64,000 nucleotides of DNA from Minutocellus sp. GHC0000111 (taxonomy: Eukaryota): positions 1,240,001 through 1,304,000 of the forward strand of contig OZ361258.1 of assembly GCA_977018835.1 (NCBI GenBank). Direction: 5' to 3'. Positions 1 to 64,000 of this stretch are shown piece after piece. The notes below the pieces were generated by a model. That model did not search any database and had not been told where the DNA came from. It saw only the letters and a program-made list of their open reading frames with translations. The translations under genes were made by a program, and so were the position numbers. Each line of letters begins with the position of its first letter. The stretch's first letter is position 1.

Positions 1-870
1 CCAATGCACGGTAATCCGATAGCGAATAGCAATTGCCAAGTGGATCGGTTCGGTTCGGTCAGGGTCAACACGTGTGATCAATCATTCAATTGAGGGGCAA
101 CGACGAACCGAGATAAATTATTAGCCGACAAACCGTCAAAAATGGAACCAAGGCAAGATACCGCGCGCAGAGAATGTGCCACGAGTTTGGGTTGGTGGCG
201 ATTTCATGGTAAGTTCATCGTCAAAGAGAGAAGAGACAACAAGAGAAGGGGGGGGTGGAGGGTTGGGTGAGTGGTTGCTTTGCTTGCGTCGGCATTTTTG
301 GTGGACGAGTGAGGTATATAAACTTTTATACGGATCTGAATATTTTTCAATGTTCGTTTGGTCCCGATTTTGCCTGATAAACGGCCATGAACGAGGGGAG
401 AGGCTGGGGAGTTGTTGTTGTTGATCGTCCGCTCGGTGCGCTCAATGAAACGCCAACCATGGCGGCGGTGCAATGGGTACCGGGAGTACGATGGCGGTGG
501 GGTGCGATGCTCATCCCAGGCTTGCGCATCGACTCAACAAACAAATCGTGCCAGTGAATGTTGATTCCCAGCAATGCCCACGATGTGCCAGTATCTCGTG
601 CCCCGACAAAAAAATGCCCCGGACGACTTTCACTTCGTCGCGTCGCCCCAATCGGAGCGCCGACAACATACCGCATCATTTGCACTTACCCTTGCACATT
701 CCGGAGCCATTGTCGATGACAAGGGCGGCGATATCCTCTTCGTCAGCCATGGTTAGTTATTGGATCGTTTGCAGGTCTTGCGTTCAAAAGTGAGCTGGAT
801 GCAAGCTGGAAGGCCAAACTTTCCGGGTTACGAATGACTGTGCGAGGTCGGTCAAAGTAAAACATGAAAA

Positions 871-2778
871 ATGGGACCGGCGACCTCGCACCATCGCATG
901 CTCGCAGCGCAGCCACATCTCGCAAGAAGCAGCCGGAAGCCGGAAGCCAAGAAGAAGCTTGCTGGAAGTAGCTTGCTTGGTGCCTGCAAGGGCGTATGCC
1001 GCATGCATAAGAGGTCTCCCATCAAACATGACATGACCCGCAACTGTACGACGTCAGCTCTTGGCGCCGGTGGCGGCACGTTCCCGTCGGCGCAGTCTTC
1101 ATCTTTGTCGACGACCTTCGCCTCGGCCTCCTTCGTCGTGGTCTGGCCCTCACTCGTGCTGGCCCTCACTTCGATTGCGATTACATGTGCCGTCGTCAAT
1201 ATCAACGATGCGTCTTCTTCTCAGAGCAAATACTCACCGCCGCATAGGAACGAATGGGGCGGGCGCGGTTTCCTGGCCCAGATTGGTCTGCTGGTCTGCG
1301 CGACCGTCCTTCATGCATCGTCCATCTGGAGGTCTCAGCGTGACGAATCTTTCTCTTTCAACGCCGACGCCACATCGAAAACCGGTAATGATGATATCCC
1401 TCCAGATCCACAAGCAGTACTGAATGCGTCGGTCTTTCTAAAAATTTTCGTCAACATCGTGTTTCATTTGGCTGCTGTATCTTGGAATGAGTATCACAGC
1501 AGCACCATCACCGCCAAGTACCGCTATTGTCATGTCTCGACAGACACAACGCGCTCGATATCGATCGCCAACCTGGGTCCAGTGGTTTATTCAATCCTTC
1601 CGATTATGGAAAGTAGAGGGAATGGCAAGGCAAGGAACCTACACAATTACAATCAATGGCACATGGCGATGGTGTCTTATGTTTTGGTCCTGCTTGTCGC
1701 ACAATTCCTCCAAAGGCTGATAAAGAAGCGGCGGGGACAGCGCAGTGTTCTGGCTGGGATACCGTTGGCCAATGGTTACGCACATGTGGGTGATGGCGAA
1801 GGAGCAAGAGCAACGATGCCACCCCCGCGTCCTGATAGATGGCACGAATGGTCTGCCGAAGAGGTGTCCGATTTGGTGTCGTCTCTGCCTCAGTTGGGGT
1901 CTTCCGGTCCAAACAGCATGGCTTATAATGATGGTTTCAGCATCGGGCGGTCGAAATTCAAATCCAGAGAAAGCAACCAACACTATGCGTCGCTTCTGCG
2001 CGAGGAATGCGTCGACGGCATGGCTCTAGCCGGTATGTCAATTGAGGCCCTGCGATCTTTTGGCATCCCGTATGGCCATGCCAAGGCATTGCGGAGAACT
2101 ATTGACTCCGAGTTGGTTTCACGGTATGGCATCGGCGATTTGCAACTGAATGGGGATGCGTTGCGACATAATGGAACTTTGTTGGATTCGAGTACTTCTA
2201 CTATGGAAGGAAGATCCGACGTGCCTTCAGCGTACGAAGGAGCCGCAACCCTCGTGGACAAAATCGATCCGGACATGGCCGAAAAGGCGAGCGAGTTGTT
2301 TGCGGAGCGTTTCGGGGGGATGAAGCTCGCAAATTTTGAGACGGGAGAATCTTCCACCGCGTTGTCAGGAGTTTCTCAAAGTGACCCAACGAGACAAAAG
2401 GTGGGTCTAGTAGGTGACAGCAGCGTGCTTGATACTGTTGAGGAAGAGGGTGTGGGTGTGGGTGGTGTGGGAGGGGATGAACAGCACGCAAGTCCAGTGC
2501 CACCACCATCTGCTCAACTCAGTGAGGCCCTGCTTTCGTCCTTGCCACGCAACGTGAGGGAGGTTGCCATGCGAAGGCCGGAGCTCTTTCGCACCATGCT
2601 TCGGAATCGTGGGATTGGTGCTGCCGGTGCTGGCGTTGCCAACGACAGTGCACCGGTTGCCGCAGGCAGCGGCACATCTGAGATTGAAATGGCTTTGCAT
2701 TGGGCTGATGATGATGACGATGAGGAGGCTTCATCATCAGACATGGTTGGGCTGCTGCGAAGGAGGTCACCTCGGTGA
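871..2778 (+). CDS. Membrane protein with a SAM (sterile alpha motif) domain
   Basis: 635-aa ORF with several hydrophobic segments, then WHEWSAEEVSDLV...YASLLREECVDGMALAGMSIEALRSFGIPYGHAKALRRTID, a SAM-like pattern. The start may be a downstream ATG. Confidence 0.65.
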   Translation: MGPATSHHRMLAAQPHLARSSRKPEAKKKLAGSSLLGACKGVCRMHKRSPIKHDMTRNCTTSALGAGGGTFPSAQSSSLSTTFASASFVVVWPSLVLALTSIAITCAVVNINDASSSQSKYSPPHRNEWGGRGFLAQIGLLVCATVLHASSIWRSQRDESFSFNADATSKTGNDDIPPDPQAVLNASVFLKIFVNIVFHLAAVSWNEYHSSTITAKYRYCHVSTDTTRSISIANLGPVVYSILPIMESRGNGKARNLHNYNQWHMAMVSYVLVLLVAQFLQRLIKKRRGQRSVLAGIPLANGYAHVGDGEGARATMPPPRPDRWHEWSAEEVSDLVSSLPQLGSSGPNSMAYNDGFSIGRSKFKSRESNQHYASLLREECVDGMALAGMSIEALRSFGIPYGHAKALRRTIDSELVSRYGIGDLQLNGDALRHNGTLLDSSTSTMEGRSDVPSAYEGAATLVDKIDPDMAEKASELFAERFGGMKLANFETGESSTALSGVSQSDPTRQKVGLVGDSSVLDTVEEEGVGVGGVGGDEQHASPVPPPSAQLSEALLSSLPRNVREVAMRRPELFRTMLRNRGIGAAGAGVANDSAPVAAGSGTSEIEMALHWADDDDDEEASSSDMVGLLRRRSPR

Positions 2779-2842
2779 TTATCTGGCAAGCGTAAGAACC
2801 ACAGTTCAGAGTGATTTCACGAGAGAGCAGTCGCGTCGTAAA

Positions 2843-2929
2843 CATTGTACCAACTTCCTTTTATTGATGATCCTTACTCAGAAGGGTATTGTAGACCATA
2901 ATCAACAATAAAAGGAAGTTGGTACAATG
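2843..2929. repeat. Perfect 24-bp inverted repeat (87-nt hairpin)
   Basis: CATTGTACCAACTTCCTTTTATTG (2843-2866) is the exact reverse complement of CAATAAAAGGAAGTTGGTACAATG (2906-2929). The spacer is 39 nt. Confidence 0.9.
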
Positions 2930-4655
2930 ATCTTGGTGCTCTTTTAGCACATGATATAGATACGGTATTAGAGTGTTTCTTTTGGTACACTATTGTTTGA
3001 AAATTTATTTTTATGTCGTAGAATACACTTGTGCTGTTTCAAGAAAGAAAAAATACATCAAACTTTATAACGAAACAAAACCCATTTCGTTCAACGAATG
3101 GGGCCACAACATGTGTCGCCGACGTGCCTCCCATTGAGAACAATCAAGACTACGGGGCACCATACCCTTGTAATAGCCTTTCACAACACTGTGGTGCAGC
3201 AGGAGACTTGCAATTACTTTTTTGAGCCTTGAAAAATTCGTTCGCGTTAGACCCGATTTTTTCGACAGTTTCCGACGTTCCATCACGACCATGTTCGCCC
3301 GATGTACAGCACCACCCCGGCCATCGCATACACTCTGACCACCTAGATGCCTTCCTGAATATTACTGGAAAGGATTTTTGGGCGATAGCGGTGCGTCGGT
3401 GCGTGCCTGTACCGCGAAATGTGGCCCAGCGCCATTACCACCCCCATTACACCACCCATCCGAAAGTTGGTCCGGATGCTTTTATGCGGTCCATGCACCA
3501 CTTCCGTTGCACTGAGCCGTCGACGCTTCACCCATATATATATACCAAGCGCATTTGAGTGGGGGGTGGTGGCATTTCTTGACAATTCATAGAGAAAACT
3601 ATTCCCAAAGTCGTCCCGTGTCTGATGTCGGCGGCACCAGATTTCACCTTCATTGCTTCTGCCGCCCGAGAGGAACGAAACCGGAGAAAGCGGCCAAACC
3701 AACACGTGAGATCGATGGATGTAATATAGAATGAGCATCGTGCGTGCTGATATTGCGTGAAGGAACAGTGGTTGAGGCTTGAAGGGGGTTGTAGTTGGGG
3801 ATTTGCTACTTTCAGATGTTTTTGCTTTCCATGGTGACGGCCACAATGATACAAAGATGGGGCCCAATATCGACCCTCTGGCGCAAACTTGCTCCCAATA
3901 TTACCCAAGTGAAAGTAATGCCGGTCAGGGAGGATTGAAATGGATGTAGACAAGCATCAGCCATCATTCTTTGCCATTTTGAGGGTAAAAAAATATTGAA
4001 AATTTCTGGGCATGAGGAGATGTTGCTAAAATAGCACATGATGTACGAATGAGTTTGCTTTCAAGTATGCAATACTCACCTAACGCATGTAGTTGGCGCA
4101 TGCATCGGTTGGCTTGGAGTTATTTATCGTTATACCATCATTTGGTGGCCTTCTTGTGGAGATGAATTCTCCTTGCTTTCGCCGTGTTGAGAGAGGCAAT
4201 TAAGTGGGTTCATTTTTGCGCTGCATAAAGTATCGCACAAAAAAATTTCCTAGTGCCTTACTATTTACGGCGATTTTGTCGGCTGTCTCGTGGAATCACT
4301 CTTCAGCGTTTTTGCTCTTTGCGTAGAGGTTTTTAGATGTATTTCGGGAATGATAACGTGAGTATAGTCAGGGATCCATATAGGAATTCCTACTGTACTA
4401 CTTGAATTGCTTGCTTGCACTGATAAGATGTGCCATCGTCGTCGTGACGTTGTTGGCCGTCCCGGCGTTTCGAAGTCCCACCCGTACCCAGCCACTTCCA
4501 CTTGGGCAGCGTCTTTCCGTCGAGATTCCCTTTAGCGTTCGAATTGCCATCATCGCCGAAGAACCACTGAAATCTGAAATCCTTCTCGCATCCTGAAAAT
4601 CCAGCAAGCAACAGAAGCACAACAGAGGCCACCCCCAACTCCAGAACCAGCAGTC

Positions 4656-5143
4656 ATGGCCCGAGGACGACGAGGCAGCGGGGGACGCTCCTCCCCCAAG
4701 AGGAGGGAGGACTGCCCCCCTCAGAACAGCAAGAAGATGAGGCACTCGCACCTTCCCAAGACTGGCGGCGCCGGTGACGACGACCCGCTGCCGCTGCCGC
4801 CTCCTTCTTCTCCCACCAAAAATACCAGTACCAGTTGTAGCACCGGTGGGACTGCCGCCTCCAACAATAACAACAACAATCCCAACAAGAAGCAGAAGAA
4901 GAAGCGCCATTCGCATCCCCCCCGCCGGTCCGTCAGCCCTCCGCCTCCCGGCCGAGCGCGGACATCGGTGCATCCTGCATCGCCGTCATCGACGTCGTCC
5001 AGGCCGGCGGCAGCATCTTCCAATTCCGCCATCCGAAGCAGCCGCAGCCGCAGCACGTCGCCTTTGCCCCGCGCGCGGCCGGTGTCGGCGGCCGACCCCC
5101 GGTGCCGCCCGATCGGCGCCCTGATCAACCTGGCCTCCATCGC

Positions 5144-5174
<31 letters not shown>

Positions 5175-7400
5175 GGTGCCACCCGCGGCGCCCTCCGCCT
5201 GCCCCCCACCGGCATAATGGGGACCATCCACCTCTCCCCCAAGGATGCCAGTGGCATTGCCGACGAGCTGCCGCTGGCGTACGTTCTCGTTAGGCAGATC
5301 GTCGAATCCCTCGCGCCGCACTGCTACGTCCCACACCTCATCGACCGGTCCATGCCTCCGTTAGAGCCTGTCCACGACGGTGGCAACGACAATATCAATG
5401 GCAATGCGAATGCGAATGCTTCGGCACAGCAGCAGCAGGCAGGGAGGATTCCCGACATCGTCAAGGTCCTCTACGGGTGCGACGCCAGCACGTACCTCCT
5501 TCTCAACCGCCGGAGGGTCCTGCAGGAGGATGACAACGATGACGATGATTTGGTGGCAGAGGAAGATATTGAAATCCGCACGGTCCACGTCACCCTGCGC
5601 CTGGGCCTGTTCAGCGACCGGCCTGCCACCGATACTACCAGCACCAACACTACCAACAACAGCAGTCATCTGCACACACTCATGCCGCACTGTCCCGTCT
5701 CCATGGTGTACGATGCCCTCACCGACCGGTACGGAACACCCCTCCATCGCGTCACCGGCCAACTGCTGCCGCCCAAGATGCTCGACGTGGAGATTGGGAC
5801 CGACGTGCCCATTGGGGTGGAGCGGTGCGGACCCCCCTCCTCGGAGGAGGGAGAGGGGGGTGGTATTGACGATGGCGGCGGTGGTGGATGCGCCGTCTAC
5901 AACGAGGACGTGCACGGGTACGAGTTGAAGTATACTCCGAAGGAGACGGGCGGTACCAGTAGTGCCAGTGGCAGTCCTCCGCGACGACGCACCGTCCAAT
6001 CTCTGCGGCGGCTGCGTTCGTTCGAGCTGCACCGGGTGCGGGACGTGTACGAGCGGGTGTTGGAGAGTAAGGAGAAGACCCTGATCGAGGCGCGCGGGGT
6101 GGCCCAGGCCGTGGCCGAGGAGGTGGCCCAGGAGGTGGCGGAAGAGGTGCTCCATGCCGCCGCCGCCGCAGTTGTCACCGGTGCTGATGCCAGTACTGCA
6201 TCGGAACCAATGGACATTGTCGTCAAGGAGGAAGAGAATACGATGGAGGAACAGGTGGAAGAAGGAAAGGAGGTTGCTACCGACAACAACAATAACCAAC
6301 AGCGAGCTGACGCTGATATGGAGGAATCGGTCGAAATGGACGAGCCGGAGTTCAGTCAGGATGGAGTTTCGGAATCTGCCACCAAGGCCCTCGCGGACAT
6401 GAACGACGTCACTGCCGCGAGCGGCAGCAGCGCCGAGGAGGAAGAGGAGGAGGAGTCCGATGGTCCGTCGGCCAAGTCGGCCGAGGATCTCATCAACCGC
6501 TTTGAGGCCGCCGCTTCTGCGGACGACAATGTCTCTGGTGAGGAAGAAGATAAGGACAAGGTCGACAGTGCTACCGACGATTCAAAGACCGACGCCGAAC
6601 AGGAACAGAGCAGCGAGAAGGAGGGTGCGGAACGAGAGAATAATGCATTGGAGGCAAAAGACAAGGCAGGCAGCAATGACAAGAGTGATGATGATAGCTC
6701 GACCACGAGCAGCAGCAGCTCGGACTCATCCTCGTCTTCGTCCTCGTCTGATTCATCCTCTTCGAGTACTGCTGTGGCCGAAAATATGGGCAACAACGTT
6801 CCTCCCAAGCCACCGGCGGAAATATCGCTGTCCTCGGTAGAAGACAACAATGACAAAAATGTAGACGAGGAGGCTGCTAGCGCCCCTATCATTGGCAATG
6901 ATGCCAAAGACGATAGTGTTGTTCAGAAAGGCATTCCGGAAGAGGCTTCGCAAGGGGACGCAAAGATGAACAAGGAGGTTGCTGATGATAGCATTGGCAA
7001 CGAGGTCTCTGAACCAAAGAATGCCAGCGACAACCCGATCATTGAATCTCTTGATCAAGTCATTGCCGATCAGGCCAAGCGCGATGACGGCGAAAAGGGC
7101 CAAAACTGTGAGGATGATGACAGTAGCTCTTCTTCTTCATCTTCCAGCAGTAGCAGCTCGTCCTCGTCATCTTCCAGCAGTAGCAGCTCGTCCTCATCCT
7201 CTTCCTCGGACAGTTCCTCAAGTGATGAGTCGTTCACTGCTGTACGTGCCACGCCGAGGCAGGCATCTAGTCAGCCTTTGGCCGGCCCAAACGGAACAAC
7301 TCGGAGAAAGCGCACACCGCTGGTAAAGCCTGGTACCGACTTCTTGGCAATTGTTCGGCAGGGTTTGTCGCAAACTGGCGGAGGAGGTGGATCTCAGTGA
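4656..7400 (+). CDS. Hypothetical low-complexity protein (basic N-terminus, acidic/Ser-rich C-terminus), possibly nuclear
   Basis: 914-aa uninterrupted ORF with a KKQKKKRH NLS-like motif, a short globular middle region and poly-Ser tracts. Confidence 0.65.
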
Positions 7401-7541
7401 ATGTAGCAATGACACTCGTTATCGTACATAGGTTTCGATGCTAGGATCACTAAAAATAATTTTCTCTAGATTTTTGAGTATCGCATTTCACCATTCGAGA
7501 TGGTCATAGCCGTTGGGGCAAAAGATGTGATCTTACATATA

Positions 7542-9255
7542 CTGCGTAAGTAGTATTTATATTGCGTTAGTCTACATCCCCGGTGCTAGCGGCGATCACT
7601 CTAAGAGTGAAGGATGCACTAAGGCAACGCCCCCACCGATTGCGGCAGGAGCAGACCATTGAAGGTTTGTCCTTCAAGGTTAAATAGCTGGAAACCCCCG
7701 CTTGGGAGGAACAGCTGTGAATAATGACCATGCTATGTGTCTAACCAGTGTAGGTTTGACCTTGTGTGTTGTGACCTTTTTAGGTCCGTCCTGTGATAAT
7801 AAATATAAATTGGGAATTTCAATGAAAAAATTTTGTGATGATTGTTTGGGCATTGTCGGCATCGAGGCACTTCAAGTCTCCGTGCTTTGCTTTTATTGCA
7901 AGGAAGATCGTCCTGAGCCAGGTATGCTTGATAGATGGGTGTAGATTGATGCAGTCCTCGAGGGAGAAGGCTTCGAAGAGGCACAAGCTACTGGGTCGAA
8001 CGAAGTCGCTGGGGCTTCGGTACAATTGTCTGATGCGATTGTCCATCTTTTCGATGTTAATGTTGATGTTGGCGTCGTGGAGGATGCCGTTACGGTACTC
8101 CCAGATGGCGTGGAAGAATTGCCATGCGCTATTGATGAGGGCAGTTTGGAAGGTATGTGTTGATAGCATGTTCGAGGCGAGATCTGCTTCTTGATAGTAT
8201 TCACCTTGGGCTTTTCCCCAGTGTCGTGAGGTTCGGCCGCGGACCAGCATTGCACGGTATCGATAGCTTCAACCATCTTGGGGGAGAATGGGTGTCGAGT
8301 GCGGCCCCGCCGTCTGCAGCGTTTGCCTGCACACCTGCACGCTGCGATGAGGTCTCTTGCAATCGCGTTGTACTTCGTCTGTGCATCGTTGCATTCCAAG
8401 GATTGCTCGACTTCGTTGAATCTATCGAACAGATATTCAGAAACCACGCTCTGCAATTGCCGAATGATACGTTCCTGGCTGTTACTTCAATATCGTACTT
8501 GCCATTAGCGGAGACATTGAGGTCACACACTTCGGTGATTTCCTTCGCAATGTCTTCGTACAAGGGGAGGCTGGCATGAACGCGGAACATGAAACCGATG
8601 GGGACCGTGCGCAAGGCCGAGGTGTTGTTCATTTTCATGAATATCTCCCTGTTCGTTTTCGTCAGGAACTCGGTCACACCCTTTCTCTCCTTAATCTGTC
8701 GCAACGTGATAGTAGATCGGATACCGACGTGGCCTCTCATGATCGTTTTGCCAGTGCTGCGCTCGACACGGGTGTCGCCCTCATGGGCGTAGAATTTGAA
8801 CTGATCTTTGGGGATATTGAACACATCGTCGGCCGACTTGTCAGCCCATCCGACGCAAGGGAGATCCTCTCCACCTGGGAGGAGAGGAAGGGGGGCGAGC
8901 TGGACCTCGGGGCAGTTCTTGGTGATAGTGTTGGCCCAGTCTTGTACGCGGCCTTGGAACGATGGCATCGGCTTGCCATTGCGGATCCAATCCGATACGT
9001 TGAATTCGATCGTAATCGCGCTGTGCTGAATCGTTTCACCTGCGGTTTGGCCAGCAGCACCGCGATGGGTGTTGCTACCGCCCCGGCCGCCGCGATGTCC
9101 TCCTGGGCCGCCGCTATTGCCATTAGCGGGGGGTTGGGTGGACGTCATCTTGGCGGTAGGTAGGAATCCGTTGGTAGTGTAGGTAGAAAAAATACCGTGT
9201 GCTACGTAGAATTACTGTTGTTTGTCACTTGTACTCGACTCAAAAGCTTGAGGAG
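7542..9255 (-). mobile_element. Internally deleted non-LTR retrotransposon derivative (Ambal-like by resemblance), 1714 bp
   Basis: Flanked by the 16-bp direct repeat TGTGATCTTACATATA (7526-7541 and 9256-9271). Contains an ORF1-like N-terminus (ATG 9148), a post-endonuclease ORF2 piece (CRRRGRTRHPFSPKMVEA...W) and an ORF2 C-terminus (WGKAQGEYY...LINSAWQFFHAIWEYRNGILH; stop 7819), in three frames. No RT core is present. Confidence 0.75.
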
Positions 9256-9304
9256 TGTGATCTTACATATAATTTCCGTCTGATTGGGCATCTTGGCATC
9301 CTAA

Positions 9305-10100
9305 TCAGTCATCGAAGCCACCACCCTTTGATCCACCCTTTCCTTTGCTGCCGCAGCAGCGATAGACAGCAGGCTGATCCTTAAAGCATTCGTCGTCATT
9401 CCACATCTTCATGTCGGCTCGGTCGCCGTCCATCTCCAGGCACAAGGCGCCATTGGGATCAACAGCGGCGCCGGAAGGTTCGCCGTTGACCCAGTTGAAG
9501 TAGTCCATGCATGTCCCGTCGCTCCAGACCCACTCGTTGGGGTTGGTTGACACATCGAGACCACAGGGAGGAGTACCGCCGATCCAGGCATCAACTCTAC
9601 CACCCTTTGACTGTCCGGCGGCAGCTGCGGCGAAAGCATCTTGCTGCTCCGTGTCGGAGTGGATCGACGCTAGATGGCAGCCTCCTTCTTTGGCGATGGC
9701 CTCGTGGTCGGGCCATGAAAGCTCCTCTGGATTGAAGACGAAGGTTGGATTGGAACAGGCCTTCTTGCATCCCTGCAGTATTTCGTTTACACACATGCAC
9801 GCATATAGAGAGAGGGAGAGAAATAAGATTTTTAGCATTTCTGGTGCAAACAGTTGAAATATCACAAATAGTTGTTACCTTCGCGCGCTTTGTTCTGCTC
9901 ACCTTCCCATGACAGCCTCCCCCTTTTCCTCCGCCTTTCCCTTTCCCTTTACCACCACGAATGCGCTGCTCTGTCGCCAAAGCGCCAACAGCAACAGACG
10001 GCGCATCATCATTGATGGCCCCCGCCGACGCCAAGCTCGAGGAAAAGACAGCTAGAGTCAGTGCGGAGATAGCGACTGCATTGAAAAAGAATCGGACCAT
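9305..10100 (-). CDS. Secreted C-type lectin domain protein with Gly/Lys-rich flanks (intron 9773-9902)
   Basis: Signal peptide MVRFFFNAVAISALTLAVFSSSLASA. CTLD motifs HLASIHS, WIGG, WVWSDG, YFNWVNGEPS, WNDDEC. A GT-AG intron joins the frames. Confidence 0.85.
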
Positions 10101-10378
10101 GGTTGCGTTATTGGAAAAAAGCGGTTGGAAAAAGAGTAAGAAGTGAGCTGAGTTCCGCGTGCAAAGGCAATGGTGTGGCACAGTCTTTGGCGATTGAGAG
10201 GTCGGCACACATGTTCACTTGAAAATCCAAACGGCTTTATTATTATGTGAAAGCTTATACATTGCTCCTTCAGCATCAGACACCCAGAAACTACATGTAG
10301 GATTTTCGACAATTGGATATGACTTGACACAAGCTCGCTCGCTACTAGTAGAAAGTCGGACTTACAAAAAATCTGTAT

Positions 10379-13300
10379 CTACTCGATGGTCGAAAGAAGC
10401 AAGAAGTCAACATCATCGACTTTCCTGTGAGCCCCCCATGCCTCATACAAATCTCGGGATAGCTCCATATAATTGCGTGCCAGACCGACATTTCCATGCT
10501 CTAAATAAAAGAGAGCGGCTCGTTCGCTGGCCAATGCTTGTTCGTTGATGAATCGGTGCTCCTTGGCGGCCTCGATGGCCTTGTCGTAAGCTGTAGCGGC
10601 TGCTTCCACATCGCCATATGTAAATGCCCTCTCTGCTTCAAGAAGAAAGTACTTTTGTTCAAAATTCCACTTGGAATCATTCTCAGACAAACCCTTCATC
10701 TCATTCGTCAATTCGTCTCCGACAGCTTGCCAATCCGCATTATTGTCGCCGACATCACCTCGTCGTTTTATTGAGTATGCTGCAAGGCCCAGATAAAACT
10801 TCTCCAGCAAAAGCTCCAAGGTTGGATAAAATTTACTTTCCGCCAGGTGCTTCTTTACATTCAAAGCCATTTCCAGTACCACCTCGTGACGCCGGAACAA
10901 ATAAGCAAGATATAAGCGAGCGAAGTCTGCTTTTCGTACCAGTCGTTTGTAGTAAATATTCGATTGTGGCAATGTAGACAAAATGTCCTTTTGATTTGTC
11001 GCATCTCCTATCAGGATTGTGGGGTCGGTGTCATTTTGTATGCCACATGGCGTAATGAGATTTAGCAGCAGCTGCAAGTATATCGTCGCATTATGAAGAT
11101 TTGGGTGGCCGGAAGAAATGGCGCTTCCATGGCACTCAATTAATATTCTCCTTCCAGCATGCAACATGCTGACCGGTGCAAAAATATATAGCGGAGAGGG
11201 AAAAGTTTGATGAAGAAGCGCGGAGTCAACATCACCAACAGCCGTGGCATTGCGAGAAGCTCTCTCATGCGAATCCAAACAGGCATGCCAAGGCTGGCGG
11301 TAAGGATAAATGGATATGTTGCAAGCAAGGATCACATCTGGTGCGTACGCTCCGTGGAATCTGTCCTGCAATGCCATTGCTATCTGAGCACATGCGGCCG
11401 ATCGGTCTCGGAAGCCCATTGTGCACAATACGTTTGCGTATACCGCGAATGCAAAAGAAGCCTCACTCGTTAGTGATCCCTCCATGACAGTCTGAACCAT
11501 CTTGCAACCAACCAGAGGCACCAAAGTAGGATTCGACACATAAAATGTCTTGGTCAAATTGAAGAGAAATCTCATTGTGAACGCGACAGAATCATTGCTG
11601 TCTTCAGACAGTGCGCTAGTAACAATCTTCTGCAAGTCAGTCGACGACAGCAAGTGCTCTGTCCGTTCGACTTCGGATATTATTTTCTCTCGAGGAATCG
11701 GCACTTCTATCGATGGCAAAGAAACCCCTAGCTCTTCTAGCACAGACAATGCCTCCTGACAGGCCTCTTTGGACCGACTTTGGACGTACAGAGCGGTATA
11801 GATAGTGAGGTGAGCTCTCAGCTTGTCTTTCAGACTTCTTCCGTGCACAATGACAGCGTTGGCGGAGATTATGGCTCCATCGTAGTTCTCCTGGGCAAAT
11901 TGAGCCTCCGCACACGTCGTAAAGATATCCAAACATAGCCTGTAGTTGTCATTCCAGTCTTCGTTTGAGAGCAAGACGCTGCCCTGGAGTAGATACAATG
12001 ACGCCTCGAAGAACGACGATGATGCAAGGGTCCGTTGACCCACTTGTAGATTCAATTCGGCCAGCTTCAGTCTCTCGTCGTGATCTTCGATCAGGTCGAC
12101 TCCTCGATTTATTTGGTCAACAGTCAAGTGCAAGTGAACGTCCAAATGTTCGCGAGATGAAGTACGTAAGGCATGAAGCAGCCGCCGACCAATTATTAGA
12201 TGCATACTTTCTCGTTCTGCAATTGGAGTCAACGAGAGTGCTGCCTCCCATATACTATCGTGAGCAAAGCGAAGCTCTGCCTTGTCGACGCAAACCAACC
12301 CATCGTTGATGAGAGTGTCAATGTGCGCCAAGATTCCAGAGCCATCTCCGCCTCCATCGGTACCTGCTTCGAACATCTTAGAGCGGAAGCATCAAATCTC
12401 CTTCCCATCAGGGCTGCAACTTGCAGCATTCTCTGTACACCAGGACCATACTGGGTCATCCTCTCCAACAACAACGAGACTGCGTTATCTGGAATATTCT
12501 TGGATCGGATTGCGGCGAGATCCCAATGCCATCGGCGAGCACTCGGTGAATACTGAAGTAATCGTTCGTCATGGAGGGATTGTAGCAGTTGTTTTGCGAA
12601 ATTTGGGTTGCCGCCCGATTTCTTGTGAATTTCTCGAGCAAGGGGAGCCGTGATGCGCGGTAGCAGATGGAGCGTGTCACTCAGAAGCTCGTTGATTGAC
12701 TTCCTTTCAATGCGCTCCAAAAAGATTTGCCACATTGGAACTCCCGCAAAGGATATGTCGCCTAAATACTCCAGCAGAGGATGGTCTGTCTGGACCTCGT
12801 TATCGCGATAACAACCAACAAAGAGGCACGATTTCGTCGCAGTGTCTTTTACAAGCTTGGTGATGAGAGACAAGGATTCGACATCGGTCCACTGAAGGTC
12901 GTCGAACAAGATCACGGTAGGATGCGAAGGCGCCGATATTGCTCTGACAAAAGCCTGGAGACAACTGAGAAGGAGGTGGTATCTCTCCTTGTTGTCGACG
13001 GTTCGGAGTGACGATGAACAATCGCCAATCATTGCTGAAAGATTCGGCATCTGGCTTAGTAAGATTTGACCGAAGGAGCCAAGGGCAGCCTTCACAGTGC
13101 CACCAACTTCATCGAGTAAATCGAGAACGCCTTGCAGATCCTGACAGTATTGGTCCAATGCTCGGAAGATTGATGGCAAAGATTGGTTGTCCTTCTTGTC
13201 AAACTTGATTTGTATCAATCTTCCCCGTCGTTCTTTGAGGGGGTTGATGAGGGTCTCCACGAGAGAAGTCTGCATCGAAATTAGACAGAATTTGTGTTAG

Positions 13301-15980
13301 ACGAGGGTCCGAGAATGGAATCGGAATAGAAGTTAGATTGTGCCAAATACAATTTTACTTGGACATGTATAAAAGTAAGACGAAGGTTGCAACATATTAC
13401 AAAATCAAGCCACACCAACACCTTTACTTGTGCCGATCATCACTCACCTTTCCCGATCCAGACCGGCCGGAGATTAAGGCCAACCCATGGCGTTCTTCGC
13501 CAGTCACCACCACACTCTCGAATGCACTCATTAACTTGCTTTGCTGAGTCTGCACACCATATAACTCAGACGTCATGTCCAACCTTCCCGTCGTTGCCTC
13601 TGGGGGAGCATCATAAAGATATTTGTTCGGGAAGTCAATCATTAAGCGAAGATCGTTATCGACGTCGGATAAGGAGGTGAACCTCTCAGCAGCGTCTTCA
13701 TCTGTGGCATCGATCAGACTTTGGACGAAAATGGACACACTGGTGGGATATCCAAGATCCTGAAGAGGGGCCCTAGAAGTGTGCCCAGGCTGCTCCTCAT
13801 CGCGACGGCGTTCTCGTTTCGATGTTCTTTCGTCGCCATTGTCACCTGGCACTGACCTCTCGCCATATGAAGACACCGCCGAAATACTGTCTTCACCCGC
13901 CAAAGTCCTATGTAAGGCTTCACCAAGCGAATGCAATTCCGCAGCAATCTGCCGGCCGGTCGCTGGAGCTCCATTATACTTCTCCCGAAGAGATCGTACT
14001 ATTTCTCTCGTGGCCCTGAGAGTGGTCAAAAGCTGCAGTGTAGGATCCAAATTCGAGTCGGTGCCATATTGCATCGGGCCACCCGCCTTATTGGAATCTT
14101 CGGCCGGTGCATGGGCAGAGTTTGTGCTTGTATCGAACATGCTTCCATTCATGCTACCCAAACCACTCTCGTCATCTTCCGCCAGTCGTCCGAGGTCGGA
14201 CATGAGCGAGGAATCGTCAGCAAAATCATCAAGGCTCAAAGAATTGTGCAATGCTGCCGGGAAGACTACACCTGCCGTTTCTGAAGGGAGAACTTTGCTA
14301 CCAGTGGTACCAATCTTTTCTCCGGACGTACTCGTACTGATAATTGGCCGCATCCCCGCTGGCGATCTGCCTTATACCAATCGTATTCTTCTTCTTGTTG
14401 CTTCGATAACTTTGCGAGGTAGAAACAATCGTTCTGCTTTCGTAATTCTTACCAACCTCCTTTTCATTCGGCGCCTTCTTTCCCCCCTTGGTACTGCTGC
14501 TGTGCGAAGGCAAAAGTATGCGTAGGTTTAGCTTCCGTGCGTCGTCCTCAAAGTAAATACCCTCCGGCTCTATAGTCCGCTCGTCATCAGTGCCACTGCT
14601 GTCGGCACTGGTAAAATCTGGTGATGAGGCTGCTGTCCGTATCGCGGCAGTATCCACGAGGCCCACCTCCCCGCTTCTCTGCACCCAGTACTCTTTACTC
14701 TTCTTTGTAGAGTTCGACTTCTTCCCCGCCTGAAGGCGCTCGAATTCCTCCCTGGCCGACGGAGGGATGAACTGGCAGGTCCCCCAGTGGAATCTCTGCC
14801 AGTTCCTCGTGGCCTGGTTGAGCATCCGAATCGAGGCGGGATAGCTGACGGCGCCCTTGGCCTGCTGGGCGGCTGGTCGGTCCCGGCAGTGGACGCACCG
14901 CATGCCGACTCTGCCGACGCTGATCTTTTGCACAGGTCCTCCTATCTGTCCACGAGTCTCGACCTCGGCCTCGGTCGCGGAGAATATCTCGAGCTGCGAG
15001 CGCATGAGACATACCAAAGGAGACAGAAAAGTTGCATCTTGTGACGAAAATAGGGGAAGGCGCCGTCCTCCAACGACTACTGCTGATGAATTGGCTTCGA
15101 CGGCATTCGCACCATTGGTTACCGGCTTTGGCCTGGGTGAGTGGGAGGAAATCGATGGGCTGGGTGGGAGCGGGTCAGGTTCCCAGGGGCTGCTACCATC
15201 TGCGCCCTCCTGTGAGTTATCACCGAGTAGTGCATGCAGTGCATCGAAGGTATTTTTTACGTCGAGAGGTGTTGGACATGACATTCCGTTACCTGAAGTC
15301 TGTTGAGGCGATGCACTGGCATTTGAAGGTCTGGAAGCTACATGCACCGCCGCCGTCGCTACTGCTACTGGAGTCTGAGTCAATATACCATTGGAAGCAT
15401 TGTCGCTGGAAAATTTGATACCGTTATCCCCATCATCGACCAACCCTCTCGCACGACAGCACGCTTCCCAATACTCCCCGTGGGTCATCTTGCGTCCTGT
15501 CGTCGGCATCGGGCCCTTGGCGACGACGCGGGGATCTTTTTTGCAGCGCTCGTATTCCGCCATAATTTCTGGCGGGATAGACCGGCAATGCATGATGTGG
15601 TAGCGCTGATAATTGCGGACGGCCTGGTGGACGAGACGGATGCTGGCGGGGAAGCTCGAGAAGTTGTTGGCCCGATCTTGCATCGGAAGGTGCCGGCAGT
15701 GGACGCACCGGATGCCGATGCGTCCCGACACGATGGGCGTTCGTACCCCGCCCCTGGAGCGGCGGTGGGCCTCATCTTGCTCGGTGGCGGCGAAGTATTC
15801 CAGCTGCCGACGAACGAAGCATGCGGTCGAGGTCAGGTACAGCGGGTCGGTGGGTTCCGACAGCAGCAGCAGCCGCATGGGCGCGGCCATTGCGGCGCCA
15901 GTCAAGCAAGTGCTCGCGTTTGCTCTGGCGATGGCGTCGTCGTCGCTGCTTGCACATGTGCTGCTGTCAGCGGGGAACAT
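10379..15980 (-). CDS. STAND/AAA_16-type NTPase with helical repeats and two N-terminal diatom-type Cys/His domains (introns 14281-14452 and 13270-13447; 1-bp frameshift at ~12378)
   Basis: Walker A GRSGSGK|TS spans an intron; Walker B VILFDDLQW; GGNP motif; RFAHDSI; C-terminal YDKAIEAAKEHRFINEQALASERA...YEAWGAHRK, as in COG3899-type ATPases. Two GR(I/V)G(I/M)RCVHC...S(F/Y)PASIR...RNxQRxHxxxC domains. Confidence 0.8.
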
Positions 15981-16633
15981 GGTAACAATAGAATGAGTGA
16001 GTAGTTGACGTGCCTGCCTTTTCAATCTCTGCTGCCCTGATGCTCTGGCTGATGATCACCACTGTCAGTGTCCGTGTTGTGTGCTGAGCGAGCGTCACGT
16101 GAGACCAAGCAGCCGGCAAGGGGGCCGGTGAGGCGAACCGGGAAATTGATCAAAGTTGAACTACGAAAGTCAATGTTCAAGTTGAATTACATGACATGAC
16201 TTTCGGACGGGACCACAAAAATCCCTCTTTCTCTCTTTTCCTCCCGGTGCAATCCCCTCCTCCCCTCTCCCATTCAAAAAGCGTGGAGTAGCCAGCGTGG
16301 AGCGGATCGATGGTGGATACGCGGATCTCCGGCCGCTCCCGCCCCCCGCCGCAGTGCTCTGATTGCTCAAACCAGACTACTACCCTGTATAAATTCTATC
16401 TAATCATAATTGAAACAATGCAGATATTCGTCAAGACGCTAACGGGCAAGACCGTCACCCTCGACGTGAACCCGTCGGACGAAATTAAAGTCGTCAAGGA
16501 TAAGATTAAGAGGGCGCTGTCCATAATTTTCCCCGTTTTTAATCCCCCTTATTCTTATTTCTTATGACGAGCGAAGCATGACAAAAACTCGACCCCACCA
16601 TGAGTATCGCCGCTCTGCCCCCTCTTCATTACG

Positions 16634-17863
16634 ATGAAGCGCAGCGCTGATAATAGTGCCGGCCCGGCCCACAACGCAGATACGCGGTTGCGGAAACTCA
16701 AGACAGATAACTCCGGTCGCCCGATTTTGCCTGTTGACAAGAAGAAAGAGAAGGCGGAGGACAAAGCGAAAGACGCCGTTACCGAGATACTGGAGGGCCT
16801 CGCCGTCACGTTGGAGAACGACCCGAACGGACAAGGACGAGAATTATGGAACAATCCCGGCGTCGGCCATGCACTTCAACATCTTGTCAAAGCAGTCGAG
16901 GCTCGCGCTGATAAGTATCATGTTCGGGATGATATTGATGTCGCTGCTGAGCGGCCCGGCCTCGTAGTTACCAACCTGTCCGTGGCTGATGTGAAGTTGA
17001 GGCTGACGGTCGGCATCGTCGATCAATTGCAAGATCCCATGTTTGACGCCGGACCTGAATTCTTCCCTATATTTCAACTTCATGGGAAACGGATCGATAT
17101 TGGATCGGCTCTTGCTGCGCACGGCCGACCTTTCAACACCACATCGCTTACTTTGCTTGATGGAAGCGGAAAGCTTATCGTCGCTCGTGTTGCCCTGACA
17201 ATTACCGAAAAGGCCCGAAGTCTACAACAGGGCCATGTGATCAAATTGACAAAGTTCCACCGATGGTATGTGGCTCCATATGATGACATACACTCTACTG
17301 CTGGGATTGGACTAGTTGATTTTGATATTGTTGGAATGGGCCAACTTCTGCAGGTAGATGGTGGGCCATCAGCAGCGATCAGATCGGACACGGATGCTCT
17401 TGTTGCGGCCGTTTGTGAGGAAGGCGACGATGATCCGACGGCAGCGCCGGAGGCAGACACATTCGGTAATTGGGACGAGACCAGAGAGAGGCCGCCAATA
17501 CCCCCTGCTTGCTGCACTGCCGCCAACCGAAGCTGCTCAATGTACGGCACACTCTTCTTTCAGAAATGCGTCTGCGAAGAAATGCTGGTGCCGACGGAGG
17601 AGGACCTGGAGGATATCGCTGACAAATACTACGCAACCACCATGCCAGTCGAAGCCATGGCAAATAATTTGAAGAGGAACATGCTGTATTGGTACTATGC
17701 AACTGAGGTGTATCATGTGAGAGGTTGGCTTGATCGGAAGCCCTTGCCAACCTGTCTAGTCTTTTGCATTAGGTTCATTTATCCAAATGATAAAGGTGAA
17801 CGATATGTTGGATTCATCCCTGGTCATCAAGATGAAGAGGAAGAAGAAGAGGAAAATGCATAA
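16634..17863 (+). CDS. Transposon accessory protein: putative OB fold plus KolX/P2X7-C-terminal-like domain
   Basis: Intact 409-aa ORF. C-terminal CC...C...KCVCEE...NNLKRNMLYWYY...RKPLPTCLVFCIRFIYP...YVGF matches the P2X7-ballast/KolX pattern. The N-terminal half has LTVGIV...PIFQL...LTLLDGSG...GHVIKLTKF. Confidence 0.75.
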   Translation: MKRSADNSAGPAHNADTRLRKLKTDNSGRPILPVDKKKEKAEDKAKDAVTEILEGLAVTLENDPNGQGRELWNNPGVGHALQHLVKAVEARADKYHVRDDIDVAAERPGLVVTNLSVADVKLRLTVGIVDQLQDPMFDAGPEFFPIFQLHGKRIDIGSALAAHGRPFNTTSLTLLDGSGKLIVARVALTITEKARSLQQGHVIKLTKFHRWYVAPYDDIHSTAGIGLVDFDIVGMGQLLQVDGGPSAAIRSDTDALVAAVCEEGDDDPTAAPEADTFGNWDETRERPPIPPACCTAANRSCSMYGTLFFQKCVCEEMLVPTEEDLEDIADKYYATTMPVEAMANNLKRNMLYWYYATEVYHVRGWLDRKPLPTCLVFCIRFIYPNDKGERYVGFIPGHQDEEEEEEENA

Positions 17864-17967
17864 TCATTACCTCAACACATGTAGATAACAAGAATGTGCG
17901 TAGCACATGAGTAACAGCACACAATAAATCCATTTTTATTTACAGTGATAAAATATTTTACACGTGT

Positions 17968-20284
17968 TTACAAGCTGCCATTTTCTCTCAGTATCGCCGG
18001 CATCCAAGAGCTAACATCATTTGCCGATACACCGAAGTTTGTCTTAGCTTTCTTATTATTTCTTGCAGATTTCTTGTTGCTGCCTGGGCTTCTGCGCTTC
18101 TTTCCGGCGTAAACGACAACGTCGTCAGCATCGTCGCATTGACATTCAGCCCGAGTGTGGCCAAGCTGCTTGCATTTCTGACACTGCTGGTCAATCTTCT
18201 TCTTGCGGCCAGGCTTTGCTGGTTTCGCCTTACCAGCAGCTAGGGCCCTGTTCTTCTTGTACACATAGTCCTTGTCGTCTTTCTCGCTTCTGTTTCGCAA
18301 GGCTGCTCGAAGGCGCTTGCTGTCGCTCTTGCTCTTTTTGTACTCATCGGTGCGCTTACGCGCAAGGTCGCCCTCGAGCTTCCGGTCAATTGCATCGAAT
18401 CCATCTTTTCGGGTAGGAGAATCCCTCGATCCCAACTTTCCAAGAACTCGCTCATTGAATTCCGTACCCAGTGACTTGTGGCCAGCGGCTCTAATTGTTG
18501 CATTTGGGTAGGCGTCTGAAGCAGTCAAATTCGGCCTTTTCCCCATCGTGAACTTCGTCACCATCCCGTTGAGCTGTTCGACGCCGGTGGTAGATTCCTT
18601 CTTGCAGTTGGAGTCGGCAGTATTCTTGTTGATTCTCTTGGTTATTTCAAGCGTCATCTTGCGAATCGTGTCGTCACTAATCTCCAATATGTCGCCATCG
18701 AATTGATTCCCCGAGCTCCATTCCTCATCGAGCTTGCCATCACTCCAATCAGGATGAGCAATGCTGAGGCGAATCCAATCACACGTGTTGGTGGTGCAAA
18801 AAGTGTGAATGCCACATTGGTGACGAACGATGGACTGGAGTTCTTTCTGAAGGAGGGCCAGATGACTTTGTTTTTCCTCCTCGGACACAGCACCATCGGG
18901 CTGATCGAGAACGCTGTGCTTGTGCCGATCAGTAATCTTCGAAATGTCCTGTTTCATCCGATTGATGCGTGGTCGGGGGATGGCATTAAAATTTTCAACT
19001 CCCAACATTCTCGGCCAGATGCTCCTCTGCCACACCGGGGGAGTAGGAAGAGTTGCGATGGCAGAAGCCATCATGGTCGTACAGGGCCAGTGTCTCATCC
19101 TTGCTCATGTTTTTGAGCTCACTCGGCGTTATTGGATTGCCGGCTTCCCGCCTCTCCCTCAATCTTGCATTGCAGGCTCTCACGCAACAGTGGCAGCTTG
19201 CCTGAGAGATTCCCTTGTCAACAACAAGGCCAGTTTCCTTGTCTACGGCAAATGCCGCTGCAGCAGAGCCAGTGTAGCAATGGCCGTAGTCGCGTTTGAG
19301 GGCGCTGCCGTCTTGGGCCACCGTAACCACCGCCGCCGTGTGCATCTCGCCGCCTTGTTCAAACTCAACAGTCTTGCTGCTAGCGGCACATGCTTTTGCC
19401 CTGTTCTCGTCAATGATTTCATCGGCTGCTTCAATAGCCGCTGCTCTGCATTTCTTTTCCACCTGTCGGGCATTCTTTTCGGTCGGATGGACGATGTCGG
19501 CCTTCGTGCAGAAATTCATGAAGCGACTTGCGCACATGGCCTCATCTTCCGCTGCCTCCATCAGCTCCAAGTTCATTCCAGCCTGACTTCTAGAATGCTT
19601 TCTGCCGGGGCACACAACTTCTGACCTCTGGCCGATCCAAGTGCAAAAAGAAAAAAAAGGTTGGTTGCATCTATCGCATCGCCATTCAAATGTAACGCCG
19701 AATCCACGCCGAACTGGCTCGGCCGAGAGATGCAGATTGCCGCACGATCGGTGGAGATTCTGTGCGAAATCACACAGCTGCTTCATCTCAACCACAATTC
19801 TTTTGCCGTTGAGCTGCACGCCGGTGATGTTGGGACGATCGGTAGCGTTGGCGGTGGGAGTAGATGACCGACCGCCCGAAGAACTCTTGTCGGAACAACA
19901 TTTCAGTGTCGCGTTGAGATGGGGCCCATGCTTTTCATCGTCCTGGAAGTAATTTTCAGGTGTGGTCGGCAGTGATCGCTTGCCATTGCGTTGAGAGCGT
20001 GGGCTGGCGTTATCGGCTATTCTGGAGAAGCGGTAGAAGGGCTTTGCAACGTCAAGGCCTGATATTTTCTCTGGACGTCGTCGTTGGATGTTGACCTCGT
20101 GTCGTGTTGGGACGTGTTGAAGAGATGATCGAACAAGAGAGATCTCTAAGCTCGGCGATGCGCCACCGCGCATCAAGATACGGACAACCTCATCAATAGT
20201 GTAGAAAGTACATCTGACGTCGTCTGGGAATGAGAGCAAGAGTGAGAGGATTGCCTCCTTGGCGTTAGCACGTGATGTTTCCAT
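17968..20284 (-). pseudogene. DDE transposase with an internal deletion/frameshift at ~18995-19003
   Basis: 5' part: C...GFGVTFEWRCDRC, VTVAQDGSALKRDYGH, ETGLVVD...CHCC, HDGFCHRN...AEE. 3' part, in another frame: SIVRHQCGIHTFC, TTGVEQLNGMV...KR and a CQKCKQLGHTRAEC zinc knuckle. Confidence 0.8.
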
Positions 20285-21943
20285 GGTTGTTTTTTTGTTT
20301 TGTGTCGGCTCTGGCGCAAGACACGCTTTTCGATGAGAACCTTGCAAAAAGAACCCCAAATGAGGGAGACGTGCAAAAATACCCCAAACAAATATCCCCT
20401 TACCTCCCAACAGCAAAACTTCAAGATATCTTCCCACCAGCACCACCAATGCTGGTCATGCGTCGGCCGAGACTAATTTCGGTCGATCCGACGATGATGT
20501 GCACGTCGACTGCCATGTTTCTGAGGGAGAGTTGATTCATCGAAGTTCCTCTGAACCAAGTGTTCCTGGAGGGATTTCCGACTTAATGCTGAAAGGAACG
20601 TCGATGACTCTTCGCCACTGTGGAGAGCGGCGGCCTTCGATGAGGAGCCCATTGTCACGTTGGAGTGCTAACTTTGGCGATGGTGCGAAGAAAAAACGGC
20701 ACAAAACACGCATTTTGGGGGCTTCCTAAAAGTTATGGACAGCGCCCTCTTAAGGAACTCGAGGGCATTCCGCCCGATCAGCAGCGAATCATCTTCGCCG
20801 GCAAGCAGATAGAGAACAGGCGGACGCTCTTAGACTACAACATTCAGAAAGAGACCACTCTTCACTTGGTCCTACGCCTGACGGGCATGATATCGACCTT
20901 CTCCTCCTCCGACGCATCCGATCCCTTGGTCGCATATCTACTGCTGACCGATGAGGAGAGGAAATCGGCTTCCATTCCCACGGAGGAACTTCGGGAGAAA
21001 GAAAAGACCGAATATGCAGGATTTTACACCTATCGGTACGACCCCACGTGCGACATACTTCATGAGTCTCATCGAACTTTTCTTTGTGACCTACTCGATT
21101 TCGTTTGGTCGAAGACTGCGTCAAAGGATCCCAATCGTGTCGATATGCGCGTGGCCATGACCAAGGAGCAGCTCCTGTCGGTAAGTGAGCAATGAATGCT
21201 ATAATGAAACGAATGTATTGTGTGATGAATGTATCTTATATGCTCTTGTCTTCTGCCCTTTAGATTGATAATATCTTCATCATGATTTGTGATACTGTCC
21301 ATAATCTTCATTCATCACCAGATCTTGGGTTCATTGGACGGTGAGATGGATGATGCACACAAGGCCAACAAAGTTGTTCGCGGGCTTGAAGCGGCCTTTT
21401 GTAGAGTGCCCGGTGCCCGCGGTGATGCAAAGTATGCCCTGCGCATGACTAAGGCCTCGAACAATTGCATCACCTTTCATTGCGATGGGGGATACGCAAC
21501 CTCGACTTCTCAGATTCCTCTCAATGACCCTTCCGAATATAAGGGTGGGAAGCTTTGTTACTTTGTGAACGATCAGTTGCACTTTGTCCCTCGTACCCCT
21601 GGATCACTTGTTCAGCATCCTCCCAGGGTCCTTCATGGAGTCACCAGAGTCACGGAGGGAACGCGCAAGAGTTTCTTCATCGTCGACACCAACAACGGAC
21701 TTGGCGACAAGGGTGTTGTCGAACTTGAGGCTGATACCATTGTTTCATTCTTGGCTTTTATGAGCGAAAAGAGGGGAAGCAAGCCTTCTGCTGCAAGCAC
21801 CATCAGTGCCGGAGAAAAGCGAAAGCGCGGGGCTGGAAAGTGAAGATTGAGAAAGATTTGGACACACTGTACACTCGTACACTCCCACTTTGATAGACTG
21901 GGGCTCGATAGAACATTGTAGAAAAAAATGATGTAACTCCTAG

Positions 21944-23155
21944 CTAGGATCGCATTATCGCAATAGCATCATCAGTGACACTCATACCATTCATCTCAAA
22001 GTTTGTGTTTGGCATATTCTGCATGGTCTGCCAGGTACACCCATCTTTCTTCGCTTCATCGCCAAGAGGCGGCTTGCCTCGCTGCACCGTACCATCTCCC
22101 CACCATATCGTGCCGTTGCCCCGAGTGCTATCGAATTCAACAAAGGTTCCATGCGAAAAGAATCGTCGCCAAATACCATCGTGACTGCCCTTGGTACCAT
22201 TGCCATTGGGCTGACCCAAAGGACGATCGTATTCCTCCCTCCAGTCGAGCCACACATCCGGCCTTTGAGGCCAAGGTTCGTCAGACGACCAGCCCTTGGC
22301 ACAATGATAGTAGGCATACTCTCCAGCTCCGATGAGGAATGCCGCCATAGCATTGATATCGCCATGGCCACATCCATTCTCGGTTGCGTTGGTCCCATCA
22401 TCCACAATGCCTCCGGCATGTGCCTGAACGCCCAACCCTCGTTCGGCGGCAAGCTGTAGCGATTGGATGCAGTGCTCCGAGGCGGCAAAGTCCTCAAACA
22501 TCATCATGGTGGTCCCTTCCGCCGGCAGACCCTGATTATTAGATATGGCAAACGATCCAATGGACGCCAACCGTCTGTTGAGTTCCGATAGAGTTTGCAT
22601 GTGTGCCAGCTCAAATCGGACGGAATCTTCCTTGGACATGACTTGAACGGCCGATACCTGCGTCATGTTATTGGATCGATCGATGTAGCATCCATCGCAC
22701 CCATCTACCACGGCCTGGAGACAGTCCGATATCCAACGTTCCCGCAGCTCGGGGATGGACAAAATGAAGCACCAGGCCCCGTCTGGTCTGCCCGTGATGG
22801 TAATATCTTTGCCCGACGTATCTTTGAGACGCCACTCGGGATGGTCCAGCATGAGGTCTTGCAACTCATAGAACGGCCAGTCAAATACCGAATTTAGGTA
22901 GTACATGGCAACGACATTTGTTTTGTTGCCGTTGCTTGCAGCGGCGGCGGCAGCCTTGACACGTTGGCACTCTCCTGGCAGGATGTGTTCCTGTCTGCCT
23001 CGACCATTCTTATTCGCATGGGCCTTCTCGAATGTTGCCATCGAATAGCGGCCGATCTCGGCCAGAGCCTCGTGACTCCACACGCCGCTGGAATTGCCGG
23101 AATGGAAGAAGACCGGGAGGGTGCTCCACGAGAAGGGACCGAGGAGGCTGTTCAT
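21944..23155 (-). CDS. Putative glycoside hydrolase (GHL15-like TIM barrel)
   Basis: 403-aa ORF with FSWSTLPVFFH, YYLNSVFD, GCDGCYID, MAAFLIGAGEYAYY, EYDRPLGQP and GIWRRFFSHGTFVEFD. Confidence 0.65.
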   Translation of the reverse strand: MNSLLGPFSWSTLPVFFHSGNSSGVWSHEALAEIGRYSMATFEKAHANKNGRGRQEHILPGECQRVKAAAAAASNGNKTNVVAMYYLNSVFDWPFYELQDLMLDHPEWRLKDTSGKDITITGRPDGAWCFILSIPELRERWISDCLQAVVDGCDGCYIDRSNNMTQVSAVQVMSKEDSVRFELAHMQTLSELNRRLASIGSFAISNNQGLPAEGTTMMMFEDFAASEHCIQSLQLAAERGLGVQAHAGGIVDDGTNATENGCGHGDINAMAAFLIGAGEYAYYHCAKGWSSDEPWPQRPDVWLDWREEYDRPLGQPNGNGTKGSHDGIWRRFFSHGTFVEFDSTRGNGTIWWGDGTVQRGKPPLGDEAKKDGCTWQTMQNMPNTNFEMNGMSVTDDAIAIMRS

Positions 23156-23625
23156 GGCGAGGCTTGGAGTCTTGGAGTGCGGTGTGGTGGACAGAATGAC
23201 TGAATATCTAACTGACGCCTGAGCCGCCGGACTGATGAGCCGTCAGGATAATCTGCAAAGCAGTCAGCAATCTTTACAGGGATCCCGAAAAGTACATGTA
23301 CCTGAAAGGCGACAACAATATTAATTTTTAGCGAGACAACAACAGGAGGAAAAAGCGCCCAGGACCCACCAAACAAACGCGCCATGGCGCGCGGAACGCA
23401 GCAACTTTGGCGAGCCGATGCACTTGGCGAGCGATGCACTTGGCGAGCCTCCGCTGGCGAGGTTCTACTACGTAGTAGCTAGGCCTACATGTATGTACTC
23501 GTTCAGCAGTGCATTCTTCATCACCGCTACTTCCCTGCATAAGTCGCGCCAACTTCTTGCTAGCTACGTAGCTCTACTAGCTAGCTGGCTCACTAACCTC
23601 CGGTTAGCTTCGTACCGTCGTCGTC

Positions 23626-26369
23626 ATGTCCCTACTCGTTGTGTTTGTCGTTCTTCTCCTTGCGGACCTTGCATTTCGCCCGGCATCGGCTGGTGCCACA
23701 ACAACACTTGCTGCGTCTAGCTCCTGCACGAATTTTGTTGAATGTAGTGGAGGATTTCGATTTCAAGTCGTAGCAGGCGTGACGACGGTAACTTCGTGTC
23801 ACGACGCCTGCCTGAAGGAGTCTGGTGGAGTTTCCAGCAATTGCTGCGTCTTCCCGAGCGACTGCGACAGGTTCACAGGCAAGGTATGTGCCGACGCTGG
23901 CCAAACCAGCTGCAATAGCTTCGGCAGCAGCTCCGGTGGCGCGTGTCGTGATGCCAGAATTCCTACGGTGATCTCAAGCTTCCACGGTGACCAAGCCTGT
24001 TTCAAAATGGGCTTCAGGGGACAGGTTGGTGATGTCATCGGCAGCTGCAAACGACTGCCAGGCGATTTTTCAATAGATAAACAATAGCAATATCTCGGTG
24101 AAAACGGCGGATATGTCGGCAACATTGTCAATAGCTGCGTTGGAGACGAGTCTTGTCCCGTGTAGCTTCCGATTTTGGCACGATAAGTTACATGGAGAAA
24201 AGCTGCATCGGAAAGGAGGCTTGCCAGTCAATGGCCCTGAGCGGGAGTATAGGCATCCTCGCATACAGTTGCATAACTGAACTATCTTGCACTGGTGTCC
24301 AGTGTTATTCTCAGTTCTTGCCTGGATGTAGCCTTGATGAGACAAAACCAGGAATCGACTTTATGAACGGAAGCTGCATCAAATTTCGTGGCTGCTATGG
24401 ATACAAGGGGACTGATGATGGCAGTGGGCTGACCTGCACTGCCGAAATATCTCCCACCACCCTTTACTCGCCAGACTTCGCTTCATGCGTAGATGGCAAT
24501 AGTGGAAAGGAAAGTACGTGTCAAGGATCCAGTGACGTTTGCACGCCTGTCGTCCTTCTTGGTGGTAGCATGCCGACCACATGCACGAATTTCGTCGATT
24601 GCGATGGCGGATTCCAAGTGCTGGCGGGATCAACGACGACAACTACTTGCCACGATGCTTGCTTGGCGGCGTCCGGTGGAGCTCCTAGTAACTGCTGCGT
24701 CTCCCCAAATGATTGCGACGGCTTCACGGGTAGCGTATGCGCCGAAGCTGGTCAAAAGAGTTGCGACGGGGGAAGAGCGTGCCTCGATGCTACAATTCCC
24801 AAGGTGGAAAATTCTTGCCAGGGGATTATTTCCTGTCAGCAAGCTGGTCAGAATGGTAAAGTTGGCGACCTGGTCGACAGCTGCCAGGGCTTCAGTTCCT
24901 GTAATGCAGCCGGCAAGGATGGCGGAGATGTGGGCGACATCGTTTCTAGTTGTAAGTCGTTATCGGCCTGCTTCGCTCTACCGGGGAAAGGTCGGGGATG
25001 TCAACGAAAGCTGCAAACCGAACCGAGGCCCAACGAACAATGGGCTAGATGCGCAGCAATGCTTAGGGCTTGGGGCCGATGGAGAAGTGGGCGATATCAG
25101 CAGGAGCTGCGTCGGACTGTCGGCTTGCTCATTTGGAGCCAGCGCGGATGGGTTTCTTGATCATATTCGGGACAGCTGCCGTGGAAATCAAGCTTGTAGG
25201 AATATTGCTAGACAGGGTGGAAGCATCGGGATGATTTCCTACAGTTGCAATAATGACAAAGCCTGCTTTCAGGTTCAGTGCAAAGGAACTTCTTCATATT
25301 CTGGCCAGGACCCAACCGCTCCAGGGATTGAATTTATAAACGGAAGCTGTAATACTGAAGGAGGTTGCTTAAAATACGTGGGGAATAATGATGGGAGCGG
25401 CCTTACATGAGCTCTAAACTCCACCGCCGATGCCTTCTCACCAAACACCACGCCTTGCATCGATGCCGAAAGCACCGAGGTCAGCACATGCGACGGAATG
25501 AGTAATGCCTGCACTTCTCTCTGCCCAGTCGGAGAGGCCTTCATCCCATCAAACTACTGGGTGCCACCTCTCGACAAGCCAGAAACGACATGTGAGCATG
25601 TCCGACTCAAGATCCCCGACCACGGTGAGTTCACGTGCTTGCCGATCGGTGAAGGCATCTGCCGTGATAATGGCGGGGCCTTTTGGCGAGTGGAGATTTG
25701 GCATCGAGGAAGTCCAAACTCCACCATGCGAAGTAACCAGCATCTGCCGTATTGGAACAGCAACCGATACTTTCCCTGTCCTTATAGATCCCGCAAACAC
25801 GCGCTATCCCATCACCGGTACCACCTTCACTGATAGTGACACGGGCGAGATCTGCAAGAACGACCTCAATGAGGCCGTCCGAGGATGCAACTATGCTGGC
25901 ACTACCCATATTGATATCTGATGATATCGAGAGTAACCCCAACCGCTATTCCAACGAGCGACCCTTTATGTTTTTCTACGACCAAAAGTCGCATCAATAT
26001 CTCTACCAGCTGGTGTGCGACGGTATCGGAGAGGAGGGCAAGCTTCCAGAGCTCAAGATGGTGAATCAAAAAGACCTAGCCGATGCAACCTATGTAGATT
26101 ATCCCGTCGACATTGTCAAGTTCAAGAAGGGCGCTACACCAAACACCGACGATAGTAACGAGCTTTGGAGAATGTATATTGATTGGAATGGGTTCGAAGA
26201 TCCAGACACTAGACGCATCGGAAAGTTGGCCTCGTTCATCGGCGTTTCTCATAGGAAATTTTGCACGGAGTACGTTTCGGCGACCGACAAGGCTTGCTGG
26301 AAGGAAGACTACAACGACGGCAGCGTGGCGACGCCTGAGGCTTATGAGAGAGACAATTGTACCCTCTAG
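23626..26369 (+). pseudogene. Secreted Cys-rich repeat protein with multiple lesions
   Basis: Signal peptide and two large internal repeats (CTNFVxCxGG...CHDACL...NCCVxPxDCDxFTG; xGxIxxSCxGxxAC units). In-frame TAG at 24085-24087, TGA at 25408-25410 at a Cys position, and several frameshifts. Confidence 0.7.
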
Positions 26370-26454
26370 ATCTAAGCATGTAATGATTTCAATTATAAAA
26401 CAAAATTTAAATTATTTCGCGTCTTGGCCTTGAGACACTACCGGTAGTCTACTT

Positions 26455-26660
26455 CATAGATCTAGATCTAGAGTCTCTATACATGTTGATGCACTACATG
26501 TAGATCTAGATCTACCAGTAATAATATCTCGCCGATGTTGGCAAGAGCTAGATCTACTACATGTAGATCTAGATCTAGAGATACGATACATGTAGAGCCT
26601 CCCAATGTCTCACCACCAAAATGTGGACTGAATCTACTAGATCTATGTACACGTACATTT
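26455..26660. repeat. Palindrome-rich low-complexity tract (TAGATCTAGATCTA / TACATGTA)
   Basis: Repeated AGATCT, TCTAGA and ACATGT hexamers. Confidence 0.7.
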
Positions 26661-26684
26661 AGGTTTATAAGGATAAGGATAAGG

Positions 26685-27035
26685 CCAGCATTTGGCCATG
26701 CAACTCATAGAACGGCCAGTCAAATACCGAATTCAGATAGTACATGGCAGCAACATTTGTTTCGCTGCGGTTTGCAGCGGCGGCGGCTGCCTTGACACGT
26801 TGGCACTCTCCCGGCAGTATGCGTTTCTGTCTTCCGCGACCATTCTTATTGGCATGGGCCTTCTCGAATGTTGCCATTGAGCGAATATCGACCGATTTCG
26901 GCCAGAGCCTCAGCACTCCACACGCCGCTGGAATTGCCGGAGTGGAAGAAGACCGGGAGGGTGCTCCACGAGAAGAGACCGAGGAGGTTGTTCATGGCGC
27001 GGCGAGAGGGAGGCTTGGAGTGCAAGTGGTGGACT
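26685..27035 (-). pseudogene. Diverged 5' fragment of the glycoside hydrolase gene at ~22850-23180
   Basis: Colinear and clearly similar sequence (MNNLLGLFSWSTLPVFFHSGNSSGVWS...YYLNSVFDWPFYEL) with a frameshift near 26878; truncated. Confidence 0.85.
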
Positions 27036-27114
27036 GGGCGTGCATTCAACCGAGGGGTTCTGACCCCCTGCCGATGCCGGTAGGCCCTTGGTGTCGCCGC
27101 GGCCTGGCGCGGCG

Positions 27115-27306
27115 ATTGTGAATGCAGATGGTTATGCCCGTATCTTTGATGCTGTTGATGAAAATGAAACTGGGGAAGTAGAGTGGAAGCAGGCCGGTGG
27201 CGACATCATTGGTCCAAGTGGCGGTGGCTATGACTTTGGATTTTCTATTGCCATCTCACGAGACGTCGGAAGCCGGATTGCCGTGGGAAGACCTGCTGGG
27301 GGATGA
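27115..27306 (+). pseudogene. Isolated FG-GAP-like repeat fragment
   Basis: GYARIFD...WKQAGGDIIG...FGFSIAISRDVGSRIAVGRP is a single beta-propeller blade pattern with no clear start. Confidence 0.55.
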
Positions 27307-27759
27307 CTCAGTTGGGACTTGTACGTCTCTATGAGTTGGTTTGATCATTGCATGCAGCTGAATTCTATTCTATATCATAAACGTTTACCTTCACATGTAG
27401 ATCTGTTTTTGCTACCCCATGCCATGTCAGATTTGGAGAACGGGGGTTCTCCGTATTTTAGAAGAATATCGGGGCTATTGCGACGACTGTCGAGCGGATG
27501 CGAAGCCAACGGCGGCGCGCGGCCGCCGCCTCCTCGCTGGCATCGGCACCTGGCTGGAACTTGCTGCTGACTGCTGGGAGGCCGGGGTACTCTTCCTACG
27601 TGCACTCGTAGTCTTGCGTTCTGTTGCCGTCGAATATAACGGTAGAAGCAAAGCAGTTCTTCAACTGTGTCGTCATTTGTCGAGGAACCGTGTAGCAGGA
27701 GCCCACCAGTGTAGACGTAGCACATCACTGAACTCACCTCATATTATGGACGCGCAAGA

Positions 27760-29010
27760 ATGAGCGACCTCTCCACCTTCTCGTACTCCATCTGCCTCGA
27801 GCTGCTGCACAAACCTGCTGTGAATCCCTGTGGTCATGTCTTTTGCTATTGGTGCATGCATCGAGCCATGGACCTTCTCAATGAAACTCATCACTGCCCT
27901 TTGTGCCGAGAGGAGTTCACGCATTTCCCCGCGGTGTGTTGGTCACTTCAGAAATATCTCAAGGACACATTTCCCAGCGAGATGAAGGACCGGGAGGAAG
28001 AGGTAGGCAAGCTCGAGAAGGAAGAATACAACGCTGAATCACCAGAGGCGCCAGCTTCACTCAAATCCGAAGACAAAAATGCCCTGAATGCGTTGCTTGA
28101 AAACTTTCAATGCACCGAGTGTGGGAAGACGCCGGCGCCGCCCACGGTCCTGACTTGTGGTCACATCGTCTGCTGCGGGACGGAGAAAACTTCGTTGCGT
28201 CAAAAGAAGACGTGTCCCGTCGAGGGGTGCATTGGAAAGATGGCGGCGGCAGGTCAATCCAAAACATGTTCGCTGATTGACACCATCCTAAAAAAACACA
28301 TGACTAAAGAGGGATATGCCCAGGCGGCATCTACTGCGTCTTGCTGTAGCGGGATTTTCCTTGAAACGAATTCCGCAGCTGCCGACGACGTAGGCCTAGA
28401 TACAAACAAAGATGAAAATAAGTCGTTCGTGCCAGGCGATCGAGTTGTGATTCATGGCCTCCGAAGCGAGAAGGGATCAAAATTCAACGGGAAAATGGCG
28501 AGGATCGAGTCTCGTGATGATGGCACCGGCCGGTATACCTGTACCGTCTTTGATATTTCCCCAGGTGTTAACATGGCCATACGAGCCAAGCGTGAAAATC
28601 TGAGAAAGACCAAGGAGGATCAATATGTTCACTTTGGCGTTGGCTGTGATGGTTGTGGGGTCTTCCCCATCGTCGGCCAACGCTGGAAATGTGACGACTG
28701 CTCTGAGGAGATTGGGTTCGATTTGTGCGGCGACTGCTACGATTGTGGGGTCCACAAGCGAGAGGGCAAGGTTACCGTCGGGAGATTCAACCAGCAGCAT
28801 CGTCCAGATCACAACATGATACTTATGGAGCAGGTCAATACGTTCTTTCATCAGCTTCAGAGGGTCCATCCAAATGTGCCCCTCTCACAGCTGCTTTCGA
28901 TGGTCGAGATGGCGCAGTCTGGAGCTGAAGGTTCCGGCGACGAAGATGGTGATGATGAAGATGGGGATAATAATATTGATGAGGAGGAAGAAGAGGAAGA
29001 GGATAGCTAG
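27760..29010 (+). CDS. PRT1: PRT1-like E3 ubiquitin ligase (RING, RING-like, ZZ zinc finger)
   Basis: ICLELLHKPAVNPCGHVFCYWC...CPLCR; CTEC...LTCGHIVC...CPVEGC; HFGVGCDGCGVFPIVGQRWKCDDC...FDLCGDC...GRFNQQHRPDH. Confidence 0.8.
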   Translation: MSDLSTFSYSICLELLHKPAVNPCGHVFCYWCMHRAMDLLNETHHCPLCREEFTHFPAVCWSLQKYLKDTFPSEMKDREEEVGKLEKEEYNAESPEAPASLKSEDKNALNALLENFQCTECGKTPAPPTVLTCGHIVCCGTEKTSLRQKKTCPVEGCIGKMAAAGQSKTCSLIDTILKKHMTKEGYAQAASTASCCSGIFLETNSAAADDVGLDTNKDENKSFVPGDRVVIHGLRSEKGSKFNGKMARIESRDDGTGRYTCTVFDISPGVNMAIRAKRENLRKTKEDQYVHFGVGCDGCGVFPIVGQRWKCDDCSEEIGFDLCGDCYDCGVHKREGKVTVGRFNQQHRPDHNMILMEQVNTFFHQLQRVHPNVPLSQLLSMVEMAQSGAEGSGDEDGDDEDGDNNIDEEEEEEEDS

Positions 29011-29160
29011 AGTGGAAGAGAATACACGCGCTAAGATTATGTGAATGTAATAGCTCAGGTTCAAATTGAATGATACAGTATTTTCGAATTATGAAAACAG
29101 TTTTGCCGTGCCGAATCTCTCTAATATAAGCACGAACAATGCATTGTACAAAGTTATCAT

Positions 29161-31074
29161 CTACACGATTCCAAGACCGCCACCAAGAGCGACAATGGCA
29201 ACGCCACGGAATTCTTCCGGCCAGGCAGCTGACCAAGCGGTCTGCATCTCTTGAGCCAGAGATGGGTGGCTTTCAGCGAATTCGTTCGGAGCTTCGGCGA
29301 AGCATACAATGATTGAGTCAACTGCACTCGAAAGGAGGCCCATCACGATGCCGCTGAGGACGAGACCGATGACGAATCCGACACTGTTATGACAGATAGG
29401 AAGGGACGGGGAGGAAGGGATGGGGTTAGAAAAAAGAATAGAATGCAGATTGAACCCAAGGCACAGTATTTAAAAGCCCAGTGCCTGCACCGATAGTACT
29501 CACGTAAAGCCCGCTCCCAACCAACCGCCCGTCGATTCCAGCTCTTCCACGAGAAGGGCGGCCAGGAGGGTAGCCACCCCAGTCAGAAGGCCAATGGTCA
29601 GGCAAACGATACCTAGCAACCGATTGACCAGATTGTCGGCAATGATGGCCGTCCAGCCCCTCGTCTTGAAGAGATTCATGACCTTTTTGCCGGCCGAAAT
29701 GTAGTCGTAGCCGTAGAGGCCAACATAAATGTATGCCCACTTGTTGAAGTATTCGACGATGCGTTCAAGGTAGAGAAGGATGCAGGCCGCGATGCAGTGC
29801 AGGATGCCGTTGCGGTTGTTGCGATCGTTGGCAGCCGAGCGGAGGATCGACCGGAGGAGCTGCAAAATGGCCACGATGAGCGATCCAAAGGCGACCGACC
29901 CGAGAGAGTACGTCGACGACCGCAAGAACGAATCCCGGACGGCCGGGCTGCAGAACGACGAGGCCTCGAGGGGGGTGAACCACCACGTTCCTACCACACC
30001 GGCGACGGAGGATCGGAGGATGTTTTGAAGGACCTGATGGGTCCAGTAGAACGACAGGAGAAAGAGGAGGGCCAGACCACCGCCCAAACTGTTGAGTTCC
30101 TCGTCGTTGCCATTGTTGTACTGTTGTTGATCCATCGGCACGGGCTCTTTCATAGCATCGAGGCTCATGGTACCCACAAACGCCAAAATCCAACTAAAAC
30201 TAAAGGCAACCAACGCCACGAGGACGCCCAGTGCCACCAGGGCGATGCCCAGGTTGGCCTTGACGACGCGGATGGCGCAGGTCAGGTTGCAGGCCGCAAA
30301 GGGGATCTTGTGCTGGACACTCCGTGCGTAACAAATCAAACATCCGGTCATGATCAGGTACAGTATGCCGGCGGGCGGAGCCAGCGGTAGGAAGACGAGG
30401 GCCGCCATTCCGCAAAGTACGACGGAAAAGTACAACGACGCGCGGATGAGCGACGCCGCGTTGCGCGACATGACGCCCAGAGTGAGAAGGGAGAGGGTGG
30501 GGGCCGCAATGGTCGCGATGGTAACGACCGTGATCCAAAAGTCGGCACCGGGGATGTTGCTGGTGGTGTTATCGGATCCGTCTCCGTTGCCATCTTCGTC
30601 CCGATCGTCCGTATTTATATTTGCGTCTGCATTTCCATTTGCATCAGTCTCCTCTTCGGCCTCCTCCTTCATGGTACTCCACGCAGCTGGGCCGAGCACA
30701 ACCGACGTTCCCAAAACGGCCACCAGATGGACCACAAAGGCAATTGCAAACCAAACATCCCGAAAGGCCGGCTGCTGCACCTCTCCTCTTTCCCAAGTGA
30801 TTTGTATCCCGTCGTCGTCCGTGCCGGCCACGTCGTGAATGTTGGCGCCGCTCTTTTTGCCATCTTGCTTCTCGTTGGGGCGAGTTGTCTTTTGATTCGT
30901 GGAGGCCGAGCTCCCTCTTCGGCTGGCCGTGCCGCCACTACTGCTGCCGCCCGAGAGAGTTACCGCCGTGGCGATGGGGAGGGACGTGTCTTCGTGGGTA
31001 GATGCCACCGCCGAGGCGACGGTATCCGTGGGAACGCCGGAGTACTGGCCGTGCTTCTTCTTGTCGTTTCCCAT
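29161..31074 (-). CDS. Choline transporter-like (CTL/SLC44/PNS1) protein (intron 29384-29503)
   Basis: FRDVWFA, FYWTHQV, AGVVGTWWF, SLGSVAFGSLIVA, YFNKWAYIYVGLYG and SAVDSIIVCFAEAP. Confidence 0.9.
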
Positions 31075-31267
31075 CGTTCGCAGCGGCAGCGAGAAAATAA
31101 ATGAGAAAGCAGATGCGCTGCGCTATCGCAGTCGAGCGAGTCGAATGTAAAAGATCCGGGTGTTTTCGGGCCTCCATCCTACCCGCACATCACACATCAC
31201 AATTTTTTTTTTTTTTTTTACAAAGCAAGAATCAAACAGCGATACATGTAAAACGAGAGCCCCAACC

Positions 31268-32361
31268 ATGACGAGATACGGGCCCCTAATCCTGACCGCG
31301 ACGGCGTGCGCGGCCGCTGCCCTGTCGGCCGACGCCCGCCTGGTCGATCCCTCTACCAACTCCAATAACAACAATAGCAACCAGCGCCGCCGACGTCGGG
31401 CGGCCGAAGCCAAACTGCAGGGCCTCCCCAACGGCGGTGCGGACGAATTTAGCCGGCTCGACAGGAACGATGAGAACGCGGAGGGGCCGGTACCCGGGAC
31501 CGAACGGGCGGTTCCTTTGGATGCCCGATGAACGATTGGGCCGAGCTGGCATCGAACGGGGAGATTCAGAACCTGTTCGATGGATCGAAAGTGGTTGATC
31601 CGCTCATGAGGGCGATTCTAATGAACGTGGTGTCGTTCAAGGGTACGTGGACCCGGCAGTTTGATCCCACAAAGACCGAGGTGGGGGTGTTCTACAAGAC
31701 GAGGTCGTCGGAGGGGAAGAGTAGTGAGGAGAAGGTCGTCAAGTACATGAAGGATCGACGACACGTGCTGCTCCACCCGGCCCAGGAGGAGCTGGGGGAT
31801 GCCATCGTGATGAAGTTGGATTATGGACCTGTGAGGAAGGATCCCGAACGTGGTTGGGATCTGCCGTCGGAATTTGCCGCCCTGTTCGTCCTGCCCAGGG
31901 ACGATACCGTGGAGTCCGAACAGGCCGCCTTGGAGGGGCTGGCCAAGTCGTCGGTGACCGAGCTCATTCAGGGACTGCGCCCTCGGGAGGTCAATCTGTC
32001 TCTGCCCAAGTTCAAGCTCGAGTTTGGCACCGCATCGTTGTCGGAGGCGCTCCGATCGATGGGACTGAATGAGGTATTTGACGGCACCAAGGTACTGAGC
32101 CAGATGAGTGACGATTCCGAACTGCATCTGGATGATGTGCTGCACAAGGCCGTGATGGAGGTGACCGAGGAGGGTACCACGGCCAGTGCGGCGACGGCTG
32201 CCATGATCATGACCCGCAGTGTACCACCGCCGCCGATGGATTTAGCACTCAACAGACCATTCTTTGTGATGGTGGTCCATGTCGAGACCGGCACGCCATT
32301 GTTTGTTGGACGGGTAGGCGATCCAAATTTGTCATTCGAAGAGGATGGAGTTGAGAGATAG
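31268..32361 (+). pseudogene. Serpin lacking its N-terminal helical part; frameshift at ~31525
   Basis: ILMNVVSFKGTW, LSLPKFKL, HKAVMEVTEEGTTASAATAA and LNRPF are present. The signal-peptide ORF stops at 31531 in another frame, and no s6B/hB (SPxSI) region is present. Confidence 0.75.
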
Positions 32362-32565
32362 GAAGAGATAGGAAGAGAAGAATACGTGTATAGAAGTAAA
32401 AAACTCGCTTCGTAGATCTACATTGGATAGAATATGTATTGTTGAACATAATTTTGCATTCTATTAGAGAATTCATTACGGTAACTATAATATATCCATT
32501 GCTTGTACCGCGCCGCACCTAAGATAATCTCCAATGTACGCAAACAAAAATCTCTTGCATTGCTC

Positions 32566-33220
32566 CTACTCGGTGTAGGTAAGGGCAAGGAAGATGTAGG
32601 AGTCCTTGCCAATCAGACGATTGTGGTCCTTCTTCTGGACGTGAGTGGGGGCAGCCGAGAGACCCATTTCGTCAAGCTTGATCTTACACTTGCCCATCTC
32701 ATCGTCGCTGAGGGGGTCCTTATCCTTGATCTTGCAAGTCAGTTCCATGTTCTATTGATTGAGTAAAATGCAAAAAGCAGTAAAGGGATACATTAGTGGT
32801 AGTCCTCGTAGCTATATCGATAGGTGGTACCGTGGCATTTTTTGTATCAGATATCGCAGCATTCAACTCTTGCAGAAATTAGGCTTACCTTCAAGGTGGG
32901 GATGTTGAAGTGGAAAGTCTCGTTGTAGACAGGGTTGAGGTCGTCCTTCTTGACGGTGGACTTCTGCTCTCCAAAGTCCTTGTCGAGGATCATGTTGTCC
33001 TGCTCAAGCTCGAACTAGGGGTAGGGAGAGACAGCAAAGGCGTTGGGAGAAATGTGAGCTACGATCGTAGCCGTATTTTGCATTCGATGTGTGACGATCA
33101 TTCATTCGAACTTGAGAGCAGCATGCAACGACTTACCTTGACGTAGGGATCGGACTTTCCCATGGTGTCCTCATCCTTGAGGTTCGTAACCTTATCGAGG
33201 TGAATAGTCAAAATGCCAAT
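32566..33220 (-). CDS. Single C2-domain protein (introns 33015-33136 and 32752-32888); start uncertain
   Basis: GILTIHLDKVTNLKDEDTMGKSDPYVK|FEL...DLNPVYNETFHF...|...KIKDKDPLSDDEMGKCKI. The first codon reads ATT, so the start is either lost or in an upstream exon. Confidence 0.8.
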
Positions 33221-34175
33221 TTTTTTTCTGTTTTGGATGGCGTTGGAAGAAAGGCAATGGCATTGGAACGAAAGGGAGGCGGGGGAGTGTGAAGCAATAT
33301 ATTTTTTGAGTGCGTCCGTCGAACAAAAATGAGGCAGAGAAGCCTAGGAGAACACAAATGATTCGATTCTCGAAGATGCTACTATTCGCAGTCGGTGCAG
33401 AGCATTACATATGGAGTGAAGAAAGATGTTGTGTCATGGTTTGACTTCTTTCTCGACGAAGGTGAACTGAATGAATCTCCTACTTTCTTCGGTTGAAAGA
33501 TGTCGACTTTCAGTGATATCCAAGCCGATCATGCAGCTAGACATCGAGAGTTCGGATTGGGCACCAAATTCTGTACCAAACAGAGATCAATACACAAGCA
33601 TATGCCATGGCATAATTGTTGCCACGAGATGATTCAATTTGCTTTCTCTCGTCAAAAGATATCTTTCCTCGAAGCTTTCGGTATCAATCGAATCAAATCC
33701 AGACGATGGCGCAGAAGAGGAAAGCGAAACAAATGCATTCACATATGATAAGGAGGCAAGGCAATCGCGTGCAGGCCATGAGCGTCCACAGAGGACTTGG
33801 ATAGGTGAACTTACTGTTGGTTGAGTGAATCAGATTGGTTTGGATGAATTGTGACGAACAATGCGGATAGATTCTTGCAGCTTTTGCTTCGCTGGAAGCG
33901 TTGGGATCTTGGCTGGGCAATAAGTATTGAGCACCACAGGCAAATTATGTCCTTTAGACCTCGATTTTTCAGATGTGTTCTTCCTTAGAACTTTGCGAGC
34001 TCTCATAAGCAAAAAATCCGAAAGCTGCATCTTTGCACTCCTCAGTCACATTTTCTGTTAAAATATCCATACATATGAAATTTGAAGAGTACGGTATGAG
34101 TCATCAGCCATGAGCATAAAATTGCTGCTGCCGCCGCTGTCTTTAAAGCGGTGCGGTGACCTACATACATCCGTA

Positions 34176-35400
34176 ATGAGGTTCCCATCTATCCTCTCTT
34201 CAGCTGCAATTGTGTTGCTTTCAGTATCCGCTCCTCAAGCCACAGATGCCATGGCTGTCCCCACCGCCAGAGTCGCCGTTCTGGGCTCCGGAGTTGCCGG
34301 ATCGACGGCAGCTCGGAAGCTCGCCGAGGCAGGGATGAAGGTCAGCGTCTTCGAATGTGGCTTTGGGGTCGGTGGACGAACGTCCACACGCATAACTCGT
34401 GACGAACACAAATTTGCCTTCGATCACGGTGCTCAGTACATCGGAACTCCCAAAACGGAGGCATTCCGGCGGGCTCTCGGGGAGTGGGAGGGTGCTGGAT
34501 TTGTAAAAGAGTGGGAGGGACGAGTTGCCGATGTCGCTGCGTCATCAACAAATGATGACGCCAAAGCTTATTCTCTCAATCAAGACGATGGAGGCAAGAA
34601 ACGATACGTGGGCTTCCCGCGAATGAACAGCATATGCCAAAATCTTCTCGATCATGACAACATCGATATTGTTTTACAAACCAGAGCATGTGCATCATTC
34701 ATTGAGGAGGAAAAACAATGGACATTAACATCGCATGGTGATCGAAAGGAACTGGGACAATTCGATTGGCTCGTTGGTGGAGATCGACTTTCGGCGACCA
34801 ACAATCGAGCAGATCTTCGCAACACACCTCTTGACAGTTTCAAGGAGGAAGTGGAACAGATTGGCTCGGTCCCCATCCTTGTCCTCATGGTAGCATTTGA
34901 ATCGCCTCTGCAGCTACCATACGATGGCATTTCTTTTGATGACATCTCTACTGAATTCGGATTGTTGGGATGGATTGCCCGCGATACGTCCAAGCCAGGT
35001 CGTGAGCGAGGCGATGGTCGTGAGTGCTGGGTGGTCCAGAGCAGTCCCGAAGCTGCCAAGAAGGTGTTGGAAATGACAAAGGACGAGCCCGATTTTTGGA
35101 AACGGAGGGAACTGGTTCGCGAAAAGGCCAAGGATTTACTAACGAACGACTTCTTGGAAGCAATACAAAAATTATCGGGTGGTGATGCTGCGTTGATTCC
35201 TCCTATTGTATCGTCGGTTGGCCACAGGTGGTCGGCTGCATTCCCGTCGCCTCCCAAATCGAGCCATGAAATGGATTGCTTCCTTGACTAAATTCATTGG
35301 CACTGGAGACTACTTGGGAAAGTTGCCAGGGCGAGTCGAAGGGGCTTATGTTAGTGGCTCGGCAGCTGCATCTGCACTGCTGGATGCGCAGTCAAAGTAA
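34176..35400 (+). CDS. Renalase-like FAD/NAD(P) oxidoreductase; frameshift/stop at ~35289
   Basis: VAVLGSGVAG, GGRTSTR, FDHGAQY, YVGFPRMNSIC and HRWSAAFP. The terminal GDYL...RVEGAYVSG motif lies in another frame after TAA 35289-35291. Confidence 0.8.
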
Positions 35401-35872
35401 GATAAAGAATATTTTGCCTTCGAAATTTCTACATTACCATGGTCATCTAGATCTACGAATCTCCTCAACCTCAATTCTCTCTTTACCGGAGTGCTATCAC
35501 TTACTTGCGTAACCCCACCCCCAGCGGCTCTCCAAAAGTGGCACCATTGCGAGGAGGAACCTCTGATCTTGCTGCGCTGGAGGCCATCAGTTCAAATAAG
35601 AATTGCTTCTCGTGGTGGCGGTTCCCTGCAGGAAACTCAGCGTTATCTGGTCCTGCTATTTGTAAAAGTCGCACGCACTCCTGGTCCCGTCTGTCGGCGA
35701 AGGGCTTTTCAATCGTTTGGTGTCATCAACCGGTCAATCGCCACGACTTCTGGTGACAGATCTTCTACGCTACCAATGGTATTGCTGGCAGCGAGAGATA
35801 ACGTAACAGCCGGTTGAATACAAATAGACTGTCTCTGCTAATTGACCTGACTGATTTGCTGCAAATACAACA

Positions 35873-36861
35873 ATGAACGACTTTCGCCGTAAGTTCGGGA
35901 AGGCCACGATGGAGCTGGTCGGGACGTTCATTTTGGTGTTCACCATCCAGCTCGCCGTGTCATCAGCGGGAAAGATGGCACCCGTGTCAATCGGACTCGC
36001 TCTGATGGCCGCTGTGTATGCTGGCGGGCCTATCTCCGGCGCTCATTACAACCCTGCCGTCAGCTTGGCAGTCTTTCTTCGTGGTAAAAGCACGTTGCAT
36101 GAGATGTTCGTAAGTCGAGAAGAATTTAAGTCGTTAAGATTTTTGTGCTACATGAATACATGTGTGTTCCATGACATTGCGTTGATACATATATTTCATT
36201 GCAGCAAAGAATCTTATTTTATTATAATATGTATCTTTCATTGCAGCAAAGAAACTTATTTTATTTTTATACATTCCATGTCTCTTTTCTTTTCTTTTCA
36301 GATCTATTGGGCATTTCAAATCGCAGGTCTGTGATTTGATAAATTCCTGAAATGTTTTTTTTCGATTTGCACCATGCGATGGAATTATGTCTAATTGGTT
36401 TGTTTTCGATATGTCTCTTTTAAACTTCTATCCCCCTTCCCTTCTTAGGCGGTTTTCTCGGTGCATTTATCGGTGGTATCATTGCTGGCGACCATGCAGT
36501 AGTAAGCATTGGGACAAAATATTTCATTGGTCAAGCTCTTCTCGCCGAGGTCATCTGGACATTCGTGCTTTGCTTCGTTGTCCTTGGCGTTGCCACCAAT
36601 AGCGCTACTGAAGGCAACAGCTTTTTTGGCGCTGCAATTGGTCTCACTGTCACCGCTGGGGCGTTCTCGATCGGAGGTATTAGTGGCGGTGCGTTCAACC
36701 CAGCTGTGGCCCTTGGACTGTCATTTGCCAAAAATCTTTCGAAAATTGGTTATTCTGGCTTTGTGGCTCTTGCAAATCTTCTTGGAGGTGCCATGGCGGC
36801 TGGATTATTTTATATTGTTGCACCTCCTGAAGAATTTTCGTCATATGACAGAGTTCCTTAA
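35873..36861 (+). CDS. Aquaporin (MIP family; introns 36110-36301 and 36327-36448)
   Basis: ELVGTF, SGAHYNPAVS, AEVIWTFVL and SGGAFNPAVA; the spliced frame is intact. Confidence 0.9.
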
Positions 36862-37037
36862 GTGAAGGTGAAGGAACACGATGCAACGTATAGAGTCTAC
36901 ATGCGTGTAAATGGATTTATTGTGAATTTCTGAGGAATGAAAAGAGTTGCATCGCTGTAGATGTATTATTAGGTGGAGCAAAGGATATTTGTATGTAAAT
37001 GTGCTTTAGATGCTGCATCATTGCTTTTTATGGTTAT

Positions 37038-37970
37038 CTATCTCCTCAACCTCAATTCTCTCTTTACCGAAGTGCTATCAGCTGCGTCACCCCCACCCCC
37101 GGCGGCTTCCAAAAGCGTCTTTCCAGATTTCTTCTTCATTATGAAGGCATTGTCCTTCAGCAGCGAGAACATGGACGCCTTCCATAACGCTTCCGTCTTG
37201 CCTTGGTCCAGCTCCCACTCCCCATTGGTCTGGTCCGTAATTTCTTTTATCCATTCGTCGCGCCACTTCATCGATGGACCCACGTGGCCTTCGCCTGGTT
37301 GGCCTGGATGGGCCGCACTGAACAGCAAATATTTTCGACTGGCCTGCGTCAACGCCTCGATGATGTGTGGATGATAGTCCACCGGCAAGTGTTCACAGAC
37401 CTCAATCGTCATGACCAAATCATATTGCATTTTCGGCAATTCATCAAGTGGAGTATTCACTAAGTCCGTCACCTCTTGCCTGAGCCCACGAAAGAGGCAG
37501 TCGCCCAAATCATGCGGCTCGATGATGATCAGATCCTTCACACCGGCATCCCGAAACGAGGTCATGTACGCACCGACGCCACCACCAAAGTCCAGTACGC
37601 CATCTCGTACGTCGGGGAATATCGATGGCAGGGCCCTGGCCGCCTTCGGATCCCTGGGCACTCGCTGCTCTCTGTGCGTGCAGGTGCCATCGTCCTTGCG
37701 ATAGGACCAGGCACCGCCCTCCTCGTCGTTGCAGTGCCCATTCTGCATCTTGTTGCACTTGAGCGGATCGTACTTCTTTGCGGGTTCCACAACATCAGCC
37801 GCTTCCGCCAAGATGCTGGAGGAAGATATGTTGTCATCATGCGATCGTAACAAAAGCAGGCCCAGAGGAACTGTGATGAGGAAGCTCGTCGCCAGCGTTC
37901 CTACAAATAGCGAAGAGGCCGATACCTTCCTCTTGCTGCCGCTACTACGGCTCATCGTCAGGGATCCCAT
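37038..37970 (-). CDS. Membrane-anchored class I SAM-dependent methyltransferase
   Basis: N-terminal TM segment; VLDFGGGVG, YDLVMTIEVCEHL and FSAAHPGQPGEGHV. Confidence 0.8.
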   Translation of the reverse strand: MGSLTMSRSSGSKRKVSASSLFVGTLATSFLITVPLGLLLLRSHDDNISSSSILAEAADVVEPAKKYDPLKCNKMQNGHCNDEEGGAWSYRKDDGTCTHREQRVPRDPKAARALPSIFPDVRDGVLDFGGGVGAYMTSFRDAGVKDLIIIEPHDLGDCLFRGLRQEVTDLVNTPLDELPKMQYDLVMTIEVCEHLPVDYHPHIIEALTQASRKYLLFSAAHPGQPGEGHVGPSMKWRDEWIKEITDQTNGEWELDQGKTEALWKASMFSLLKDNAFIMKKKSGKTLLEAAGGGGDAADSTSVKRELRLRR

Positions 37971-38182
37971 CTTGCTCCAAGAAATATGCCGCAAGTAAAT
38001 AAATAACGTGGAACCAATGTCCGTTCACGACCAACAGAAGAATCTTTCACTGTCTTTGCTTCGTCCGCATCCTGCCTCCCCATTTTCTCGGAACTTGAAG
38101 CGGCTGTTCGTTTCAAGTGCGTATCGGATCGGAACTGGCCTTGTAGTAGTAGAGGAGGAGACACTCAAGTATTAAAACAACC

Positions 38183-38989
38183 ATGTCGACAAAACTGAAC
38201 GAATTGGAGAATGCCACGGTGGGCATGACCGTCGGCGTCATCGAGGTCTTGTGCCTCCAAAGTTTCAACTACTGGAAGAACATGCTCCAACAGGGCCAGC
38301 CCCTCTCCCTCGACCCGCGGAAGCTGTACCGTGGCGTCGGTGCCAACTGCGTCAACATGGGGTCCTGCACCATGATCCAGTTCGCCATCGGCGGGTCGTT
38401 GAAGAAGGTCGTTCTGGGCGATTCCGGCCGGACGCAGCTCAAGCCGCACGAGGAGATGGCGTGCGGCATCGGTGCCGGCGTCGTGTCTGCTCTGGCCGGT
38501 TCGCCCCTCGAGCTGGTCATGATCCAGCAGCAGCGCAAGGGCACCGGATTCCTCGCTACGGCGGGGACGGTGGCCAACCCCGCCACGGCCATGCGTGGTT
38601 TTACCGGCGCCGCCATTCGCGAGGGATTGTGGACCTGTGGATATCTGTCCATCCCTCCCATCGTCCGGCGCAACCTTCGAGAGCAATTTCCGGAAAAGTT
38701 CGATACCGACAATAAGGCACGTGTCCCTGCCGCCCTTTTGGGTGGACTGTTCGCCTGCTACCTCACCCATCCCGCCGATACCATCAAAACATGCATGCAG
38801 GGCGATATCGAGCGGGTCAAGTACGGCTCGTTCACGGAAATGGCCAAGGCGGTCATGTCGGAGAGTGGCTTCACCGGCTTTTTCCGCGGTGCCACCTTCC
38901 GTTACGGTCGCATGTGCTGCGCTGTGTTTATGATGGACTACTTGCAGGCCCTCGTCGGACCGATGCTCTACCCCGCCAAGTTTGCTTAA
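38183..38989 (+). CDS. Mitochondrial carrier (SLC25) protein
   Basis: LYRG, SPLELVMIQQQ, HPADTIKTCMQ and FFRG signatures. Confidence 0.9.
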   Translation: MSTKLNELENATVGMTVGVIEVLCLQSFNYWKNMLQQGQPLSLDPRKLYRGVGANCVNMGSCTMIQFAIGGSLKKVVLGDSGRTQLKPHEEMACGIGAGVVSALAGSPLELVMIQQQRKGTGFLATAGTVANPATAMRGFTGAAIREGLWTCGYLSIPPIVRRNLREQFPEKFDTDNKARVPAALLGGLFACYLTHPADTIKTCMQGDIERVKYGSFTEMAKAVMSESGFTGFFRGATFRYGRMCCAVFMMDYLQALVGPMLYPAKFA

Positions 38990-39662
38990 TTAGACAGATG
39001 TAGTTGGCTGTGTATGTGGAGGAGTGTGCGGGTGAAGGATTTCAAAAGGCTGATTGAATGAAAACTTATTTCAATTGTTTTTTTTTTGTCATGTAGATAT
39101 TATATAAGTATTGAAGATACATGTAGTATGTAGGATGAAGTTTGCATGCCGTCAAATTGAATTACTAATCTCGAATAAGGAGTATCAATGACACTGGGGT
39201 CGTGGCGAAGAAGGTTGCCTTGGCCTTGCGCTTCTTGCTTGGCGCGCTTGGTGTTCTTTCTCTGGTGGACATTGCTACTATGCTCCGAGCTCAAAAATGA
39301 AACTGTGTGGAGAGAATGATTACACTTGGAGAAATAATAAAAGCAACCCCGGCTGGCTTGGTTCTGCCCTCAATTGACTGACTGTCGCGTGTGGTGTCTT
39401 TGCAACACATCTCCATCTGCAGCAAATAAATACGGTTGAAGGGCGGACGGTTCTCAAATTTGCAGATTATCGAACGCTAAAGGAACGGTCATTCGGTCCG
39501 GACGTCCGGTCATTGCCCAGGTTGCCAAACCCAAACCTCCACCTCCTCGGGGGCAAACTCCTCTGCATTCTGGACGTGTTGCCTCCTTCTTAAAGACCCG
39601 AGAACGATGGCACTGTACAGCACATAACATACCATCGTATTCGAACACATCTTATACAAACC

Positions 39663-42653
39663 ATGGACCATCGTCGTCCACCTCGGTCGAGGATACGGCG
39701 GCGTCCCACCGGCGGCTTTGTTTCTGGCGGACGAGGACGTCGAATGTCATTCTTGGGCGCAGGGGCGGCGCTGGCGGTGACCGGATGTCTGTCGCCGTCC
39801 AACTTCCCCGCAGTCCAAGCACAACCAAGACCAGAGATAATTGACTCTGGTCCCCAGTCTTCCACGAATCTTCGCCGTCGGGGCGGTGATGTTGCCTCAC
39901 CCTCGGAGACATTGTCAGAGGGCATCGAAAGTAGCCGAGAGTCATTGGCCGGCAGGTCCGATGGGTTCGACCCATCGTCGCCGCCGATGGACAATCGGCA
40001 GAACGACGGAGAAACTCTCAGCGGTGCCAACACTTTTCATGATTACAACGTGGATATGATGGGCCCACCAGCGAGCAGCGGCAGTGGTGGCACGAGCAGC
40101 AGCTCTGGTAGTACCGGAACTGGCACGACGCCCCCGCCGGCCGCGGTCATGACGTCCTTTGCCCTCCGAGGGAACGGCGGTGCGTCGTCGGCGACGGCCA
40201 CTAGTGCAACAAAGGATACGACGGTAGGCACGGGATATGCCTTCAAGTCTTCACGGCCTCCACCACCCCCAATCGTTCTGGACGACGAGGTTGCCGCGGC
40301 GGCACGGCGGATTGCCCAGACGACCCAAACGACCGGTGCTGCCAACAGCACGAGGACGGAAATGGTGGCACCATCAGTGGAAGAAGCAGAACTAGACGAC
40401 TCATCTAATGAAGGAAATGTGCAGTTGTCGTTATCATCCAATCATGCTGGAATGGACAGCCCGGTCGGTGCTCCCATCGATCGAAGAGATGCGGGCGCTG
40501 CTATTTCAACAATGGCCGCTAGTTATATTGATACCACAGAAAATGAACCAGAAGCCAGAGGGGATACTGGCAATGGCCCTGGTGGTGGGTTGGACAAGAG
40601 CTCCTCACAATCCGTCGATGATGCCCCAACGCCCTTCACAAGGCCCGGTAAATCTGCCAACATCCGACCAGCGGCCGCAGCGGCATCGGGCATGTCCGGT
40701 CTGGGCGGTCTTCTCAGCAAGTATGAGGAGCACGTGGCCGATGGTGGTGTCGAGGTGGGAGAAATATCGGCTTTTGAACAGGAAGGGGAGGAAGTGCACA
40801 CTGAAGAGGAGGAGGAGCCATTGCGGGATTACTCGTCGGATCCTGCGTTTCAATCTCTACCAGAAGAGCCTTCGCCCACCACATCTTACGAAACGATCGA
40901 TACGACCGCAGAAGAAGATTCCAACTCTGAGATTCTTGGCGAGGCCAGTGAAACTCTGCTCCGTGATGTGTCACATGTAGCAGATGCAGTAGAAGAAGAT
41001 TTGACACCACGGGAACCATTGGACGAAGTGGAAGAGGTTCCTCTCGCCGACTTTCTTGCAGACATTGATGCGGCCGATGCATCCATCATTCAAGAAGCGC
41101 GAGAATCGGCCACCATTGCGGCTACAGCGGCCGTCGTTCGGGCGAGTCTCAACGAGCATCAAATACCCCTCATGTCGTCCGAGGAAACCACAAAGAGACA
41201 GCAAGATAGAGAACGAGCACGTCGTCAAGTCGAGATCAATCGTCAAAAGACGCACGAGATTACCGTGAGGACGGACTGTTCGCATTACCATTGTCGAGAA
41301 GTGTCCAGCCCCAAGAATGATCCCGACGCTTGGGTATCCGTTGGTCCAAACGGGGGACGGTACAAGACCATCTAGCATGCTCTCGAGGCCGGTGAGAAGA
41401 ACATTTACGTCCAAGAGGGCACGTATGAGATACGACAGACTATCATCCTAGGACAAAATCATCAAGGTGTCCATATCCGAGGAGCATCGAGGGAGCGTAC
41501 AATCCTCAAGTTTGTTGGGATGGAGAGTTTCGTCGTTGTCTTCAATACCCGGGATGTGACCATTAGCAACCTCAGCCTCGACGCCAGATCGGCCAATCAC
41601 GATGACCTCAAGGACTTGGACATCTATGGTGCCCAACCAAAGCCTCGCGTAAACGGAGCGAAGCCCCAGCCTCAATGGCAAGTGGTTGGAGTTGTCAATA
41701 GCAGTGGCGTGACCATTATCGACACAGTCATCAACGCACCAAAGACCATGGTTCCAATATTCTTCACCGGACCCTTCTTTGCGTCGTCTAGAATTTACTC
41801 CACCTTCTTTGGTGGTAGCAAATCCCGCTATAGGCCAGGAGATTCTGAGACCGTCCAAGCTTACAGGGCAGGATCGCTCGACGAGGACAACGCTGTTCGT
41901 AACAATCACATCTATTCCGCCAGCGGAGGCGATGCCCTTGTTTTCACTCTGCAGCGGAACGGCGTGGTTGATGGCAACAAAGTGAGCGCAGGTGGTATTT
42001 CATTCTACATGAATCACGCATCGGTGTGCAACCAAAACACCATCTTGCGATCACCAAACTACGGTATCTATGTGACGGTCCCATCCAACCAGGTCGAGAT
42101 TGCCAACAACAAGATCATTCACTCCCAGAAGAGCGGTATCAAGGTAGGAAGAATGTCTGATCACGTCGAGCTTGGTCTTCCATCAATGGAGACCGAGGAA
42201 CGACCGCAATACCGAGCCACCGGAGTTGCCCTCGTTGGCAATCAGCTCTTCGATATCAAGAGTATCGGCATCGAGATCGAGCTAACTCATGGGTGTGTGG
42301 TCAAGCACAACAGCATTTCACGGACAGACTATTTTGGCATATTCCTCCAACACTCTGACAAGCCACTCATTATGAACAATAGACTGGAAGACTTTGGTTT
42401 GCTGGCCGATCGGCATGAACACAATGCTGGGATCTATGGTGCCGCCGCCGTTGCCGAGGCCGTCATCCGAGACAACATCATCATCGACTTCATGAGTCAT
42501 GGTGCTCGGTACGGGATGAAGATTGCTCCTCTTCCCGAAAACACGGGTGCTATTATCTCTCAAAATACAATATCGGGCCACTATGCGTCCGGGGAAAGTA
42601 TCTCTGCTCCGAATTCTTCAATTGAGAAGGATAATACCTACATATTTGACTAA
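39663..42653 (+). pseudogene. Low-complexity N-terminus plus right-handed beta-helix (pectin-lyase-like) protein with an in-frame TAG at 41373-41375
   Basis: The two ORFs share a frame: YKTI*HALEAGEKNIYVQEGTYEI...IRGASRERTIL..., followed by NN/GI-rich PbH1-like repeats. Confidence 0.75.
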
Positions 42654-42815
42654 GAAGGCAGACATCTTGGGAAGGAGAGCGAGTAGCTAGCTAATAATAA
42701 TTGCAATAGAATATTACTTGTTTCAGTGCCGAATTACTAGCATTGCCCGCATCTATCTACTTTTACATTCTCCATCTGATTCAAGGAACACGGTCTCTTT
42801 CCAACATAAATCGCT

Positions 42816-45422
42816 TTAGCGGACCTTGAGCCACTTTGCACTCTTCTTGAAGTGCTCAACAAACTCTTCATCATCAACCTTAGTGCTCTTGATATGACCC
42901 AGAGGAAAGTACAGGCTAATGAACTGCCCAGCCATTGGAAATTGGCTCAGACCTCCGGCGTTGACATTGACCACGTTGTAGTAGTGATTAGCTTCGTCGA
43001 CCATGCGCTTTGCGTGCTCATCGCTATGCTCAATCTTGATGGCCACCGACTTGTCGGCTTCAATGCCCTTGAGTGCAGCGAGCAAACCTTGATCGTTGGG
43101 GTCAACGGACAGCTCCACCTGATTGCGAGCATTTGTTGCGAAAAAGGGCAAGAACACGGGAAGCATATCATCGTAGCTCACGTTGGCATCGCACCGGATC
43201 GACGTGAGGCAGCCATCTAGCAAAGGTGGGCGCTGAAGCCCCCAAATCGCCGTTCGATCGCTGCCAAATCCTCTCTTGGGATTGTCTTGCGTAGCATTTG
43301 ACAGATAATTCAACAATTCCACGCAATATCCGCGGACTGCATCATCTTGAACGGCATCAATGGCAGCATGCGCCTCATCAAGATCTCCGCCGGCACCTTC
43401 GAGGTCGGCAGAGGACAAGGTCCTCAGATACTCGGCTTGATAAGACGAATCATAGGCAGGAGTGGAGCTTGGAACAACGACGGGGTATTTGGTGTAGAGA
43501 TCGAGAGATTTGCGTGGAGGGAACTCTCCGAAGACCTCTGACTCCTGTGGACGGGCTTGGCAGGTTAGAGCAGGTGGTGCCTTGGGGTCATTCGTGGAGC
43601 CGACGGTATAAACTACTTGCGCAGTCTTCTCAAATAGTTCTTGACCGAGCTTGAAGCCCAAAGGACGAGGGGCATTGACGGCCAACGAAATTGGCTGATT
43701 GGTAACCAACCAACGAGCTAGATCATCAATTCGAGTAGTATCACTGCTTCCTTGGAGATCGGATGTCGGAGCCTTGGTCGTCACATCGACGACGGCCTTT
43801 CGCCAGTATTCATTGATTCCTTCTTCGGGCATACTCGTGCTGACCTTGTAATGGACATCCTTGCTGCTGTGCTTTGTGTAGATCCCATCACTTGCATCAG
43901 GTGTGGTACTACCTGCATGGCCTTCAAAAATACAGTCGAATTGACCACCCTTGAGAGCGTCGGTGGCAGAAGCGGCTCCCATTGCCCCATCAAACAGCTT
44001 TTCGACATCTTCGGCCTTCACCGATTCCGGAACGACGGCATGACGGAGTGCCGTGCACTGCCCAGCACATTCGATGGTGGCACTCATCCGGATGGCATCC
44101 TGCACTTCCTTCGTCCACTCGGTAGTCACAAGAGTGTTGGGCCCACCGGTACTGGCAATGGTATTGGGATAGCCCTGCTTGATGGCAGCAGCCAGCTCTC
44201 GAGACGATGTGGTGTACAGCATCCCGGTGCTGTCCTTACAACTGGTGGTAATATCCACGATATCCTGCAATTCACACGACAGGTAGGTCGGCATGCCCGG
44301 GTCGATGCCTTCTTTCTCGAGAAGTTCCATCAGCAACTCCGTCCAGCGGTAACTGTGCTGAACGGTATTGCTACGGCCAAGCACAATGCATGGGATTCCG
44401 AGCTCCATGTTCCGAATGGTCTTTCGGAACAGATCGAGAAAGTTGGTAAAGTTGGAAACGCAGCTCACGTAGATGGGCTTGCGATTAATGATAATCTTGC
44501 CAGCCTCCTCATCGTCCAAAAGTAGGTCATTCATTCGACGTTCAACACTGTTGGCCATTATGGATTCTTCCATCTCAGTGACTCCATCCTGCTTCTGGAA
44601 GTCGATGCACTGGTTGCCAATGAGAAAGCCAGCGTGCTCGGTGAGAAGCAAATGCTCAATGCGACGGAGCGGATCTCGGATGTCTTTGTAGGGCGACTTG
44701 TATGTTTGGATGTGCTCCTTCAATTCCTTGACTTGCTCGGGGCTGGCAAAGTATTGGTGGCCATTGGCATTCGAAAGGGCATCCTTGGTGATCCAAAGAT
44801 TCGTCGGAGGAGAAAACAACTTCTCGCCCTTGAGGATGGTTGTCACCTGATGAAGCGAGTGGAGTTATGCGAAGTGAATTGGTATGAAGTCCATTAGATA
44901 CAAGGTATAAAAACACGAAATACTCGCTAGCTAGTCAATTCATGTCGGAATTGGATCGTGTCAATTGTAGCAATCTTCTTTGCGAACAACATATCTTTCT
45001 TGCACATCATGTGTTGCAAAATCAGCCATGCCTTTCACCGAATTGAATAGAACATCCAGCGCTGCCAAACTTAACGGATCATCGTACCACTTCTTCTGGT
45101 CGAACTTCTCTAAATACGCCAAGGCCGATGCTCTCAGGGCGTCGGTGTTGGGCTTCGGAAGATCGCGGAAGCAGTCCGCATATCCGGTTGAGGCGAAATT
45201 GTAGGCACCGACGCTGGCCGCACTGTGGTTTGGGTTGTGGTCGGGGACGGCACTGGCCTTGAATCGTTTCTGCTGCGGCTGCATCTGAAGAGATGTTGCA
45301 GAGCCGAAAGAAGAAGAGGCGAAGGAAGATCCACAGCAGGTGGCCTTGATGGCGGCGGTCGTGATGGCCCGACGAGAAGCAGTCGTCACAGCCGCGGCGC
45401 GTTGGGTGCTGCTGGAAAGCAT
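42816..45422 (-). CDS. Aldehyde dehydrogenase-superfamily protein with a mitochondrial-type presequence (intron 44847-45074, apparently with a TT donor)
   Basis: SNFTNF, ASTGGPNTLV, IECAGQCTALR and EVFGEFP. The N-terminus is Ala/Ser/Thr/Arg-rich. Confidence 0.7.
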
Positions 45423-45787
45423 TGCTCTGATCACGAGCTCAGTAATAATCAATGAGAGTCGATTATTGCTTGAGAAGCAAATTGTCAAAAGTTTTACAAA
45501 GCAAAGAGCAGGGAAAGTTGGTGGCTGCGAGCAGGAGAGGTCGACTCCCCAATGCAAGTTCAATAATTGTGGCATGTTCTCATGTCATCTTTTCTCGGTA
45601 CGTACGAGTTTCGTACGTATATTGGTCCTAGCGGTGGCTCGATGACGCGAAAGCGAAATCGACTCCCCCTTTTCCTCCTTTTCTTCCTTTTCCTTTCTCC
45701 TTGTCTTACGAACGTGCATGGTCTGACCTTCATCAGGCTATGTGATCAGTCCGTTGTTCGTGCAGTTTGCGATCACATCAGTCCAAG

Positions 45788-45928
45788 TTCCGAGGTCCAC
45801 GATCGGCTTAGACCGAGAATTACCTGCAATTCGCATCAGTTGCGGATCAAGAAGGGTGTATTCCGAGGTCCGCGATCGGCTTGGACCGAGAATTACCTGC
45901 AATTTGCATCAGTTGTCGATCAAGAAGG
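45788..45928. repeat. Imperfect tandem duplication, period 73 bp
   Basis: TTCCGAGGTCC(A/G)CGATCGGCTT(A/G)GACCGAGAATTACCTGCAATT(C/T)GCATCAGTTG..GATCAAGAAGG occurs at 45788 and 45861. Confidence 0.85.
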
Positions 45929-46785
45929 TCGCACACATGTGACTGTTTCAAGGGAGGCGGCGACGCTTCGGGCGAAGCGTGTTCTTGGTTTTCAAAAATT
46001 TTGTGCGTGGTGAACGTGTACCTAGGTATGGACTGGAAGAGGGCCTTCATGCCAGCAGAGACAGTCCTGACTACGTGGAAGACGACCAGGATTACTTGGA
46101 TTTTCTCACCGATTCTCTCCAGCATGGAGATGGAGAGGGTCGGTCCGATTGCGTCCTTAATTGAAGAAGCGCTTCTGTTGGAGAACGGTAGTGGCATTCG
46201 CAGTCAACACATAAACAGAATTCTGAGATCGGATGATGTTGCATCACTTGTTCAAGACAGCGACGATGAACTTCAAAACGAGGGAATGTTGCTTATTTTT
46301 TTCGGATGCATGATGCACCAGTTCATTAACTTTTTAAAGTTGGATCCAGAATATGCTTCCTTGTGTCAGTGTGGCCACAAGAGTGTCTTCGTCTCGAGAA
46401 TAGGAGATCACAAAACAGCAATAGTGCAAGTGGATCAACTCTTTCGTTTCCGTACACAATGTCGTTCATGAAGGAGTTGTTGGACGCGGCGAGCTCGGTC
46501 GAAGAACCCGACAGGCCTAATCCTGTTGTTGAGTTTGTTACGGACAAATCTCTTTGGGGTGTTTGGAAGGCATGTTGCCGCCATAATCACTCTAAAGGCG
46601 ATGGCCTGTTTGCAACGGTTTTGTCCATGACTTATGATGTGATGTTTCCTGTTTTCATTAAGAGGGCGCTGTCCATAATTTCCCCCGTTTTTAATCCCCC
46701 TTATTCTTATTTCTTATGACCAGCGAAGCATGACAAAAACTCGACCCCACCATGAGAATCGCCGCTCTGCCCCCTCTTCATTACG

Positions 46786-48015
46786 ATGAAGCGCAGCGCT
46801 GATAATAGTGCCGGCCCGGCCCACAACGCAGATACGCGGTTGCGGAAACTCAAGACAGATAACTCCGGTCGCCCGATTTTGCCTGTTGACAAGAAGAAAG
46901 AGAAGGCGGAGGACAAAGCGAAAGACGCCGTTACCGAGATACTGGAGGGCCTCGCCGTCACGTTGGAGAACGACCCGAACGGACAAGGACGAGAATTATG
47001 GAACAATCCCGGCGTCGGCCATGCACTTCAACATCTTGTCAAAGCAGTCGAGGCTCGCGCTGATAAGTATCATGTTCGGGATGATATTGATGTCGCTGCT
47101 GAGCGGCCCGGCCTCGTAGTTACCAACCTGTCCGTGGCTGATGTGAAGTTGAGGCTGACGGTCGGCATCGTCGATCAATTGCAAGATCCCATGTTTGACG
47201 CCGGACCTGAATTCTTCCCTATATTTCAACTTCATGGGAAACGGATCGATATTGGATCGGCTCTTGCTGCGCACGGCCGACCTTTCAACACCACATCGCT
47301 TACTTTGCTTGATGGAAGCGGAAAGCTTATCGTCGCTCGTGTTGCCCTGACAATTACCGAAAAGGCCCGAAGTCTACAACAGGGCCATGTGATCAAATTG
47401 ACAAAGTTCCACCGATGGCATGTGGCTCCATATGATGACATACACTCTACTGCTGGGATTGGACTAGTTGATTTTGATATTGTTGGAATGGGCCAACTTC
47501 TGCAGGTAGATGGTGGGCCATCAGCAGCGATCAGATCGGACACGGATGCTCTTGTTGCGGCCGTTTGTGAGGAAGGCGACGATGATCCGACGGCAGCGCC
47601 GGAGGCAGACACATTCGGTAATTGGGACGAGACCAGAGAGAGGCCGCCAATACCCCCTGCTTGCTGCACTGCCGCCAACCGAAGCTGCTCAATGTACGGC
47701 ACACTCTTCTTTCAGAAATGCGTCTGCGAAGAAATGCTGGTGCCGACGGAGGAGGACCTGGAGGATATCGCTGACAAATACTACGCAACCACCATGCCAG
47801 TCGAAGCCATGGCAAATAATTTGAAGAGGAACATGCTGTATTGGTACTATGCAACTGAGGTGTATCATGTGAGAGGTTGGCTTGATCGGAAGCCCTTGCC
47901 AACCTGTCTAGTCTTTTGCATTAGGTTCATTTATCCAAATGATAAAGGTGAACGATATGTTGGATTCATCCCTGGTCATCAAGATGAAGAGGAAGAAGAA
48001 GAGGAAAATGCATAA
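46786..48015 (+). CDS. Transposon accessory protein (OB fold plus KolX-like), copy 2
   Basis: 409 aa, with one residue difference from copy 1 (RWYV vs RWHV). Confidence 0.75.
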   Translation: MKRSADNSAGPAHNADTRLRKLKTDNSGRPILPVDKKKEKAEDKAKDAVTEILEGLAVTLENDPNGQGRELWNNPGVGHALQHLVKAVEARADKYHVRDDIDVAAERPGLVVTNLSVADVKLRLTVGIVDQLQDPMFDAGPEFFPIFQLHGKRIDIGSALAAHGRPFNTTSLTLLDGSGKLIVARVALTITEKARSLQQGHVIKLTKFHRWHVAPYDDIHSTAGIGLVDFDIVGMGQLLQVDGGPSAAIRSDTDALVAAVCEEGDDDPTAAPEADTFGNWDETRERPPIPPACCTAANRSCSMYGTLFFQKCVCEEMLVPTEEDLEDIADKYYATTMPVEAMANNLKRNMLYWYYATEVYHVRGWLDRKPLPTCLVFCIRFIYPNDKGERYVGFIPGHQDEEEEEEENA

Positions 48016-48119
48016 TCATTACCTCAACACATGTAGATAACAAGAATGTGCGTAGCACATGAGTAACAGCACACAATAAATCCATTTTTATTTACAGTGA
48101 TAAAATATTTTACACGTGT

Positions 48120-50433
48120 TTACAAGCTGCCATTTTCTCTCAGTATCGCCGGCATCCAAGAGCTAACATCATTTGCCGATACACCGAAGTTTGTCTTAGC
48201 TTTCTTATTATTTCTTGCAGATTTCTTGTTGCTGCCTGGGCTTCTGCGCTTCTTTCCGGCGTAAACGACAACGTCGTCAGCATCGTCGCATTGACATTCA
48301 GCCCGAGTGTGGCCAAGCTGCTTGCATTTCTGACACTGCTGGTCAATCTTCTTCTTGCGGCCAGGCTTTGCTGGTTTCGCCTTACCAGCAGCTAGGGCCC
48401 TGTTCTTCTTGTGCACATAGTCCTTGTCGTCTTTCTCGCTTCTGTTTCGCAAGGCTGCTCGAAGGCGCTTGCTGTCGCTCTTGCTCTTTTTGTACTCATC
48501 GGTGCGCTTACGCGCAAGGTCGCCCTCGAGCTTCCGGTCAATTGCATTGAATCCATCTTTTCGGGTAGGAGAATCCCTCGATCCCAACTTTCCAAGAACT
48601 CGCTCATTGAATTCCGTACCCAGTGACTTGTGGCCAGCGGCTCTACTTGTTGCATTTGGGTAGGCGTCTGAAGCAGTCAAATTCGGCCTTTTCCCCATCG
48701 TGAACTTCGTCACCATCCCGTTGAGCTGTTCGACGCCGGTGGTAGATTCCTTCTTGCAGTTGGAGTCGGCAGTATTCTTGTTGATTCTCTTGGTTATTTC
48801 AAGCGTCATCTTGCGAATCGTGTCGTCACTAATCTCCAATATGTCGCCATCGAATTGATTCCCCGAGCTCCATTCCTCATCGAGCTTGCCATCACTCCAA
48901 TCAGGATGAGCAATGCTGAGGCGAATCCAATCACACGTGTTGGTGGTGCAAAAAGTGTGAATGCCACATTGGTGACGAACGATGGACTGGAGTTCTTTCT
49001 GAAGGAGGGCCAGATGACTTTGTTTTTCCTCCTCGGACACAGCACCATCGGGCTGATCGAGAACGCTGTGCTTGTGCCGATCAGTAATCTTCGAAATGTC
49101 CTGTTTCATCCGATTGATGCGTGGTCGGGGGATGGCATTAAAATTTTCAACTCCCAACATTCTCGGCCAGATGCTCCTCTGCCACACCGGGGGAGTAGGA
49201 AGAGTTGCGATGGCAGAAGCCATCATGGTCGTACAGGGCCAGTGTCTCATCCTTGCTCATGTTTTTGAGCTCACTCGGCGTTATTGGATTGCCGGCTTCC
49301 CGCCTCTCCCTCAATCTTGCATTGCAGGCTCTCACGCAACAGTGGCAGCTTGCCTGAGAGATTCCCTTGTCAACAACAAGGCCAGTTTCCTTGTCTACGG
49401 CAAATGCCGCTGCAGCAGAGCCAGTGTAGCAATGGCCGTAGTCGCGTTTGAGGGCGCTGCCGTCTTGGGCCACCGTAACCACCGCCGCCGTGTGCATCTC
49501 GCCGCCTTGTTCAAACTCAACAGTCTTGCTGCTAGCGGCACATGCTTTTGCCCTGTTCTCGTCAATGATTTCATCGGCTGCTTCAATAGCCGCTGCTCTG
49601 CATTTCTTTTCCACCTGTCGGGCATTCTTTTCGGTCGGATGGACGATGTCGGCCTTCGTGCAGAAATTCATGAAGCGACTTGCGCACATGGCCTCATCTT
49701 CCGCTGCCTCCATCAGCTCCAAGTTCATTCCAGCCTGACTTCTAGAATGCTTTCTGCCGGGGCACACAACTTCTGACCTCTGGCCGATCCAAGTGCAAAA
49801 GGAAAAAGGTTGGTTGCATCTGTCGCATCGCCATTCAAATGTAACGCCGAATCCACGCCGAACTGGCTCGGCCGAGAGATGCAGATTGCCGCACGATCGG
49901 TGGAGATTCTGTACGAAATCATGCAGCTGCTTCATCTCAACCACAACTCTTTTGCCGTTGAGCTGCACGCCGGTGATGTTGGGACGATCGGCAGCGTTGG
50001 CGGTGGGAGTAGATGACCGACCGCCCGAAGAGTTCTTGTCGGAATAACATTTCAGTGTCGCGTTGAGATGGGGCCCATGCTTTTCATCGTCCTGGAAGTG
50101 ATTTTCAGGCATGGTCGGCAGTGATCGCTTGCCATTGCGTTGAGAGCGTGGGCTGGCGTTGTCGGCTGTTCTGGAGAAGCGGTAGAAGGGCTTTGCAACG
50201 TCAAGGCCTGACATTTTCTCTGGACGTCGTCGTTGGATGTTGACCTCGTGTCGTGTTGGGACGTGTTGAAGAGATGATCGAACAAGAGAGATCTCTAAGC
50301 TCGGCGACACGCCACCGCGCATCAAGATGCGGACAAGCTCATCAATAGTGCAGTAAGTGCATCTGACGTCGTCTGGGAATGAGAGCAAGAGTGAGAGGAT
50401 TGCCTCCTTGGCGTTAGCACGTGATGTTTCCAT
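48120..50433 (-). pseudogene. DDE transposase, copy 2, with the same deletion/frameshift at ~49147-49155
   Basis: The junction AENVGS*/GVENFNAIP is identical to copy 1. Confidence 0.8.
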
Positions 50434-50902
50434 GGTTGTTTTTTTGTTTTGTGTCGGCTCTGGCGCAAGATGCGCTTTTCGATGAGAACCTTACAAAAAG
50501 AACCCCAAATGAGGGAGACGTGCAAAAATACCCCAAACAAATATCCCCTTACCTCCCAACAGCAAAACTTCAAGATATCTTCCCACCAGCACCACCAACG
50601 CTGGTTGTGCGTCGGCCGAGACTAATTTCGGTCGATCCGACGATGACGTGCACGTCGACTGTTATGTTTCTGAGGGAGAGTTGATTCATCGAAGTTCCTC
50701 TGAACCAAGTGTTCCTGGAGGGATTTCCGACTTAATGCTGAAAGGAACGTCGATGACTCTTCGCCACTGTGGAGAGCGGCGGCCTTCGATGAGGAGCCCA
50801 TTGTCACGTTGGAGTGCTAACTTTGGCGATGGTGCGAAGAAAAAACGGCACAAAACACGCATTTTGGGGGCTTCCTAAAAGTTATGGACAGCGCCCTCTT
50901 AA

Positions 50903-51159
50903 GACAGGCGCAGATAAAATCCCCGGGTCAGGGACAGACAGACAGACCACACTCATCATTTTTAGGTCATGTGTAATTTTTGACAAAGATGCGCTCTAAC
51001 TCTGCCGATTTTCGCGTGAAGTGCGCGTTATTTTTCTCATGAGAGTGTTTGTGTTGCGAGCGTTTTACGAAACTTCCTTAATGAGAAATGAAAAAAATTG
51101 CACTTTGAGCAAAAATGGTCTGTTTTCGTCCTGACCCGGGGATTTCTTTTGCGCCTGTC
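50903..51159. mobile_element. MITE, 257 bp, with ~30-bp imperfect TIRs
   Basis: Left end GACAGGCGCAGATAAAATCCCCGGGTCAGG; right end reverse complement GACAGGCGCAAAAGAAATCCCCGGGTCAGG. Flanked by TTAA and TTAT. Confidence 0.85.
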
Positions 51160-51414
51160 TTATTTGCTCACATCTCCAAAAGAACAAGATACGCAAAAGA
51201 GAATGCCACATATCCAACAAAATGGGCGGCCTTGGGTGAGTATGGCGTCCGCGAGCGAAAGGCAGCTTGGGCGTTTACGATAAATTGCACATGCGAAGGT
51301 AGCGTTGAAACGTCCATTCGCACGTATTTTTGCTGACTTGTTTGTTTCCATCTGCTCTTCCACCTGGGTGACACCAACACACCAACACACCAACATTCCT
51401 TCTGCCACAGCGAA

Positions 51415-52110
51415 TTGGCATCTCTCATCCCTGCAGTCTTTTCGACCGCAGCTCTTTTCTGCTCTTTGCTCTCGTCTTTCCTATGCAAGTTCGTTTCAAT
51501 CCAGGAGCTCAACAGCGGGAAATTGTACCAGACGGGCATCTGGCTCAAGAGCCAGATCTATGTCATCCAAGACACAGACACGCTTGAATGGGAACTCTAC
51601 AAAGGCTGCGGGAGCTATCCATCGGGAATCCCATACGACGCACTGTGGAAGACTACCGGTGCTATGACAATAATCGCAGTGGTGATCGGTGTCATCGCTA
51701 CATTCGCTTTATATTTCGCGTCTTGCATGTCTTTTGGTAGCGGGATGTGGAAAGGTTTTGGCTTTTTGCTCATCAGCAATACCCTCTTTCAAGGCCTAAC
51801 TCTTCTATTCTTGTCAAGCAACGCATGCTCTGATAATCGCGACTACATCCAAGATATTGAGGGCAGATTTGAGCTGGCCGGTGGATGTGAGATGGCGTCG
51901 GGTGCCAAGTTGGCGATTGCAGCCACTGTGCTTTGGTTTGTGGCGGGTCTTTTGACTCTGAAGACTCCCAATCCATCTCCTGACGACCAGTTTGCCCATG
52001 AAGTTGTGACCAAGACCAAGGCCGGAGACAAGGCAGTTGACGAAGAGAAGGCTAGTAATGAGGAGAGCGGCGATGCGTCTGCTCCCAAAGAAGGCGAAGA
52101 TGCCGAGTAA
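51415..52110 (+). CDS. Four-TM claudin/PMP22-like membrane protein; start uncertain
   Basis: Four hydrophobic segments, GIW...C in loop 1, a C...C pair in loop 2 and a charged tail. The ORF begins at a non-ATG codon. Confidence 0.6.
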   Translation: MASLIPAVFSTAALFCSLLSSFLCKFVSIQELNSGKLYQTGIWLKSQIYVIQDTDTLEWELYKGCGSYPSGIPYDALWKTTGAMTIIAVVIGVIATFALYFASCMSFGSGMWKGFGFLLISNTLFQGLTLLFLSSNACSDNRDYIQDIEGRFELAGGCEMASGAKLAIAATVLWFVAGLLTLKTPNPSPDDQFAHEVVTKTKAGDKAVDEEKASNEESGDASAPKEGEDAE

Positions 52111-52259
52111 GCTACGATATTGATGTCGCTTCCACGATTTTCTTTATGCCACCATCAACATGGTCCTATGCAATTTGCCGTGGAAGGAGAGCTAGTTCAT
52201 GATGCCAAAGCGATCAAGAGAGGGCAAGCAATGATGGTCAAAGCCTTGTAACTCTCACA

Positions 52260-52768
52260 ATGATCAAATACACGTCGATAAAGATAACAAACGTTCCATT
52301 GCAATATTCTCGGATTGCAAGTGTTACAGATATGTGCTGGAGAGGACCTGGGATCATGATACTCCCAGAATTTCTTTTATAATGCTGAATCCCTCGACGG
52401 CCGACGAGCTAAGAACCGACCCCACCATCGAACGATGTGAGCGACGGGCAAAAGCACTTGGATTTGGATCGCTGAGAGTTTGCAACATTTTTGCTTATAC
52501 GGCCACAGACCCGATGATCATGAAGGCAGTAGATGACCCGATCGGTGGGGAAGAGAATGATGCTTGGATTCGAGCATGCTGTATTTGGTCGGACGTGATA
52601 ATTTGCGCCTGGGGCTGCCACGGCTCTCACAGAGGAAGGGGCACGCAGGTCGAATCAATGTTGAGAGAGTCCGCTGAAGCAGCTTTTCATCTCGGCATAA
52701 ACAAAGGAGGGGCACCAAAACATCCTCTGTACGTCGCCTATGATACAGAGCCAGAGCAGTGGTTTTGA
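52260..52768 (+). CDS. DUF1643 family protein (possible 1-bp frameshift at ~52270)
   Basis: AIFSDCKCYRYVLERTWD, FIMLNPSTAD, DPTIERC, NIFAYTATDP, ICAWGCHG and PKHPLYV. Confidence 0.85.
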
Positions 52769-52851
52769 TGTTTACCAATCAAGTGTATCTATCCATGCAG
52801 ACTAGCGTCTACTAAGATTATCCTATTTGATTCCCTATTATACTGCTGGAT

Positions 52852-55800
52852 CTACTTCCAACCCTGGCACACGCTATTCTTACCAAACAGCTCCTGGTTT
52901 TCTTTCGGATTCAAAATCAGTGCCTCCGAAAAAAATTTGCCCATAATGCGCCACATGCCATCAATGCCGAAAGAAAGAACAAGAGCTCCACAAATTGCCT
53001 TCATGGAAAATGCTAGATCTTCCGTTAGATCCTTGTCTAGCTTCTTGAGATGCCCGACGAGCAGGCCACCACCAAGCCCAGGATATCGAGGATGAAGATC
53101 ATCATCCGACACGTTGTTATGGCTCCCACTTTTCATCCGACGTCGGTATTCATCCATACCGAACAACCAGCCGTCGCTTTCTTCCCATATTTCCGTGCCC
53201 TTTTTATCAGCAAGCTTCATTTCAAGCCAAAATTGAGCAACAGACGGAGCATCCTTATCAAAAAGACACTGCGTAAAGTCGTTCTTTGTCAGTATATACG
53301 CCATTGCTTCATCTGTAAATGCGCAAAACGTGAGAAGAGTGAGATCCTTTGGAGAGGCGTCGGGGAAGCGTTTGTAGAGCTCAATGGAAAGGCAGAGGTT
53401 TAGGGCATAGTTTCCGATGAAAAATAGATTGTCTCGGCAAATACCAACCAAATTCAAACCTTCGAGTGGACTTGCACTTGTCGTCCAATCCTGCCGTGCC
53501 GCCATTGGCATCACCGGTCAAGGACGCATCGAAAAGGGCGCAACGAAGCAAAATCTTTGTGCGCTGAGAGGAGAGCTGGGAACAACGAGAACCTTGACTG
53601 TCTAGGATTTTGCAAAGCAATGCAAATCCCCGCTCCAGCTTCATATCTACGTTTCGATCCATAGTGAGTGCCGTCCCAACGGCAATAATTTGCTTGTTCC
53701 AGCTCTGGTGTAAATCAAATGGATACGGACCAATAAAGCAAGGACTCGAAGCGACAAATCCTTTTGTAGCATTTTCCCCACTCAGCGCGGAGAAAGATAA
53801 TTCCAGCTCGTTGAATTGACCAAGAACATTACTCCCAGCCGGATTTCTAATGAAGGCTACTGCAATCAAAGCCTCAACCACATCGCTTAGGGTTCCTTGG
53901 CTACATTCGCGCGACGTACTCCCGCCGACACCGAGGATCTTTGGAATGCCCACTCGAAGTGCGGCTTGCCCCAACTGCTTGTTATTCATCTCGATGGATA
54001 TTTTGTCACCAAGGTCATCGGCATCCAAGCGCAAATCATAATTCTTGGCAAACAGATTGATAGCAAGAGCATGGTTCAGAATGGCATCACCCAGAAACTC
54101 CAGCCGTTGATACGTTGGGCTGGGAAACAAGCCCGTCGCTTTATCGATGAGGACGAGAGGGGCATCTCCTTCATCCAGATTATTGAAGAGGTGGGAAGAG
54201 AACACAGTACCAGTGTGATCGGTAGTCTCAGTGATAGCAAGGCCATTCTTTGTCTTGAGCTCTTGTAATCGGCGATCGACATTCATAAGGGTCACGGTCC
54301 TTTCCAGCGATACCAAGATTGCTTCGAAATGCTGCCCACACAGGTACAACATGTCTCTTGGACATGGTAAAACGTGAAGCAATTCCGGTGGTAAATGAAT
54401 TGTACCACCCGCACCATCGGTAGGTTTGCTAGTACAGGTACTCTCCTGCGAACGGAGTAGATCCATCTTCGCGTGCTTCTTCACAAGCTTTGCAGGAATC
54501 AACGAATGTTTTGCATATCTCAGCTTAGTTGAATACCTCTCTGAATAAAATTCGTAACACGATGTTGGATATGAGCTTTCTTTGCCATCCTCTCTAACAT
54601 CAAAGGTAGCCAGGGCGTTTCGCCTTGAAGCAGAAAGCCAAACATTTGTATCGAGAACAAAAAGTCCAGACATCCCAACGCTTTGAGTTAGAAATCGATT
54701 CGCCAGAACTTCATCGTCAACAGTCTTCTTCGGCGGGGGGATCGAAAAGAAGAACAATGCCAGACAAACGCATGCAAGCCAAGGGTATAATGCGGGGGCA
54801 CTGTCTGCGATGAACAGTTTTGTCCAGTCAAAATCAAAAACATTTTTTATAACTGCTGGCTCTTCCATTCTGAGCCACTGATAACATGCGAAGGCAACAC
54901 TAGATAGGCCAACGATGAACCTAACGTGTTGGCTTTGAACGCGGCCTCCAACGAGCCCTTTGGGCAAGTAGTATGGCTCAATGTTGTATTCAACCACTCG
55001 AGTCATAAGATCCCAATCAATGAGAATTCCACCGCTGCCGTCCTCCTCCTTTAGCGGTACAAACATGCAAGAGCTGTCGCCTTTGCTGCGATTATCATCT
55101 TGGAACTTCATTGGCCCTTTGAGCTTTACCGACCCCCTTGATTTAGAGTATCCAACAAAGCCATATCGTTTCCAATCCTTGACGATGGTATTAAAATGCC
55201 GCATCTTGCGAAGAGCATCGTTATTGCCTCCCAGACTGATCACAGTCCTTCTCCGTAAAGCCAAATTTACCTTTTCATTTCCACTTCGAGTTGGGATTTC
55301 AATGATTGTGTTGACGGCATCGTTGCCGCCCTTGTTACCATGAAAGAAGTCCTGGCCAAGTACCAAAGCCATCCTAGAACAAACTCGAGGAGATAGACTC
55401 ATTGCCGATGATACAAAATCTTCGCCTGATTCATTCGTACTAGTAAACACCATTTCGTATACCACAAGGTGATGAGCATTTTCATCAATTGAAACAGTAA
55501 AACATGGTGGCGGGGAAAAATGAAATGTGGCCGTCTTGTCAGGAGCGGATCGCAACAGGCCCTCCTTGATTTCCCAATTTATATCAGTTTCTGACAGAAC
55601 CTGCACATTCAGTCTCCGTGCCTCTTCTTCCACAAGGAGAGACATACTCTTCAAGGCCTCCGCTCTTGACACACTGGGTAGCGACAATGTAGTAAATCTG
55701 AATGGGCTAGACAATTCAACAACCGCGCAAAGCTCTGTACGACATTCTCGGTCGATATATTTAATGCCGGGTCCTTCCGGTTGGGTTGGCAAATATTCCC

Positions 55801-56914
55801 GAAATTTGATGTTGATTGATGATGCTGTCACCCCCAACCGCGAAAGACGATTCACCCATTCCGGATAGTGAGACCGGGGAGCATATCCAACGCGTTTGGT
55901 CGGTTCCGCTGGTGCAGTCGGCTCTGTAGCAGGAATGGTAATATTGTTGTATTTTGTCGGTGCAAATGAAGCAATGGCCTGGGCGGTGGTTTCACTTTCA
56001 TTTTCGTCGCCCACCAACAGGGCACGGGAAGCACCACTGGACGAGATTGACCAAAGTACCTCGGCGTTTGAGCTGAACATGACCTGGCCGATGCTTATCC
56101 CTCTTGACTGATCGCTGGTACCATTGCTATTTCTGCTCTTGGCCAACAAATTGGCTTCATACGCTGCTATTGCTGCAGCCTTTCTCGCGCCCTTCTTGCT
56201 CTTGAAATACACAAGGCCGTCACCAAATATTTTGCTCTCCCCAAGCTTGGTCAGAATGATTTTCCAATCTGCATGAGTAAATGTATCATCGTCACCCTAG
56301 GTATCGTCAGCGTCGGACATACAAGCATGTGTAAGCCAAACCGACCAGGGCAGTCCCGATGGATATTCCCGATCCAGCACGGGACAGTGCAGTACCGACC
56401 TCCACCAGCCCGTGATGATCCCCCTCTCGTTACGATGTTGGATGTCCCGGTAGGTCGGTTGCTTTGGTTTGCCGTTGTTCGAATTGTTCTCGCCCTTGTT
56501 TTTACCCCTGCCCTTGTCGAGGGATTGGTAGTATTCCAATAATGCGGACGTTGGGTCGGACGTCCCGATGGCGGTGACGAGGGTCCGTTCGGCTTCCCTC
56601 ATCAATGCCTCGTGCTGCTGCTGTTCCAACACCTCACTTCTCGAGCATGCACATATGGAATCATCTATGGACTGCAGGCTTGCCAGATCGTCGCTTGTAT
56701 CGATGCTGCTGCTGATCGAATGAATGCTTGCACAATCATCGTTGCCGATGCCGACATCATTGTCATTGTCGTCATCATTGTCCGCAATCGCTGTCGGGGG
56801 TGGAACGCGGGAACCCAACAGCACGACGGCGTCACCGGTACATGTACCACTCACGCTCACTCCGCCGGCGGCACGGCGTCGCTTGGACATCAGGGTGGGA
56901 CTGGATCCGATCAT
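52852..56914 (-). pseudogene. Helicase-less Dicer-like gene (dsRBD-like, PAZ-like, two RNase III); in-frame TAG at 56297-56299 and frameshift at ~53478
   Basis: DPTSALLEYYQ...YFKSKKGARKAAA (dsRBD-like); YEFYSERY...LPPELL (PAZ-like); YQRLEFLGDAIL...LSDVVEALI (RIIIa); RDNLFFIGNYAL (degenerate RIIIb). Confidence 0.8.
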
Positions 56915-57512
56915 GATGCGCGCGGCATACCTACCGGTAGGTATGTGGTATGGCTGTTGGGGTATAAGATACGCGGCGAGTAAAACCAGCACACATGATG
57001 TGCCGATGCCATGTTTCCGTTGGCCTCGCTGAAAAATTTCGACGCCCCCCAAGAACCTTCTTTTGTCACAGGCCCACTGTTTGACTGTTGCATTTGAATG
57101 CACTTGTTTTGAATTTCAGCCAATTTATCGGTTCAAGCTGGCATTCTCTCGGCATCTGCCCGTGCCGTCGGCTTCACTTTGTGAAGGGAAGCATCATCAT
57201 TCCGCCGCACCCACCATTCATTTGTTCCTTGTTCCGACTCTGATTTGGCATTTCATTCGCTGCAGAGATACCCAGCAAACAATTTCATTGACCGGTATCT
57301 TCGTTGCGTTGCACCTCCTCGGCGAGATTCCAACCGAACTTTCACCGCCCCGCCGCCGCTTCGCTTTGTGCCTGCTTTCCTTCGCCGCGGCATCCCCCTC
57401 TCTTTCTGTTTCCCACTGGCGCTTTCGGTTACCGGACCTGAAAGCGGAAATCGGATCCGGTAATTTATTATTGCATTTCATCTCGTTCCTTTGGCCGATA
57501 CTAGTAAGCAAT

Positions 57513-60500
57513 ATGAGCATGACCGCCGAGGAGGAGGACCAGCCAGGTCCCATCAGCAGCACCGCCTGCGTCGGCCGCGACCACAATACTAGGCCTAGTG
57601 ATGCCACCGCCGCCGACGAGGCCTTGTACCCCCTCGACGAATCGCCGGAAAAGGTCGCGCCCAGCGTGGCGTTCGCCGCCACCGAGGCCGAGGTGCTGTG
57701 CACCCCCGAGGACGGCAAAAAGTCCACCTCGAACCATCGGTCGTACAATGCGTTGACGAATCCCGTCGGGGATACCATCGGTTCGGCCTTGAATAGTGGT
57801 GGTGCTGCCGCCGCCGGCGGTGATGGTGGTAATAACAACAAGGCTGCCGGTAGCGCTGGCGGTAGCGGTAACGGGGGTCCGTCCAAGGCCAAGCAGCAGG
57901 CCGCTCCGCCTTCGGCTGCAGCTGCACCGGAAATTGCCGCGTCGGCTCCGAGCACAGCCCCGGCATCGTCGCCTTCCGCCACCCCCAGCAAAGCGACCGC
58001 CGCAGCGGCGGCCACTCCCGAATCGTCCCCGCAGGCCAGCCGCCGCCTCTTCCAGGCCATGCAGGCCGGGACCGCCCTCCCCCCTTCGACCGACACCAGC
58101 CTCGCGTCCGACGACTTGGACGACAGCCTCAACAACGTTAGCAACATCAGCGGTAGCAACATGAATAACATGAACAGCAACATGAACGACGTTTCCTCTG
58201 GCACGCCTCCTCCTGCCGCTGCCGGTAGATCTGCTGCTGCCAATGCCAACGCCAACGATGCCAACGACACCACGCCCGTGTCGGCCGCCGCGGCGGCAGC
58301 GGCCGCGGCGGCCCAGATCCGCAGGGACGTCGAGGGTGCAGGACAGGACAAGGGCGAGGTTTTACTGGACACCAGCAGAGAAAGAAACCGGAAGGACGTG
58401 GTGGCCATGGCCCTGAACCGCCGCCGCCATCAGCAGCCTCTTGAGGAGGGGGGTGCCGATGATGCCGAAGATGATGCCGAAGCCGGCGTACCTGCTTCAG
58501 CTTCCACCACCCCTCCCAAGCATCCCGCCGGTACCGCCACGACCACCGTCACCAGCAGCAGCGTGCACCATCCCGCCGATGAGAGTCCCGCCAAGGCCCT
58601 GTTCCGGGGGGGCAAGCCCTTCCAGAGCTCCAGTGGTGGTGGGCACCACCGATCCACCCCACCCAGCAGCAGCAGCCGTAGCCGCAAGGTCAGCCCCGCC
58701 AAGATGCACTTTGCCTCCACGGCCATCCCCAGCCCTGCCGTTGGTGGTGGTGGTGGTGACGGTGGCAATGCCGAGGAGAACAGTGTCGTGGGAGGCAGCA
58801 ATGTTGGTGGTGCCAACCTCGACGCCTCGATATTGGCCGACCAATCCTTCATGTCGCAGGGTGCCAACACCTTCGTTGAAGAGGACGATGATGCCGACGA
58901 CGACAATGACGACATTGTGGATAACCGCACGGACGTGTCAGCCGAGGTCGACGCCCTCGACCTGGCGGGGATCAGCCCCATCTTCGTCCGGGCGTTCGGC
59001 TCGTGCGGTGCCGGCGCCGGCGCTGGCGGTGTCAGCAGCCGGTGGAAGAAGCGGCAGCAGCAAAAAGCCAAGATGAGGGACGGCAGTACCAGTGATGTCG
59101 CTGCCGCTGCAGCCAATGCCGGCACCGGCGACGACGAGGCCAAGAACAATACCATTGCCAACCTACGGGAGGAGATCGACTGCCTCAAGGCCAAGGTCAA
59201 GGCGCGAGACGTCGGAATCGTCAAGCTGAACGGGGAGCTTTCGGAGGCCACGGCCGACCTCAAGCACGTCCGGCTGATGCTGCAGAAGGAGCAGCGCCGG
59301 AATGCCGCGTTCGGCGGTGCCGGCGAGATGTCGTACTCGTACTCGGCCACCACGGCCACCAGCGCCGATGGCGATGGTGCGGAGCCGACGGCTGCAACCG
59401 TCGCCGCCGCTCCCACAGCTGCCGATGTTGCTTCGTACAAGCGCCAGATTGAAAAGCAGCAGGAGGAGATCCGCAACCGCGACGTCCGGTTGAATTGGAT
59501 GACGAAAAAGATGGAAAGTTTGGAGGTGGAGCGTTGTTCCCTCGTGGAACAGTTGGCCGAGGAGACCAAGGCGGCACCCGCAACTGTTTCGCCTACCGTT
59601 GCCGGTGGCGGTAATAACACTGCCAGTGGCAACGAGAAGAAAGACGTGCTCGACCATTCAGAATCGTCTCAGCCCGGACGGATTGGCAAGGCGGACGACA
59701 CCGTCGCCCTTCGACTCAAGCTCCACGAGAGCGACAGCACCATTGCTGCCCTCAAGGCCGAGATCAATACCATGCGATCGCCCGAGCTATATGCAAGGTC
59801 CCAGGCCGCAGAAGTGGAGCGACTGGTGCAAAAGGCAAAGAGAGATGCGGCAACGATCGCCGCACTCAAGAGTGAAAACACTCGGCTCGTCATGAAGGTC
59901 GCCAATGGCGGAGATATGCGCCAAGAAGAAACTGACAAGGCAAAGGAGGGTGAAGATCCGAACCAATCGCTGGATGAAATTCTCGGTGAAGTCTCTCGAT
60001 GCGTCGACCCTGCTGCTATTCATGGTGACGGTCCGGAGGATGAATTCTTTGGTGACTCATTGGTGGAAGATCCGACCATCCGATCAATGTCCGCACCGCC
60101 AACGGATAAAGTGAAGATCAAATCGTTGGAGAAGAAGCTCCGTGAGGCCAAGGAGCTTGAACTTTCAATGAAGAATCGTCTAGATGTGCTTTCCGCGGCT
60201 CTCAGTGGAGAGACATCGAAAGTAGCAGCTGAGAACCTCATTGCTGAGCAAAAGGAGGCATCAAACGATGAGCAGAAGGCATTGATTGCCCGTATGGAGA
60301 AAGATATTGACGACAGGGACAAGTCCCTCGAAGTGCTCCGATCAATTATTGACAGTCAAAAGAAGGAGATCAAGACACAATGGAAGAACGCCGAACGATG
60401 GAAGGAGGAAGAACTAGTTCTCGAGGAGGAGAATAAAGAACTCAAGCGAACACTGAGAAAGGCAGCAAAGGTTGTGAAGAAGGTTGAAATTGACAACCTC

Positions 60501-60692
60501 GACTCGACGGTAGATGTTACGATGGAGACAGACACGAGCCGAGATGCATCGCAGGAGGGAGTTGAAGTAATGCATGATGCTATTTCCATGGTCGCGTTTT
60601 CGGTCACAAAGGCCCAGGACAAAATAAGCCAATGGATGGAGAAGATTCCGCAGTGTATTCCTGACGACACCCAAGCTGCCGTTGGAAAATAA
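57513..60692 (+). CDS. Long low-complexity/coiled-coil protein
   Basis: Uninterrupted ORF with an Ala/Ser/Pro-rich N-half and heptad-rich segments in the C-half. The likely start is MSMTAEEE. Confidence 0.7.
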   Translation: MSMTAEEEDQPGPISSTACVGRDHNTRPSDATAADEALYPLDESPEKVAPSVAFAATEAEVLCTPEDGKKSTSNHRSYNALTNPVGDTIGSALNSGGAAAAGGDGGNNNKAAGSAGGSGNGGPSKAKQQAAPPSAAAAPEIAASAPSTAPASSPSATPSKATAAAAATPESSPQASRRLFQAMQAGTALPPSTDTSLASDDLDDSLNNVSNISGSNMNNMNSNMNDVSSGTPPPAAAGRSAAANANANDANDTTPVSAAAAAAAAAAQIRRDVEGAGQDKGEVLLDTSRERNRKDVVAMALNRRRHQQPLEEGGADDAEDDAEAGVPASASTTPPKHPAGTATTTVTSSSVHHPADESPAKALFRGGKPFQSSSGGGHHRSTPPSSSSRSRKVSPAKMHFASTAIPSPAVGGGGGDGGNAEENSVVGGSNVGGANLDASILADQSFMSQGANTFVEEDDDADDDNDDIVDNRTDVSAEVDALDLAGISPIFVRAFGSCGAGAGAGGVSSRWKKRQQQKAKMRDGSTSDVAAAAANAGTGDDEAKNNTIANLREEIDCLKAKVKARDVGIVKLNGELSEATADLKHVRLMLQKEQRRNAAFGGAGEMSYSYSATTATSADGDGAEPTAATVAAAPTAADVASYKRQIEKQQEEIRNRDVRLNWMTKKMESLEVERCSLVEQLAEETKAAPATVSPTVAGGGNNTASGNEKKDVLDHSESSQPGRIGKADDTVALRLKLHESDSTIAALKAEINTMRSPELYARSQAAEVERLVQKAKRDAATIAALKSENTRLVMKVANGGDMRQEETDKAKEGEDPNQSLDEILGEVSRCVDPAAIHGDGPEDEFFGDSLVEDPTIRSMSAPPTDKVKIKSLEKKLREAKELELSMKNRLDVLSAALSGETSKVAAENLIAEQKEASNDEQKALIARMEKDIDDRDKSLEVLRSIIDSQKKEIKTQWKNAERWKEEELVLEEENKELKRTLRKAAKVVKKVEIDNLDSTVDVTMETDTSRDASQEGVEVMHDAISMVAFSVTKAQDKISQWMEKIPQCIPDDTQAAVGK

Positions 60693-60897
60693 TTTGCTAT
60701 GCCTTTTGTGTTTTATATCACTTGACAAAGATGAAATATGTATACCCGTTTTATGTGTGAGACCATAATTGAACCGACATTTGAAGTGCAACCTTTGCTG
60801 CATTGAACAACAGAACGAACTAAATAATACGTAATAAATGTACGAAAGAACCCATGAAGATAGCGATGTATCACTGTCACCACTATCTTTACTGTGT

Positions 60898-63800
60898 TTA
60901 TTTCTTCTTCTTGCCTCCGCCCTTTTTCTTCTGCTTGATCTGCTTTGAGATCTTGCTGGCGCCAGCAGCAGAAATTTTACAGTCCCCGATCATCGACTGG
61001 ACCCACGTGTTGTCGTCGACTGCCTTGATGAGTCTGCGAAACTCCTCGGCCTTTGGACTCTTGTCGGTGTCCCCGCGTACGAACATTTCGACCGCCTGTT
61101 TGCTAGCTTTGCCCCTCTTGAGCGATCCCGGGGTCAACTTAACTCTGTACTTGTACTTCGACAGAGTGGAGTATGGAGCACAAACGGGAAGGGCATAGAG
61201 TATGACATCATTGGCATGTGGGGTGCCTGTAAGCTTTCCGATCTCAGCTCTGTCATCAATTTCGCCCCCTACATCAGTTTCTTCGTCGAGTATTCCATCT
61301 TCGGCAAGAATTTGGCGCCAAACTTCCTTTTCTGCATCCTTTTCAGCCTTGGTTTTTCGTTGCTTTCCATCGGATGTTCCATCGCCTTCATTGTTTGAAG
61401 CAAAATGTTCGGCTCCGTATTTCTTCACAGCTCGGATGATACCAGCGAGACTTGCGGAATAGTTATCGATGCGAGTTGAGTTGTTGAGCTCCAGAAGTCT
61501 CTTGGCGGCAGCCCGCTGCTCGTCTTCTGACTCTAGACCGACGAGTTGCTCGAGAGTATCCGCATCGAACTTATCCCACCGAACGACAGGCTCGGCATCT
61601 GCATCTGCATCGCCGGCTCCTTCCACGGTGACACAAGACGCCAACGTCTCGCGAATATCATCAGGCAATTTATCAGCAACCTTGGACGCGTCCTTCATCA
61701 AGAGCTCGGCCGCTTCAGATGCAGCCTTCAGCTGCGTCGAAGTTTCCTCCTCAACCTGCCGGCTTCCCTTACCCTTCTTCCTCGACCGCTTCTCTCCGCC
61801 ATGGAGAGCGAGCATGGCGAGCTCCCTATCTTCGTCATCCTGATCTTGATACTTCTTTGCCGCGCGCTTCATCTTTGCCTTTTTGCCTCTGGATAGGGTT
61901 TCTTGCTTCTTCTTGGGTTGATTCGCCTTGTTCTGTTTCACCGGTTTGGATTGAAAATCTTTTTCGCTGACTTCGGCTGGAGATTGGCCCTTTCGCATCA
62001 GCTTTCGTTCACGTGCCGAGATACCCTTCTTGGCTGGGGCTCCTCCGCCGTTTTCCTGCTCATTGGCATCGTCGCTATCAGATGATCCAACTTCTTTCTT
62101 TTCTTCTATCGAGGCGCTGGCGTTTTCGGCGTCAACGGCCTGTTGCTTCTGATTGGTGGAAGGCTCGGCCTTGGAAGATACCTTTGGATTTATCTTGGCA
62201 GAACCGGGGCTTTCATCGTCGCCATCGGCCAGAGAAGTCTCCCCCTCGAGAAGAGCAAAATCACGGCGATCATTGGCGTGCCGGGCGATACTAGCTTCAT
62301 CTCCCAATCGGAACAAAACGCCAATGCCCATCTCGAGTTGGGAGGCGGGTAGAAAGTTCTTTTTCCCTCTAATCATGAATGATCCGACAGTCAGATATTC
62401 GCCTGTGGGTGCCGTCTTGCTCACCTGATGCGATTCGACCCACCATGCCGAGGTCACCATTTTCGAGGCCCACGCCGATGAGCGACAAATGGTGAAATTT
62501 CCTGCTTCGAGTAGAGCTTGGTCGGATAGAGGGAGTACTTCGGTCTTGCCGCTGGGTGTTCTCCGACGCTTGGCTCGAAGAATGACTGACGCAGCACCAT
62601 GAACATCCGCGTGGAGATATGCGTCGCCGGGACGCAGATAGCGCTTGACTAGCTGCTCATTCTGCTGCGCATCTTTGCCTCCAACCACCAGATAGTTGTC
62701 GCTCGTAATCATGTAGTTGAACTTCTCAAACCAGTGCTGCTCGCGCTGAGGGGTGACGGTCGTCATTGCCTTCCGCTTCTGAGCCTCCTCGAGCTGTCGC
62801 TGGGCAGTCGCCTCCGCCGCTTTGAGTGCCTTGGTAGATGCCTCAATCGTTTTCTGAGATTTCTCCTTGGCCGATCTGTATTTCTCAAACATATTGCGAG
62901 CATTGCCAAATGCACTGTCCTTCAGCGATATGGTAATGTCAACAGTCGGGATGGCCTCTCCGTCACTACCGTCGTGGTTCATGATATCTGGCAGGGCAAG
63001 AACAACCGCGTCGTTGCCCAAATCCAACTTCTTGACCAGCATTGCAATGGGATTGCCATTGCGCTGCTCGACCTCGACCAGGCTTTCCAGCGCCTCCCAG
63101 TCCATGCCACTGCTCATGGCACTGTTGATGACCAGGAGGGCCTTGTCGACATCCTCGGCGTTGGCCTCGACGAGCTGAGCATTCTCCTTCATCCGCTCCA
63201 TGTCGCGTTCCAGCGCCTCGAGGCGATTGGCCTGGTCACGTCGAATTTTCTCCAGTTTCTCACGGGCCGCGGCCTCGGCGGCATCGGCCCGTAGGGCGCG
63301 CTTTTGGCCTTCAATGAGGGAAGAATTCGTCCACGGCAGTCGAGAAGGTGGGGTAGCGAATGTGCAGACGGCCGGCATGTTGGTTAAGCAAATGGGGCTG
63401 AAATTCCTCGAAAATCTTGTCCGCGTGAGGCATGGCAGGGTTGGATGCGTCCTCCTTCTTCTCGTTATCACCACCCTCCTCTTCTTCCCTCTCCTCCTTC
63501 TTAGGTCGATATAAGACATACCCCCCTCCATCTCCATTGACAAGGCTGTCCACCACGGCCAACCCTTCCTCTTGCAGGGCCGCCACGAGGCTGGACCATG
63601 CCGCGAGCGACACCACCTCCTCCAACGGCACGTCCGGCGTCAACTTGACGTTGGGTTCCAGCCCCGCACTGAGGATGCAGTGCTCAATGAGCGACGGACC
63701 AAAGTGATACACCCCGGACGTCGGCTTGAGCAGCAACGCCTTGAGGGTGATGGTCTGGTCCTTCTTCTTGCTCTTCTTGGAGCCACCCCCACCGCCTCCG

Positions 63801-64000
63801 CCACCCTTTTTGCCTTTTCCACTCTTGCCACTTTGTTGTTGTTGTTGCTGCTGCTGCTGCAGACGTTCCTGCTCCTCCGCCTCGACCATGCGTGCCCTCC
63901 AGGCCTCCATCTCGGATTTGGCCCATTCGCACGCCGCCAAACCGTCCATGGACAGCAGTCCCTGCCCCCCACCACCGGCAGTACCGGTATCCTCCCCACC
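60898..64000 (-). CDS. NEMF: NEMF/Rqc2 ribosome quality-control factor, 5'-truncated by the window; 1-bp frameshift at ~63320
   Basis: FGPSLIEHC, AVDEFF, WFEKFNYMITSDNYLVVGGKDAQQNEQLVKRY, HADVHGA, QVSKTAPTGEYLTVGSFMIRGKKNFLP and PVCAPY...YKYRVKLTPG. Confidence 0.92.

Follow-up and report, generated by a model that had tools for sequence, protein, structure and literature searches.

Two young Kolobok-type transposon copies from a diatom are missing the central catalytic part of their transposase and belong to a family with a TpA mutation signature of probable host origin

Two closely similar elements with unrelated flanks lie in the same orientation in the window analysed here, a stretch of 64,000 nucleotides of DNA, and this arrangement raises the question of what kind of mobile DNA they represent, how they were moved and which process wrote the differences between them. 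A sequence-only reading of the window had placed both copies exactly and had described them as recently inserted Kolobok-like transposons of a diatom, and the diatom host is supported. According to the reading that is favoured here, with a probability of about 85%, they are young Kolobok-type copies inserted at TTAA that lost the catalytic middle of the transposase and were probably moved in trans, and the TpA signature of their family probably stems from a host mutator. The two copies are delimited by the following features:

16506..16509, left TTAA duplication of copy 1
16510..20749, Kolobok-type copy 1, 4240 bp, a non-autonomous deletion derivative
16510..16526, plus strand, left terminal inverted repeat (TIR) of copy 1, 17 bp, starting with GA
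20733..20749, minus strand, right TIR of copy 1, 17 bp, ending with TC
20750..20753, right TTAA duplication of copy 1
46658..46661, left TTAA of copy 2, its junction being also a loose end in run X7
46662..50898, Kolobok-type copy 2, 4237 bp, with the 215-nt deletion as in copy 1
50899..50902, right TTAA of copy 2, doubling as the left flank of a MITE-like element
50903..51159, MITE-like element, 257 bp, with GA..TC ends, followed by TTAT

Both copies read TTAA-GAGGGCGC...GCGCCCTC-TTAA, and the 17-bp TIRs and GA..TC termini of the sequence-only reading were recovered in each of them, with 17 perfect bases in both copies and 20 matches out of 21 in copy 1. The elements accordingly combine RR..YY termini and short TIRs, as in Kolobok, with a 4-bp TTAA target duplication on both occasions, which likewise agrees with Kolobok. 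Since TTAA occurs only 45 times in the 64-kb window, its presence at all four element ends is not due to chance. The proposed duplication is further borne out by an empty allele with a single TTAA and by loose ends just outside TTAA, where at least nine other insertions begin among the 24 loose ends listed. A 5-bp duplication of TTAAG was rejected because it would leave asymmetric ends and because other insertions diverge straight after TTAA. An assembly artefact was dismissed in view of the unrelated flanks, the 42 differing columns and the occurrence of filled and empty junctions in the reads. The MITE-like element, with imperfect TIRs of 30 bp that are unlike those of the two copies, is probably a non-autonomous member of another Kolobok family.

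Copy 1 splits a host ubiquitin-fusion gene at codon 30-31, and the reading frame of this gene is open across the empty site:

16418..16509, plus strand, 5' part of the ubiquitin-fusion gene, codons 1-30, matching Pfam ubiquitin positions 1-28
20754..21843, plus strand, remainder of the gene, matching Pfam ubiquitin positions 31-71

The remainder contains an intron at 21180-21320 (GT..AG), and the open frame runs to a stop at 21843, which is not a mapped gene end. A search of reads for an empty site at 16506, proposed along with the sequence-only reading, yielded the empty allele (joint of 16505 to 20750, with the element and one TTAA absent) in 4 of 4 runs, at a depth of 85 in run X1 compared with 191-207 on the flanks, and spliced contigs with the empty site were present in RNA runs X6 and X7. 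The coexistence of filled and empty alleles supports the claim of recent mobility, and copy 1 represents a segregating knock-out allele of the ubiquitin-fusion gene.

The predicted layout of convergent accessory and transposase genes, at 16634-17863 on the plus strand and 20284-17968 on the minus strand, was also found. The idea of intact two-gene elements did not hold, however, since the second catalytic Asp and the DxxH motif are missing from both copies:

18995..20284, minus strand, 5' part of the copy 1 transposase, 429 aa with a stop just past the deletion, 95% identical to the intact relative P0019, matching Pfam PF20700 at E 1.2e-12
19310-19312, minus strand, first catalytic Asp of the copy 1 transposase
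17968..19002, minus strand, 3' remainder of the transposase, equal to residues 499-842 of the intact form, 98.8% to P0019 by tblastn
19001..19003, minus strand, junction of the 215-nt deletion in copy 1, between two GGA triplets of the intact form
46786-48015, plus strand, accessory gene of copy 2
49147-50433 and 48120-49154, minus strand, transposase pieces of copy 2

P0019, an 842-aa protein on record that is 95-99% identical to the transposase of the copies, carries the complete set of catalytic residues (D324, D451, DxxH at 481-484 and E640). In both copies the deletion removes residues 428-498, and tblastn with P0019 places residues 1-427 and 499-842 in different frames. The out-of-frame remainder of copy 1 retains the second zinc finger, together with the catalytic Glu at 18577-18579 and a CCHC knuckle at 18142-18183. 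This knuckle, which the sequence-only reading had put near the transposase end, is located about 57 residues upstream of it and matches Pfam zf-CCHC at E 0.011, below the cut-off of that family. An intron explaining the two frames was rejected, as sequence is missing rather than extra and the lost block does not have GT..AG ends; moreover, loose ends at 19002 in runs X1 and X6 continue into the deleted block. Among 15 listed members of the transposase cluster, seven show the deleted form (one of them equal to the frame of copy 2 itself), four are intact across the junction and four are uninformative. With this deletion and frameshift, copies 1 and 2 are non-autonomous deletion derivatives, and the loss of the catalytic middle in both implies that they were probably moved in trans by an intact relative. 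P0019 has an open frame yet bears many TA-derived changes, so that it may not be active itself.

MuDR and other MULE elements generate variable target duplications of 8-11 bp, whereas the present element has a fixed TTAA target and short TIRs. That the element is a MULE or a piggyBac instead of a Kolobok appears very improbable, although PF20700 carries the name Mutator-like, and although piggyBac duplicates TTAA too and some of its members have a short KolX-like protein (PMC9587614). The termini of piggyBac follow the rule YY..RR (PMC9587614), in contrast to the GA..TC ends found here, and RR..YY termini speak against MULE as well. Additionally, a zinc finger lies between DxxH and the catalytic Glu (the H559-H564-C567-C572 region of P0019, kept in homologues), and this finger is absent from MuDR, P and hAT (PMC9587614). 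The motifs D, D, DFNH/DWNH and E are kept in order in P0019 and four homologues (5/5 aligned), as are both zinc fingers, and their order, compared by eye, matches the published Kolobok alignment. Judged by its sequence, the element is a Kolobok-type cut-and-paste DNA transposon, the original assignment being upheld by the agreement of termini, TTAA duplication, motif order and zinc finger. A search of the transposase profile against solved structures yielded no relative at E<=5, and none of 24 candidate stretches in viral contigs contained a relative. Distant relatives with 24-26% identity were detected in 3 of 102 metagenome candidates, two of which (L001 and L002) retain the convergent gene layout, the ends of L001 running off its contig.

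The second gene had been regarded as a KolX-like partner, and its product comprises two modelled domains:

16634..17863, plus strand, accessory gene of copy 1, open frame of 409 aa
16982..17401, plus strand, OB-fold domain, about residues 117-256, closest to RPA70N
17504..17827, plus strand, KolX/P2X7-ballast-like domain, about residues 291-398

The OB-fold domain aligned with RPA70N over 113-117 residues (VIA Z 11.6, rmsd 2.7-2.8), with a Foldseek E of 6e-4 and a family-profile E of 2e-4. The only chain with Z>=5 among 48,161 for the ballast-like domain was rat P2X7 (residues 479-595; VIA Z 5.7, rmsd 3.8, 98 aligned); the top 12 Foldseek rows were all P2X7 with a best E of 0.15, and the family profile reached E 5.7e-5. 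The P2X7-ballast match is weak on every single measure. Cysteines 294, 301, 312 and 374 are conserved at >=90% among 101 family members, 22 of which match PF20478 at E<=0.01; the window protein searched alone gave no Pfam match, and the ESM Atlas contained no usable match to it. On these models the accessory protein is an RPA70N-like OB fold joined to a reduced KolX/P2X7-ballast-like domain, and the fold and profile matches bear out the partner gene.

The transposase and accessory protein clusters comprise 170 and 71 proteins, respectively, and the element contigs reach about 55-65 times the flank depth in run X1, a depth ratio that does not equal a copy number. Copies 1 and 2 differ by 39 substitutions and one 3-bp indel, which are distributed unevenly:

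19649..20514, segment divergent between copies 1 and 2, with 32/39 substitutions and 18/20 TA events

Over 3.1 kb the two copies have a rare haplotype in common, while in the 0.87-kb segment they differ as much as any two members of the family do; this segment was probably exchanged with another member. The local hopping proposed in the sequence-only reading is therefore partly backed by the sister haplotype, and the ordinary family divergence over 0.87 kb as well as the presence of the copy 1 accessory protein on a contig of different length count against it. An evenly balanced alternative without a local hop is that each copy was inserted independently from one and the same sub-lineage, or that gene conversion made them alike later. 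About 60-100 copies would place some neighbours within 30 kb by chance (a rough estimate), the exact accessory protein of copy 1 is on record on a contig whose length differs from that of the contig carrying other window genes, and each copy has TA losses of its own in 19649-20514. On the other hand, the two copies show 0 differences over residues 237-420, compared with a mean of 7.0 and a next lowest value of 3 among the 66 pairs, and both share Gly264; of the 14 other accessory members listed, 13 do not have it and one cannot be read at that position. A hop also predicts that neighbours are nearest relatives, and copy 2 looks older, with 16 TA losses compared with 9 and a junction in the run of another study. 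Copy 1 thus derives most likely from the lineage of copy 2, and a 30-kb hop as the route is plausible but unproven, with odds that are about even.

With respect to the differences themselves, 25 of the 34 transitions between the copies fall into TA/TG/CA events, for which 20% was expected (p 4e-11). In the family, 30 of 86 possible TA-destroying changes were seen versus 18 of 1326 other transitions (p 5e-27), most of these counts being amino-acid changes of relatives read against the window DNA. The corresponding values for four host genes are 3/179 and 93/2843 in a control made up of coding DNA on which purifying selection acts and which comes partly from other strains or species; a paralogue pair within the window gave 1/16. 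As read from these comparisons, a TpA->TpG/CpA signature is present in the family and absent from the tested host genes. It resembles the process known from Bigelowiella in that A:T->G:C changes occur at TpA on both strands and host genes are spared. The changed A is followed by C in 12 cases, by T in 10, by A in 2 and by G in 1 (TAC/TAT 22/25, p 0.001), and ApT adenine methylation as the context was rejected as a poor fit to this distribution. All four combinations occur in 8 of 21 Cys/His column pairs, a result to which recombination as well as recurrent mutation can give rise. Along the element, the 5' half of the transposase gene bears the signature most strongly:

19002..20515, heaviest TpA->TpG/CpA zone, with 27 of 30 variant rows listed of TA type, compared with 2 of 7 in 16510-19001

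A sequencing artefact was excluded, since the single-copy flanks of run X1 differ in 0/687 and 1/851 letters and the variant types recur in contigs from Illumina RNA runs that belong to two other studies.

DNA polymerase eta causes A->G changes at WA with TA as the hottest site, and an error-prone repair of excision gaps by this enzyme could produce the signature independently of a dedicated defence. With this origin, a single repair process would account for the mutations as well as for the deletion and the mosaic segment. The preference for TA fits it, another four of the differences between the copies are of the type AA/AG or TT/CT, and gap repair is also suggested by the deletion and by the mosaic structure. 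It is nevertheless unlikely, since near-saturated single sites (Tyr129 and Tyr185, changed in 15/15 sequences and split between both strands) are more specific than a polymerase would lead one to expect, and since, of 648 other A:T->G:C changes that were possible, only 6 occurred, again a higher specificity than expected. The same signature, moreover, is reported for single-copy silent viral inserts with no excision (bioRxiv 10.64898/2026.01.13.699255).

Diatoms methylate CG in transposons, and the differences might accordingly reflect CpG decay (CG->TG/CA), TA then being the product of mutation at both positions; five TG/CA doublets between the copies fit either origin and three differences are CG/TG. 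The outgroups P0004 (87%) and P0008 (49%) retain Tyr and Ile, however, and this polarity already largely refutes CpG decay, which is extremely improbable. In addition, Cys or His occurs in 17 of the 18 columns where the outgroups have Tyr, CpG-decay products occur in only 2 of 36 Arg columns, and 5 of 165 possible CG losses were seen. The observed/expected ratio of CG is about 1 in the element, and that of TA is reduced to 0.31-0.41 compared with 0.56 in the window. On the favoured reading, the signature probably stems from a host mutator that is directed at mobile DNA.

In the proposed mechanism, an intact transposase with D324, D451, DxxH and E640 would bind the 17-bp TIRs and join the element ends to TTAA cut with a 4-base stagger, and the accessory protein may serve as a zinc-binding OB-fold helper of transposition. 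The 215-nt deletion would have arisen once, by slippage or aborted gap repair between the two GGA triplets, and would then have been amplified. The lineage of copy 2 would have given rise to copy 1, possibly by the 30-kb hop, and the 0.87-kb piece would have been exchanged with another family member. The change of A to G in TA, mostly in TAC and TAT and on either strand, would most likely result from DNA adenine deamination that recurred independently in different copies.

The mutation pattern matters more than the transposon itself, which alone is a modest addition, namely a diatom Kolobok family with an OB-fold and KolX-like partner. We lean slightly towards the wider view that diatoms direct a TpA adenine mutator at transposons by the same process as Rhizaria, acting repeatedly in young mobile copies with a TAC/TAT preference and a focus on 1.5 kb around and behind the transposase start. 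If so, an inverse-RIP genome defence would be shared by two eukaryotic supergroups, and the family would provide a polymorphic, countable substrate for finding the enzyme; a natural TA-preferring DNA adenine deaminase would also interest genome-editing work. Old saturated repeats represent the end state of such a process, whereas mutated and unmutated TA sites coexist here in dozens of differently aged copies, so that rate, sequence preference, strand balance and gradient are measurable and a link to transcription or small RNAs is testable. In the literature searched, targeted A-to-G change of nuclear DNA has been reported only from one chlorarachniophyte, and on TpA loss in diatoms that search, which left most subscription papers outside, gave only the Bigelowiella preprint as relevant. 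Kolobok in diatoms and the TpA process in Bigelowiella are known already; new here is a partial, recurrent TpA mutation on a recently mobile family, together with a host control.

Repeat-induced point mutation (RIP) of ascomycete fungi likewise aims dinucleotide-specific transitions at repeats, with the opposite chemistry: RIP makes TpA from CpA, whereas TpA is destroyed here. Among transposons, the Kol0 lineage of Kolobok-1_XT type with KolX (Kojima & Bao 2022, PMC9587614) shares the TTAA duplication, the RR..YY ends, the DDE core with DxxH and a downstream zinc finger, and a second gene with a P2X7-ballast-like domain. The Kol0 hosts are animals, however, and the present partner protein has four conserved Cys instead of seven, with the RPA70N-like OB fold in front. 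The present transposase also has a terminal knuckle and a CCHC finger behind the first Asp, the latter not listed for Kol0 but for KolobokP, E, D, Kolobok5 and some solitary families (PMC9587614). Diatom Kolobok is already published, and Kolobok_1_FraCyl of Fragilariopsis cylindrus (Data S5 of PMC9587614) has the same motif order and both zinc fingers, although its first-Asp, second-Asp and DxxH motifs differ in sequence and, judged by eye, it clearly belongs to a different family. Hypermutation at TpA was described for integrated NCLDV and virophage DNA of Bigelowiella natans by Mettrop et al., who propose adenine deamination and an extension to transposons (bioRxiv 10.64898/2026.01.13.699255). 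Both cases share TpA->TpG and TpA->CpA changes on both strands of foreign DNA only. The Bigelowiella process concerns single-copy silent viral inserts of a rhizarian, followed in mutation-accumulation lines, whereas the present one affects a recently mobile DNA transposon that is present in multiple copies in a diatom, is deduced from the comparison of copies, and is partial, graded along the element and marked by the TAC/TAT preference.

Both Kolobok-type insertions show the structure TTAA-GA...TC-TTAA with 17 perfect TIR bases, in a window that contains only 45 TTAA sites. The sequence-only reading of two same-orientation copies with 17-bp TIRs, TTAA duplications, GA..TC termini and unrelated flanks was borne out at the following positions:

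16510-20749: copy 1, Kolobok-type element
46662-50898: copy 2, orientation as copy 1, flanks unrelated to those of copy 1

The diatom host is likewise supported by window genes: the best named matches of a neighbouring gene are diatom proteins (56-60%), and another gene shares a 90% cluster with a named diatom protein. A 257-bp MITE-like element at 50903-51159, with GA..TC ends and 30-bp TIRs, shares the right TTAA of copy 2 and is followed by TTAT; it likely represents another Kolobok family, and copy 2 may have inserted into its target duplication. Two tandem 68-bp copies (93% alike) are located at 45788-45928, 0.7 kb left of copy 2. By eye, 19298-19309 (plus strand), the codons just past the first catalytic Asp, match 11 of the first 12 TIR bases; this stretch, also found at the corresponding site of copy 2, is a possible cryptic internal end. 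The window also contains a Dicer-like gene with a PAZ and two RNase III domains (52852-57115, minus strand), the closest stretch of which is some 2 kb away from copy 2, a proximity that is probably coincidental, a 29-bp inverted repeat (2843-2929, 97% matched, 29-bp loop) directly after an ORF at 868-2778, and a 315-aa ORF (8201-9148, minus strand) without a Pfam match that might be a mobile-element remnant.

According to the accessible part of Kojima and Bao (PMC9587614), Kolobok elements are characterized by TTAA, RR..YY ends, a C/DxxH motif and a zinc finger ahead of the catalytic Glu that is absent from MuDR, P and hAT. The intact 842-aa transposase relative P0019 and four homologues (47-56%) retain the Kolobok motifs and the zinc finger in the published order, as judged by eye, which together with TTAA and the RR..YY ends upheld the proposed Kolobok type; the Pfam label of the transposase domain, Mutator-like (E 3e-20), was not taken as a superfamily assignment. 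For Xenopus, the accessible texts describe TTAA, RR ends and partner MITEs (PMC6004289), and they mention Kolobok once in a diatom genome (PMC7466962), and the alignment in PMC9587614 already includes a diatom Kolobok, by eye of a different family from that of the window. A second Kolobok transposase, P0176 (853 aa), is a chimera whose first 100 residues are 84-91% like the window family and whose remainder is mostly 81-99% like another family (P0175, P0195); it likewise carries Tyr to Cys/His changes.

Copy 1 interrupts a ubiquitin domain, its insertion point falling between positions 28 and 31 of the profile, and the frame is open once the element and one TTAA are removed. Four of 23 listed sequencing runs were compared with 15800-21600, and all four contained the corresponding empty allele with a single TTAA (joint 16505 to 20750), thereby confirming the empty site expected at 16506. 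In run X1 this joint had a depth of 85 and the flanks one of 191-207, which fits a site that is heterozygous or mixed. Spliced contigs carrying the empty allele came from RNA runs of two further studies (X6 and X7). Nine of the 24 loose-end rows among those listed lie at an outer TTAA edge with varied flanks, so that these other insertions sit in TTAA too, which speaks against copies lacking it; one of the nine, from X7, is the left flank of copy 2. The target duplication is real, the copy 1 insertion is young, and the Kolobok-type family is genuine and has moved recently.

The transposase is split into two frames in both copies: residues 1-427 (95%) and 499-842 (99%) of P0019, which belongs to the same cluster, match in different frames, and the missing 215 nt include D451 and the DxxH motif. 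Of the proposed active two-gene family, recent mobility stood, with empty and filled alleles, whereas both window copies are non-autonomous. In X1 and X6, loose ends at position 19002 run into the missing block, indicating that intact and deleted forms coexist. The transposase cluster comprises 170 members, of which 15 are listed: seven of the deleted form (one being the frame of copy 2 itself), four intact across the junction and four uninformative. The accessory-protein cluster has 71 members, and element contigs in X1 reach about 55-65 times the flank depth, a rough hint of copy number only.

A Pfam search with the 409-aa accessory protein alone gave no match, and 208 relatives were detected at E<=0.001. 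An alignment of 101 members (the window protein and 100 of 150 listed relatives) gave profile matches to the P2X7 tail (E 5.7e-5) and RPA70N (E 2e-4), and 22 of the 101 matched PF20478. The predicted structure (pLDDT 81.7) matched RPA70N at Z 11.6. The C-terminal domain modelled alone (pLDDT 84.6) matched P2X7 479-595 at Z 5.7, the sole match with Z>=5 among 48,161 (next 3.0); Foldseek also ranked P2X7 first, but at E 0.15. The proposed KolX-type partner was thus substantiated as regards its KolX-like domain, although four conserved Cys, versus seven in KolX of Kol0, leave a resemblance that does not pass the full Kol0 test. The partner gene represents a new domain combination, RPA70N-like plus KolX-like; no mention of an OB fold was found in the accessible part of Kojima and Bao (PMC9587614). 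The protein may act as a helper in transposition. The convergent layout is retained at two distant metagenome loci. One of these loci, L001 (transposase 27%), has TIRs of at least 97 bp at 652-771 and 4659-4782 and an apparent intron in its transposase. An upstream ATG frame of 16 codons (16600-16650) runs across the start of the accessory gene in a different reading frame.

Local hopping of the family was only partly supported. Copies 1 and 2 are identical over residues 237-420, the lowest value among 66 pairs (mean 7.0), but differ at 14 of residues 1-208, an ordinary value (mean 11.7). The segment 19649-20514, which diverges as ordinary family members do, holds 32 of the 39 DNA substitutions, and the adjoining 647 bp on the left have none; the copies are thus either sisters with one exchanged segment or homogenised over 3.1 kb. 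The odds that they are related by a local hop appear about even. Copy 2 has more TA losses than copy 1 (16 versus 9) and its junction occurs in another study's run, which would make the direction from copy 2 to copy 1 the likelier one. The exact accessory protein of copy 1 is also on record on a contig of a different length, so the sub-lineage may extend beyond the window.

The chief interest lies in a TpA hypermutation (TA to TG or CA) seen part-way, alongside a host control. Between the copies, TA/TG/CA events account for 25 of 34 transitions versus 20% expected, and 22 of 25 changed A bases had C or T on their 3' side (p 0.001). With outgroup polarity, 17 of 18 Tyr columns of the outgroup P0004 contain Cys or His in the family, and CpG-decay products occur in only 2 of 36 Arg columns. 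Counting minority residues one transition away, TA-destroying changes made up 30 of 86 possible versus 18 of 1326 others for the accessory gene plus the 3' remainder of the transposase, and 3 of 179 versus 93 of 2843 in four host genes, which are coding DNA under selection; most such counts are protein-based. These tallies exclude every change other than a single transition (14 in the element, 117 in host genes), as well as one member of eight that fell short of the identity cut-off and the 5' half of the transposase, whose reference sequence already carries mutations (14/24). A paralogue pair in the window gave 1/16. The partial duplicate of a GHL15-like gene (22846-23163 and 26685-27003, 84-92% identity), used as a control, lacks the TA signature. 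Among 37 element rows of the 40 read variants listed, TA-type changes comprised 27 of 30 in 19002-20515 versus 2 of 7 further left. Mean pairwise protein distance was 3.3-6.7% over transposase residues 1-420 and 3.2% over 501-580, and 1.3-1.8% close to the C-terminus; the accessory protein showed 1.0-2.2%. Eight of 21 column pairs hold all four Cys/His combinations, which requires recurrent mutation or recombination. Besides the selected host control and the mostly protein-based counts, the TpA reading has against it that TA is likewise low (0.33-0.40) in a few stretches lying outside the element.

In viral inserts of Bigelowiella natans, TpA to TpG/CpA changes were described by Mettrop et al. 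(bioRxiv 10.64898/2026.01.13.699255), who, in the accessible part of the preprint, put forward adenine deamination and point to transposons as additional possible targets. Diatoms are not mentioned in that part, the supplements may list transposon or other-species data, and a literature search found no diatom report of the signature. The window family carries exactly the same change as the Bigelowiella natans inserts, here on a diatom transposon.

Follow-up and report, generated by a model that had tools for sequence, protein, structure and literature searches.

Introduction

To our knowledge, the known mutational genome defences act on cytosine. An adenine-side process has been described in one preprint so far, in a rhizarian, and that work leaves the choice of targets unexplained. 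Its main text reports de novo TpA hypermutation in the NCLDV and virophage DNA integrated in the genome of Bigelowiella natans, at a rate about 1000-fold above background (Mettrop et al., 10.64898/2026.01.13.699255). In the diatom Phaeodactylum tricornutum, for which only 5mC has been reported, methylated transposons carry small RNAs of 25-30 nt distributed with a period of 180-200 nt, and in the part of that paper considered here the authors suggest inter-nucleosomal access as the origin of this period (PMC4247016). Diatoms also possess DNMT4, a relative of RID, and carry CG methylation in their transposons (PMC9998398). AMT1-type 6mA occupies the linkers that follow the transcription start (bioRxiv 10.1101/2024.10.28.620566). 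Among DNA transposons, Kolobok0 elements with KolX combine a TTAA duplication, RR..YY ends and a DDD/E transposase with DxxH, and KolX relatives match the P2X7 C-terminal domain (PMC9587614).

Here we analysed a 64,000-nt stretch of DNA (the window) that contains two diverged copies of a Kolobok-like transposon. We consider it probable (roughly 0.6) that the copies differ through conversion of TA, above all in 5'-TAY-3', to TG or CA over a 1.6-kb domain, by a host adenine deaminase acting in nucleosome-spaced windows.

Results

Two copies of a Kolobok-like transposon

The window holds copies A and B of a multicopy, Kolobok-like element, with the following features.

16510..20749: copy A, Kolobok-like DNA transposon with 17-bp terminal inverted repeats and ends GA..TC
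16506-16509 and 20750-20753: TTAA duplications of copy A
16419..21195 (+): host ubiquitin-like gene into which copy A is inserted at TTAA
46662..50898: copy B, in the orientation of copy A and 30 kb distant, with TTAA duplications at 46658-46661 and 50899-50902
18995..20284 (-): transposase 5' part, PF20700 (49147-50433 in copy B)
17968..19002 (-): transposase 3' part, with few hits
16634..17863 (+): ORF2, 409 aa (46786-48015 in copy B)

The element has the TTAA target-site duplication and RR..YY termini of Kolobok, and its transposase matched PF20700 with E=3e-20. Inspection of a full-length relative (P0017) located QDGS, DGDS and DFNH, that is, a DDD/E transposase with a C/DxxH motif. Part of this catalytic core is absent from both window copies, and in copy A a deletion of ~72 codons, which removed the DGDS and DxxH region, causes a frameshift at ~19002. 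ORF2 had no match in Pfam and no useful match among Atlas and PDB sequences; PF20478 was found at E<=0.05 in 17 of the 48 ORF2 relatives scanned (out of 150 listed), one of them above the cut-off, and ORF2 is a putative KolX-type accessory protein. Contigs joined across the insertion site of copy A, that is, an empty site, in four of four runs, and the left junction of copy B was present in run X6. A and B share one internal deletion, as well as rare alleles at positions 17424, 17907, 18831, 19424 and 20309. A protein identical to the copy B transposase (P0008) is recorded on a second contig.

Divergence between the copies is localised at TpA steps

Global alignment of A and B (16510-20749 versus 46662-50898) yielded 39 substitutions in total. 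As many as 32 of them, together with one 3-bp indel (~19651), fell within the 880 bp of 19641-20520, compared to 7 in the other 3.36 kb (Fisher p=3e-16), so that the localised hyperdivergence counted by hand in the original prediction held in a formal alignment.

19649..20514: divergent A/B segment, first to last substitution (counterpart 49801-50663)

The dinucleotide classes proposed for this segment also proved exact: TA versus CA/TG 13 times, CA versus TG five times and CG versus TG twice, with 25 of the 32 substitutions at YpR steps. The excess consisted of transitions only (30 inside, 4 outside), 23 of the 30 being at TpA, whereas the distribution of transversions (2 and 3, respectively) was consistent with evenness (p=0.28). 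CA and TG alleles both stood in contigs of runs X1, X4, X5 and X6 at 19773/4, 19899/900 and 20502/3, and in contigs of X1, X4 and X10 at 20159/60 (five runs from four coded studies); the divergence is therefore no assembly artefact at the family level. Since assembled contigs, of which this evidence consists, lose rare variants, alleles unique to A or to B were mostly absent from them. Run X20 (share 0.39), with 3 low-depth contigs only, was left out of the frequencies.

Changes run from TpA to TpG or CpA

The copies of the family were studied through their proteins and through tables of contig alleles. All 15 transitions that the family contigs polarised, 6 in A and 9 in B, were A:T to G:C, and the family majority was A or T at both CG-versus-TG sites as well. 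The outgroup P0001 has Tyr at positions where the copies have His or Cys. The counts 11/13/5 fitted a TA-ancestor model (p=0.22), while a CG-ancestor model failed (p=1.6e-8). The A/B difference at 17267 goes in the opposite direction. Of the processes offered in the original prediction, TpA to CpA/TpG thus has the right polarity. Methylation-driven CpG deamination and a RIP-like CpA to TpA change do not: 65 CG steps of the segment are common to A and B, with a CG ratio of 1.14 and hence no depletion, and the TA ratio is 0.32-0.38 in the segment versus 0.58 in the remaining window. Family copies showed C to T at CpG in 4/1442 cases and CpA to TpA in 0/1451, a count that is partly circular with the ancestral state set by the analyst; a stop-codon test of RIP polarity had little power (9/101 sites). 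Host TA ratios were mostly 0.4-0.75, and one host paralogue pair kept 6 of 7 TA with a mixed spectrum.

The domain covers one end of the element in nearly all copies

We examined the family in a protein sample of 19 copies (19 of ~174, and 15 of 71 distinct sequences), which is skewed to mutated, stop-free copies and may include allelic pairs.

about 18900..20520 (copy A coordinates): family-wide TpA to TpG/CpA hypermutation domain, ~1.6 kb

Relative to the transposase ATG, this domain extends ~230 bp upstream and ~1.4 kb downstream; as 20521-20749 is almost devoid of TAY targets, its boundary on the side of the element end is not fixed. Across the 19 copies TAY adenines were hit in 208/617 cases in the transposase 5' half, 8/135 in the 3' part and 1/571 in ORF2, and the mutated TAY sites numbered 41/44, 5/20 and 1/41, respectively. 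Standing variation per TAY strand was 34% versus 0.18%, and ORF2 was unscathed in 14 of the 15 full-length copies. These figures support the claim that a repeat-directed process is focused on the transposase 5' end. The other proposal, recombination with a single hypermutated copy, is not the source of the divergence, as nearly every copy carries hits. At the hottest sites the 15 copies included no unmutated donor, which counts against our main reading.

The spectrum consists of pure transitions that leave CpG untouched. Hits followed the context order TAT (104/265) and TAC (104/352), then TAA (8/97), then TAG (4/163) and AAT (11/360), with CAT at 4/402, a single hit in the remaining A contexts, none in GAT and 0/1115 in AAA, AAC and AAG. 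In all, TA contexts took 220 hits and other A contexts 16, with one TA transversion in 1519. Both strands are affected, TpG and CpA alleles being near 50:50 at RTAY sites, and there is no strand coordination (same-strand neighbours 52/101, 50.7 expected): tracts such as a single processive pass would leave, or the editing of RNA followed by reverse transcription, were not seen in the copies. The 15 haplotypes were all distinct. A model with two founders, an all-TG and an all-CA haplotype, was rejected as well, since codons 126 and 129, 9 bp apart, show all four combinations.

Mutability oscillates with a period of about 188 bp

Mutability of 46 sites oscillated with a ~188 bp period (p<=0.001 with class and a quadratic or cubic trend), in a fit that includes 13 DNA-level values, rough readings of the contig tables added after the first phase fit.

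19175..20491: fitted mutability peaks at ~20491, 20303, 20115, 19927, 19739, 19551, 19363 and 19175, ~188 bp apart

RTAY sites were mutated at 0.90 near peaks versus 0.30 in troughs, and one-strand sites at 0.42 versus 0.16. In the held-out sister element P0037, 6 mutated Tyr lay 5-38 bp off a peak and 13 unmutated ones at a median of 66 (one-sided p=0.006), and three held-out family-fixed Tyr losses lay 15, 2 and 1 bp from one (p about 0.004). Upstream RTAY sites in contigs were hot at 20502 and 20322 and cold at 20427, 20393 and 20380. Protein-level sites alone, with the quadratic trend removed, gave no significant period (p=0.33-0.72), and a fit trained on the one-strand sites failed to predict those in RTAY (p=0.19). 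Three sites go against the phase rule, 19091 being hot in a trough and 19764 and 20344 cool near a peak, and the ORF2 hits of the deleted copy P0046 lie at positions that are off phase. A 10.45-bp period reached p=0.036, uncorrected. CG and AA/TT content did not clearly track the 188-bp phase, so that the peaks may correspond to linkers or to cores. Overall, a ~188 bp period with its phase fixed relative to the gene start is supported but not proven.

The edge at 19650 is likely a gene-conversion boundary

The family-wide domain is twice as long as the A/B segment first reported; homogenisation between A and B therefore probably sets the visible 3' edge of the latter.

18495..19648: tract without A/B differences that carries many derived alleles

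This tract also lacks ordinary A/B differences (0 versus 4.1 expected, p=0.017), and the sharp edge at 19650 is likely that of a later gene-conversion tract between A and B. It might instead record real history: the common ancestor would have taken its hits in 18900-19650, prior to duplication, and the two daughter copies theirs in 19650-20514 only. The deletion and rare alleles that the copies share speak for this course. We find it unlikely, although not strikingly so: the ancestor would have had to take cold sites (19060, 19254) yet miss the family's hottest, and the absence of ordinary differences would be left over. In sum, the repeat-directed 5' targeting of the original interpretation is supported, its cytosine options are not, and the visible 3' edge of the segment probably reflects homogenisation.

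Discussion

The results point to a likely host DNA-editing process that changes TA steps copy by copy, on both strands, at the transposase end. The editor would most plausibly be an adenine deaminase acting in nucleosome-spaced open windows, A being deaminated to inosine and then fixed as G on replication. The domain may correspond to an array of marked chromatin, possibly under small-RNA guidance, and copies would be hit after insertion and in repeated rounds. Our fuller model, which we hold tentatively and at somewhat less than even odds, is a diatom chromatin-guided editor of DNA adenine that would mirror RIP. It would be recruited to the promoter end of the transposase gene in each new insertion and would edit TAY within linkers, along a phased nucleosome array that probably keeps register with the 180-nt small RNAs.

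TA is a palindrome, and a modified A and a modified T leave one and the same pattern. The same targeting could thus work through thymine chemistry, the T of 5'-RTA-3' being modified by oxidation or in some other way (a TET/JBP-type dioxygenase would be one example), so that it mispairs with G and becomes C; at the base-pair level RTA T to C equals TAY A to G, and all counts fit equally. We nevertheless judge it decidedly unlikely: no result here points to such an enzyme, and TAY resembles the target of TadA. The Bigelowiella authors likewise favour an ADAT-like deaminase, and judged from sequence an adenine deaminase is the likeliest candidate enzyme. Error-prone repair synthesis near an active promoter, by a polymerase eta-like enzyme as in somatic hypermutation, would account for a 1-2 kb domain at a gene 5' end, and TA is a pol eta hotspot. 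Pol eta, however, hits WA broadly and with transversions, and the empty AAA/AAC/AAG class and the near absence of TA transversions largely refute this very improbable reading. Cytosine-based decay, whether RIP-like through a RID-like DNMT4 or by 5mC deamination at CpG, can draw on the DNMT4 and transposon CG methylation of diatoms, but it is refuted by the uniform polarity, by CG that is not depleted and by TA that is depleted rather than enriched.

It is also conceivable, although doubtful, that the TpA process is real and has no chromatin period, with context, a smooth gradient and shared ancestry explaining the differences between sites. The protein-only fits that lose significance once detrended, the partial confounding of the RTAY class with phase and the three exceptional sites fit this account; the two held-out tests, the upstream hot and cold alternation and the significance retained with a cubic trend argue against it.

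Whichever enzyme acts, this young, half-mutated family reveals targeting finer than 'repeat' or 'foreign DNA', with one gene of the element riddled, its neighbour intact and hits apparently recurring at nucleosome spacing. If the chromatin-guided editor is real, the mutations would be a heritable nucleosome map of a silenced element. Concrete predictions follow for MNase, small-RNA and base-modification maps, and the TAY motif can be used for enzyme screening; a natural DNA adenine editor would be of interest to genome engineers. Reading Tyr to His/Cys changes as ordinary divergence will yield wrong ages and consensus sequences for diatom transposons.

In the openly accessible literature searched, hypermutation of TpA to TpG/CpA was not reported for any diatom, and a preprint of 2025 on diatom transposons mentions neither TpA nor hypermutation nor RIP. 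In JGI metagenomes, a protein query gave 0 confirmed of 44 pattern matches and a terminal-repeat pattern gave 0 matches.

The element resembles Kolobok0 with KolX in its TTAA, RR..YY ends, DDD/E plus DxxH transposase and accessory gene, some relatives of which match the P2X7 C-terminal domain, and differs in the Pfam-negative ORF2 and the incomplete catalytic core of A and B. With ascomycete RIP the process shares repeat-directed, dinucleotide-specific transitions on both strands and the degradation of transposons, but RIP turns the C of CpA into T and increases TpA, which is consumed here. RIP moreover hits the whole duplicated sequence; here ORF2, equally repeated, is spared, and repetition alone is therefore not the trigger. 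AMT1-type 6mA is likewise an adenine mark, periodic and 5'-focused, but is confined to ApT, and ApT-specific 6mA was rejected as the direct target since hits are about equally frequent in TAC and TAT and absent from GAT. The small RNAs of Phaeodactylum, in the part of PMC4247016 considered, offer a similar 180-200 nt period on diatom transposons, as a distribution of RNA known without a report of mutation, whereas here the period lies in mutations. The closest system is Bigelowiella, with which this locus shares A:T to G:C transitions that strike TpA in both strands of foreign or mobile DNA. According to the main text of the preprint, that case concerns a rhizarian, viral regions of 25-186 kb and hypermutable changes all at TpA, measured de novo, with an ADAT-like deaminase proposed (10.64898/2026.01.13.699255). 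Here it is 1.6 kb within a multicopy DNA transposon of 4.2 kb, in a probable diatom, with pyrimidine preferred at +1, weak hits in AAT and CAT and thus a less strict TpA specificity, and a ~188 bp period. The assignment to diatoms draws on the Atlas taxa for a single gene and on the style of the genes. That main text mentions no nucleosome, periodic, diatom, context or trinucleotide, and neither restriction to part of an element nor periodicity was found in it. Taken together, the kind of signature is known from Bigelowiella, and what sets this locus apart is its confinement to a ~1.6-kb part of one element and, supported but not proven, its period.

Two copies of a Kolobok-type transposon

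The window is gene-dense eukaryotic DNA and probably comes from a diatom: for one host gene, the top Atlas cluster is commonest in Bacillariophyta. It carries two copies of a transposon:

16510–20749, copy A, element of 4.24 kb, direct orientation relative to copy B
46662–50898, copy B, element of 4.24 kb, direct orientation relative to copy A

Both copies are flanked by a TTAA duplication, terminate in GA..TC and carry 17-bp inverted repeats. The minus-strand transposase matches PF20700, and the P2X7 C-terminal domain is matched by 17 of the 48 relatives of the plus-strand ORF2 that were scanned among 150 listed. These are the marks of a Kolobok with a probable KolX-type gene, for which PMC9587614 gives TTAA, termini, transposase and a P2X7-like accessory gene. 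A deletion of ∼72 codons at 19002, common to A and B, has taken away part of the catalytic core. It is present in 7 of 19 sampled transposases (428–430 aa forms), whose mutual divergence is as large as that among other copies; therefore, editing went on after the deletion.

The family is large and young, because single contigs of the element reach ∼60x the depth of unique flank, there is almost no variation in ORF2 or in the transposase 3′ part, and an empty allele of the copy A site was seen in 4/4 sequencing runs. The last result also implies that the copy A insertion is polymorphic. Distinct sequences number 170 and 71 in the protein clusters. Within 16419–21843, copy A interrupts a ubiquitin-like gene at TTAA, in frame position; the portion downstream resembles a 2OG-Fe(II) oxygenase, with no Pfam match in the domain scan. 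A Dicer-like gene (PAZ + RNase III; 53381–56212, minus strand) of normal TA content lies 2.5 kb from copy B.

Copies A and B differ by local, polarised transitions

The original observation was that A and B differ in excess at 19641–20520. The alignment placed 32 of the 39 A/B substitutions inside this 880-bp segment rather than evenly along the element (P = 3e-16), and the recount reproduced exactly the reported dinucleotide classes (13 TA versus CA/TG, 5 CA-versus-TG double differences and 2 CG versus TG). The excess was limited to transitions (30 inside versus 4 outside), transversions being evenly spread (2 versus 3).

The YpR steps common to both copies in the segment comprise 11 TA and 65 CG. 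A model with TA ancestral and the copies mutating independently fits the data (rate 0.46, P = 0.22). With CG as the ancestral state, 0.3 double differences are expected versus 5 observed (P = 1.6e-8), and that model was rejected. The family-majority letter in contigs of other runs decided 15 of the 30 segment transitions, the other 15 being without a deciding row, and all 15 were A:T→G:C.

Polarised transitions, from contigs of other runs
Derived in A: 19764, 19884, 20344, 20457, 20513, 20514
Derived in B (counterparts of): 19798, 19843, 20012, 20019, 20202, 20210, 20450, 20458, 20498

The A/B observation is real, was counted correctly and is polarised TpA→TpG/CpA. Among the directions first entertained, only TpA→CpA/TpG held, since CpG decay and RIP-like CpA→TpA misfit the spectrum. 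At both CG-versus-TG sites, the CG was newly acquired by B, and CpG decay is not the source of the difference. Where the copies carry His or Cys, a relative 88% identical retains Tyr. Outside the segment, the difference at 17267 runs in the opposite direction; we read it as an ordinary C→T.

A family-wide mutation domain

Amino-acid changes were scored against the inferred ancestor in 19 transposases for the 5′ part (A and B included), 8 for the 3′ part and 15 ORF2, once frameshifted tails had been removed by a local identity filter. A→G at TAY occurred at 208/617 chances in transposase residues 1–427 (19 sequences), 8/135 in the 3′ part (8 sequences) and 1/571 in ORF2 of 14 copies. The fifteenth full-length ORF2, P0028, scored apart, is mutated end to end (24/41 TAY, 1 Tyr left of 11). 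The context order was TAT 39%, TAC 30%, TAA 8%, AAT 3%, TAG 2.5%, CAT 1% and others ∼0, with TA transversions at 1/1519. Per 250-bp bin, the hit rate was <1% in ORF2, 0–6% at 17850–18849 and 20–45% at 18850–20349; the family-wide mutation domain is ∼18900–20520. The sister element P0037 has the same shape: Tyr is lost as far as residue 571, while 6/6 Tyr are retained past 600.

P0037, P0038 and P0040 belong to a sister family. Of these, P0037 is mosaic, being closest to the A/B family over its first 110 residues and to the sister family over the remainder. Relatives from short contigs retain their tyrosines. In the host DNA, a paralogue pair (22846–23192/26685–27034; 87% identical) has an ordinary substitution spectrum. 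Low TA ratios (0.27–0.33) at 58001–60000 and 63001–64000, in GC-rich low-complexity coding DNA, are probably compositional. A 68-bp near-tandem duplicate at 45788–45928 has 5 differences, one of them TA versus TG.

Many copies seem to have been hit repeatedly and independently, at the DNA level and on either strand, because at the hottest RTAY sites (TA steps targetable on both strands) CA:TG is near 50:50, all four CA/TG combinations are found at sites 9 bp apart, haplotypes are distinct in 15/15 cases and neighbouring hits lack strand coordination (52/101 same-strand versus 50.7 expected). Hardly any TA remains at the hottest sites, and none of 15 copies is a donor still TA there.

A probable period of about 188 bp

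A period scan (40–600) was undertaken because sites with an identical hexamer differ tenfold in mutation. Raw rates gave a best period of 184–188 bp (P = 0.004; site clusters, P = 0.01); with site class included, P was 0.005–0.009. The phase trained on RTAY predicted sites targetable on one strand (P = 0.007–0.02); training on the latter failed to predict RTAY sites (P = 0.19). Protein-only data with a quadratic trend gave no significant period (P = 0.33–0.72); with 13 DNA-level values, rough and post hoc, added or substituted, P was ≤0.001 under class plus quadratic or cubic trend. In held-out data, P0037 Tyr losses fell 5–38 bp from predicted peaks (P = 0.006; 3/6 in the collinear N-terminal part); the distances were 15, 2 and 1 bp for three Tyr losses fixed in the family. 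Across 18 outgroup tyrosines, 15 of them already in the fit, loss versus peak distance gave rho = −0.88. Three sites and copy P0046 are exceptions to the phase. Overall, we lean clearly towards a real period, and 188 bp is on the scale of the nucleosome repeat.

The A/B edge at 19650

A and B differ at 14 positions in residues 1–212 (range 4–15 in 36 pairs among 9 full-coverage copies) and at 0 in residues 216–427, a stretch with 3–13 differences in each of the remaining 35 pairs (expected 7.1, P = 1e-4). The tract 18495–19648 is also without ordinary A/B differences (0 versus 4.1 expected, P = 0.017). At 20309, both share a rare non-TA allele where at least 93% of the family has another letter (runs X1, X4, X5), so they are sisters within the segment too. 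The likeliest history is that two sisters mutated separately and conversion then homogenised ∼1.15 kb.

Mechanism and targeting

Most likely, a putative deaminase edits TAY in windows of a nucleosome array; we infer the type of reaction, the enzyme behind it and a possible RNA guide. A host adenine deaminase would act on TAY lying in exposed windows of the array over the transposase promoter end, and the inosine product would be fixed as G. The main chemical rival would have a modified thymine instead of a deaminated adenine. Pol eta, ApT 6mA, RIP and CpG decay all misfit the observed spectrum.

TA hits occur in the ORF2 5′ part of 3/4 truncated or internally deleted copies, versus one wholly and one singly mutated among the 15 full-length ORF2, which suggests that more than sequence defines the target, namely position in the element or read-through.

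TA hits in the ORF2 5′ part, here fused to antisense transposase (∼19355, 17996, 19506) or unknown sequence
P0046: seven
P0048: three
P0047: one clear
P0050: none

Comparison with known systems

No report of TpA→TpG/CpA hypermutation in diatoms was found in the literature searched. In P. tricornutum, PMC4247016 describes small RNAs with a 180–200 nt period on methylated transposons. The signature matches the hypermutation of Bigelowiella natans (Mettrop et al. 2026, bioRxiv 10.64898/2026.01.13.699255), and the process is a variant of this one, described once in print. What is new is that only a portion of one element is affected, together with the probable 188-bp footprint; both make targeting testable.
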